Positions 1-64,000 of a stretch of 64,000 nt of DNA are shown piece by piece. The stretch spans positions 2,976,001-3,040,000 of the forward strand of contig CM069140.1 in the NCBI GenBank assembly GCA_035221665.1, given 5' to 3'. Source of the DNA: Okamejei kenojei. Its lineage: Eukaryota. Within the stretch, counting starts at the first letter, position 1. Every line of letters starts with the position of its first letter. Below the pieces are notes generated by a model. It had not been told where the DNA came from. It saw only the letters and a program-made list of their open reading frames with translations, and did not search any database. The position numbers and the translations under genes were made by a program.

Positions 1-2860
1 TCCCCTACATTCCTACACAACTCGAACCTCGTCAATCCCCTAGCTTCACAATTCGCAACTCACTAATCCTTTTATTTTGCTCCTTGTACGTGTTCATCTC
101 TGGCCTTTGTCCAACCATCTGCCCAACACTAACCTGCCTCGCCTGTGTTTACCTATGACCTACCATGCTTTGTCCTGCTCCTCCACTCTTCTGGCTTCCT
201 TCCTCCCACACCTGCACTCAGTCTGAAAAACGGTCCAGAAACGCCACCTATCCATGCTCTCCAGGGATGCCACCCGACCACTGCGTTACTCCAGCACTGT
301 CTTTTTCCTCAGGAGCCTCTGATGTTCAGAGACTTTATTCATATGTTTAAGGAGCAGGATTAAGCCATTCAGCCCTTCGAGTCTACTGCGCCATTCAATC
401 ATGGCTGATTATCCTTCCCTCTCAACACCATTCTCCTGTCTTCTCCCCATAACTCTTGATAGCCCTACCCATCAAATATCTGTCACTCTCCACCTTGAAA
501 ATACCCTGAAAGGGCTGTGATTCAGCTATGAAAATTTAAGTCTTTCTATCTTTAAAAGCCATGGATTGGGTTAAATAGCCATCGTCAGAGCATGTTTTGG
601 TTGTAATTGTCGATGTGAGACCAGCATAGACTGATATTATTTAAAAAGTTGATGTAAATAATTGGAAAAACAACTAGTTAACCAAAACTAACTAATCAAA
701 ACGCATTTAAACAAGCACACCTCCATAAACACTTTAAGTTAATTAAATGATCTTTTGTCTTCCCCATCCCTCCATGCCTGGAAACCAAATAAAGCCTCCA
801 ACTACATAACCGAGATGGAGATATGCTGGGGGACTACAATCTGCTGCTTTTAATATTTAAACTGATTTAAAAAGGAATTTAATTTGTCATAGGATGGTGA
901 ATCTAGAGAATTCATTGTCACAGAAGGCTGTTGTGTGGGTGGGGGGTGTGGAGGGGAGGGGTGTGTGGGAGGGGGTAGTGTTGGCGGAAGGGTTGTAGGG
1001 GGGGGGCGAGATGTGTTGTGTTGGGGGTATGTGTGAGCAAGGTGGTTTGGGGAAAAGGGGTGTGTGGGAGAGGGGTATGTGTGAGCAGGGTAGGGTTGTG
1101 AGGGGTGTGTGGAAGGGAGGGCTGTGTGGGAGGGGGGTGTGTTTGGGGTGTGGGGGGGAGGGGTGTGGGTGCAGGGGGGAGAGAGCTCAGAGAAAATATG
1201 GGGGAAGAGCCATGGGGGAGAGTACGGTATTACGGCGAGGGGGCAGGAGCCAGCGAGGGGGGCCGGGGGGGAAGGGGCTGGGGGTGCGATGGGGACTCAC
1301 AGTGGGCGCTGGCCGCTTCGCTGGTTGTTCTCCTCCGCACGGGTCATGGACTCAATCAGCATGGCTGGTGGACTCAGCCCCGCATCCGGGGCTTTATTCT
1401 CCTCGCCCCGCCCAGTGATTAACAGCGGATGCCGGAAGGGGCATTACCTACATGCTGATTGACAGACAAGTAGACCAATCTGCTGATCTCACCATTTTTT
1501 AAACCTTCATTATTTTTGTAATCTTCCTCTGATTGGAAAAAACTTTGTGCGCTTGGATCAGAGGTGAATGGTGAGTAAGGTGGCGAAAACATCCTAGCAA
1601 TATAGGGACCTGTTTTTGCACAAATTTAAAAAAAAGCAAACCGGAAGAGGACAAGATGAAGGTTTTAGAAACAGAATAGATGTAGGAAATGTTCATGCAT
1701 CATTTTGTAAGAAACATAAGATCACTGCAAAATGAGGCGGCCAGAGTAGGAGGAGTTACAAATATAAATGTTGAAGAATAGAGAAGAGCAAAGACGGGGA
1801 GGGATTTGAAAAGGTCGATGAGAATTTTAATTCGCTACATCTCAATTAGAAGACAGAAGTCCGTAAGCAGAGGGATGAAGACACAGCATGTTAGGAGAAG
1901 CACTAAAACAGATAAGTATTGGGTATTTTTGCAGAAAGTATTAAAATCTAATTTACCTGGAGCTGAAACCATAATCTGACATCTCGTGAGGATCGTAAGC
2001 AAGAAGTCATTATGAGAATGCACTGCAAAACAAAAATTAGTTTTTCCTTTAATAATTTCATGCTTAATTCACCACAGTTTAGAACCAAGTCTGTGCTAAT
2101 CCAAGACCAAAACGGTTGTCAATGCAAAAAAAAGATGGGCAACACCGTCACTTTTCCCTGCTGTCTCAAAATTATTTGCTTTTCATGTACTAATCTAATT
2201 CAATTAAAAAAGTTATTACTGAATCTATTGTCTCCAATCATTTAGGGATTTGGCTGCAGTGAGACTGTCCTTGTTACCATTAGCCTCACGATCGACAATG
2301 TTCATCTATACTATCTGAACATTTCAGATGTTGAGCTGAACATTAGCTAAATATATTTCCCAGTGAATCCCCACATGCAACAGAGAGAGAACATACCTCA
2401 TCAGTCTGGTGTGTTTTCCATCAAGTTTACTCCAGCGGATTTAAGTTACTGGATTACGATACAATAAAACTTTATACATCCCTGGAGGGAAATTGGGGCG
2501 TCACCCGTTTCCCTGGTAAAATACTCCAGCTTAGTTTATTGTCACGTGTACTGAGGTTGCGTGCGTGCTAACCAGTCAGCAGAAAGACAAGACATGATTA
2601 CAACCCAGCCATCCAGTGCAGATACATGATAAAGGAAATAACATTTAGTGCAAGATAATGTCCAGTAAAGTCCGAACAAAGATAGTCCGAGGGTCTCCAA
2701 TGAGGTAGATAGTAGCTCAGAACCGCTCTCCAGTCAGTGACAGGATGGTTCAGTTGCCTGCCATTCCCAAACCATGCTGTGATGCATCCTTGATACATTT
2801 TGAATGAATACAAAAGGAGGGCTGCATGAGGGAATACACGCACAGTTTTACACATTGCAT

Positions 2861-3125
2861 GGGTGGCACAGTAGACCAGCGGTAGAGTTGCTGTCTCACA
2901 GCACCAGAGACCCGGGTTCCATCCTGATGTTGTCTGTTCGGAGTTTGTACCTTCTCCATGTAACCGCGTGGTTTTCAGTTTTCGCCCACACTCCAAAGAC
3001 ATGGAGATTTGTACGTTAATTGGTTTCAGCAAAAATTGCCTCTGATGTGTGGAGGAGAGTGATAGTGTACTGGTCGGCACGGAGTTGGTTGGTTGAAGGG
3101 CCACTTTCCGTGTTGTATCTCTAAC
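2861..3125 (+). mobile_element. tRNA-derived V-SINE (HE1-like elasmobranch SINE)
   Basis: tRNA-like head GGTGGCACAGT...GACCCGGGTTCCATCC, then a V-domain-like core (gtctgttcggagtttgtaccttctcc...). Related copies at ~3700-4160 (-), 44742-44905 (-), 57717-58012 (+) and 59357-59870 (+). Confidence 0.7.
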
Positions 3126-5171
3126 ATCTGACATAATGCAATGGTGTTGCCAGGACTCGTGGGCCTGAGCTACAGGGAGAGATTGGGTAAGCTCAGACTT
3201 TATTCCTTGGAGCGCAGGAGACTGAGGGGTGATGTTATAGAGGTATATAAAAAGTGAGGGGAATAGGGTGAATACGCAGTGCTCATTTCCCAGGATAGAG
3301 GAATTAAGAACCAAAGTAATAATTCAGCCTTTGCAACTGATCCATGGTTATCGATAGTGAGGGCAGCTATTGGATGCAGGGAAAATGCCAGGTGTTATTG
3401 TGGGGAAGGTGACTTGGAGGGTTATTAAAACTTTGCAGCAATTGGAAAGGGAATTTTCTGTCAAGAATGAGAGTTTTTTTCTTTAATTTCAGTAGGTCTT
3501 GGGTTACCTAAAGTTAATAAGGAGAAGAGCAAACATGAGCAGAGATTGATCCTTTTTGAAATGGGGAGGATGAAGAGCTGGAAGCTCAAGCTGGGGATCA
3601 GCTAAGGTGAATAGGATGTGAACTGTGATTCAGAAAGTGTCAGGCAATCACGCAAGTATTTAAAATCTGTATGGGGCCAAAATAGTGGGTTGCATTTTTT
3701 TCTAAGAGATGCAGCGTGGAAACAGGCCCTTCAACCCACCGAGTCTGTGCCGACCAGCGATCCTCATACACTGGTTCTATGCTACAGATTAGGGACAATA
3801 GGACAATTCATTGCCACAGAAGGTTGCAGAGGCCAAGTCCGTTGGATATTTTTATGGCAGATAGAGTCTTGATTAGTACGGGTGTCTGGGGTTATGGGGA
3901 GAAGGCAGGAGAATGGGGTTGGGAGGGAAAGATAGATCAGCCATGATTGAATGGTGAAGTAGACTTGATGGGCCAAATGGCCTAATTCTGTTACTATAAC
4001 ATGAATTTACAGCAGCCAATTAACCTACAAACCTGCACATCATTGGAGTGTGGGAGGAAACCCACATGGTCACAGGGAGAACGTAAAAACTCCATACCAA
4101 CATGAATTCATAGTCAGGATCGAACCCGGGTCCCTGCGATGTGAGGCAGAGATTCTACTGATTAAATAACATTTAAATTGGAAGAAATTGCAGTCTTTTT
4201 AATACTGGATAACAGAACCACACTCCGTGCATGGATAGCTGGAAAGATGGAGCTGGACATCATCACTAGACATGTGGGAGGCAGCGCCCAAATCTGCAGG
4301 TTGCGTTACCGAGGAACAACACGTGTGAGAAATGCAGAGCCAAGGATAATCCTGGGGGTTTCCTAGAACAAATCCCCTGGCTGAAGAAACTCAAAATACA
4401 ACCTGATCAATGTGGAACCAATTCCATCAGGTTGGATAATGGAGGGAAGACACTGGAGGAGATTACAATGACTTGTTCAGAGGCAGCAGAAAAATCAAAG
4501 ATAACATAGAAGTATTCTGAACATCAATGCAGCAACTGGTTATAAATAAAACCCGTGGCAAATATTCGCCAGTGACGTTGTGAAGTCCAATATTATCTAT
4601 TTTTTAAACGTTGTCGAACCTCATTTGTATTCATTGAAAATATATTTTCTTTAGCACTAAATTAGTAAGATTAAACAAGAACTTATCAGTTTGGAGTTTG
4701 ATCTTTATTTTATGAGGAGTCAAGTTGAGGGACTACGTGAAGAACCCCATACAGCCGTTGGTGCGTCAATCTTCAAAGCAGCGGAGTGAATTCACAGCTA
4801 ACAATGACTGAAGTATAATGGTAAGATAACAAAGACTAGAACTACCAGCTGAGATCTATGAGGGTGGGATCGGAGGGCACGTAGTCCCTCAACTCGACTC
4901 CTCATAAATTAAAGATCAAACTTCAAACTGGTAAGTTCCATTTAATCTTACTATTTTACTTCGGAGTCACGTGAGTGACTACGTGAAGACTTCAAAGCAC
5001 TGTGATTTCACGCCGCAGACCCAAATCCGGCGTTCACACTGCATCGATTGACTCAAAAGTCGTTAACAATCAATAATGCATCAATAATAACATTTGTTAA
5101 ATGAATAGCAGTTTATTTACAAACAAAATCATAACAAACCCCTCTAACTCAGGGGGAAACTATAACAGTAC

Positions 5172-6136
5172 TCAAAACAGAATCAGCAAACACCCCAGCC
5201 TTGAAATCGGCTTGTGATAAAACCTTTGAAAGGTCAGCTCACTGGACCATCCTGCGGCGGCGAGGATATGGTCTATTGGCACGTCCATCGTCCTTGCCGC
5301 GGAAGTTGATGCCGCCCTGGTGGAATGAGATTTGAATTTATCAGTATCAATTCCAGCACTTCCCAGGACCCGCTTTAGCCACCTTGAAATTGTTTGCACC
5401 GACACCTTACTGTGTGGTTTTTCGTGACTAATAAATAATGCAGACTCTGTTCCTCTTAGAGCTTTAGTAATCTCAATGTAACATGATAAATGTGAGACTA
5501 CACACAAGCGATCATCTGTGGGGTATGCTGAAAACACAATCTTACATCCTGTCATGCCTCTTCTACTATGTTTAAGCAAATCATAGACTTAAAATATAAT
5601 GGCATCTGCCGACACATGCATTTTATGTAGCCGTAGCTTTTGCAATGTTTGTACACGTTGGGCTGAAACCAACGCCATAAGCATGACCACCTTCATAGTT
5701 AATTTGGCTATAGATAGGCTTGTAACCGGAGCCCACTGGCGAAGAAGCATAAGAACCTCACTCACATTCCAAATACCGGCATACCTGGGTTTAGGAGGAT
5801 TAGAATTGAAAACTCCCTTCATGAATCGTGAAACTAATGGATGTGTCCCTACTGTATGCAATTCTGAATTCATGGGTATATAAGACAGAGCACTTCTGGC
5901 TGAATTGATCGCACTGTAACTTAATATTTGGTCGAAATAAAGAGTTGACAAAACTCCAATACGTCTGTGATCCCTGCAGTTTGATATGAAATATCCTGCT
6001 GTAGACAGAATTGCTCCCACTTCCTTATCGAGGAAATATATTGCTTCTGTGTACTATCCCTGCAGGCTGACATGAGAACATGCACAGTACGATCAGACAG
6101 TCCTCTCCCCAGGTATGGCCTCCTTAAAATCTGCAA
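5172..6136 (-). pseudogene. DIRS1 tyrosine recombinase, disrupted by a frameshift near 5950 and an in-frame stop at 5589-5591
   Basis: Catalytic motifs SAQR, HSTR(AAS), AAGW and FQRFY spread over ORFs 5921-6136, 5589-6020 and 5172-5579. The last two are in the same frame. Confidence 0.85.
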
Positions 6137-7584
6137 ATTAACAGATCAATACGATCATGTAAAGGATGTTGATCCCCAGTTACTGGATTCACCAGTAGAT
6201 TTTTATTCTTGGGAATACTCATGTGAGGCTCCCTAGCCATTTGTAATACAACGGGAAACCATGCTTGAGTAGGCCAATCTGACACTACCAATACCCCTGA
6301 AGCGGAGCCCTGCTTGATCTTTTGCAAACATCTGCTGATGAGACAGAATGGAGGAAATACATACACAAACATTCCTCTCCAGTGCAGCGAAAACGCATCC
6401 ATCGCTACTGCACCAGGATCTGGTTCCCACGAAACATATCTGGGCAACTGATGATTTAATCTAGATGCAAACAAGGCAATATCTGGCAATCCATACTGAA
6501 CAATCACTTGATTAAATACATCCTGATTTAACATCCATTCTATGTTGTCATTAAACTGACATGACCTAGTGTCAGCTACAGTGTTGAATCTTCCTGGCAA
6601 ATAAATTGCTGAAAGCCAGATATTTTGGTCAAGACACCAGCTCCAAATCTGGTTAGCCAGTCTATCACAAGACAGTGACTTGACTCCACCCATGTGGTTT
6701 ACATATGCCACTGCTGTGGTGTTGTCAATCTGAACCTGCACATGCAAGTTCCTCCTGGTAGAACAATAAGCATTAAGCCCATTCCAGGTTCCCAACAACT
6801 CTAAATAATTAATCCCTCTTAATTGAAGAAGGGATGTCTCATCAACATTCCATCTGCCTCCACAACTAGAAGACATATCTGTTGCACCCCAACCCAGTGC
6901 ACTTACATCAGTCTGTAATATCATTGAAGGTGGTTCCACCAAAACCTTCCTAAAACTTTTTGAAACATGTACTATCCACCATTGTATGTCAGAAATTGCC
7001 CCAGCTGACAACTGCATAGGCCTATCAAAATGGCCCCTTTGTATTCTCAGTGCCTGTTCCTTTAATCGTTGTAATTGTTGATAATGTAGAGGACCATACT
7101 GCACAGCTGGAAATGCTTCAACAAACTTCCCAATTAACCTGGCTACTTGTCTAATTGAAGGCTGTTGTTCTCCAATGAGATTAACACAGTCCTCAATTAA
7201 CGGATCCAATTTATCCCTCGGCAAAGTTACCAACATGTGATTTGAATTAATGGTAAATCCCAGATAATCAATAATTTGGACTGGTGATAATTTAGATTTA
7301 TCTGGGTGAACAACAAATCCAAATTGTTCAAAAGTGAATTTAACAACTGAAACGGATGATTGAGCTTCAGCATGAGTCTTTCCAACAATCAGAATATCAT
7401 CTAAATAGGCCATTACCACATGCCCCTGAGCTCTGAGTAATGCTAACACAGATTTTACCAATTTAGTAAATAGTCTAGGAGCTGAAGTTAATCCATTAGG
7501 CAATGCCTTGAATTGCCACAACTGAGTCATCCAAACAAATTTCAAATATCTTCTATCATCACCATGAATAGACACTGCATCCAC
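6124..7584 (-). CDS. DIRS1 pol remnant (RT, RNase H, N6-adenine methyltransferase-like domain), N-terminally truncated
   Basis: RT motifs ALPNGLTSAPRLF and YLDD. RNase H motifs TDVSALGWG, INYLEL, DNTTAVAYVN. DIRS MT-like motif LFASRLN...DAF...YVFPPF. Confidence 0.88.
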   Translation of the reverse strand: MDAVSIHGDDRRYLKFVWMTQLWQFKALPNGLTSAPRLFTKLVKSVLALLRAQGHVVMAYLDDILIVGKTHAEAQSSVSVVKFTFEQFGFVVHPDKSKLSPVQIIDYLGFTINSNHMLVTLPRDKLDPLIEDCVNLIGEQQPSIRQVARLIGKFVEAFPAVQYGPLHYQQLQRLKEQALRIQRGHFDRPMQLSAGAISDIQWWIVHVSKSFRKVLVEPPSMILQTDVSALGWGATDMSSSCGGRWNVDETSLLQLRGINYLELLGTWNGLNAYCSTRRNLHVQVQIDNTTAVAYVNHMGGVKSLSCDRLANQIWSWCLDQNIWLSAIYLPGRFNTVADTRSCQFNDNIEWMLNQDVFNQVIVQYGLPDIALFASRLNHQLPRYVSWEPDPGAVAMDAFSLHWRGMFVYVFPPFCLISRCLQKIKQGSASGVLVVSDWPTQAWFPVVLQMAREPHMSIPKNKNLLVNPVTGDQHPLHDRIDLLICRF

Positions 7585-10500
7585 ACTAGTGCCTTTCCGA
7601 TAAGGAACAAACCTTTGCCTTGTTTGCCAGCCGGCTTAATGAGAGCCATGGTTTTAACATCTTCATGACAGTGTTTTACCCTTTTTGCAAGGTTACCTCC
7701 AAACAGCAGATTTCGTGGCGGTACACTAGTCGGTTTGCACAGACTCGCCAAGTTAGGGTTAATCACTGGCCTTATAGCAGGCCTCCTGATATTGTTTATT
7801 TCAAAATGCACTACACAAAAATCCAAGTGCATCCTGGTGTGCTTCAAGCATATTCGCTGTATCAATAACTTTTACAACAGCCGTAACACCTGCTGACAAC
7901 AATTTAAGCACTTTTTGAAATTTCATCTCCTGGGTGGCATACCCAACTGTGACCAAATTTGGTGATTAACCACCGGTACCATCAGGAGATCACAATTAAC
8001 AGGAGCTTCAACCATAGCTAGGTCCTGTAACTGGTGGGAGAGCATATACTGAATTGCTTCAGCCAATTCTGTTTCAATCGCCTCTTCTGCCTCTCTAAGC
8101 ACAGGAATTTTTTATTTTTTTATCAGCAATATTAGGAATTACCTCCAACTGAACTCCTTTACTGCTCTCCCCCACCATAGAATCAGTGTCAGCAAACTGC
8201 ACAGATGGAACATCCTCCTCACAGGCAGGATAGTCCTGCAGCCCTGTAACAGGTGCTGCTAGCACAGGCTCTCCCACACCCTGGCTTGGGCACACTCCTC
8301 CTCACGGAGCTGGTCCCTGTCGAGCATTCTTTTGTAATAGAATCTCGACCTGGGAGAGCCGTGTGCAAACGGACTCTCCTATGGAGGGTATAACCTCCAG
8401 GCCCGACTCAGGGTCCACGGGCCTATCAGACTTGCCAGTGGCCTTCCGCCCTACTGGCAAGTCTCCACTGCTCACAGGCAGTGGGTCCGCAACCACTGGC
8501 TGTGTAGCCAGCACCGGACCAGGTGTACCAGATGGGCCTCCATCAACAACTCTCTCCTGGTCACTTTCCTTCCTACCTGCGGAGCACCTCGCCGAAATCT
8601 TCTTAATTTTCTGAACATTTCTACCAGAGACCTCCAACCGTCGCAGAAAATGACCATTGGAAAATTTTTTAAAACTTACCTCTCGTTTTTAAGTTTACCG
8701 CTTGGAGGAGCGCTGCTGCTCCAACCGGCCGACTGCACCAATGCGTCTGACGTCATGACGCACCAACGGCTGTACGGGGTTCTTCACGTAGTCACTCACG
8801 TGACTCCGAAGTAAAATTCCCTTCTCCTGTTATTTGTCCCCTAATTAGGAAATTATAGGCGTTTATTTAAAAAATGTCTCCAGAACCAAGAAACCATAAC
8901 AAAAGGGACATGGATCAGAATTTAAAGCTTAGGTTGTTCTCAACTCTGATTTGAAATCAGCAGAAAAGTCACAAAGTATTTTTTTCTGGAGGCCAAGGAG
9001 GAAGTGTGACTTTAATTGGATGTGTTTATCAGGGAGTGGATACTGTCCTTGGGGATTATATCAATGCCCCCCTGAAATGCTATACAGGAAAACAAAATGG
9101 CTCCTCAAAGGTGTTTTATTGTCACGTGTTCACTGCACACTGAAATTATTTTTGCATCGCTCCATATTTTGGCACCGTTTACAAAAAATCTAAAGTCCAG
9201 TCCTCACATGTGCTCGATGTACTGGAGAGGCTCCCGATCCAGGTAGGCTCCAGGCTTACCACCTCTGTCACCCTCGACGGGCTCGGACTGTGAACCGACG
9301 TCCCTCTCCTCACCCGACTGCCTGTGTCCCGGGGATGCCTCCTGCAGCCGGCCTTGAAAGCGCTGGTGGCAATACACAGGTCCCTCTCCTCGTGTTCATC
9401 GTCACCAGCGGCTCCCTCCTCCACGACTCAACTCGGGGCCGAGCTCGGCGACTTCCCAGCTTCCCCCCTGCAGGCCGTGCTGTGCCTTATGGTGTTAGAC
9501 TTAAGGCCACAACTGCATGCTTCTGCATCATGCATGTTCCATTTGTACAATAACCAGCCACATTGTCCTTGGCTTGTACAAAGTCCCACGACATCTGACC
9601 ACCGTCTGCAAGTGTGCCAGAGAATCTGTGAAATCCATTGCCACAGACGGCTGTGGGGGCCGTCAATGTATATTTTAAGGAGTAGATTCATAGGTGCTTG
9701 ATTAGTACGGGTGTCAGTGGTTATTGGGAGAAGGCAGGAAAAGGCAGTTGAGAGGGAAAGATAGATCAGCCACGACTAAAAGGCGGAGTGGACTTGATGG
9801 GCTGAATTCCGTTCCTACAACTAATTAACTTATGGCAATCAATGATTTAGCCGAGTACAAGATGGAGATACAGGGCTTGGTAATTTACCCAGGGGGCACA
9901 TTTTGCCCACCCAGTGGATACATTTGTTGAGTCTGGATTTGTACATATTTTCTCTCATTGACTGACTGTGTTTGGTTCTGGTTCATCATTAGTTATTCAC
10001 AAATAAGTGAAATAACATTGTTAAGCACTATTAAAGTTGCCTGGGGTAAAAGGGATGAAAAAGGTTGGGAACCGCTGCTCTAGTCTGTATCAATGGTACT
10101 GAAGTGGAGATGGTCAGATCTTCAAGTTTCCATGTGTAAATTTGTCCTGATCCAACCACATTGACACTACAGCCAAGAAAGCACTAATGCCTTTACTTCT
10201 TCAGAAGGCTAAGTAAAATCAGCACATCTCCAAGCACTCTTATCAATTTCTATTATAGAGAGCATTCTATCTGGACACATCAAAGCTTGTTTCTCTGCCC
10301 GAGAGCAAGAAATTGCAGAGAGTTATGATCACAGCACAGTTTATCACACAAACCAGCCTGCCATCCCTCCAACTCTCAAACATGCTATTGTGAGTTCTGA
10401 CATAGTAGACAATTAAAAAGGAAAGATTCATGGATGTTCTCAAAGGGTCTTTAAACAACCCAACATTCCCATGCCACTGAGTCCTGTGAACCTCTGGCCA

Positions 10501-10659
10501 ACGGCCTCTCCAAATGGAGAAGCAACCGGGATGGTGTGCACAACCTTGGTCCCTTTGCCTGTGCAGATCACAAACACCAGCCGACAAACTACCCAACAAC
10601 CCTACCCGGGGATCAGTTAGTGGCCTCATCAGCCACTTCAGAACCCACAACACTGAAGT

Positions 10660-11590
10660 GGATCCCCCCCTCTCTACCCCTCCCAATGCCGCTTCCTCTC
10701 CCTAACCCACTCCCTTTAACATCTTTAGCCCATGCCTGTTCCTCTCCATCTACCCCACTCAGTCCCTATCCCTCGCTCCACCCCCTCTGTCTCCTTCCAC
10801 CCCCCTTTCCTCCTTCGGCCCTCTGTCTACCCCCTCCACCCTTTGGCCAGCAACTCCTTCCTCTCCCTCTATCCCCCACACCAACCTATTCCTCCTTTTC
10901 CATCCCTTCCTCCTACTTCTTCTATGCCATCCTAGCTCCTTCTACCCCCTTTCCACCTCTTTCTGACCTCCTTCCTTCCTGCTTTATCCCCCTCCCAACC
11001 TTACTCCTCCCTTTCCCACCTACCTCTCCCACTACCCCTTTTCCACCACCTTCCACACTTCCCCAACCCCTTCCCACCCTCCCCCACCCCCTCCTCAGCA
11101 CCCCTCCCTTCTTTCACCTTCCTTCTCTTCACCCCTCTCTCCCCCTCCCCTCCCATTCAACCCTACTCCCTCACCCACGTGTCCACCTCATCCCTTCCTC
11201 TCACTCTTCACTCCCACTACCCCTTCCTGCCTCCGCCTCCACTCCCCCCACCCTCTACCCCCGATCCCCATCCCATTCTACCTCCATCCACTCCCCTCTC
11301 TCTATCCCAGCCTCACTCTCCCTTCCCCTTTGCTCTCCACCCTATCCACTCCCTCTCCTCCAATCCCATCACCCCTCCCCCTCTCCCTCGCATCTCTCTC
11401 CCCCTCCCCCTCCCCCTCCCTTCATCCCCCCTCTCCTCCCTCTTACTCCCCCTCCCCCCTCCTCCTACCCTCTCTCGCCTCCCCCTCTTACTCCCAGTGA
11501 TCACATTGACAACCCAGATGCGGCTCCGACCCTCCCGCTCTCCCTCTCCCGCCGCCACTCACTGCTTCATGTTCTCCCCCAGCGCCTCCG
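10660..11590. repeat. Long C/T-rich low-complexity tract
   Basis: Strongly pyrimidine-skewed sequence; it produces spurious Pro-rich ORFs. Confidence 0.85.
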
Positions 11591-11592
11591 CT

Positions 11593-12052
11593 GAGAGAAT
11601 GGAGCGGCTGGGCTTGTATGCTCTGGAGTTTAGAAGGATGAGGGTATCTTATTAAAACATATAAGATTGTTAAGGGTTTGGACACGATAGAGGCAGGAAA
11701 CATGTTCCCGATGTTGGGGCCAGAACCAGGGACCACAATTTAAGAAAAAGGGGTAAGATATTTAGAATGGAGATGAGGAAACACTTTATCACACAGAGAG
11801 TTGTGAGTCTGTGGAGCGATAGAGGCTGGTTCTCTGGATACTTTAATGAGAGAGCTTGTTAGGGCTCTTAAAGATAGCGGAGTCAGGGGATATGGGGAGA
11901 AGGCAGGAATGGGGTACTGATTTGGGATGCTCAGCCATGATCACATTGAATGGCGGTGCTGACTCGAAGGGCCGAATGGCCTACTCCTGCACCTATTGTC
12001 TATTGTCGATTGTCTATTACTATTGTCTATTGTCTAATGTCTATTGTCTATT
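11593..12052 (+). mobile_element. CR1-type LINE 3' fragment with (CTATTGT)n tail
   Basis: Encodes ERLGLYALEFRRMR; typical 3'UTR (gatcagccatgatc...gaagggccgaatggcctactcctgc); tandem 7-mer tail at 11991-12052. Confidence 0.85.
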
Positions 12053-13008
12053 GATTGTGGCCCAGGCTGCTGCTTCAGTCTTAAAACTGATTCACTGAGC
12101 AGCCTTGGTTCTCATCAGCAAACATCAGCTCAAACACGTTCTACAGGGATTCTGCCCACGGCTTTTTGTAATGTTTTAAAGGCAGCTCGTGCAACTTTTT
12201 AGTTTGTCCTTAGTTTATTGCTTTGATGCTGCCAATTCCCATCTACCCGATCACTTTAACTACAGTCGTCAGGGTGGATCTCTATGATCAGCTCGAGCAA
12301 ACACAGAATAAGTTGCTGGTGGGAGTCTCTCAGCTCCATCAGAACCTAAAATGCAGGTGTACGTACGTCTGGACAGCTCGTTCCCATTGCTTAGTCAGTG
12401 TAATCATGATCAATGACAATCACCAGCACTTTGAGCCCATTTCTAAACGTGGCAGATTTACTGAAATGTGGAGAGGGTCTTCATTGCCCATTGGTTTTGA
12501 TTCTTTCAGCCCCATTCTGTGGGGGTAAACATGAACCTGTGCAAAACACAGCATCAGAATTATTTTTTCATATGTAAAGCAGTATGTTTATTCTCTGTAG
12601 TAACAGCTCTGCTGGGAGGGCCCCCTGCTCAAATTAAACCTGCCTGTGCAACCTGAGAGGAAGTGTAAGGAGAAGGACTGGGTCTAAATGTTATTGAGTT
12701 TCAGACATCTGGCAGTTATTAATAACAAATGGTTGCTGCGATTCAAGTAAATCAATGGCTGTCTTTGATACCTCATTAAGTTTTCATCCAAGTTAATGCA
12801 AATGTTAATGTAATGAAATGTAATGCAAGTTAATGTAATGAAGTGGATCTCCCTCCTCTTAAAGCCCAGAGTAACATGTGGCAGTCTGTGGCCCATGGAT
12901 GGTATTGTGAGGTGTTGATTTGTTCAATGGGTTTATTTGGTTTCTGCAGGTTCAATTTGTCTGCCATTAGCAGTCATGATATTGTATTATAGAATATAAT
13001 AAAAATGA

Positions 13009-14035
13009 TCTGCAGATGCTGGTTTGTACCAAAGATCGACACAAAAATGCTGGAGGTCAGGTCAGGTCAGGTCAGGCAGCATCTCTGGAGAAAATGGGTA
13101 GGGGACGTTTCAGCTCGGGACCCTTCTTCAGTCTGAGGAGAGAGACGAGAGAGGGATTGCAAGGGTTACTTAAAGTTGGAGAAATCAATATTGTGGTGAA
13201 TCTGTGGAATTCTCTGCCACAGAAGGTAGTTGAGGCCATTTCATTGGCTATATTTAAGAGGGAGTTAGATGTGGCCCATGTGGCTAAAGGGATCAGGGGG
13301 TATGGAGAGAAGGCAGGTACAGGATACTGAGTTGGATGATCAGCCATGATCATATTGAATGGCGGTGCAGGCTCGAAGGGCCGAATGGCCTACTCCTGCA
13401 CCTATTTCCTATGTTTCTATGTTTCTATATTCATACCGCTGGGTTGTAAGCTGCCCAAGCAAAATATGAGGTGCTAGTTCTGCAATTTGCATGTGGCCTC
13501 AGTCTGACATTGGAGGAGGCACAGGACGTAAAGGTCAGTGTGGGAATGGGAAGAGGAATTAACATCTTTGACAACTGGTAGGTCTCGTAGGCCAAGGCGG
13601 ACTGAGCCTAGGTGTGTCAACAAAATGATCGCCCAGTCTGTGCTTAGTCTTGCCGATACATTGGAGGTTGGAGGAGATGCGTGACACTCTGCCTCACCTA
13701 AGTGGACTGTTGGGGTCCCTTGCAATCCCTCTCTCTCCCTCCCTCCATCACCCAAGACAACTTGCTAGTTTCATGGTTCGTATCCCTTCATTATCACTTC
13801 ATCCACAGCCAACAATGGACCATTGTGGGCTTTGCCTTTCCTGAGTCATCGATGATGGCTCTCATTTGTTTTGTACCTTCTCGTACCTCTAGTTTCCCTT
13901 TCCCGTGACTCAGTCTGAAGAAGGGTCTTGACCCGAAATGTCATCTATTCCTTTTCTCCAGAGATGCTATCTGACCCGCTGTGTTACTCCAGTATTTTGT
14001 GCCTATTTTGGTGTAAACTAGCATCTGCAATTCCT
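13009..14035 (-). mobile_element. Penelope-like element remnant (GIY-YIG C-terminus) with inverted pseudo-LTRs, interrupted by a CR1 3' end at ~13190-13427
   Basis: Minus strand gives CIGKTKHRLGDHF and DLPV...NSSSHSHTDLYVLCLLQCQTEATCKL...HLIFCLGSLQPSGMNI (PLE endonuclease C-terminus). Both ends carry the ctgaagaagggtc..gacccgaaacgtc repeat in opposite orientations. Confidence 0.75.
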
Positions 14036-14443
14036 ATCAATACTCTCCCTCACCTCTATCCACCTATCACTTGCCAGGTTTTGTCCTAACCCCCCCCCCC
14101 CACCACCCACCACCACAATCAATGAAGAAGGATCCCAACCTGAAACATCACGACCGTGTTCTCCAGAGATGCTGCCTGACCCATTGTTACTCCAGCACTT
14201 TATTTTTTAGCACAGCCTTTAGTGTTTTTAGTTTGAAGTAACAAAAGAAAGGTTATTGGTTTAGAAAATACCTTTATTTTTAAAATCCTGTCGGAAAAGT
14301 AACTCTTATTGCGAGTCTCAAACACTCTAGCCCCAAAGCCTCCTATCCCCCATTGGTATCATTGTCTTTACAAAGTGATTTTGTACAACATGAAGCTTCT
14401 TCAGAACATGATTATCACATTGGAGCAGATTATTTGTAAAGGG

Positions 14444-15793
14444 CAGCGCCGGCCTTAAGCCGATTGGACCAATTGCCCCCAATTGGGCCCCGCGCCAGAG
14501 TAATCCAAAGCTCTGCTCTAGGATCTTTGGAGTAATCGACTCTCGGCTCGGGTAGATCTACCCCGAGTGGAGGGGTGGGGGGGGGGGGGGGCGGGGGAGA
14601 GAGGGGTGGAGAGAGAGTAGAGGGGTGGAGGGGGATGAAAGGTGTAGATGGGGAAGGGCGTGTGAGGGGCAATGGAGAAGGGGGAGAGGGGGAGGTGGGT
14701 CTTCCCTCATGGTCCCGGGGCAGCGCTCCCGCCCCTCCAGTTGCCGTGGTTCACGCACACAGCCCCACCTCCACCCCCCTCTCTCCCCGGGGAGACGCGG
14801 TGAACAACAAAGATACTACAGACAATACCGGGCTGGGCCGGGCCAGGCGTTGGAGCAACGTTTACAAACCTCGGCCTCAGCTCACACCCGTCTGCCCGGA
14901 CCCCGGTATCCGCTCCTGCCGCCAGCCCTCTCCCTCCCTTCTCTCCGTNNNNNNNNNNNNNNNNNNNNNNNNNNNNNNNNNNNNNNNNNNNNNNNNNNNN
15001 NNNNNNNNNNNNNNNNNNNNNNNNNNNNNNNNNNNNNNNNNNNNNNNNNNNNNNNNNNNNNNNNNNNNNNNNNNNNNNNNNNNNNNNNNNNNNNNNNNNN
15101 NNNNNNNNNNNNNNNNNNNNNNNNNNNNNNNNNNNCCTCTCTCTTTTAGCTTCTCTCCTTCTCTCCCTTCCCTCCCTCCCTCTCTTCACTNNNNNNNNNN
15201 NNNNNNNNNNNNNNNNNNNNNNNNNNNNNNNNNNNNNNNNNNNNNNNNNNNNNNNNNNNNNNNNNNNNNNNNNNNNNNNNNNNNNNNNNNNNNNNNNNNN
15301 NNNNNNNNNNNNNNNNNNCCCACACACACACATAACGCACAGACAACTAGCACACACAAACACAACTAAGTTAGGATGGGGTAAAAGCCCAAAGGGCAGG
15401 ATGGGGCTGAAGCCCAACATTTAATGCCTGAACAGGTTTTTCTCCAATAGTTATTGGTTTTCCAGGATCTAGTTAATTAAACTTGTTTTTCATTTCACAG
15501 TCACTAAAACAAGTGGTATTATAACTATGTACTTTTTAGAGGTGATCTACACATTTTCTTTGTTACGTGTAGACTTATGCAATTGTATATTAAAATGTAG
15601 CTTAGATCTGTTTGGTCCATTAACGCAGGCATTTTTTAAACGCACATTTTGTTTACTTTCCATTCTATCATAGAGATATAAAGTCTATAATAGACTTTAT
15701 TTGTATTTCTATGATTCTACAGACCTTGGCTGGGAACCTGGGGCTCACCAAAATGTTCCCAATTGGGCCCCACACCCCCTAAGGCCGGCCCTG
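14444..15793. mobile_element. Non-autonomous hAT-type DNA transposon
   Basis: TIRs cagcgccggcctta / taaggccggccctg (13/14 match). Perfect 8-bp target-site duplication GTAAAGGG at 14436-14443 and 15794-15801. Confidence 0.85.
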
Positions 15794-15889
15794 GTAAAGG
15801 GTCCTGAACACTTTCCCATCAGCACTCCATAGCAAATGCAGCACAGATCAGTACAGAGGAGAGTTTCTGCCATATTATAACAAGATCTT

Positions 15890-16360
15890 TCCTGGTCCCA
15901 GCACACTGATGCAATAATAAAGAAGGCACATCAACGGCTCTACTTCCTGAGAAGATTACGGAGAGTCGGTATGTCAAGGAGGACTCTCTCAAACTTCTAC
16001 AGGTGCACAGTATTGAGCATGCTGACTGGTTGCATCGTGGCTTGGTTCGGCAACTTGAAAGTCCAGGAGCGGAAAAGAATGCAGAAAGTTGTGACCACTG
16101 CCCAGTCCATCATCGGCTCTGACCTCCCCACCATTGAAGAGATCTATCGCAGTCGCTGCCTCAAAAAGCTTGTCAACATCATCAAAGACCCACACCATCC
16201 TGGCCACACACTCATCTCTCCGTTGCCATCGGGAAGAAAGTACAGGAGCTTGAAATCTGGAACATCCGGGTTCAGGGACAGCTTCTTCCTCACAGCCATC
16301 AGGCTATTAAACACGACATCAAACAAGCTCTGAACAATAGCAGCCTATTGCACTTTATCT
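15890..16360 (+). mobile_element. Rex1/Babar-like LINE 3' fragment
   Basis: RT C-terminal sequence LYFLRRLRRVGMSRRTLSNFYRCTV...WFGN...PHHPGHTLISPLPSGRKYRSL. Related copies at ~46860-47160 (-), 48870-49170 (-) and 50465-50940 (+). Confidence 0.75.
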
Positions 16361-17604
16361 GTTTATATGATGCATTTATATGATAATATTCCAATTGTTT
16401 GATATTATTCATATGGAGGAGAAAATATAATTGCTCTAAAACCTACCTTAATTTTGCAATCTCACTANNNNNNNNNNNNNNNNNNNNNNNNNNNNNNNNN
16501 NNNNNNNNNNNNNNNNNNNNNNNNNNNNNNNNNNNNNNNNNNNNNNNNNNNNNNNNNNNNNNNNNNNNNNNNNNNNNNNNNNNNNNNNNNNNNNNNNNNA
16601 CCCCTTTCCCCCTCTCTCACATCCCCTCTCTCTCTCTCTCCCTCCCCCTCTCTCTCTCTCCTCCCCTCTCCCTCCCCTCTCTCTCCCCCCTCTCCCCTCT
16701 CTCCCCCCCCTCTGTCTCAACCCCCCCTTTCCCCTCTCACACCCCCCTCTCTCCCCCCCCTCTCTCTCTCTCTCTCCCTCCCTCTCTCCCCTCCCCTCTC
16801 TCTCTTTCTCTCCCTCTCACACCCCCTCTCTCTCTCCCCTCCCCTCTCCCCCCCTCTCTCTCTCTCTCTCTCCCTCCCCTCTCTCTTTCTCTCTCCCTCC
16901 CTCTCTCCCCTCCCTCTGTCTCAACCCCCCCACTTCCCCCCTCTCACATTCCCCCTCTCTTTCCCTCCCACGCAGCGAGGCTCCGACTCCGCACCACAGA
17001 CATCGCAGCCCCCCTCCCCTCCCCGCCGGTCCGGAGAAATGGGCACTCCCGCAACGCAATATTCCACTACTTACCTGGAGTAGACATGAGGCATCGACAG
17101 AGTCATTTTGCGTCTCTACTGCGTAATCGGCTTCCCCCAACTGCGCAGGCACGGGTGGTCGCAATTGTTTACCCCAAAACTTACAGCGGGCCGGAACCAG
17201 AATTTCGGGTAATTTCCTTCAAAGTGGAAATGCTGATAGACCTCCAGTTTTTTTTTCCCAGGATTTTTTTTACTCTGGGAATAAAAACACCTTGGCCGGA
17301 GGCCCCATAGATTTTGAGGCCCTAGGCTTCAGCCTATGAATCCTATAGGCAAATCTGGCCCTGCCGAGGCCCCCTAAATCTCGAGGCCCTAGGCTTAAGC
17401 TTGTGAAGCTTATATGTAAATCCGGCCTTGGAGAAAACCCATGTGGTAGTAAGGCAGCAACTCTACTGCTGCGCCACCGTGCCACCCCATTAGATTATTT
17501 TTTATGTAATATATTTATTATGGTGTCACGTCAATAAAGATAAACACATGATTCTGATTTCTGCCCTTAGTTGGATAACACACATCTCCAGTCATTGTGT
17601 TTCA

Positions 17605-17998
17605 TGGCTGCAGTCCCAGGTCGGCTCGTGTCCCCGGGACTGGCTGCAGTCCCAGGTCGGCTCGTGTATCCGGGACTGGCTGCAGTTCCCAGGTCGGCTC
17701 GTGTCCCCGGGACTGGCTGCAGTTCCCAGGTCGGCTCGTGTATCCGGGACTGGCTGCAGTTCCCCAGGTCGGCTCGTGTATCCGGGACTGGCTGCAGTCC
17801 CCAGGTCGGCTCGTGTATCCGGGACTGGCTGCAGTCCCCAGGTCGGCTCGTGTATCCGGGACTGGCTGCAGTTCCCAGGTCGGCTCGTGTATCCGGGACT
17901 GGCTGCAGTTCCCAGGTCGGCTCGTGTATCCGGGACTGGCTGCAGTCCCCAGGTCGGCTCGTGTCCCCGGGACTGGCTGCAGTTCCCAGGTCGGCTCG
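17605..17998. repeat. Minisatellite, ~10.7 copies of a 36-38 bp unit
   Basis: Unit tggctgcagt(t)cccaggtcggctcgtgt(at/cc)ccgggac in head-to-tail tandem, with no spacers. Confidence 0.95.
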
Positions 17999-18154
17999 CC
18001 TGCCCCGACCCCGTGAAAATGAATTGAAAAAATATACGTGGTTTTTCAGGTTACGGGCTGGATTCAACCCATGTGCCGTAGGTTGCCGAACTAGATGTTT
18101 GGCCTCATTGTGGTCCCCCCCCCCCCCAGGTTTTACAACCGATTCATCTGGTTA

Positions 18155-19747
18155 GTTCCATCTCCGGCTGCTTCATGTTGTCGGCAACTGCACATCCGAC
18201 CAAGAGAGAAGAGAAGAGAAGAAAAGAGACGCAACGTCACTCACAGCCATCAACCGACACGCTTCCCCAAACCGTACAGATCGCCCTGATGTGGCGCAAA
18301 GAGACAAACTGTGCAGGGACTGAAGACAGGACTGAAGACAGAATTCTGTAATTAGCGTGAGAGCGTGAGAATTGGCTGAAATGCGTGACTCTCATGCTCA
18401 AAGTGTTAGAGTTGGCAGCCCTGTCTATGGCCAGGATGTGACAACACACACACACAGGGAGACACNNNNNNNNNNNNNNNNNNNNNNNNNNNNNNNNNNN
18501 NNNNNNNNNNNNNNNNNNNNNNNNNNNNNNNNNNNNNNNNNNNNNNNNNNNNNNNNNNNNNNNNNNNNNNNNNNNNNNNNNNNNNNNNNNNNNNCACACA
18601 CACAGGGGGGGCCACACACACACACACACAGGGAGCCACACACACACAGGGAGCCACANNNNNNNNNNNNNNNNNNNNNNNNNNNNNNNNNNNNNNNNNN
18701 NNNNNNNNNNNNNNNNNNNNNNNNNNNNNNNNNNNNNNNNNNNNNNNNNNNNNNNNNNNNNNNNNNNNNNNNNNNNNNNNNNNNNNNNNNNNNNNNNNNN
18801 NNNNNNNNNNNNNNNNNNNNNNNNNNNNNNNNNNNNNNNNNNNNNNNNNNNNNNNNNNNNNNNNNNNNNNNNNNNNNNNNNNNNNNNNNNNNNNNNNNNN
18901 NNNNNNNNNNNNNNNNNNNNNNNNNNNNNNNNNNNNNNNNNNNNNNNNNNNNNNNNNNNNNNNNNNNNNNNNNNNNNNNNNNNNNNNNNNNNNNNNNNNN
19001 NNNNNNNNNNNNNNNNNNNNNNNNNNNNNNNNNNNNNNNNCACACACACACACACGCACAAGGAGACACACACAGGGAGGCACACACACACACAAGGAGA
19101 CACACACACACAGGGAGACAAGACACATACACACACATACACACACAACTTTCCTTCCCCCCTCCCTCCTCCCTCTCCCTCCCTCTTTCCTCCCCCTCCC
19201 TCTCTTTCCTCACCCTCCCTCTTTCTCCCCTTTCTCCTTCCCCATCTCCTTTCTACATTCCCTCCCCCGTCTCTCTTTGCCTCCATCCCTCCCTTTTTTT
19301 CTTTCCCTCTCTCTCTCTCTTTCTCTCCTCCCATTCTCTCCCCGGACGCCCACGGCGGGCGCGGTGCTGCGAGGATTGGCGGCGCTGGCGCTGCCGTGTG
19401 AGCTGAAGGGCAGGAGGGAGGACGGGAGCGAGGCTGCAGCGGTGGCCGGCAGCGCAGCGCTCGCAGCCGGCGCACAGAGGCACTGACACCCGCTGCCCGG
19501 GAGCTTCCCCGTTCTATCTCCGGCTGCTTCATGTTGTCGGCGGCTGCACATCCGACCAAGAGAGAAGAAACGTGACGTCACTCACAGCCATCAACCAACG
19601 AACTTCCCCAGACCTACAGCTCCGCTTTAGGATCTTTGCTGTGCAGGGACTGAAGGCAGCGTGAGAATTCTGTCATCAGCGTGAGGGCGTGAGAATTGGC
19701 TGAAATGCGTGACTCTCACGCTCAAAGCGTGAGAGTTGGCAGCCCTG
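18155..19747. repeat. Two direct copies (~240-270 bp) of a DNA-transposon-like end terminating in GAGTTGGCAGCCCTG
   Basis: 18155-18423 and 19511-19747 align closely. They are separated by CA/CT low-complexity sequence and N-runs. Confidence 0.7.
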
Positions 19748-19749
19748 CA

Positions 19750-20695
19750 TTTTTGCATATTACACTGCATCTGCCATGCATCTGCCCACTCACCCAACCT
19801 GTCCAAGTCACCCTGCATTCTCATAGCATCCTCCTCACAGTTCACACTGCCACCCAGCTTTGTGTCATCTGCAAATTTGCTAATGTTACTTTGAATCCCA
19901 TCATCTAAATCATTGATGTATATTGTAAATAGTTGAAGTGGATAACCTCACAATTATCCACATTATACAGCATCTGCCATGCTTCTGCCCACTCACCCAA
20001 CCTATTCAAGTCACCCTGCTGCCTCATAGCATCCTCCTCGTAGCTCACGCTGCCTCCCAGCTTTGTGCCATCCACAAATTTGGAGATGTTACATTTCAAT
20101 CTCTCGTCTAAATTGTTAATATATATTGTAAATAACTGCGGTCCCAGCACCGAGCCTTGCGGTACCCCACTAGTCACTACCTGCCATTCTGAAAGGGACC
20201 CGTTAATTCTTACTCTTTGTTTCCTGTCTGCCAACCAATTTTATATGGATGTCAGCAGTCTACACCCAATACTGTGTGCCCTAATTTTGCCCACTAATCT
20301 CCTGTGTGGGATCTTATCAAATGCTTTATGATTGACTCCAGCATCTTCCCCACCACTGGTCAGGATAACTGGTCTATAATTCCCAGTTTTCTCTCTCCCT
20401 CCTTTCTTAAAAAGTGGAATAACATTAACTACCCTCCAATCCACAGGAACTGATCCTAAATCTATAGAACATTGGAAAATGAACACCAATGCGTCCACGA
20501 TTTCCAGAGCCACTTCCTTAAGTGCCCTGGGATGCAGACCATCAGACCCTGGGGATTTATCAGCCTTCAGTCCCATCAGTCTACCCAACACCATTTACTG
20601 CCTGATGTGGATTTCCTTCTGTTCCCCGTCACCCCAAATCCTCTGGCCACTAGTACATCAGGAAGATTGTTTGTGTCCTCCTTAGTGAAGACGGA
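19750..20695 (-). mobile_element. CR1 LINE ORF2 fragments (RT)
   Basis: KSPGSDGLHP, NYRPV, SGVPQGSVLGP, ISKFVDGTKL. Confidence 0.85.
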
Positions 20696-21009
20696 TGTGT
20701 GTCCTTGGAGGTGGTGCAGCGGGTGCATCCCCTCCAGGGACAGTGGCAGTGGGAGAGAAGTGGTTGGAATATCAGGTCTGGTTCTATGCTCCCTGAGCTG
20801 TGGAGAATTGAAGGTGTAATTGGGGAGATTAAAATAATCACTGGATGCACTGGAGCAGACGAAGAATCTGCTTCCTCTGCTGTGGATCCAAACAAGGACA
20901 AAATCATAAACATAGCATCCAGGATATTGAGGGCACTGGAAACCCAGAACTGCCCATGGAAGCTGTCAAGTTTAGGGTTCAGTTGAAAGATTCCACATGG
21001 ACAGAATGT

Positions 21010-23045
21010 TAGAAACATAGAAAATAGGTGCAGGAGTAGGCCATTCAGCCTATCGTGCCAGCACTGACATTCAATATGATCATGGCTGATCATCCAAAAT
21101 CAGTAACCTGTTCCTGTTTTTCCCCATATCCCTTGATTCCGTTAGCCCAAAGAACTATATCTAACTCTCTTGAAAACACCCAGCGATTTGACCTCCATTG
21201 CCCTCTGTGGCAGAGAATTCCACAGATTCACAACTTTATGGGTGAAAATGTTTTTCCTCATCTCAGTCCTAAACGGCCTACCCCTTATTCTGAAACTCTG
21301 GTTCTGGATTCCCCCAACATCCGGAGCATTTTTCCTGCATCTAGCCTGTCTAATCCCTGAAGAATTTTATATGTTTCTATAAGATCCCCTCTCATCTTTC
21401 TAAATTCCAGTGAATACAAGCCCAGTCGACCCATTCTTTCATCATATGTCAGTCGCGCCATCCTGGGAATTAACCTGGTGAACCTACTCTGCACTCCCTC
21501 AATAGCAATGATGTCCTCCCACAAATTAGAAGACCAAATCTGCACACAATAATACTCCAGGTGCAGTCTCACCAGGGCCCTGTACAGCTGCAGTTGGACC
21601 TCCTTGCTCATTTACTCAAATCCTCTCGGTATGAAGGCCTAAATGCCATTAGCTTTCTTCACAGCCTGCTGTTCCTGCATGGTTACTGTCAGTGATTGAT
21701 GTACAGGGAAACCCAGGTCTCGCTGCACTTCCTCTTTTCCTCATCTGACACCATTCGAATAATAATCTGCCTTCCTGTTCTTGCCACCAAAGTAGATAAC
21801 GTCACATTAATCCACATTATACTGCATCTGCAATGCAACTGCCCACTCACCCAACCTATCCAAGTCACCCTGCAGCCTCATAGCATCCTCCTCGCAGCTC
21901 ACACTGCCACCCAGCTTTTTGTCATCTGTAAATGTGGAGATGTTACATTTGATTCCCTTGTCTAAATTGTTAATATATATTGTAAATAACTGGGGTCCCA
22001 GCACCAAGCCTTGCGACACCCCACTCGTCATTGCCTGCCATTCTGAAAAGGATATGTTAATTCCTACTTTTTGCTTCCTGTCCACCAGTTTTCTATCCAT
22101 GTCAGTACCCCACCCCCAATACTGTTTGCACACGAATTTTGCACATGAATCTCCTGTGTGGGACCTTGTCAAAGCTTTTTGAACGTCCAAATACACCACA
22201 GTCACTGGCTCTCCCTTATCCATTCTACTTGTTACATCCTCAAAAATTTCCAGAAGTTTAGTCAAGCATGATTTCCCCTTCATAAATCCATGCTGACTGA
22301 CCGATCCTGTCACTACTTTCCAAATGCGCTGCTATTACATATTTAATATTCGACTCAAGCATCTTCCTCACTACCAATGGAAGGATAACTGGTCTATAAT
22401 TCCCTATTTTCTCTCTCCCTCCTTTCTTAAAAAGTGGGGTTACATTAGCCACCCTCCACAGGAACTGATCCGGAGCCTATAGAACATTGGAAAATGATCA
22501 CGAATGCATCCACGATTTCTATGGCTACCTCCTTGAGTACTCTGGGTTGCAGACCATCAGGCCCTGGGAATTTATTGGCCTTCAGTCCCAACAGTTTACC
22601 CAACACCATTTCATGTCAATTTTCTTCAGTTCCTCCATCACGCCAGATCCTCAGTCCCCTAGTATTTCTGGGATATTGTTTGCGTCTTCCTTAGTGAAGA
22701 CAGAACCAAAGTACTCGTTTAACTGGTCGACCATTTCCTTGTTTCCCATTATAAATTAATCTGTTTCTGACTGTGAAGGACCTACATTTGTCTTCACTAA
22801 TCTTTTCCTCTTCACATACAGTACAGTATCAAAAAATGTTTTTACGGTCAATTTTTATATTCCCTGCAAGCTTTCTTTCATACTATTTTTCCCCTCTTAA
22901 TTAACCCCTTTGTCCTCCTCTGTTGAATTCTAAATTTCCCCCAGTCCTCTGGTTTGCTGCTTCCTCTAGCCAATTTATACGCCTCTTCCTTGGATTTAAC
23001 ACTATCCCTAATTTTCCTTGTTAGCCACGGTTGAGCCACCTTCTT
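21010..23045 (-). mobile_element. CR1 LINE, 5'-truncated and degenerate
   Basis: QHGFMKGKSCLT, SGVSQGLVLGP, RLGLYSLEFRKMRGDLIE; 3' tail near 21010. Confidence 0.88.
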
Positions 23046-25768
23046 TGGTGATTAAAGGACATAGAACCAAGGTGGATAAATGGAGTTCAAACACAGATCA
23101 GCAGAGAGTGGGGATGGGCTGGAGGGCTGAAGAACCTTTTTACTGATCCTCTATGCATGGGACAAATTTGAACACAATCTCTGCGTGCAGCTGTTGATTT
23201 ACCAGAAACACGTTTCATATTTTGACTGTTGACGGGAGTGTGAAACTGGACAGTGATGTGGGCACTATTTCCTTCACCTCAGATTTCCTGTAGATGATGG
23301 CAGCTTATCTTAATCTGAACAGGGGGCCTCCCACAGGGAACAGACTTGCTAAAAAGAACAAGCAGGCTGCTTGACATATGGAAATATGTTCCTGACTTAA
23401 GGACTAACACCTATAAACAATTCTTACGTTACTAAAAAGATAACCGACCAATAGGACTGACTCTGAAGACAGAGGACAATGAAGAGATGTGCTTCATGCA
23501 AGCGTGGAGAATATCGGTCATTTTTTAGAAAAACAAAAGCATTTGGTCGGATTAAACCTCATTTTCCATTTCTTTGCCCATTTCTGAGCTGATCTATACC
23601 GTCTATACTTTAGAGTGCATCTGCCCACTCACCCAACCTATCCAAGTCACCCTGCAGCCTCATAGCATTGTCCTCGCAGATCTATACTTTAACATCCTTG
23701 CTCACTGTCCGCAGATCCCTGCAGAACTCAGCTGGTCACAGACTTCCAGTCTGAATAATGCCCTTCACCACAACCCTCTGTCTTCTATCAGTAAACCTGT
23801 ATTGATCCAGACGACAAAATCACTATGAATGCCGTGCATTTTGACCTTTTTGGACAACTAACCATGGAGAAATTTCTCAAATGCCTTACTAAGGTCCATA
23901 TAGACAACATCCACTGCCCTACCTTCATCGATCACCTTTGTCACCTCCTCAAAAAAATCATTTGTTAGTAAGACATGATCTGTGGCGTACAAAGCCATGC
24001 TGATGGTTCCTAACTAGCCCATTGTCTTCCAAATGGTAGTAAATCCTATCCCAAAGAATCCTCTCCAGTTGCCTCCCTACCACTGATGTGAGGCAAAGCA
24101 TACTTTGGAATACAAGTGGAACCAAAACATTCATACCCCGGGAGAAAGGAAATACTGAATGTCTAATCTATCTCTAAATGTTTTTTAATCATTGCTGTTG
24201 TATCTGCTTCCACAACTTCCCCTGGTAATGCATTCCAGACATCAATGTTTTGAACAATCTTCATAGGTCTTATCTAGTCATACACCTGAGGACATCGAGC
24301 ACCTCCATGTCCATAATACGCACTGTCCTCAAGACATCCCGATGTCCTCTGTCTGACTATCCCAAGTTCCTGTAAAAGGACAAATGGCAATGGTAAAAGT
24401 GAGGTTGAAAGGGTAACAGGACATCTGCTTAGCTGCCATGGGAGTTGGAGTGAGCTGTGTTTGTTGCTCTATGTCTGTTGGAGGTGCACGATTTAGAACT
24501 GTTGTGAGACCATTCTGAAGAATGAACAGATGCTCCAAAGAACGTCTCTCCCTGGGATTTCCTGCCATTGACCCGTCCAGCAGCACTTGGCTGCCCCCTT
24601 GACTGGGCAACCTCCCGTTTCTCAGTACAACTGCTTCTGTGTACACTTCCTGTTCTTGAAAACTTGCATCAAAAGACCCATGGCTGACACAGGTCAACGG
24701 GTTTTCTAACAGTAGCCAGGGGACACCTGTCCAGTAATGAAACTGTTTTAATCTCTGGGAGAGAAAATTCCTCACCAATATATAATCCTCCTTCCACCCA
24801 AGTAATTCTGGTTCACATTGTTTCTTCCAAGGTTAGTGGAGGCAGACGATTCTGCCAATTAGTTTTATCAATTCAGTCCCTTTCCCTCACTGCATGAATT
24901 CTCCCTGTCAATCTCTCTCAGGGGGCTAACTTTACACTGCTCACAGTTTCTCTGCAGCTTTCAGCCTCTCTCTCTCTCTCTTTCTATCTCTCTCTCTCTC
25001 TCTCTCAGAGGGTTATCTGTATTCTGACCGGTGAACCTTACTCTGAGCTTGATATCTGTGTTGTGAATCTGTGGAATTATCTGCCACAGACTGGATGTTT
25101 TCATGAGAGAGTTAGATTTAGCGCTTAGTGCTAAATGAATCAAGGAATATGGGGAAAAAGCAGGAACGGGGTACTGATTTTAGATGATCAGCCATGATCA
25201 GAAGGACCAAATGGCCTACTCCTGCACCTATTTTTCTATGTTTCTGTTCTACACTGACCGATGTCTCCCAATCCCTCTCTCTCATGGGGATATCTGTACA
25301 CTGACCAGTGTCTCTCAGTGCCTCTCTTGGCATATTTGTACACTGACAACTAGCGCTCTCTCTCTCTCTCTCCCTCTCCCTGTCTGTCTCTCCCTGTCTA
25401 TCTCTCCCTCTGTCTGTCCCTCTCTCCCTCTCTCCCTCTCCCCCTCTCCCCCTCTCCTTTCTGTAAACGGATCGGTCTTCCTCATTCCCTCTCTCTTGGG
25501 ACATCTACACTGACCAGTGTCGCACTGTCAGGGGTATATCTGTTCACTCTTTCATGGGATATCTACGGTCTGATACCATTATACCAGCCAAGCTCATCAC
25601 CAAACTCGAGGGACTTGGAGTAAGTACTCACCTCTGGCAACTGCATCATTGACTTCAATTCAGTTCAGTTTAGTTGATTCTCATGTGCACATGTGTACTG
25701 TGAAAAGCTTTTGTTGTGTGTTAATCTGTCAGCAGAAGGACAATGCATGATTACAATTAAGCCATTTA

Positions 25769-26570
25769 AGGGCCTGTCCCACTTAGGCGACTGCCTGCGA
25801 CTGTCATATTCGTAGCAGGTCGCCGAAACACCGGTGACTGGACCCCCCTACAACAATGTCTACGACAAGCTTCAACAACCTACCACCTAGTCGACGTCAA
25901 GCTAAGGCAAGCTACCGACCACCGGCGACCCAATCGTCGCGACTTGGGACGTCCACCTACGACAACCTACGCCGACACATTACGACAATCTACGACCACA
26001 CAGATGACAGCCGAAGTCAACCTACGTCCACTTGCGACAAGCCACGACAAGTCACGACTGTCGGAGACAACTGAAGACAATTCATGTCATTTTGGCCTCC
26101 AAAACAATGGAATCACCCAGTTATAAAAGGGGATGTATTGTTTCCAACATCTGAGGGCATTGCTCTCACAAGAAGAAGCCCTGCTGCTTGCAGCAGCCCT
26201 CATGCTTAAAGATCAGCAAGACAGAAGGACAAGAAGAATGGGGAAGAGGAAGCCCAAGAAGAGGTGTGTGTGGTTGAAGCCCTTGTCCCTGTAGACACCC
26301 AGGTTGGACCAGTATGACAACCTGATGACTGAGCTCCAGCAAGAAGATGAGGCTGCCTTCAGAAACTTCACCAGGCTTCCCCCTGAGCTGTTTCAGGAGC
26401 TGAAGACACTGGGTGGGCCCTCTCCTGGAGAAAAAGGAGACCCATGGAGGAGCCACTGTCGTAGCCTGGTGTAGCTAATCGTGTCAACTGTTGCCGATGG
26501 TAGATTGTCGCCAATATAGGCGTAGATGGACTTCACTCATGGCATCACGACTGGCTGTTGTAACTTGACT
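25769..26570 (+). mobile_element. PIF/Harbinger transposon remnant (TIR plus transposase N-terminal relic)
   Basis: Begins with AGGGCCTGTCCCACTTA, the same TIR as the MITEs at 40018 and 47831. Region ~26260-26445 reads RCVWLKP...QYDNLMTELQQEDEAAFRNFTRLPPELFQELKTL/VGPLLEKKET, a Harbinger-type transposase N-terminus. The right end is not identified. Confidence 0.65.
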
Positions 26571-26793
26571 TCTGTGCTCTATCTACCTCATTTGAGACCC
26601 TCGGACTATCTTTGATCGGAATTTACAGGTTTTATCTTGCACTGAACTTTATTCATGTTATTCCATCATGTTTCTGCTCACTGTGCTCGATTGTAATCAT
26701 GTATTGTCCGTCTGTTGTCTGGTTAACACGCAACTAAAGCTTTTCACTGTACCTCGGTACATGTGACAATAAACTCCTCAAACTCAACTCAAA

Positions 26794-27005
26794 CTGACCG
26801 GTCTCTCTCAGTCCTCTCTCTCAGGGGGATATCTGTACACTGACCGGTCTCTCTCAGTCCCACTCTCTCAGGGGGATATCTGTACACTGACTGGTGAACC
26901 TTAGCCCCTCTCTCCCAAGGGGATATCTACATTGACAGGTGTCCCTCTCTCTCAGGGGGATATCTGTACACCGACTTTTAACTCAGCCCCTCACTGGGGT
27001 ATCTG
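26794..27005. repeat. ~46-bp degenerate tandem repeat (4-5 copies) upstream of the VH promoter
   Basis: Unit ctgaccggtctctctcagtcc(t)ctctctcagggggatatctgtaca. More decayed copies at ~24910-25570. Confidence 0.8.
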
Positions 27006-27244
27006 AGTGACCTCTTGCTCCACAAAGTGTTCAGCATTGTAATGAGTGGATGGAGCAGAGTGTGATCAATCTTTAATCCGGACCTCATCATTGCCCCTCC
27101 ACCCGCCACCTGTTGTGGAGACAAACATCTTTTGGGGAATTGAACTGGGTGCTGGGGGCAGGGACAGGAAGCCGCGCCTCTGGTTTCAGTGGGTGGGAAC
27201 CTGTTCAAGCCGCGGCTCCCTCTCTCTCTCACAGCTCACTTGCC

Positions 27245-27252
27245 TATTTAAA
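27245..27252 (+). promoter_or_regulatory. TATA-like box of the IgW VH promoter
   Basis: TATTTAAA ~90 nt upstream of the leader ATG. An E-box CACCTG (27107-27112) and an Ets-like ACAGGAAG lie upstream. Confidence 0.6.
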
Positions 27253-27340
27253 CAGCGCTGACTGCGGCTCCGGACAAAGCCGGCCTGAGCTGAAGCCGCC
27301 CATTCCTGGAGTGTCCAAGTGTGTGTCAGTGCTCAGAGTG

Positions 27341-27386
27341 ATGGGGGTCGCTGCTTATCTCTGTCTCCTTCTGTCCTGTCTGCCAG
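27341..27386 (+). CDS. IGHV: IgW VH leader exon (signal peptide MGVAAYLCLLLSCLP-G)
   Basis: 46-nt exon, phase-1 donor g|gtgggt, ~100-nt intron to the V exon. Confidence 0.93.
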
Positions 27387-27487
27387 GTGGGTGTCGTCCC
27401 CACTCGGGGCCGGGCTGCTTCTCGGACACTCTTTCACCCTCTGCCTCTTCAACTGTTTATTCAACTTTGTTTCTCTTTTATTGGCAG

Positions 27488-27784
27488 GCGTTCGATCCGC
27501 GGTCGTGCTGAATCAGACCCCGACCGCGGTGGCAAAGCCCGGAGAGTCCCACAAACTGACCTGTGAAACCAGCGGGTTCAGCCTCAGCAGCTACGGCGTG
27601 CACTGGGTGAAGCAGGTCCCCGGGAAAGGGCTGGAGTGGGTTGGGGTAGTGTGGGGTATGGTAGCAAAGCATACGCGCCTGCCTTCCGCGGCCGATTCGA
27701 GGTTTCCAAGGACAGCAGCAACGTCTATCTCCAAATGAACCGCCTGAGTCTGAGCGACACGGCCATCTATTACTGTGCGAGAGA
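27488..27784 (+). CDS. IGHV: IgW VH gene segment; 1-nt frameshift in CDR2 as assembled
   Basis: Acceptor ggcag|; [12 protein letters not shown]...[30 protein letters not shown], then after a -1 shift near 27653-27657 [41 protein letters not shown]. Confidence 0.93.
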
Positions 27785-27823
27785 CACAGTGAGAGGAAGC
27801 GGGGCCGGGCCGGGACAACAACC
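27785..27823 (+). promoter_or_regulatory. VH recombination signal sequence (23-RSS)
   Basis: CACAGTG + 23 nt + ACAACAACC. Confidence 0.93.
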
Positions 27824-28032
27824 CAGGGGAGAGAGAACCTGCCCTCAGCTCGGAGCCAAGCGCCGTGGGTGGAACTGGAGTCACGGGTCGATCAGGCCCG
27901 GTGTCCGTCTCTGAGACACGGTCAATGGTTGGGCGAGAAGGAACATCGATGAACAGAGAGAGACCTTGGGCTCCAAGTTGACAGTCGGACGTGCGGAGCG
28001 ACTGTGGCTCGGAGACTGTGAGAGAGGGTGGG

Positions 28033-28112
28033 GGTTATTGTACGGCGGTGAATCACAGTGACTATATGGGGTGGCACAGTGTGAGAGATGGGACTTCCTC
28101 CATACAAAAACC
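28033..28112 (+). other. DH1 segment (coding 28061-28074, ACTATATGGGGTGG) with 5' 12-RSS and 3' 22-RSS
   Basis: GGTTATTGT-12-CACAGTG [D] CACAGTG-22-ACAAAAACC. Confidence 0.92.
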
Positions 28113-28438
28113 TGCCGCAACCAAACGCTTTAAATCACGTCTCTGGGCGCTGCGGCCGCCGCCTTTCCCCGGGACCCGTGGATATAAACCAGATCCCGAG
28201 TGCATCATCTGGCACAGGGAACAAGTTCCACTGGAGATGTGGGAACACAAGCAGCGAGGAGCCGCTGTGGGTCGAGGCACGGTGACAGTCGCGGTGGGTT
28301 ATCTCCTGTCCACCACAGGGCTGCAATGGCCGAGACTGGGCGCTGCTGTGTGGGACACACGGACACAGATGGATGGGGCTTGAATTAAGCCGCTGCCCAC
28401 TCTGGCCACGGTGGACCTCGGGCTGGATGTGGGAGCGC

Positions 28439-28503
28439 AGTTTGTGAGCGGCGGTGAATCACCGTGATACTGGCCCACGGCGGCGGAGAGCTGAACAAAA
28501 ACT
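28439..28503 (+). other. DH2 segment (coding 28467-28475, ATACTGGCC) with 12/12 RSS
   Basis: AGTTTGTGA-12-CACCGTG [D] CACGGCG-12-ACAAAAACT. The 5' spacer differs from D1's by one base. Confidence 0.85.
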
Positions 28504-28827
28504 GCCCCCGACAAATGAGCGTCCGCAGCGCAGTCTGTCTCCACCCATTGTGCATTGCTGCTTGCCAGTCAAATCCCTGAAGCCTGGCTCGCATTGCAGG
28601 GAAGAAATGTCAATTTCTGGCCGGTTAAAAGCCCGAAAGGAGGCGATTGTGTTTGTGAGGGACGGCCAGAGCCGGTGGCAGCAGATTGCAAAACTGCCTC
28701 TTTTATTCACACCAGACGTTGAACAAGGACGGAGATTGGGATGGAAATGCAGGAAGCGGCTGCTCCTGGTCTGGGCAGAGTTCACGTTGACACTTTGCTG
28801 AGATTATTGGACGTGGAGGGCGAGTGG

Positions 28828-28866
28828 AGTTATTGTACTGACGGAGTGGGAAGATGGAGCAGTGTG
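28828..28866 (+). promoter_or_regulatory. JH recombination signal sequence (23-RSS)
   Basis: AGTTATTGT + 23 nt + CAGTGTG. Confidence 0.88.
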
Positions 28867-28914
28867 ACTATCTTGAATACTGGGGTGCAGGAACCTCGCT
28901 GACAGTGACTTCAG
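28867..28914 (+). CDS. IGHJ: IgW JH segment (YLEYWGAGTSLTVTS)
   Basis: WGxG motif; phase-1 donor g|gtaaga. Confidence 0.95.
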
Positions 28915-29229
28915 GTAAGACCAATTCCTCAATTCCATTTTACCCAGTTGTGTTTTATTAATTTATGGTTTTTGCGAATTCTGTAATTGACCTGAACTCG
29001 GTGAGATATTTGGAACAATTGCACGGATTTCCCGGAGACAGGCGGGTTTCTCCAGAGTTAGAATCTACCCAGCAACAGTACATTTCCCAGTACGTTAAAC
29101 TGCCCCACAGGCTGTTCTTTCCCAGAGTCTCGCCATCATCTGCCTTCAGTCCTTCTTGTGCATGCCGACCAAGCTGGCTTTCTGGGCTCGTCCCATTGGC
29201 CATATATCCTTCTCATCCATATACCGGAT

Positions 29230-30400
29230 TTATCTGATAATCGTAATTCTATCTGTTTTTATAGTTTCTTCTGGCAACTCATTCCAGATACTGCCGACCC
29301 AATGTGAATAAAAATGCCCCTGAAGTCCCCTTTTAAATATCTCCCCACGCACCTTACGCCTGTGCCCTCTTGTTTTAGAAACCTCTATCCTGGGAAAAAG
29401 CCTGTGAGCGTGCACCTCATCCATGCCCCTCATGATCTTGTTCACATCAATAAGGTTGCCGCCTAGTCCTTTGCTCCAAAGAAAAAAAAAACACCTTATC
29501 CTCCCTCTCCCTAAAACAGAACCCCACATATCCAGACAATATCTTGGTGAATCTTTCCCAAGTTCTTTCCAATATAATGCCATCCTGTAGCTGGGTGACC
29601 AGATCTGCACAGTACTTACTCCAAGCGTGGTCTCACCAATGACCTGTACAGCTGCATCATCATGTCCCAACTTTTATACTCGGTACCCTTCCCATTGAAG
29701 GCAGTCTGCCAACAGCCACCCCAGCTCCCTGTCCACCTAACTCTCCACTCTCAGAGAACCATGCCCCTGCATTTCCACATCTGTCTATTCTACAACATTC
29801 TCCAGGCTCTACCATTTACTGTGGAAGTCCAGTCCTGGTTTGATCTACCAAAGTTCAACACCGCCTCACTTGTCAGAGTTAAATTACATTTGGCATTCCT
29901 TGGCTCCCCTTCCCAACTGATCTAGATCTTCTTGTAAACTTATCCTTCTCACTGTCCACTCATGCACTGATTTTGGTGTCATCTGCAAACTTAATATCAA
30001 TGTCCATTATATTGTATGGCAAACTGTTAATGGAGATAACCAACAACAGTGGTCTCAGCACTGACCCCTGCAGCAGTCCACTTCCTCCAAGCTAATTTAA
30101 CTCATGTTGGGTTTCATATGATCTAACCTACCATGCCAGCCCACGATGCCAGACTTTGTTGAACCCTTTCAGGTTCATGAGGCACAATTTCCCCAACACA
30201 AGCCCGGCTGTCCCTAATCCTTGGCCCACCCTCCCAAGTGATCTAGATCTTGTAAACTTAGGTCTATCCCTAATCAGTCCGTGCCTATCCAAATACTGGT
30301 AGTTCCTGTCCCTAAGGACATTCCCACCAATGATGTCAGGCTCACTGCTGTAGATCCCTGGCTTGGCCCTAATGTCCTTCTTCAATTACGTGTCAGTATC
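29230..30400 (-). mobile_element. Old CR1/L2-type LINE fragments in the J-C1 intron
   Basis: Degenerate RT 3' motifs (VQIWSPSYR, GNLIDVNKIMRG, RGHRRKVRGE). Confidence 0.65.
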
Positions 30401-31369
30401 AGCCACCCTCCAGTCTTTTGGAGATTAATCTGCCTGTTTGCACACTATCAATCTATGACGCTATGACTCCAGTACCTGCTCCCGCAAAGCTATCCCATCA
30501 AACACATCCAGGTCAGACAGAGCACGAGTCAAATGCTGAATAAATCTCCCTGTGTCACTGTGCTGTCAGCTACAGATTAGATACAAAGTTCCATCTGTCC
30601 TGTCCCAATGCTCCCAGGGAAGGGACAGCACAGGGACAGAAGGAGTGAGGCTCCTTCCAACCTGTCCACACACACCCAGGGTACGGGTTAGACACTGAGT
30701 GAAGTTCCCTCTACACTGTTACATACTCCCAGTGCAGGGACAGAGTGCTTGACACAGAGTCAAGCTCCCTCTATGTTGCTCTGTCAAACACTCCTTGTGT
30801 AAATGCTTCAGAACACAGAACATTCTCTAGATTGTAAAACAAATTGATGCTGTTTGGTTCAAAAACAAAGGTTCACAATAATGAATGATTTGAACATAAT
30901 GAGAGACTGTTGTCCATGGTTCTAGATGGGGGTTTTAGTACACCAGGTTTTCTTTGCGTCTTGTATTGAATTTCAACATTTAGAGATCATTAGTAAGTCA
31001 ATACCTTTTATTCATGTGGCAATTCAACTGAAGCCCGTACTGTCTCTAATTCCTTGACTTAAAGTCACACGTTGCTTGGTGGTTCAGTATTGATGTGATA
31101 GAGAACTGGCTTTTCCAGTTCAGACTGGAGGAACGCTCTAAATTTTGAGTCCTCCGTCAGTGACGGGTCCAACAAGTTTTCATTAACCAGGGCTGCTGGC
31201 AGACAGTGACTCAGTGGGGTGCAACAGGCACCTTTCAGTGCTGGAGCCACAGGCAGTGAGGCATGTTACAATATACATTCAGCCGTGATTTGGACGAGGG
31301 ACTGTACCCAATGCACACAGCAGTATGACAAAGCTGGTGGGGGGAAGTGTTGCGATGCTGTGAGGAGGA

Positions 31370-32285
31370 TGCTACGGATCAGGCTGCAGGATGACTTGGA
31401 TAGACTGGGTGAGTGGGCAAATGGATGTGCAGTATAATGTGGATAAATGTGAGTTTCCACTTTGGTGGCAAAATTGTCCTTACAGGAAGGTAGACTATTA
31501 TTTGAATGGTGGCCGATTAGGAAAAGGGGAGATGCAACGAGACCTGGGTGTCATGGTACACTAGTCATTGAAAGTAGGCATGCAGGTGCAGCAGGCTGTG
31601 AAGAGAGCGAATGGTATGTTGGCATTCACAGCAAAAGGATTTGAGTACAAGAGCAGGGAGGTTCTACTGCAGTTGTACAGGTCTTGGTGAGGCCACACCC
31701 CGTGCAGTTTTGGTCTCCTAATCTGAGGAAAGACATTCTTGCCATAGAGGGAGTACAGAGAAGGTTCACCAGCTGATTCCTGGGATGGCACGACTTCCAT
31801 ATGAAGAAAGACTCCCCACCCCGGATAGACCCGGCTTGTACTCGCTCCCCACCCCGGACCCATTTAGAAGATTTAAGGGTGATCTCACCCCGAGACTTAC
31901 AAAATTCTTAAGAGGTTGGACAGGCTAGATGCAGGAAGATTGTTCCCCGATGTTGGGGAAGTCCACCCCGGACAAGGGGTCACAGTTTAAGGATAGGGGA
32001 AGTCTTTTAGGACCCAGATGAGAAAATCGTTTTTCACACAGAGAGTGGTGAATCTGTGGAATTTTCTGCCACAGAAGGTAGTTGAGGCCAGTTCGTTGGC
32101 AATATTTAAGAGGGAGTTGGATGTGGCCCTTGTGGCTGAAGGGATCAGGGGGTATGGAGAGAAGGCACCCCGGTACAGGATACTGAGTTGGATGATCAGC
32201 CATGATCATATTGAATGGCGGTGCAGGCTCGAAGGGCCGAATGGCCTGCTCCTGCACCTAATTTCTATGTTTCTATGTTTTCTAT
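31370..32285 (+). mobile_element. CR1 LINE 3' fragment with anomalous C-run insertions
   Basis: RLQDDLDRLGEWA...FTQRVVNLWNFLP; (TTTCTATG)n tail. Confidence 0.85.
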
Positions 32286-33301
32286 TCTTCATTGTGAATT
32301 CACTGATGCACCCAGTTTAGATTCTGAGTCAAGTTGCTTGGTGTTTTTGACCCAGTCCTCACCCCAGAGTCCTTTGCTGCACAATCCTCACCCCAGCACC
32401 TCCTGACCACATTAGGAACATTGATCCAAATTAAAGTGCAGTCACCACCTGCTGATCCCGGGATGGAAAACACCGTGAGCTGCAAATCTCGCCGCCTGAC
32501 ATTATTGAGCCTCCTGCACGAAAACACTCGGCAGCTCGGGCAGCATCTGTGGGGAGAGAAGCAGAATCACCCTTTCACTTCAGTGCTCTTTCATCAAACT
32601 CTTTCAGTACAGTTTCTGACAACCACACTATTTCCACTTCTATTTGATGGTTTTTTATTTTGTTGAAGGTTTCCACAACCCCTGGACATCGCAAAGCATT
32701 TCCCAGCCCATTAATCTCAGAGACATAGAGTCATACAGCACGGAAACAAGCCCTTCAGCTCAGCTCATGCAAGGCAGCCTGATGCCCCATGTATGCTGGT
32801 CCCACTTGCCCATGTTTACCTCATGTCCTCTAATCCTTTGCTATCCATGTACCTGGCCATGTGCCTTTTAAATGCTGTTATTGTACCTGCCTCAACTGTT
32901 TCCTCTGGCAGCCTGTTCCATATACCCACCGCCCTGTGTATGAGAAAGTTCCCCACACATTCCTGTTAAATCTTGTTCCTCACATCTTACACCTACATCT
33001 TGATTCCCCTATCCTGTGTAAAAGACCGTGCATTCACCCTATCTATTCCCCTCATGATTTTATACACCTTTACAGTATCACTCTTCTGCCTTCTAGAGGT
33101 ATAAAGGAGTAAAGTCCGAGCCTGCCCTACTTTTCCCTCCAGCTCTGGCCCTCGAGTCCTGGCAACATTCTTGTAAATCTTCTCACCACTCTTCTAGCCT
33201 AATGATATCTTTCCTAGAGTAGCTTGATGAAAACTCAACATTGTATTCCAAATTCAGCCTCACCGATTTCTTGTAACACTCGAGTATAACATCCAACTTC
33301 T

Positions 33302-34204
33302 GAACTCTCATTTTAACGGACCATGGTGTAGGGGGGATAGTATCCGTTATTACCGAATGTCCGCTTTAAACGAGTAAGGTATTACCCATGTGTGTAGTTT
33401 AAACAAAGAATGCAGATGCTGGTTAATACACAAAAGACACAAAGTGCTGGAGTAACTCAACTGGTCAGGGAGCATCTCTGGAGAACATCGATAGCTGAGG
33501 TGGGGACTCTTCTTCAAACTGATTCAGTCTGCTGGGTTACTCAAACACTTTGTGTCATTTCACCTTAAAACCAGGCACCATTGCCTCTGCTCTGCATCAG
33601 CGAGTCCTTCTTCATCCACCGCACGGCCCGGTGACACGGCTGTGGTTGTGGCTCACATTGTAGCCTCTGGCTGGCAGTGCTTTCTTCAGGCTGCTGCCAC
33701 TGACAGGGTGCACGGTCACCATGGGGCACCCTCACCTCTCACCAGCTGCTGCTGCTTCCAAGGTGCAGTATGTTGGTGACTCCAGGGAGAAGGAGGAGGA
33801 GATGGCGGTGGAGGGGGGGGGGGGGAAGAGGCCGAGTGGACAGAGCGAGGGGAGGACGAGGGGGAGATGGTGGTCGAGCAGGAAGTGGACAAAGTGAAGA
33901 GCCGACAGGTTGAAGCAGCAGCAGGTGGGAGGGGAGGGAGCCTCATGGTGACCAAGCACATCCTGTCGAGGACGGCAGCTTGAAGAAAGCGCTCATCTTG
34001 GGGGCTCCTTGAGCCACAACAACAGCAGCATCACGGACCATACGGTGGTGGGTGAAGAAGGGCTCACTTCCGAGTCGGGGATGGAGTTGGAAGCCGGGGC
34101 TCTAAGCGGTCAAGAGCTATGCGTGGCAGGGTGGTATCGGCAGGTCCGTCCGTTATATCCAAAATCTGTTATAAAGGGGTCCGTTAAAATGAGGGGTTAC
34201 TGTA
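33302..34204. mobile_element. Tigger/pogo-like non-autonomous DNA transposon
   Basis: Left end ctctcattttaacggacc is the inverse of the right end ggtccgttaaaatgaggggttactg followed by TA. Confidence 0.6.
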
Positions 34205-34683
34205 TATCAATTCCCTGACTCATGAAGAGCTTTTTTTTTACCAACCTATTTACCTGTGACAACGCTTCCTGGGATCTGTGTACCTGTGCTCCAAGATCCC
34301 TTAGTTGGACAACACTCCCCGGGGCCCAGTATTGAGGAAGGTCCACAACAGGCCAGATCTAGCACCATTTGGCCCGGTGGTTGTGGATATGGTCCATCTG
34401 GCACCGTACCATGTGCTTCCTGACCTGGGACACATCACCCACAGCACAGGCCGGCTTGTCCCTCTGGTTGGCAGAAGTTGCTTCACCAGTGTGAGATCAG
34501 CATTTCACTGCTTGGTCATGCACGGTGTGAAAGGGATTGGGAAAGGAACCATTTCTCTGCTCTGCCTGGCCTTCTCTCAGCCTGAATCACCTGCATTTAC
34601 TCAGCAATCAGCATGAACCTGTTGCATGTGCTGGTAATAATCCATTTACTACAGAACCAACTGTTACTTTATTTACATTTCAG

Positions 34684-34992
34684 ATATTAAGACCTTGCCT
34701 TCAGTCCACATCACCTCTTCCTGCAACACAGAATCTGGCCAAGAGATCAGCATCCTCTGTCTGGTCAAGGACTACCAGCCTCAGATCATCAGTCAGACAT
34801 GGTCCACCAGCAGTGGGGACATCAACACTGGAATCACAAAGTACCCACCAGTGTTGGGACAAAACAACAAGTACACAATGAGCAGCTTGCTGCGAGTCCC
34901 TATTGCAGATTGGAACAGGAATAACGTCTACTACTGCAAGGCAGGATACAAGCCGGACAACATGGTGACAACGGCGTTCCAGAAGCCTCAAG
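34684..34992 (+). CDS. IgW: IgW constant exon C1
   Basis: tttcag| DIKTLPSVHITSSCNTESGQEISILCLVKDYQP...QTW...YPPVL...DWNRNNVYYCKAG...KPQ g|gttagt. The extra N-terminal Cys is a likely light-chain link. Confidence 0.93.
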
Positions 34993-36186
34993 GTTAGTGT
35001 GGGATTTTGTTGTCCATTTAAAGCTAATGATAGAACTGAAGTGGAAGCCTTTGTCGAACAATGTAGGAGGAAGTGAATTACTTATTTTGCTCATTCATTC
35101 TCCTCCTATCAGCCAGAGTGCTGCTGCTCAAGGAAAAAGACAGTGAGAATTTATGTGGAAGGAGATAATGGTGGGGGGTGGGGGTTCAGGGAGGAAGCAT
35201 CTCGTCATGATCTGCCTCCATTCTATCCACTGCTTTGTCTAATTCCTGCAGCTCTCTCCCACCCCAAACACCTCCCTGCAGATCAGCTGCTGTGCACAGA
35301 GCCACACCTATTGTGCCCGTGCACAGTGTGGAGATTTAAACCTTCCTCACTCTTCCTGCATTTTCCCATCAACCCTGCAGCCGACCCCTCACCAAGTGAA
35401 ATCCAATCTCCTGGTGGAAATGACATGAATCTGCTTCCACTCTCACTTTTAACCACTGCCTTCCAGTTCTGATCAAATCATTTCTGTCATAACAAACTAA
35501 GTTTCTCATCCATTTGACCTCCTTTCCCATTAAACTTAAAGTTGTGTCAGAAGGAACTGCAGATGTTGGTTTAAAGTGAAGTTAGACAGCTGGAGTAACT
35601 CAGCGGGTCAGGCAGCATCTCTGGAGAAAAGGAGTTGGTGGCGTTTTGGGATGAGACCCCTCTTCAGACTGTCGGGAAATGGAAAAGAGAGATATAGACA
35701 ATTATATAGAGAGATATAGAACTAATGAACTAAAAGATATGCAAAAAAATAATGCTGATAAAGGAAACAGGCCATTGTTAGCTGTGGGCTAGGTGAAAAC
35801 GAGTTACAGACAAAGTAGAGGTGAAGACAACTTAAAGTTGTGATTCCCAAACCTCCTGCCAGTAGAAACAGTTGTGTCATCTGTTACTGTGTCTGCTCCA
35901 GCACCCACTGAGATCACGGATGGTCTGTACGCCACTTACCCACCTCCACCCATACCACTGCAGAGTGGCCCACACTGCTGGGGAGGCCTGTGTTCTAACC
36001 CAGCCTCCCAATCACAGCTCTGACCAGCACTTCACTGTGGGACCCACCGTATCAACACATCACCGGCATATCACCAGCATTGTGGGGAGGGCTGGTTCTG
36101 GGGCACTTGCCCCAGATGCTGGGAGAGTGAAATCCTACACTGTGGCTGAAGGAATCATGTAATAACAGATATTAAATATGTTGCAG

Positions 36187-36501
36187 CTTCCAGAGCTCCA
36201 CAGCTCATCCCCCTTGTTCCATCCCCGGAGGTTCTCCACAATCAAACAACTGCTGTCCTGGGCTGCATGATATTCGGATTCTCTCCTGACGATATTACAG
36301 TTTCCTGGAAAAAAGCTGGAAAAAAGCTTAATCAAGCGGGCGTTGTTCTCCCGTCCACTCCGAGAACTAAAGGTGGATTTGAAACAGTTGCTTACCTGCC
36401 GTTGCATGTGGAGGAATGGACCAACAAACAGGTATATACTTGTGAAGTGACCCACGCACCTTCCGGCTTCAGCGGCAGGATCAACATGCGATATCAAGAG
36501 G
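36187..36501 (+). CDS. IgW: IgW constant exon C2
   Basis: ttgcag| ASRAPQLIPLVP...LGCMIFGFSPDDITVSW...EEWTNKQVYTCEVTH...RYQE g|gtgagt. Confidence 0.93.
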
Positions 36502-36869
36502 GTGAGTCGTGTCTGTTAATTTATTTACAGCATTAAACAACCTTACTGACATTTCCACCAAATTCCTGTCCCTGAGATCAGTCCTGTTGAGCGATGTATT
36601 ATGTTCAGATTTGGCTTTTTGCAATTTAAGCCAATGCTTTCCATCAGTAATTCTAACTAACTCAGAGAACATGTAGAGAGGAAGCACACCAGTGTGTTTA
36701 CTCTCACTCCTTTAGTTGCCTTTGTGTGCAGTGGTAAGAAAAATGGGACAGTGAATAAACCACAGGTCCCATTTGATATCCGGAGAAGATCTCTCTTCCC
36801 TTCTCACTGTCTTCTTTGTGTTAGTTTCTCCAAATCTATCTTTTTCCACTGTTTCCTGAGTGTTCTGTA

Positions 36870-37705
36870 TGGACAATAGGTGCAGGAGTAGGCCTTCGAG
36901 CCAGCACCACCATTCAATATGATCATGGTTGATCATCCCCAATCAGTACTCCGTTCCTGCCTTCACCCCATATCCCCTGACTCCATTATCTTTAAGAGCT
37001 CTAGCTCTCTCTTGAAAGTATCCAGAGAACCGGCCTCCACCGCCCTCTGAGGCAGAGAATTCCACAGACTCACAACTCTGTGAGAAAAAGTGTTTCCTCA
37101 TCTCCGTTCTAAATGACATGTCCCTTATTCTTAAACGGTTGCCCCTGGTTCTGGACTCCCCCAACATCAGGAACAAGTTTCTTGCCTCTCGCATGTCCAA
37201 ACCCTTAATAATCTTATATGTTTCAATACAATCTCCTCTCATCCTTCTAAACTCCAGGGTATACAAGCCCAGCCGCTCCATTCTCTCAGCATATGTCAGT
37301 CCCGCCATTCCGGGAATTAACCTGATGAACCTACGCTGCACTCCCTCAATAGCAAGAATGTCCTTCCTCGCATTAGGGGACTAAAACTGCACACAATACT
37401 CCAGGTGCGGTCTCCACTGGGGCCCTGTACAACTGCAGAAGGACCTATTTGCGCCTATACTTAACTCCTCTTGTTATAAAGGCAAACATGCCATTTGCTT
37501 TCTTCACTCCCTGCATGCTTACTTTCATTGACTGATGAACAAGGACCCCGAGATCCCATTGTACTTCCCGATTTCCCAACTTCACCCAATTTAGATAGTA
37601 ATCTGCCTTCCTATTTTTGCTACCAAAGTGGAAAACCTCACATTTATCCACATTAAACTGCATCTGCCATGCATCTGTCCACTCACCCAACCTGTCCAAG
37701 TCACC
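36870..37705 (-). mobile_element. CR1 LINE 3' fragment
   Basis: GDLDRLGEWTDAWQMQFNVDKC; RLGLYTLEFRRMRGD. Confidence 0.85.
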
Positions 37706-37939
37706 TGTAGATTGCCCTTTCATTGAAATGTCGGTGCCCTGGATTATTTTTGAACTCATCTCCACCCTCTTTAAAGTGTTGTCTGATCCTGGACAAAGTG
37801 AAGCAGTTTATCGTGGTCGGCATAATCTCATGCTGATAAATACTGAGGACACAGACTGGGAATATGTGGATCTCCTGTTTCCTCAACACAGGAGGTGAAA
37901 ATCTCTTAACATTTAAATCAATGAATCTTCCATTTCCAG

Positions 37940-38070
37940 GTGGAGAATGTTCCCGAAGCTGTTCGAAGTGTCTGCCGAAGTTCTTCTACCAGAGTAATCT
38001 CAATGTGACATTCTTAGATGGTTCTACCCGGCAGTATCATTGTTGGGCAGGAAAGTGTGAAATAAAGTAA
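37940..38070 (+). CDS. IgW: IgW short-form cysteine-rich secretory tail exon
   Basis: tttccag| GGECSRSCSKCLPKFFYQSNLNVTFLDGSTRQYHCWAGKCEIK*. Five Cys, an NVT sequon, phase compatible with C2, and AATAAA at 38391-38396. Confidence 0.88.
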
Positions 38071-40017
38071 TTGGCTGCGTATGGAATTTGTCATTCTATT
38101 ATTACAACCCATTTATAAGATTCAAATCCAACCCCTGGTATCCATTTGGATCAAAGTGTACCAGAGTGGGGGAAAATACTCAAAAGCTGCCTCCCTCTCC
38201 CCTCCACTCGTTGCCTGTATATTCATTCATTTGCAGACATTGCTGCTTCACATCCCAGTGCCACTGGCCAGATTTATTCATGCTCAGACTCTAGTCAGCA
38301 AGGACCACCCAGAGATTGCAATGCAGGAGATGTTTAAGGTAAACGGTGTGAAATGTCAAAGTGGCTCAGTAAAACATTGGGTGACCCTAGAATAAAGGCA
38401 AACTGGTGAGGCAAGATCCAGGGCTCTAACCGGTCTCCTGTCCTATACTGGCTTTGGGTGAAAACCATGGTTAGCACTAATTGCCACAGATTTATTGACC
38501 CACCTCAGCCCAAAGGAGAAACTTGGGGAATGCAAGGAATGTTGCAAGGAATGGACGTGTTTGGTTATAATCATCCAAGGATGAGCAGGACAAATTGTCT
38601 CTTGTGGAAGATACCAGTATTTGACAGCATGGAGAGTATCAGGTTTCATATGATGTGATTTCCCCCCCGACACCGCGATGGTGGCTACACGACTGTCACT
38701 GATGTGGGACGGGATTGAGCATCTTGCAAACACACATGTTTAACAATATCACATTGCTGATTAAAACAAGATTCACAAAGCAAAAACATTGTACACTGTA
38801 AAACTAGGCTTACAAATTTCCGATGACACTGCAACGACTGTCATCCACACTAATACCGCGCACATAACTATTTTTGAAAGGAATTTGCTCGCCATTTTGC
38901 TTAAAGAAGGAGGGGTTGTGAAATAGACAACATCTTACATTGACAAATGTTATGTCTCCTGTCAGACAGACACAGTGTATGACCTCTGCGTTCTACGCAG
39001 CTGAAGGCTTTGATCTCCAGACTCACTGAAAGTTTCAATTCTGACACAACCTTAATCACCCTCCACAATAAGTGTTTGAGAGCAAAATCAGCTCATGTGG
39101 TCCAAGTGACTGAGTGTGTAAACAGTGCACACACGAGAGTGGGCTGAGTGGAACTAGACTCATGATGCTGCTTCAGAAGACAAGTGGCAGTGCAGGTCAG
39201 TCAGGGGCAATGAATGAATAAATCATTCTCTTCCTCACCCAATGATTCTGAAGTGAAGCGGGAAAATACATCTAATGCAGAATTTCATCGCAATCTGCAG
39301 CAGGAGGGGGACCTTGATACTTCTAACCATTCAATGATTTGCTCTGCTGTCGCTGGAGAGTCAGCCACTAATTTGTTTCAGATAGTTTCTATCAATTACT
39401 GAAATGCCTCAAAGTCTTCACTGAATAACAGTCACACTAAACTGACACTAGTATGTGGCTGAGTGAGTTTTGGTGCTTGTGGGCAACACTGCAACGTGAC
39501 ACAGCAAGTGGTACAAAGGTGAAAGGAGTGCAGGCTTACGAGTGCCCAGAGTTGGAAGAATGACACATTTACTGAAGGTTGTGTTTGTGGTGAAGGTTTC
39601 TGAGATGGTGAGACACATGGTCAGAGTAAGGCTGCGATATCAGCATGTGACATTCTTAAACTGAGGGAATCCCAGGCTTGGCCTACAGGGAGAAAAGTTG
39701 CTTTTCTCATTCATGTTGCTCAGTATTACTAATCGATGCTGCAGGGGTTCCAAGCAAAGCACATATCAAATTGTGCCCCTGTAATGTACCAGCTGATCAT
39801 GGTGATGGGAAAGAGTCAAATCCCAGTTGATGGCTCCTTTGTTCTGTTTTTTTCAGTCAAAGCTATTTAACATGAGTTTTTCTACTATTCTGTTTGCAAT
39901 AAACGTAGTCAGTGTATAGTTTGATCTGGCATTGATCAGTCTTTCATGTGATGACATACACATCTTAAAGTTCTTTTATAAGACACCTGTTTGGATTTCT
40001 GCCCTGGCTTTCCATAA

Positions 40018-40296
40018 AAAGCCTGAGCCACTTATGCAATTTTTTCCGGCGACTGCCAGCGCGTGTCATAGTCGCAGCAGGTCGCGACTGAGGAGACTAC
40101 TCACGACCATACAGGCGACACCCTGACAACATATCGCGGAGTGAAGCCTATATGGTCGTGAGTAGTCGCCCAAAGAGTCGTACCTTGTTCGGGTCGCCGC
40201 TGGATTTTCAACATGTTTACAATTTTCGGCGACCTGCACCGACTTATGATGGGTGCTGGCAGTCGCCAAAAGAGTCATGTAAGTGGAACAGGCCCT
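40018..40296. mobile_element. Harbinger-type foldback MITE, partly degenerate
   Basis: Right TIR taagtggaacaggccct; internal sequence matches the copy at 47831-48161. Confidence 0.75.
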
Positions 40297-40352
40297 TTAG
40301 TAACAGATGAGTCTCAACTAAAATTCTGAACTTTTCCATTTCTGATCCACAG

Positions 40353-40649
40353 TATTGTCCATCTTCATTCAAAATCCTGGCATGAAAGAGATTTGGATCA
40401 ACAAGACCGCTACGCTGGTGTGTTCAGTGATCTGTAGTGATCCGAGCCATCTCACCTGGAAGGTGGGAGGAAAGGAGAGAAGTGAAGGAGTTGTGACCCG
40501 TACACCGAGCCATGAAGGCACCCGATACCCAGTGATCAGTGAGCTCCGGACCAGCGTGGAGGAGTGGACCAGCGGGGTGGAGTTTGTGTGCTTTGCCCAA
40601 CAATCTTCATCATCCTCACCAATGTCAACGCGGACCCACCATGTCAAAG
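40353..40649 (+). CDS. IgW: IgW constant exon C3
   Basis: ccacag| VLSIFIQNPGMKEIWINKTATLVCSVICSDPSHLTW...VEEWTSGVEFVC...HVK g|gtgggc. Confidence 0.9.
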
Positions 40650-41194
40650 GTGGGCAACAGATCAGTGCTTAAATGGCCGTGACAGAGAGAGCGACAGGGT
40701 ACAGAGAGGATTTACAAGGATGTTGCCTGGGCTAGAGAGCTACAGGGAGAGGTTGAGTGGGCTGGGACTCTATTCCTTGGAGCGTAGGAGGATGAGGGAA
40801 TATCTTATTGAGGTGTATAAAATCATGAGTGAAATTGATTGGATAGATGCACAGAGTCTCTTGCCCAGAGTAGGTGAATTGAGTACCAGAGAACATAGGT
40901 TTAAGGTGAAGGGGGAAAGATTTAATAGGAATCGGAGGGGTTATTTTTCATGGAAAGGGTGGTGGATGTATGAAACAAGCTGCCAGAGGAGGTAGTTGAG
41001 GCAGGGATTATCCTAACATTAAAAAAACAGACAGGGACAGGTTTGGAGGGATGTGGACCAGACACGGCAGGTGAGACTAATGTAGCTGGGACATGTTGGC
41101 CGGGGTGGGCAAGTTGGGCTGAAGGGTCTATTTCCACACTGTATCACTCTATGACTCTATGAGAGAGTTTAACATCTATTTTCCTCTGTTCCAG

Positions 41195-41512
41195 TTGAGC
41201 CAAAAAAACCTGAAGTCAGACTGCTGCTTCCAGCACACGAAGAGACCAAGCATAGCCACAAGGTCACCCTCGAGTGTGTGGTTTCTGGATTCTACCCAGA
41301 CCTCATCAACGTCACTTGGAGTAAAGACGGTGCCCTGATCTCCAACAACACCAGCGCTGCACCAACTGCTCTGGAGCAGGGGGGCACTTTCAGTGCCAGC
41401 CACTTCCTGACCATGAGTACAGAGGATTGGAAGTCAGGCTCACGCTTCAATTGTACAGTGTATCATCGTGCCTCCAACACCATCATCACGAAGGATGCGA
41501 AGAACATCCAAG
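41195..41512 (+). CDS. IgW: IgW constant exon C4
   Basis: ttccag| VEPKKPEVRLLLP...TLECVVSGFYPDLINVTW...EDWKSGSRFNCTVYH...NIQ g|gtaggc. Confidence 0.92.
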
Positions 41513-42504
41513 GTAGGCTCCTGGGATTCATTCCATTCTCCACATTGTAAACTATGCCACGCATGGGCAGCACTGTAACACGGTGCAGTCCTGTTGTGGG
41601 CTTGTTAGTGAATCTGGCCACAGAATTAATTGTATCTTTGACATTGCTTTAGTAACATGAGGGCAATCCAAGCCAGTCGACAGGCCAGACGGTGGAGATC
41701 CACGATACTCTTCTTCAAAACGGTCTTTCCCTCTGTCTTTGTACTTAATGTGAGTGGGTGCCTCAGCTGTGACAGAGTGTCCAGCAGAGCAGCTCTCTCC
41801 CTGCCCTAGAGTGGCAACAGTCAGTCTGGGCAATGTGTAGCAGCCTCTGGAACAGGCCAGCTGCAACACACAACATTCTGACAAAGCAGCAGGAGAGTTT
41901 AATTACACCTCATGGATACAAACTGCTTTTAAACAGTTGTGACTAAATGAAGGGACACAAAGTGCTGGAGTAACTCAGCTGGTCAGGCAACATCCCTGGA
42001 GGACATGGGGAAGTGAGGTTTCGGGTCGAGACCTTTCTTCATCCTACTCCTGACCACTCATGAGTATAAATAAAATAATGCCGCTGCTTCTATTTTATAA
42101 TATAAAGTGAAGAACTTTCCACTGACTGGTTAGCACGCGACAAAAGCTTATCACTGCACCTCGGTACATGTGACAATAAACAAAACTGAATTGAACATTT
42201 TTACCTCAAACATTAGCTTGATTTGCCTCTCAGAGGGAATTTTATACATTTGATTCAGTAAATAGCTGGTAACAGGTTCAGTGAACACAAAACTGTCAAA
42301 TAATGTAAAAAACTTGTTAATTCACATTGTTTAGCAAGGTTTCCTTGTGGGATCAATAGGAAGCTTCATTCCTACACCAATGTAGATATATCTCCCTGAT
42401 GTTGATGGGACCAGCATATCATTAGGTGGAGATGAGCACAAAATACTTCAGTGGCAAGCTGCTCCATCAGGGAACGATGACATAATAATTGTGATTTCTC
42501 CCAG

Positions 42505-42825
42505 ATGAATGCTCAGTTGCCCGCCCCTCGGTCACTTTAAGCAAACCTTCCTTCGACGAGATCTGGATCAACAAGACAGCCACCATTCTGTGTAAGGTGG
42601 TTCACGGTGATTTAGAGGGATTCAGGGTAACCTGGCAAGTGAATGGAATGAAGAGAGAAGACGGGGTGAAAACTCGTGGTGTAGAGAGGATCGGAGGTGC
42701 AGACACCATCACCAGCGGACTGACGGTCCCCGCTGCAGAGTGGGAGAGTGGGGCTCTGTACACCTGTGTGGTGGAGGACAAGAGTTTGCCAACACCGGAG
42801 AGCAGATCCTTGGAGAAGCCGACAG
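42505..42825 (+). CDS. IgW: IgW constant exon C5
   Basis: ctcccag| DECSVARPSVTLSKPSFDEIWINKTATILCKV...VTW...EWESGALYTCVVED...EKPT g|gtacgt. Confidence 0.92.
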
Positions 42826-43214
42826 GTACGTGTTGACAGAGGTTGGTGCGAGTCTGATCTGAGCAAATGGACAGACATATCACATCCAGCATAGAAAATA
42901 ATTGCAGGAGCAGGCCATTCAGCCCTTCAATCCTGCACAGACATTCAATATGTGCACAGCTGATCACCCATATTCAGTACTCGCTTCCTGCATTCTCTCC
43001 ATATCCCTTGATCCCTTTACCCTAAGAACTGGATCCAACTCATTCTAGCATATATCTAATAATTGGGCTTCAGTGGCAGAGAATGCCCAGGTTCACCACT
43101 GTCTGGATGAAGACATTTCTCCCCCTCACACACCTACATACCTTCACCTCAGACTGTCAACTCCTGGCCTGGATTCCCCGATATCTGAAACATTCTTCCT
43201 CTGCCTCACCTGTT

Positions 43215-44430
43215 CATAGAAACATAGAAAATAGATGCAGGAGGAGGCCATTCGGCCCTTCGAGCCAGCACCACCATTCATTGTAATCATGGCTGATCGT
43301 CCCCAATGAATAACCCGTGCGTGCCTTCTCCCCATATCCCTTGATTCCACTAGCTCCGAGAGCTCTATCTAACTCTCTCTTAAATCCATCCAGTGACTTG
43401 GCATCCACTGCCCTCTGTGGCAGGGAATTCCACAAATTCACAACTCTCTGGGTGAAAGAGTTTTTTCTCACCTCAGTCTTAAATGGCCTCCCCTTTATTC
43501 TAAGACTGACCCCTAGTTCTGGACTCGCCCAACATTGGGAACATTTTTCCTGCATCTAGCTTGTCCAGTCCTTTTATAATTTTATATGTTTCTATAAGAT
43601 TCCCCCTCATCCTTCTAAACTCCAGTGTGTACAAGCCTAGTCTTTTCAATCTTTCCTCAAATGGCAGTCCCGCCATCCCAGGGATCAATCTCGTGAACCT
43701 ACGCTGCACTGCCTCAATCACAAGGATGTCCTTCCACAAATTAGGAGACCAAAACTGTATGCAATACTCCAGATGTGGTCTTACCAGAGCCCTATACAAC
43801 TGCAGAAGAACCTCTCTACTCCTATACTGAAATCCTCTTGTTATGAAGGCCAAAATTCCGTTAGCTTTCTTCACTGCCCGCTGTATCTGCACGCTAGCTT
43901 TCAGTGACCGGTGTACAAGGACACCCAGGTCTCGCTGTACTTCCCCCTTACCTAACCTAACCCCATGGAGATAATAATCTGCCCCTTTGTTTTTGCCACC
44001 AAAGTGGATAACCTCACATTTATCTATATTATCCTGCATCTGCCGCGCATCTGCCCACTCACTCAACCTGTACAGGACACCTTACAACCTCCTAACATCC
44101 TCTTTACTGTTCACACTGCCATCCAGCTTTATCATCCGCAAACTTGCTAGTATTGCTCCTAATTCCCTCTTCCAAATCATTAATCTATATGGGAACAGTT
44201 GCGGCTCAACACCGAGCCTTGTGGCACTCCACTCGCCACTGCCTGCCATTCTGAAAAGGAGCTGTTCACTCCTACTCTTTGCTTCCTGTCTGCCAACCAA
44301 TTTTCTATCCACGTCAACACCCTACCCAATACCATGTGCTCTAATTTTAGTCACCAGTCTCCCGTGCGGGACCTTATCAAAGGCTTTCTGAAAGTTTGGA
44401 CACACTACATCCACTGCCTCCCCTTCATCA
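43215..44430 (-). mobile_element. CR1 LINE 3' fragment
   Basis: RT C-terminal ORF 43500-44066 and a typical 3' tail. Confidence 0.88.
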
Positions 44431-45098
44431 ATCCGGTTAAGAATTTAATAGTTTCTCTCAGATGCCTTTGGATTTTCTAAACTCCAGGGGATATCTAATG
44501 GATATTGCATGGACTTACAGATGGTCAGAGAGTGTGAGGGAGCAAAAGAAGATTAAACTCAGCTGATTAACCACATCATTAAAATCCCAGGTCACCACGA
44601 CAGCCTCGCCCAATACCACACTTGTTCCCACAACGTGGAGCTTCTTATCCTTCCTATCCGATTCCCTCTCATCCTTCTATATTCCAGAGTACACAAGCCC
44701 AGCCACTCCATTCTCTCAGCATATGACAGTCCCGCCATACAGAGAACATGTACGTTTTTGGAGTATGGGAGAAAATCTGAGCACCCGGAGAAAACCCACG
44801 CAGTCACGTATAAACTCCATACAGGCACCACCCATAGTCGGGATCAAACCCATGTCTCTGGCATTGTAGGCAGCAATTCTACCGCTGTGCCATCATACCG
44901 CCCTGTATAATGCACCAGAGGCATAATTTCTATTCCATACATCCCTACAATGAGCAGAAAGGAAAAGCCTTTAGTTTTAGGTGAACTGAGGTCCCTCAGG
45001 ATGTAAACGGTGTCCATGTCAATATAAGATTGGAATGTATTGGGTAAGTACAGAATTACCGACAGATTCAGTCTAACTCGGGTTCTCTCTGTTCCCAG

Positions 45099-45484
45099 AT
45101 GGAGTTGAGAGTCGTCCTCAAGTCTACCTCCTCCCCCCTTCATTGGATGAGGTGGAGACGGATGAGACGGCCACCTTGACGTGCCTGGTCACCAGATTCT
45201 CTCCTGCTGACATCTATGTGGCCTGGATGGCCAACGACACCCTTCTGAAGACAGGGATCGTGAACCAGCCCGTGACCAAGGACACCAGGAATGGGTGGAA
45301 CACCATGACCAGTCAGTTGAAGGTTTCTCCAGAGGAGTGGAACAGTGGCACCACCTTCTCCTGTGTTGTGGGACACGGCTCCATCACAACCAGCCTATTC
45401 AGAAGCATCAATAAATCTCACAACAAACCCACCCTGGTCAATGTCTCACTTGTTCTGACTGATAGCTTTAAATCTTGTGTGTAA
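45099..45484 (+). CDS. IgW: IgW constant exon C6 with long-form secretory tailpiece
   Basis: ttcccag| DGVESRPQVYLLPP...TLTCLVTRFSPADIYVAW...EEWNSGTTFSCVVGH...KSHNKPTLVNVSLVLTDSFKSCV*. NVS sequon and penultimate Cys, as in IgM-type tailpieces. Confidence 0.94.
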
Positions 45485-45784
45485 CATGATTCATTTCTCA
45501 AACACTTGTTTTGTTCATTTCTGGATTTATTAACTGACCCAGAGGATGATGGGTTAGTTCCCTAACACATCATCAAATTGTGAACCTTTGTAAATCATTA
45601 AAAACATAATACCACACGAGATACAAATTAAGCTACAGCCATGATTCACCACAAATGTCTGAGCTTCTGGATACATTTACAGAACTTTTTTTGCCATGAT
45701 TTTAATCAGAAACAAATTTTAATCCTGTATGGGATCACACGAGGTATTAAATCTATGTATGTGTCAATGTACCAATACAAGTTC

Positions 45785-45790
45785 AATAAA
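45785..45790 (+). terminator. PolyA signal of the long secreted form
   Basis: AATAAA followed by a GT-rich downstream tract. Confidence 0.7.
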
Positions 45791-47480
45791 TGTGATGTGA
45801 AAAAGGTTTTGTGTGCGTGTCTGTGACTGGTGTGTTTTGGGTGGCAGTACATGGGTAGCTTGGGATGTGAGGTGTGCACATTCTAGGAGAAGCACATTCT
45901 GGAGAAAGAGGTGTTGTTGGATCAATGTGTCCAAAACCTCCCACCAATTGGTTGTTCTCACACCCACGCCTGACCAGTTGAAGATAGAGATTGATTGTGG
46001 TTGTTGGCCATTAACTCCATTATCACTGTGCCATGCGACTGTCAGGGTGACACAAGGTGAACTGATTGGACCATGGTCTTTCCTAGCCCAGCTGTGACAA
46101 TGTACCTGATGCAAGCTCCCACACGGAAACCAAATCTGGCCAGATCTCCTGCGTCAGGTAGTCCTTACTTTCTCCCTCTTTCCCCTCCCCTTCCCAGCTC
46201 TCCCAACAGCCCACCTGTGTTTAGCTGTTTGGGTTCGGGGTAAATATTAGCTCAGAACACTCGTGGTCATGTCGTGGCATTGCTGACATCTACCTGAGAA
46301 GCACCTCCTTAAAGCCTCATGACAGCAGCTTTCATGAGGTGACATTGCTCACACACTGAGCCACACGTGACATCTGTGTCTAACAAGGGGGATGGTTGTT
46401 TGAGGAGTCTCTGTCCTCAGTGGGTGTGCACGGATGATGTTGAATAAAAGAGACAACTCATCATTGGTAACTCTTCTATTCCAATGTTACATTTAAACAT
46501 CTGCCTGTCGGTGCTTAAAGTAAATCTGTTCTTGAATCTGCTGCTACGTGCTTTCAAGCTTCTTGTATCTTCTGGAGAGGGAGTAGAGACAATGACTGGG
46601 ATATGAGGGTTCCTCGATGATGTTGGCTGCTTTCCAGAGGCAGCGTGAAGTGTCGATGGTGGAAGGAGTAATGGTTGAGAGTGGGGGATGCAATGTCCAT
46701 TGTGTGGGCCGAGGGTTGTTTGGTTTATTGTCACGTAGACCGAGGTACAGTGAAAATGCTTTTTGTTGTGTGCTAACCAGTCACCAGAAAGACTATATAA
46801 TTACAATAAAGCCATCCACAACATACAGATACATGATAAAGGGAATAATGTTTTGTGCAAGGTAATTGCTTGATAACAGCTGGGAAGAAACTGTCCCTGA
46901 ATCTGGAGGAGTGCGTTTTCACACTTCTATACCTTTTGCCTGATGGGAGAGGGGAGAAGAGAGAGTGGACAGGATGCGACTGGTCCTTGATTATGCTGCT
47001 GGCCTTGCCGAGGCAGCGTGAGATGCAAATGGAGTCAGTGGAAGGGAGGTTAGTTTGTGCGATGATCTGGGCTGCAACCACAATTTGCTGCCATTTCTTG
47101 GATGGAACTGTTCACAAACCATACTGTGATGCATCCGGATAAAGTGCTTTCCATGGTGCACTAAAATTAAATACCAATAAAGAATTGAACAGCATGTAGT
47201 TTTATTTGTGTTAGTGTTATTGTATTTGTATAAGTGTTGTGGAGAATGTATTGTGTTCGATTATAAGAAATTAGAGAGTGCGCATAATTTCAAGGGTCAA
47301 ACTCTGTATAAATACTGTGGAATTTCAGAGCAGCAGGTAACTGGGACTGTGCTGCCCTCCTTGTGCACACGTCAATAAAGTGAGTCTGGAAAATGAATGC
47401 AAGTCGTCAGAGTCCAGTTAGTCGGTGACGACAACACCAGACTTTGTCTGGTTTGTAAGCTTCCTATTTCTCATCTGCAG

Positions 47481-47783
47481 AATTGTCTGTCTTTATCCAA
47501 ACCCCCTCCATTGAAGAGATTTGGATCAACAAGACCGCTACTGTGGTGTGCGTGGTAATGGGTGCTGATCTGAGCCATGTCCAAATCTACTGGCAAGTGA
47601 GCGGAAGGGAGAGAACGACAGAGATGTGACCCACCAAACCGAGAGGAGAAAGGACCCAAGACAGAAGTGAGCAGTAAACTCCGGTGCAGTGTGGAGGAAT
47701 GGACCAGTGGGTGGAGGTTGTGTGCTCTGCCCAACGATCTCCATCGTCCTCACCAGCGTCAGCACGGATAGAAAGTGCCAAAG
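47481..47783 (+). pseudogene. IgW: Duplicated C3-like exon (C3'), three single-base deletions as assembled
   Basis: ctgcag| ELSVFIQTPSIEEIWINKTATVVCVV...IYWQVSG / EVSSKLRCSVEEWTSG / VEVVCSAQ...SAK g|gtgggc. Shares the exact run gagatttggatcaacaagaccgctac and the donor context with C3. Confidence 0.88.
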
Positions 47784-47830
47784 GTGGGCAAGAAATCGGC
47801 AATGATATGGCCAACATTAGTTTACCATGA

Positions 47831-48161
47831 AGGGCCTGTCCCATTTACGCGATTTTTTCGGCGACTGCCGGGACCCGTCATAGGTCGGTGAAATTTTTCA
47901 ACATGTTGAAAATCCAGCGGTGACCAGAAAGACGTTATGACTCTTTGGGCGACTGAGCAGACTACTCACGACCATACAGGTGACACCCTGGCGACATGTC
48001 GCGGGGTGAAGCCTGTATGGTCATGAGTAGTCGCCCAGAGTGATACCTTGTTCTTGTCGCCACTGGATTTTCAACATGTTGAAAATTTTTGTCGACCTGT
48101 AAACCACCTATGATGGGTGCCGGTAAGTCGCTGAAAAAGTCACGTAAGTGGGACAGGCCCT
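47831..48161. mobile_element. PIF/Harbinger foldback MITE
   Basis: TIRs agggcctgtccca / tgggacaggccct, 3-bp TSD TGA, and an imperfect palindrome across the whole element. Confidence 0.85.
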
Positions 48162-48203
48162 TGAGGAAGAGGGTCTCACATCTCCTTTGCTCCTCTGTTC
48201 CAG

Positions 48204-48521
48204 TTGAAACAAAAAGTCCCAAGGTCAGACTGCTGCCTCCAGCTCTTGAAGAGACCAAGCATAGCCACACAGCCACCCTCGAGTGTGTGCTCTCTGGTTT
48301 CTACCCGGACCTCATAAACGTCACTTGGGAGAAAGACGGAGCCCCGATCTCCTCCACCACCAGCACTACACCGACTGCTCTGGAGCAGGGTAGGACATTC
48401 AGTGCTAGCCACTTCCTGACTGTGAGTTCAGATGATTGGAAGAAAGGCTCAGTCTTCGGCTGTACAGTGTCTCATCCCCCCTCGAACACCAGTATCAGCC
48501 GGGAAGTGAAAAGCTTTCAAG
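48204..48521 (+). CDS. IgW: Duplicated C4-like exon (C4'), intact
   Basis: Same length as C4 (318 nt) and same acceptor (tcctctgttccag); 75/106 aa identical by hand count; canonical C-W-C retained; donor g|gtacgg. Confidence 0.9.
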
Positions 48522-50347
48522 GTACGGTGCTGGATTCACTCTAATGATCACATCTTTTGCCCCGTCACAAAAATAGAGCCAGGCAAGTTTAGCACTGAAG
48601 GACAGGTGTTTGCAGTGTGTCAGTGAGTGAGTGGTAACCAAGAGGCCTAACCAAGAGGCCTAAACTAGAGTCAAGAAGAGTCAAGAGTGTTTTATGTGTA
48701 TATGTCCTGAACGGGACAAGGAAATTCTTACTTGCTGCAGCACAACAGAATATGTGAAATATGTAAACCTAGCGCATAACGGGGGGAAGAGAAAAAAGAA
48801 AAAGTTCAATAAATAACAAATAGTGCAAATAATAAACAATAATATAGTATTTTGCAGTTTCAGAGCTCAGAGCTTATTCATTGTGTTTAATAGCCTGATG
48901 GCTGCACGGAAGAAGCTGTCCTGTTCCTGAATGTTACAGTTTGCAGGCTCCTGTAACGTCTTCCCTGATGCAATTGTGAGATGAGTGTGTGGCCAGGATG
49001 GTGTGAGTCCTTGATGATTTTGGCTGCCTTTTTGAGGCAGCGACTATGATAGATCCCTTTGACGGTGTGGGGAGGTCAAAGCCGGCGATGAACTGAGCAG
49101 TGGTTACAACTTTTTGTAGTCTTTTTTGCTCCTGGACGTTCAAGTTGCCGAATCAGGCCACGATGCAACCAGAACTAGGACACAATGCTAAATATTTCTG
49201 TGCTTTCACAACTTCAGTTTATTCCAAAAACTCCTCAGTAGCCAGGACACTGAGAAGACCAAGCCTGCTGTTCTTCAAAATTAGTGTCACAGGGTCAGTC
49301 CACTTATTGTGTGTTGGCCCTCTGTGTGTGGCATCTCAGACTAGTTGTCTTGACTGCTAATATGAAGAGTGGGGTCGGGTATTTGCACTTGTATAATTAT
49401 TTGTCGACACTGGAACGGAGGTCCATCAGAAAGTCCGTTGTGTGGATGGAGCTGGGGTGGTAACAAGCATGTTGGCATTGGAGTGATCATGGAGCCATAG
49501 ATTTCTACAGGACGGTAACAGGCCCTTCGGCTCAGCTTGCCTTTGCCAACCAAGGTGCCCGATCTACACTCGTCCCGTTCTCCCCGTGTTTGGCCCAAAT
49601 CACTGATCATCTCATGTCCATAAATTGATAGGAGCAGAATTAGGCCATTCAGCCCATCAAGTCTATTCTGCCATGGCTGATCTATCTCTCCCTTCCTAAC
49701 CCCATTCTCCTGCCTTCTCCCCTTGACAAGGGACCAATACTAATCAAGAATCGATCGATCTCTGCTTTAAAAATACCCATTGAGTGGGCCTCCACAGCCT
49801 TCTGTGGCAATTAATTCCTCAGATTCTCTACCCTGTGAGTAAACAAATTCCTCCTCATCTTCCTAGAGGAACCTCCTTTAATTCTGAGGCTATGGTCCTC
49901 GACCTCTCCCACCAGTGGAATCATCCTCTTTACATCCGCTCTATCCAGGCCTTTCACTATTCGTCCTATCCATGTACCTGTCCAAATAACATTTAAACAT
50001 TGTTTTATAGTCATCTGCGTGAACTACCTCCTCCCGCACCCACATTCTATGTACCCAGTGCCCTCAGTGTTGAAAAAGTTGCCCCTCAGATTCCCATTAA
50101 ATCTGTCCCCCCTCACCTTAAACCCATGTCCTCTGGTTTTTGATTGCCCTACTCTGGGTATAAGGAACCTGGTTGTTGTATATCTGTGTGTCTAACCATC
50201 ATCCTGCACTCTGTCAAATGTGGTTATCTCCTCTGTGATATTGTGCCGATGGTAACAAGACCACGTTGTGGTTAGTTGAGCAGTTGCTACTCTTGAGGAA
50301 AAGGAATATCTCTCCAGAACGTCACTGCTATGCTGTGCCTTGTGCAG

Positions 50348-50427
50348 ACTGGTGTTCCAGGGTTCACATCGGTGTACATTACTCAGCCAGGGAGAGAACG
50401 TCAATTGAGAATGAAAATGGATTCTAG
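50348..50427 (+). CDS. Candidate third secretory-tail exon, possibly derived from a C5 5' end (DWCSRVHIGVHYSARERTSIENENGF*)
   Basis: Acceptor ccttgtgcag, phase 1. D-x-C-S start like C5 (DECS). A paralogue of the C6 3'UTR with AATAAA lies downstream (51092-51097). This is inference. Confidence 0.4.
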
Positions 50428-51091
50428 ACCAAATCCATATCAAACATAACTTTTTGGTTAAACATAACTGGTTGCATCATGGCTTGGTTCGGCAACTTGA
50501 ACGTCCAGGAAGGGAAAAGAATGCAGAAAGTTGTGACCACTGCCCAGTCCATCATCGGCTCTGACCTCCCCACCATCGAAGGGATCTATCGCAGTCGCTG
50601 CCTCAAAAAGGCTGCCAACATCATCAAAGACCCACTCCATCCTGGCCACACACTCATCTCTCCGTTGCCATCGGGAAGAAGATAAAGGAGCTTGAAATTT
50701 GGAACATCCAGGTTCAGGAATAGGCAATTCCCCAGAGCTATCAGGCCATCAAACAAACTCTGAACAATAACAGCCTATTGCACTTTTATCTGTTTATTTA
50801 TTGTGTATATATATATGGTCTATGGTCTATAGACACACTGAACTTGTATCTCCTGTTCTGTATTATGTTTACATATTCTGTTGTGCTGCAGCAAGCAAGA
50901 ATTTCATTGTCCTATCTGGGACACGTGACAATAAAACTCTCTTGGCTCTTGAAACATCAATTACCAAAGTTTCAGAGAACTTGCAGTTTGTACGAAAACG
51001 TCTTTGTGTCAGGTCTGATCCTGCTAGAAACCTGTAGAGACCCCACGAGAGGCTACATGTGTGTTTGTGTCAATGTAACCTATCAATGTTC

Positions 51092-51097
51092 AATAAA
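51092..51097 (+). terminator. PolyA signal within a paralogue of the C6 3'UTR
   Basis: 51028-51097 resembles 45721-45790, sharing tgtgtcaatgta and gttcaataaa; GT-rich sequence follows. Confidence 0.55.
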
Positions 51098-51769
51098 GAA
51101 TAGACATGTAGTGTTGGAGTTGGTGTTCCCTGTTGGTGCGTTTTGGGAGGTGTTGCCAAGTTGGAGGGGAACAGGTGACCTGGATCTAAGATTGCACATT
51201 GTCTTTCACTCTATATATTTCTAGAGATTATGTAGATATACATGTATTAGTCTCCTCCGTCCAAAGAATAGAACATTCTGAAGGAGGGTCTCAACCTGAA
51301 ACGCACCCATTCCTTCTACCTTGAGATGCTGCATGTCCTACAGAGTTACTCCAGGAATTTTGTGTCGATCTTCGGTATAAACCAGCATGTGCAGTTCCTT
51401 CCCACACATTCCTGATGAACCTTTCTGGTCTTTAAAATATTCAAAGCTAAAGAATAGGGAAAGGTGTTTTGATCATCTTTGTGAATGCATTTGATAAACT
51501 CATTCAGAAAGTGGAATGTTACAGAAGGAAGGGCCAGTGATGAGCTTTGCCTGTGGCAATGTGTTCAGGGCTGAAGCTATTCACTATATTTATTGATAGT
51601 TGAGATGTCGGATCGAAAGCCACACGATCAAGTGTGCCACTCACACAAGGCAAACAGAAGTGTCAAAAGAGCATCTGGATAGTGTCCTTGCTGAGATAAG
51701 GATGCATGAAGTGAATGGGCAAATCTGTGGCAAGAACCAGCTCTTTAAATGTGTGTGGACCACACCCAA

Positions 51770-52404
51770 ATAGACAATAGACAATAGGTGCAGGAGTAGG
51801 TCATTCGGACCTTCGAACTAGCACCGCCATTCAATGTGATCATGGCTGATCATCTACAATCAGTACCCCGTTCCTGCCTTCTCCCCATATCCCCTGACTC
51901 CGCTATCTTTAAGAGCCCTGTCTATCTCTCTCTTGAAAGTATCCAGCCTCCACCGCCCTCGGAGGCAGAGAATTCCACAGACTCACAACTCTCTGTGTGA
52001 AAAAGTGTTTCCTCATCTCCGTTCTAAATGGCTTACCCCTTATTCTTAAACTGTGGCCCCTGGTTCTGGATTCACCGAACATCGGGAACGTGTTTCCTGC
52101 ATCTAGCGTGTCCAAACCCTTAATAATCTTATATGTTTCAATAAGACCACCTCTCATCCTTCTAAACTCCAGACTATACAAGCCCAACCCCTCCATTCTC
52201 TCAGCATATGACAATCCCACCATCCTGGGAATTAACCTTGTAAACCTACGCGGCACCCCCTCAATGCCCTTCCTCAAATTAGTCTGGAAGTGGCGGCGCT
52301 GCCTGGCAGCTGCGGCTCACCTGCAGTCCGTCTGTTTTTTTCTTTTCTTTTTGTCTTCTTTTGTATGTTTTAGTTAGAATTTTGGTTTATTAGGCTGTGT
52401 ATGT

Positions 52405-52456
<52 letters not shown>

Positions 52457-53280
52457 GAGAAACAGGGTTTTAGTCTCTCCCTTCGGGGGGATGCGACTTT
52501 TCTTGTCGTGTCCCCGTCACCATCTCCGTCTGTGCTGAGGCCTAATGGCGGAGCTGGCGGCCTCGGAGCTATGGCGGCGTTTAAGCGTTCCAGCGGCGGC
52601 GGCGGCCCGGCTTTAGAGCTGCGGTGCTCCAGCGGTGGCGTTCCAGTGGCGACCCGGCTTCAGAGCTGTGGTGCTCCCAGCGGTGGCGTCCCAGCAGTGG
52701 CGTTCCAGCGGCGACCTGGCTTCAGAGCTGAGGTGCTCCAGCGTTCCAGCGGCGGACCCTGCTTCAGAGCTGTGGCGGTGTTCCAGCGTTCCGGCAATGG
52801 CGGTGGCGGCAGCCCGGCTTCGGAGGCTCGGCCGCGGGCCTAGTGGACGATAACATCGGAGGCCTAGATCGCCTCAGCGCAGAGGGAGAACAAGAAGGGA
52901 AGAAGACAAAGACTTTAAGACTTTTGCCTTCCACCACAGTGAGGAGGTGGCTGGTGACCTCACTGTGGTTGATGTTAAATATGTGTTTATTGTGTGTTTT
53001 GTTTTTTATTATATGTTATGACTGCAAGGTAATGAAATTTCGTTCAGACCGAAAGGTCTGAATGACAATAAAGGATACTTTACTTACTTTTCTTTACTTT
53101 ACTTTATTAGGGGACCAAAACTGCACACAATGCCCCAGGTGTGGTCTCACTAGGGCCCTGTACAACTGCAGAAGGACCACTTTGCTCCCAGACTCAACTC
53201 CTCTTGTTATGAAGGCCAACATGCCATTCACTTTCTTCACTGCCTGGTGTACCTACCTGCATGCTTACTTTCATGATGCT
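51770..53280 (-). mobile_element. CR1 3' fragment split by a nested + strand non-LTR insertion (~52283-53105)
   Basis: CR1 sequence cctcaaattag|gggaccaaaactg is interrupted with ATTAG duplicated. The insert is GC-rich with internal tandem repeats and ends in acaataaa plus a (TACTT)n tail. Confidence 0.75.
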
Positions 53281-54204
53281 GAATAAGTTGTCATTTAGAA
53301 CGCTAAAGGAAGATTTGTTTGATGTTTTCACAAAGTTAATGGGAGCTAACGGAATAGATTTTCCTGGGAAGATCTATTTACACACCTCCACATTCAGAGC
53401 CAATTTCTTCCCAGCTGTTATCAGGCAACTGAATCATCCTACCACAACCAGAGAGCGGTCCTGAACTACTATCTCCCTCACTGGAGACCCTCGGACTATC
53501 TTTGATCGGACCTTACTGGCTTTACCTTGCACTAAACATTAATCCTTTATCATGTATGTATACACTGTGAATGACTCATTTGTAATCATGTTTTGTCTTT
53601 CCGCTGACTGGTTAGCACGCAACAAAAGCTTTTCACTGTACCTCGGTACACGTGACAATAAACTAAACTAACTAGATGAGGAGGAATTATTTTTTAGTTG
53701 TGTACAGTGCTCCCTGGGTTACAAATGATCTCCCTGATTTATGGAGATCCAACTTTATACAAAGTACAGGGTCTAAAACTTAGAGGCAGCCATGCTATAT
53801 GGAAGTGGGTCATGGTGTCTGAAGAACGGTCTCGATGCGAAACCTCACCCATTCCTTCTCTCCAGAGATATTGCCTGTCCCACTGAGTTACTCCAGCTAT
53901 TTTGTGTCTATCAGAGGTTCATGGAAGTTTGGAATTGCCTTCCACAGTTCGCATTTGGTTCCAGGTCTGAAGGTGATTTTAAATCTGAGATTGCAGAGTT
54001 TGACTATACGAGATGTTAATGGATGTGGGGTAAAGTCAGGTCAGTGGAGCTGGTGATAGATCTCCACATATCATTGAACGGTGGAACTGACCCAAGCCTC
54101 CTGTCTTCCTGTCCTCCTGTTGTCTTCATTTTATTCACACGTTGTTGATCTTTACAAAACATCCGCGGCAAACTAACTGTCTCACCTTCTCATTTGTCCT
54201 GAAG

Positions 54205-54347
54205 CCGGCACAGACTTTACAGGAGAGGAAGGGAAGGCGGAGCCGGGGGACTTGGATGGAGATGACAATGTGGTCACAGTTGCTGCCTTCGCCATCCTGT
54301 TCATTATCAGTTTTTACCTCTACAGTACCTTCGTCACCGTTGTCAAG
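54205..54347 (+). CDS. IgW: IgW transmembrane exon TM1
   Basis: Acidic spacer AGTDFTGEEGKAEPGDLDGDDN, then VVTVAAFAILFIISFYLYSTFVTVVK (CART-like F..LF..S...YST.VT). Phase-0 donor |gtaaac. An alternative in-frame acceptor exists at 54213. Confidence 0.9.
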
Positions 54348-54459
54348 GTAAACGATGACCAACGACAGAGATACTTTGTGACCCCCCACACTGTGACCGT
54401 CCATTCCTCACTACACTGTTCTCTGACTCTCCAATCCTCACCACACTACGGCCAACAGA

Positions 54460-57400
54460 TGATGCAGTCTGGGACAATAAGGGGCGGGGTGTCAAATGGG
54501 ATAGTCAGGGATGGAGTTAAAGGGAAAGGGAGTGAAGGGATAGTTAATGACCCCAGAATTAACTGGAAAGAAAGCTCACAAAGGGATAGGAGAGTATGGC
54601 CAAGTGTAATAGGGATTGATGTGAAAGGTGAAATGCGTAAGGAATTAAAAGTATTGTATATGAATGCGCGAAGTATAAGAAGTAAAGTAGATGAGCTTGA
54701 GGCTCAGTTAGAGGTTGGTAGATATGACATTGTGGGGATTACTGAGACGTGGCTCCTGGAGGATCGGGCTTGGGAACTTAATATTCAGGGTTATACATCC
54801 TATAGAAAGGACAGGCAGGTGGGCAGAGGAGGGGGGGGGGGGTTAGCTCTGCTAGTGAGGAGATGGAAGGGATGTAATTCAGTCCCTTGTGACTGGTAGA
54901 GTCACTGTGACTGAGTTGAGGAATTGCAAAGGCAAGAAGATACTAATTGGTGTTATCTACAGACCCCCAAATAGTAGCCCGGATGTAGGGTGTAAGTTGC
55001 AGCAGGAGTCAAAACTGACATGTAACAAAGGTAATGCCACTGTGGTGAAGGGGGATTTCAATATTCAGGAAGACTGGGAAAATCAGGTTGGTTCAGGACC
55101 CCAAGAAAGAGAGTTTGTAGCGTGCCTCCGAGAAGGATTCTTAGAGCTTCTAATGGAGCCGAGCAGAGAAAAGACAATTCTGGATTTAGTGTTGTCAAAT
55201 GGACCAGATTTGATAAGAGAACTAGAGGTAAAGGAACCGCTTGGAGGTAGTGATCATAATATGATTAGTTTTAATCTGCAATTTGAGAAGGAGAAGGTTA
55301 AATCGGAAGTGTCAGTGATGTAGTAGAACAAAGGGGACTATGAAGCCATGAGAGAGGAGCTGGCCAAGGTAAACTGGAAAGGGATCTGAGCAGGAATGAT
55401 GGTGGAACAGCAATGGCAGGAATTTCTGGGCATAATCCGGAAGACGCAGGATCATTTCATTCCAAAAAGAAAGAAAGATTCTAAGGGGAGTAGGAGGCAA
55501 CCGTGGCTGACAAGAGAAGTTAGGGATAGAATAAAACTAAAAGAAAAGATGTATTACACAGCAAAGTGCAGCTGGAAGCCAGAGGATTGGGAAACTTTCA
55601 TAGGACAACAGAAGGAAACAAAACGGGCAATACGGGCCGAAAAGATGGAGTACGAGGGGAAGCTGGCCAGGAATATAAGGAAGGACAGTAAAAGCTTCTT
55701 TGATATGTTAAGGGTAAAAGAATAGAAAAGTCAAATGTGGGTTCCTTGAAGACAGACACGGGTGAAATTATTATGGGGAACAAGGAAATGGCAGAAGACT
55801 TCAGATCTATCTTCACTAAGGAAGACACACACAATCTCCCAGAAGTATTGGAGGACATAGGATCTAAGGGGATAGAGGAACTGAAATACATTTTCATTAG
55901 GCGAGAAATAGTATTGGGTAGGTTTAGTGGGGACTGAAGGATGAATAAATCCCCGGGGCCTGATGGACTGCATCCCAGGGTCCTCAGGGAGGTGGCTCTA
56001 GAAATAGTGGATGCATTGGTGATCATTTTCCAATGTTCAATAGATTCAGGATCAGTTCTTGTGGATTGGAGGATATCTAATGTTATCCCACTTTGCAAGA
56101 AAGGAGCGAGAGAGAAAACGGAGAATTACAGACCAGTTAGCCTGACTTCAGTGGTGGGGAAAGATGCAGGTTAATTATTAAAGAGGTAATAATGGGGCTT
56201 TTGGATAGCAGTAAAAGGATTAGTCCAAGTCAGCATGGATTTATGAAAGGGAAATGATGCTTGACTAATCTTCTAGAATTTTTTGAGGCTGTGACAAGTA
56301 AAATGGATGAAGCGGAGCCAGTGGATGTAATTTTCTAGACTTTCAGAAAGCCTTTGATAAGGTCCCGCACGGGAGACTGGTGACAAAAATTAGAGCACAT
56401 GGTATTGGGGGTAGGGTGTTGACATGGATAGAAAATTGGTTGGCAGACAGGAAGCAAAGAGTGTGAGTGAACGGGTCCATTTCAGAATGGCAGGCAGTGG
56501 CGAGTGGAGTGCCGCAAGGCTCACTGTTGGGGCCGCAACATCAATATATATTAATGATTTGGAAGAGGGAATTAGGAGCAACACTAGCAAGTTTGCGGAT
56601 GGTGCAAAGCTGGGTGGCAGTGTGAACTGTGAAGAGGATGTTTGGAGGTTGCAGGGTGACCTGGACAGGTTGAGTGAGTGGGCAGATGCGTGGCAGATAC
56701 AGTATAATATAGATAAATGTGAGGTTATCCGCTTTGGTGGCAAAAACAAGGGGGCAGATTATTATCTCAATGGGGTTAGGTTAGGTAAGGGGGAGGTACA
56801 GCGAGACCTGGGTGCCCTTGTACACTAGTCACTGAAAGTTGGTGTGCAGGTACAGCAGGCAGTCAAGAAAGCGAATGGAATGTTGGCCTTCATAACAAGA
56901 GGATTTCAGTATAGGGATAAAGAGGTTCTTCGGCAGTTGAATAGGGCTCTGGTAAGACCACATCTGGAGTATTGTGTACAGTTTTGGTCTCCTAATTTGA
57001 GGAAGGACATCATTGTGATTGAGGCAGTGCAGCATAGGTTCACAAGATTGATCCCTGGGATGGCGGGACTGTCATATGAGGCAAGATTGAAAAGACTAGG
57101 CTTGTATTCACTGAGGGTTAGAAAGATGAGGGGGGGCTCTTATAGAAACATATAAAATTATAAAAGGACTGGACAAGCTAGATGCAGGAAAAATGTTCCC
57201 AATGTTGGGCGAGTCCAGAACCAGGGGCCATAGTCTTAGAATAAAAGGGAGGCCATTTAAGACTGAGGTGAGAAAAAACTTTTTCACCCAGTGTTGTGAA
57301 TTTGTGGAATTCCCTGCCACAGAGTGCAGTGGATACCAAATCACTGGATGGATTTAAGAGAGAGTTAGATAGAGCTCTAGGGGCTGGTGGAATCAAGGGA

Positions 57401-57525
57401 TATGGGGAGAAGGCAGGCACGGGTTATTGATTTGGGATGATCAGCCATGATCACAATGAATGGCGGTGCATGGCTCGAAGGGCCGAATGGCCTACTCTTG
57501 CACGTATTTTCTATGTTTCTATGTT
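54460..57525 (+). mobile_element. Near-complete degenerate CR1 LINE ORF2 (AP endonuclease + RT) in the TM1-TM2 intron
   Basis: YMNARSIRSK, VGITETWL, GVIYRPPN, GDFN, GSDHN, KSPGPDGLHP, NYRPVSLTS, SKFADGAKL and a CR1 3' tail. Confidence 0.92.
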
Positions 57526-57716
57526 CCTATGGGACCCTTCACATCCCCCTGGGCTTTGAAACTTTCATCTTGTCTACTCCTCTACTCCTGTCCTCTTCTC
57601 CTGTCCTCTGGGCCTCGATACAGCAAACATTCATAGAACGTTGGGTATTTGGGGCAATGACCCTGGGCTCAAACAAGGAAATCAAACAAACATTGTATTC
57701 ATGTCAAATGTTGATC

Positions 57717-58012
57717 GGTACGGTGGCGCTGCGATAGAGATTGCTGCCTTACAGCGCCAGAGACCCGGGTTCCATCCTGACTACGGGTGCTGTCTGTACG
57801 GAGTTTGTACGTTCTCCCCGTGACTTGCATGGGTTTTCTCTGACATCTTTGGTTTCCTCCCAGGTTTGTAGGTTAATTGGCTTGGTGTAAATGTAAAAAA
57901 TTGTCCCTAGTGTAGTGTAGTGTAGTGTAGTGTTAATGTGCAGGGATCGCTGGTCGGCGCAGTCTCGGTGGCTGAAGGGCTTGTTTCCATGCTGCATCAC
58001 TAAACTACAACT
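57717..58012 (+). mobile_element. V-SINE (HE1-like)
   Basis: tRNA-like head, V-domain core and an internal (GTGTA)n tract. Confidence 0.75.
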
Positions 58013-58333
58013 AACAGGGTACTCCCGTATCGGAAACCTGAGTCCAAGTACGGAACCTGTCTTCAGCCCACAACTGGTATTCAACCGTGTATCCCTTAGA
58101 GTTGACCTGGGCCACTAATGAAAGACCACCTGTCCATGAGGGTCCATCTCCTACAAACATGCACAGACCACCAATCCTCGAGGGTCCTAGAAAAGGTGCA
58201 GACCCCCTGTCCATGAGGGTCCATCTCTGAGGTTAAGGACAGACTGTCTGTTATTTAGGTTGCCTGTCCCACAGATCACCATCTGTGCGCACCTTGCCGC
58301 ACACAATGTCTGACTCTGCTGTGTATATTACAG

Positions 58334-58345
58334 GTGCAGCAATGA
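58334..58345 (+). CDS. IgW: IgW TM2 exon (VQQ*)
   Basis: ctgac branch-like motif, then ...tattacag|GTG CAG CAA TGA, phase 0 matching TM1. AATAAA at 58513-58518 and 58852-58857. Confidence 0.7.
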   Translation: MQQ

Positions 58346-61300
58346 CCAGCCGACACACACGCCGCATTCACTCTAGAGATCGCCATGCAGCTGCTGACGT
58401 TGGCAAATGGAGTCTCCCTGTCTTCACTCACTCGCTCGGCAATCCAAGGCTGCCGCACTGCAAACGCTCATTTCAGGAGATAAAACTTGGAAATGCACTG
58501 TGGATGCTGGGGAATAAACCGTGTTGGGGATTGAGGGGGGTGGGTGGGGGGGAGTGGGGGTGTGGGAGAGGAAGGCAGATTTATATTGGGAAAGGGAGCA
58601 GGGGATGGGAATGTGATGAGTGAAGGAGAAGAGGGGAGGTGTGGGAGGGGGAGGGATGCGCTGATATTGTGGAGAAAGGGGCATGGGGTGGGGAGAAGGA
58701 ACAGGAAGCAATGTGGAGGAAGGGGGGGGGCGATGCTTGGGGACTTGCTCAATCACATTTTGTAAAGCAGAAGTTGTTTAACTCATTGTCTGCAGCTTAT
58801 TTTCAATTTTTCTGCTGCACTGCATGTTTTTCATTTGAAATTACATACATAAATAAAAGAAAATAACAAGAACATGAAATGTTTGGAGTTGATCATCACT
58901 TTACTCATCACTATTTAGGGAATTCAGCTGTGGATGTTGCCCAGGACTTTTATGAGGATGTTGCCAGGAACTTTATGTGGATGTTGCCCGGACTCGAGGG
59001 AACTATAGGGAGAGGTTGACTAGGCTGGGTCTCTATTCTATGGAGCGTAGGATGAGGAGGGGTGGACCTCATAGAGGTGTAGAAAAATCATAAGAGGAAT
59101 AGATCGGGTAGATGCACAGAGCCTTTTGCCCAGAGTAGGGGAATCGAGGACCAGTGGACATGGGTTCAAGGTGAAGGGGAAAAGATTTAAAAGGAATCCG
59201 AGGGGTAACTTTTTCACACAGAGGGTGGTGGGTGTGTGGAACAAGCTGCCAGAGGAGGTAGTCCATCGTTTAAGAAACAGTTGGACAGGTACATGGATAG
59301 GACAGGTTTGGAGGCATATGGATCAAGTGCAGGCCCATATTTACTTCCCTTTAACAGGGTGGCACAGTGGTGCAGCAGGTAGAGGTGCTGCCTCATATAC
59401 TCGGGTATGATCCTGACCTCAGGTGCTGTCTGTGTAGTTTGCATGTTCTCCCTGTGACCGCGTGAGTTTTGTCCAGGAACAGTCTGAAGAAATTCCACAT
59501 CACATCAAGCAACTGGGAGCTCATTGCACTGGACAGGCACTCCTGGAGGAAATCCGTGCAGGAAGGGAGCTGCTCGTCACAAAATGAATCTACGCCGTGT
59601 CGCAGAGACAAAGTGACAGCACGGGTAAGGAGAGAGAGAAGGGGGCACCACGACTACCAGCCGCCGCCAGTCTCCACTGCCCACGTTGCACAAGGAGTGT
59701 GGATCGCGGATCGGCCTCTACAGACATCTACAGACCCACAAGTGGACGACCCTATGGAGAGGAGAGGGTAGTCATACTCGTTTAGAGTGACCGCCGATGA
59801 TGATGATGATTTGTCCAGGTGCTCTGGTTTTCTCCCACATCCCAAAGACATACGTGTTTGTACGTTAACTCAAGCTAACTAGGTTATCCCACATTCTTAT
59901 CTATTCCCTGCACAACAGTGTAATTTACAAAAACTGTGGTCAGCGTGCACTTGGAGGGCAGAAGGGCCTATTTCCCTACAATTGTGAATTAGGGGAGGGC
60001 ACCACCAAATGGGGAATTAGGGGAAGGCACCATCAATTATGTTTGTTTGCTCAGGCCACTGTGATCTGTAGATGCTGGTTTACACTGATGATACACACAA
60101 AATGCTGGAGTAACCCAGCAGGACAGGCAGCATCTCTGGAATGGGTGATGTTTCAGGTCGAGACCCTCTCCCGACTGTCTGAGGAAGGGTCTCGACCCGA
60201 AACATCCCCCATTCCTTCTCTCCTGCCTGTCCCACTGAGTTACCTCAGATTTTTGTGTCTAACTTTGTTTGACCCGTCTTTAATAAATTTACATTACCTT
60301 GTGAAAGGCCACTTTCGCAAAGTTTCCACTAGTGGGAGATAGTTAAAGGACGTTCCTTTAGGAAGGAGATGAGGAGGAATTTATTTAGTCAGAGGGTTGT
60401 GAATCTGTGGGACTTATTGCCACAGACGGTCATGGAGGCCAAGTCAACGGCCTTTTTATGGCAGAGATAAATAAATTCTTGATTAGGACGGATGTCAGGG
60501 GTTATGGGGAGTAGGCAGGAGAATGGTGTTGAAAGGGAAAGATAGATCAGCTGTGATTGAATGACGGAGTAGACTAAATGGGCCGAATGGCCTAATTCTG
60601 CTCTTATCACTTACGACATTTCCATGGAATCTGAATCTGCATGGACTTTGCATTTGGTGTTTCTTGTTAAGAAATGGTTGCTAAGCTTTGAAGAGCAAGG
60701 TCGGCTTGGCGGAGCGAGTGTGAAGGAGACAGGAGACGGTTGATGGGTGAATGGCCTTTATTCCTCATTGGAACCGGTTACAACAGCCCCTTCCCTGCAC
60801 TGATCTCTCACCCTGGCAGCGACCCTCAACCCCGACCAACCCCCCGACCTCAGTGCAACACACTGCTGACTCCTGACATTTTACATTCAGACTGACGCCT
60901 GACCTCTTCCCTCGTCCGAGCCCAGCCCTTTAACCTGACTCCTACCACTTCACCTCTGAACTGGCTAGGTCAGGATATCAGGGTGGTCGTGTCTCGGGGG
61001 TAGGAGCCAATCACTCTGACCAGCTGAGCTCTAAACCCCCCTTATCTGACCCCTGACCCTGAGATTCAGTGCAGGACGGGCCTGAGCTCGGGAAGTATAC
61101 TAGATGTGACCTTTTGACATTGGACTCCCACCTCTGACCCCCGTGACCCTGTTTACTGTGACCCCTGACCCCATCCCAGTTCACTGGCAGCAGGTGGTGC
61201 AGGCTGGGTTGACCCTGGGCTGGATGTCAGAGATGAGAGGTTGACCCTGACCGTGACCTGGGGGTCAGTGGAGGAGGTTTGTCGATGGCCGCCTGTTAGC

Positions 61301-63139
61301 CGGGTGAATCGGTACCGGTAGCCGCTGCCAGTGTTTATGGCGAGGTTCAACCCACTGGCCTTGCAGCAAGCAGCAGCAAATGCCTGCTCTGACCCCAGTG
61401 AGCTGCACCAATGCAAACCGGCACCCGCAGCTGGGCTCCATGCCCCAGGCTCCTCGCAGCAATCCGCAAACTCCCCTGGAATGCAGCGAGACGGGGCAAG
61501 CCGTTCAACACCACCTCCACCCATCCCAAACCTGCCCCTTCCCCTCAACTCTCTCCCCCCTTGGCTCCCCCTCCCTCTGCACCCCTCCAGCACTGAAGCA
61601 GCAAGCATCCCAGCCAGGTCTTCACGTGGCTCAAGGGGAAGGGCTGGAGTCCGGAGCCCCCCACGGCCCCCCAGAGGGGCCCATCGAAATGGCAGCAGCA
61701 TCGGCGGCAGCGCTCCCCCTCTCTCCCCAGGACCACTCCTGCGCGGGCGGTGGGGGAAAGAGGAGAGGGGAGAGAGAAGAGATACGGGGGGGGGGGGGGG
61801 GGAGGGAAGAGAGGGGGGGTAATAGAAGAAGTGGTGAGGGTGAAGTAGAGACCCTAGGAATAGAAGGAGCAGAAAAAAATGACAATCCAGGTGGAATGAG
61901 GGATGGATCCCCACCATGGGGGACGGATTCAGAGTACGGGCGGCTGCTGGAGGGACCAGAGGACAGAGGACAGGGGACGGCCTGGAACGCATGGGGAGGG
62001 AGGAAGGTGACTGTCATTGATATGTATGGTGACTGTACCTTGACGAATCTGAGTACCAGATGGTTTGTTGATATTAGTTTAATTTAGAGATACAGCATGA
62101 GTAGTAGAAACAAGGCCTTTCAGTCCAACTTGTCATACAGGCCAACATGTCCCCGCTACACTAGCTCCCCTGCCTGCATTTGGTCCAATATCCTCCAAAA
62201 AACCCCGTCATATCCATCTACTGTCTAACTTGTCTTAACATTGGGATAGTCCCAGCCTCAACTACCTGCTCTGGCAGCTCGTTCCATACACCCACACCCC
62301 CTCTGTGTGAAAAAGTTACCCCTCAGATTCCTATTAATTCTTTTCCATTTCACCTTAAAACCTATGTCCTCTGGCCGCGATTCCCCCTACTTGGGCAGAG
62401 ACTCAAAGAAATATATAAATTAGGAGCAGGAGGAGGCCATTTGAGCCAGCACTGCCATTCAATATGATCTTGGCTGATCATCCAGTTCTTGCTTTCTCCC
62501 CATATCCCCTGATTCCGTTAGGGACAAGAGTAAATTAACGTGCACGGATGGGGCATATTGGGGTGGTAAGAAGCCCGAAGCGAAGCAAGTGGAAGCAAGA
62601 AACCGGACTGGAAAACGACGGCGAGACAACCAAATACCGAACGAACGCCGACACGAAAGCCAAATAACGGGGATTTGTGCCGTACACACTCAGTTTGTCA
62701 GCAATTGGTTCAGACCCCGCGTCCATCACCATCATGGGCTGGTGGGGAGANNNNNNNNNNNNNNNNNNNNNNNNNNNNNNNNNNNNNNNNNNNNNNNNNN
62801 NNNNNNNNNNNNNNNNNNNNNNNNNNNNNNNNNNNNNNNNNNNNNNNNNNNNNNNNNNNNNNNNNNNNNNNNNNNNNNNNNTAAATTACATTGTTATTTG
62901 CCAAAGTATAAAACATAACATACATATTTAAAAAGCATAATATAAATACAATGTGCATGGATAGATTGCCCCCCCCCCTGTACATATACTTGCCATTACA
63001 CTATAGCTTTATTGATTGCTACATGTTCTTGCTGCTGTAAGCAGTACACAGAATAGAAGTTTAGCAATTCAATATTAATTTCTTAGTGTCAGTAAATGTC
63101 AATTAGTGTGTGCATTGCATATGTGCATGTTTTTTATTT

Positions 63140-64000
63140 CACGTTTCTCATGATATGGCATGCTGTTACGCTTTGTGCATCAAGATGTGCCGTATTTCTT
63201 ACCAAGGATTTTCTTAGTTTTAGATATTTTCATCTAGTTCTTTAAATCAGGGTTGCCAGGACTGAGTTTGTCAAAGGTATGTTTTCCTTGTTTTGTCATT
63301 TCTTTGCATTTTAGGAGGAAGTGTACCTCTGATTCAACCTCATCTGTCACGTGGCCGGCATATGCTATTTTCTCTTGATTGCCGCTGAATCTCTTAGGTT
63401 CCTTTTTCAATTGCCAAAAAAAAAAAAAAATCTAGTGGTCACTTAACTGTGAGGGTCTGTCTCTTCTGCTATATGTCTGCCATTTATGATTCATTTTAGG
63501 GCTCACGGGTTGACATTCTACTTGCTTTGTCTTTTTGGTTTCTTTATCCCAATGTTCCAAATACGTTTCTTTACATATGGTTTGATAATTTGGTGTTTTT
63601 CCAACTGATCCCAACTGGTGGATTGGGGATCAGCATTGATGTGAGGCTGGTCAGGGTTTACTGAATATGGGTAGTTAGTCTCAGTACCAACTGGGTACAG
63701 AGAACTCTTTTCTGGGCTCCCTCTTGTGTTTGAAGGGCTTTAAGCTGTGGGAGGGTATCTGGGGTGGCTAGATTTAGGTGATTCAAAAGTTTTGTGTCAT
63801 TTCTGCATATTTATTATCAATAGGTATCTGACTAATTCCACCTACTATGCATTTTGTGGTGTTTTCCTTTGGTTACGGAGAATGTTCTGACAAAATTACC
63901 GCATTACAGGGCCTTGTTGTATGCTTTTTCCATTTACTATCACTATGGTGACTGAGCGGACCCCCATAGCTTCACTACCATAATGCGCAAATAGGCTGGA
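63140..64000 (-). mobile_element. Degenerate LINE C-terminal region (RTE-X-like)
   Basis: Minus strand fragments LSDH...AIEKG...DEVESEVHFLLKC resemble a LINE C-terminal CCHC-type motif. Confidence 0.5.

Follow-up and report, generated by a model that had tools for sequence, protein, structure and literature searches.

Probable decayed 3′ end of an IgW constant-region duplication in the C4′–TM1 intron of a skate heavy-chain cluster

Judged from sequence, the stretch at 50348–51160 of the window (64,000 nt of Okamejei kenojei, assembly GCA_035221665.1, contig CM069140.1, positions 2,976,001–3,040,000) is probably the decayed 3′ end of an old IgW duplication that reached from C3 to the 3′UTR. 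It belongs to the intron that separates C4′ from TM1 and would be removed by splicing, while the duplicated C3′–C4′ pair probably serves membrane IgW. The original prediction had read the stretch as a candidate third secretory terminus. As it stands, it is an ordinary decayed duplicate. The more solid by-product of the analysis is a second C3–C4 pair that follows the secretory terminus and precedes the TM exons, an arrangement apparently common to batoids.

The IgW cluster in the window

The window contains one IgW heavy-chain cluster of a batoid, skate-like fish, with the exon order leader-V, two D, J, C1, C2, Cys-rich short tail, C3–C6 with tail and polyA signal, C3′, C4′, TM1 and TM2. As in elasmobranch IgW, V-D-D-J segments with RSS are followed by six or more C1-set exons, a Cys-rich short secretory exon follows C2 and a canonical tailpiece is fused to C6. 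Named IgW proteins (records from Squalus, Ginglymostoma, Triakis and Carcharhinus) are the nearest matches of the C domains, and a Leucoraja gene model is 87–98% identical to C3, C4 and C5 of the window.

All exons given here lie on the plus strand, as does JH. The VH exon (27489–27790) is one base short near CDR2 as assembled, with a reading frame that shifts past the FR2 Trp motif; a comparable break occurs in the VH of cluster B (see below). It is followed by two D segments with RSS (~28057–28075 and 28456–28475, limits set by eye), JH (28866–28916), C1 (34684–34993) and C2 (36187–36502). The first secretory terminus is the Cys-rich short-form exon at 37940–38072, recognized by a nurse-shark tail profile (E 2.9e-7). 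The open exons C3 (40353–40649), C4 (41195–41512) and C5 (42505–42825) lead to C6 with its canonical secretory tailpiece (45099–45484), the second secretory terminus, whose 3′UTR (45485–45850) carries AATAAA at 45785–45790 and then a GT-rich stretch. Further downstream lie C3′ (47481–47783), C4′ (48204–48521; open, with intact splice sites), TM1 (54205–54347) and the coding part of TM2 (VQQ and stop, 58334–58345). TM1 has two in-frame acceptors, with AGs 9 nt apart (54196–54214), so that the exon may start at 54205 or 54214. Gene models of Pristis and Mobula start TM1 one codon earlier, at a place where all five copies found in the present genome read CTG.

Four sets of public contigs, presumed to be RNA, were compared with 40200–58950; repeats swamped the matches, and with 2834 joints and 206,700 pieces outside the listing, the absence of a listed joint at 50348 carries no weight either way. 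Among the matches listed, contigs are spliced from C3 to C4 and from C5 to C6, and the match of one spliced contig ends at 45804, just past the C6 polyA signal. One low-depth contig runs over the C4′ donor into the intron; it may derive from pre-mRNA or from DNA, and the sets include further intronic contigs of the same depth.

Two repeat features were also recorded. A palindromic MITE-like element occurs twice (84% alike), just ahead of C3 (40084–40306) and in the C3′–C4′ intron (47949–48171), and a LINE copy at 31800–32170 is broken up repeatedly by a short C-rich motif with a CCGG end, perhaps through assembly noise.

The duplicated block and the putative mini-exon

Along the DNA, C6 with tail and polyA signal is followed by C3′, C4′, a C5-like remnant, repeats, a copy of the C6 3′UTR, TM1 and TM2. 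The proposal that the duplicated block ran from C3 through the 3′UTR and later lost most of C5′–C6′ agrees well with this arrangement, in which C3′, C4′, the start of intron 4′, the C5-like remnant and the UTR copy occur in the expected order.

A paralogue of the C6 3′UTR had been placed at 51028–51097; it is a true paralogue and extends to 51160. When 51028–51160 was aligned to 45721–45846, the local score of 296 exceeded those of all 1000 shuffles (mean 124, maximum 202), and the similarity between the two UTRs is significant. A profile of four copies finds the UTR copy as well (E 5e-6), and the alignment takes in the polyA signal (AATAAA, 51092–51097) and its GT-rich flank. The LINE insert reported between the mini-exon and the UTR copy was likewise recovered, as a LINE-like 3′ fragment at approximately 50467–50950 on the plus strand that is shared by all five genomic copies. 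Its own AATAAA at 50930 precedes the copied signal; between the C4′ donor and 51092 there are four AATAAA/ATTAAA motifs, of which one falls within the terminal exon as proposed.

Among domain profiles, 49338–49436 matches only that of C5, and does so in five of five copies (best E 0.0035; 0.09 for the window copy); by DNA profile, the E value is 7e-4 in copy E and 0.0096 in copy F. This decayed C5-like remnant corresponds to the C-terminal third of the domain (profile positions 68–105) and has no donor site. It lies 0.9 kb upstream of the mini-exon, which consequently fails colinearity with C5 in the duplicated block; given a simple block copy, the mini stretch would occupy the position of intron 5′ or C6′.

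The mini-exon itself (50346–50427) has the phase-1 acceptor that had been described, with AG at 50346–50347 opening the 26-aa frame DWCSRVHIGVHYSARERTSIENENGF and a stop at 50425–50427. On a crude matrix built from 11 real acceptors of the locus, whose own scores range from 1.2 to 8.2, the acceptor at 50348 scores 3.0 and ranks 18th among the 344 AGs of that intron.

Its proposed derivation from C5 is unproven; what resembles the C5 start is the peptide read with a frameshift. Compared with the C5 start of the window, the frameshifted peptide reaches a BLOSUM62 score of 30, a value attained by 2 of 1342 intronic AGs, its own among them. Against a profile built from 10 C5 starts it scores 24.7 and beats all 567 background AGs (copies A and B), while the scores of copies E and F are matched by 17 and 166 of the 567, respectively. 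The resemblance depends on one frameshift and on 11 nt that copies E and F lack, at a site picked from an intron with 344 AGs. The DNA of the mini-exon and the C5 start share 39 of 82 positions, which is chance level (78 of 224 background AGs do as well), compared with 65/85 for the starts of C3 and C3′ and 67/85 for those of C4 and C4′; in a shuffle test, pairwise DNA homology between mini-exon and C5 was not found (p 0.64–0.95). Since the frameshifted peptide outscores the 567 background AGs, an origin from C5-type sequence may still apply.

Other derivations that were tried were not borne out either. A decayed C6 tail with proximal UTR gave a pairwise p of 0.22 and anchored p values of 0.13–0.67, and the C6-UTR profile did not extend across the LINE site. 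The C6 start aligns ungapped and is colinear after a one-base shift, yet 10 of 567 background AGs score equally, and identity in DNA is no higher than expected by chance. Neither a second Cys-rich tail nor a copy of the short-form UTR gave a match. Copy E of the mini stretch weakly resembles C3/C3′ starts (matched by 1–2 of 224 background AGs), whereas copy A does not.

Five genomic copies and competing readings

A genome search found five copies of the mini stretch with the UTR copy and five TM1 exons, one such copy lying ahead of every TM1, and all five copies of the stretch sit in IgW clusters. The 26-aa frame occurs, as assembled, in one of the five, the window (copy A). In cluster B, CAG replaces the stop, the frame continues into the LINE for a total of 50 aa, and a deletion has removed the UTR copy together with its AATAAA. 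Copy C is riddled with indels and reads 51 aa as assembled, with TAG present. Copy E is 11 nt shorter and has 30 aa in another frame, in a cluster from which C3′ and C4′ are absent; copy F has GG in place of the acceptor AG. The stop of the mini frame is a C-to-T state found in two of five copies. The phase-1 acceptor, short frame, stop and downstream polyA signal expected of a secretory exon are thus all present in the window copy only.

Among copies A, E and F, substitutions amount to 6.0–9.0% in the mini frame and 3.0–7.6% in the UTR copy, against 5.8–7.7% in the neighbouring LINE and 4.0–6.8% in the intron ahead of TM1, so that in these three copies neither the mini frame nor the UTR copy is conserved in excess of its surroundings. 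Against the reading as a leftover, the least diverged element measured is the UTR copy in the A–E pair (4 of 133). The assembly is indel-prone here (clusters A and B differ by 17 indels and 4 substitutions over 959 nt), which blurs all comparisons between copies.

We consider the AG and the 26-aa frame likely by-products of drift. A functional third terminus, in which C4′ would be spliced to 50348 and a 26-aa, one-Cys tail would end at the duplicated polyA site of a four-C-domain secreted IgW, is very improbable. The window copy does have the right phase, an acceptor, a stop and, further on, an AATAAA flanked by GT-rich sequence; the acceptor score falls inside the range of real acceptors, and nurse shark does secrete a four-domain IgW (P0055, P0056). 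Against this, no cluster in the assembly unites open C3′, open C4′, acceptor, 26-aa frame and polyA signal, and the mini frame shows no homology to either known IgW tail type, the Cys-rich tail or the canonical tailpiece with its penultimate Cys (tail profiles, C6 profile and anchored test, p 0.13–0.67). Sequence resembling it is also absent from the 46 proteins screened. In protein searches, no C4′ from this species was found that continues into a tail; a single short match (P0072) is 65% identical, and its end looks like unspliced sequence. Equally improbable is the variant in which the stretch is a newborn secretory exon of one young cluster pair, where a recent stop and the 11-nt difference would have created the one-Cys tail in front of an orphaned duplicate polyA site, and C3′–C4′ would be secreted as well.

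Somewhat less improbable, though still unlikely, is that the UTR copy acts as a weak intronic polyA site. Transcripts would end there or at earlier signals, after read-through of the C4′ donor or cryptic splicing, and would yield minor secreted forms with an unselected tail. The copied AATAAA is retained in four of five copies, read-through of the C4′ donor would give the short open tail GTVLDSL, nurse-shark P0054 ends C4 with a 7-aa tail that resembles intron read-through, and the low-depth contig described above crosses the same donor. However, intronic contigs of equal depth occur elsewhere, the conservation of the UTR copy is like that of the neighbouring intron, and the cluster that lost it, B, has the cleanest C3′ and C4′ copies. 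The strongest of these competitors, unlikely as well, treats the entire downstream block including C3′ as a pseudogene, with real C3′ indels and a membrane IgW that joins C2 or C4 directly to TM1. The assembled C3′ is interrupted by two in-frame stops, cluster E lacks the block, and C4 is joined to TM in shark membrane forms (P0039, P0057). But the four C3′ indels sum to zero and occur in none of the four remaining C3′ copies, indels outnumber substitutions locally and V is broken in both A and B, and C4′ is intact and 87% identical to a Rhinoraja copy. A decayed duplicate with a C3′–C4′ pair probably still in use remains the reading we prefer.

Additional clusters came to light in the same search. 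In clusters B and C, the C3′–C4′ pair is doubled in tandem, 2.0–2.1 kb apart, and both pairs of B are open (L009:741-3809, L014:4835-7995, G000:C10). A cluster at G000:C10:5.06-5.11 Mb (L027-L030, L045) has C2–C6 and a partial C1, with no C3′, C4′ or TM in the fetched stretch; as assembled, a stop at residue 122 cuts its C6 tail short and removes the last Cys. An orphan piece at G000:C15:61.17 Mb (L019:7949 - L020:3058) comprises a partial C4′ along with the remnants, the UTR copy and TM1; no IgW exon precedes it in the 47 kb retrieved. Cluster E (L034:7195-7546, G000:C376, minus strand) contains a VDJ that is open and joined in frame, and that has additional Cys in CDR1 and CDR3; the join may be germline, or it may be a somatic one captured in the DNA that was sequenced. 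Two more distant clusters at G000:C15:56.94 and 57.05 Mb (L038-L043), whose last C exon is ~60% identical to C6, are likely IgNAR.

The C3′–C4′ pair and known IgW forms

C3′ is not open as assembled, a point on which the original prediction was silent: four one-base indels relative to the two open cluster-B copies produce stops at 47627 and 47675. Because they cancel out, are missing from the other C3′ copies and lie where indels exceed substitutions and V is also short in A and B, these indels are likely assembly or consensus errors. C4′ is 82% identical to C4 in DNA and 70% in protein, and dN/dS is 0.44 for C4 versus C4′, which favours a pair in use, whereas the 0.89 for C3 versus C3′ speaks against it.

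A tree was built from 28 C3–C4 pairs of 11 fetched proteins and two pairs from this genome (midpoint root, sharks apart). The cluster-B C3′–C4′ pair groups with copies from Rhinoraja, Narcine and Pristis (96/95), apart from the C3–C4 lineage of the same taxa (86/88). C3′–C4′ is a batoid-wide paralogue lineage, found in skates, electric ray and sawfish. The grouping dates the duplication early in batoids, with the caveat that gene conversion could disturb the placement. Gene models from Rhinoraja (XP_078251664.1, P0070) and Pristis (P0002) show the order C6 with tail, C3′, C4′, TM and belong to the same paralogue clade as the window pair; both are automatic and uncurated, and such models also wrongly read through the C6 tail. 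P0070 enters TM1 with AGTD, as the window acceptor at 54205 would. Against this order, the C3′–C4′ type lies upstream of C3–C4 in another Rhinoraja model (P0022). A literature search that excluded most subscription journals found no paper on a post-secretory C3′–C4′ pair in batoids.

That open frames and splice sites have persisted for so long, while C5′ decayed and C6′ vanished, argues for use of C3′–C4′, and since TM1 is the sole intact exon downstream of C4′, membrane IgW is the likely user. The duplicate would have landed behind a working secretory terminus, where a second C5–C6-tail was redundant, and for this reason C5′, C6′ and the UTR copy would have decayed. C3′ and C4′ would have stayed open because they could be spliced to TM1 once the C6 polyA site was passed, giving a membrane IgW such as C1-C2-C3′-C4′-TM. 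The pair is nevertheless dispensable and can be lost, as cluster E has TM1–TM2 but neither C3′ nor C4′. If membrane IgW does use C3′–C4′, the receptor of a B cell and the antibody that it secretes would have different membrane-proximal constant domains.

IgW is a gene class with C-exon duplication and numerous splice forms, and Zhang, Du Pasquier and Hsu reportedly described in 2013 a nurse-shark IgW with two interspersed secretory exons. The four-domain secreted IgW of nurse shark (AGY29600.1 = P0056, AGY29602.1 = P0055) has a third secretory terminus behind a C4 domain, like the one proposed here. Its tail, however, is 53 aa long, rich in Cys and paralogous to the short-form tail. The mini frame is unrelated to this tail, whose profile matched only the short-form exon in the window (37936–38067), with no match downstream of C4 or C4′. 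Both a third terminus and four-domain secreted IgW are thus already known, and by sequence comparison 50348–51160 is not that exon. The eight-domain IgW of sharks (AGY29605.1, P0059) has a duplicated C3–C4 pair, as here; unlike the window, its extra pair lies ahead of C5–C6, is species-specific on the tree and lengthens the secreted chain.

A layout comparable to that of the window occurs in a lobe-finned fish. According to PMC5192425, coelacanth IgW1 has seven secreted-form exons, then tandem C3-C4-C5 duplicates and then two TM exons, so that duplicated C exons lie between secretory terminus and TM in both. Coelacanth IgW1 has four C3-C4-C5 repeats, whereas the window has one C3′–C4′ pair (two in clusters B and C) with decayed C5′, C6′ and UTR; by the tree, the duplication here is a separate, batoid one. 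The coelacanth layout also allows such a difference between receptor and secreted antibody. As many as seven successive C3–C4 pairs occur in gene models from sawfish, manta rays and bamboo shark (P0001-P0015), which exceeds the six to eight C exons that reviews report.
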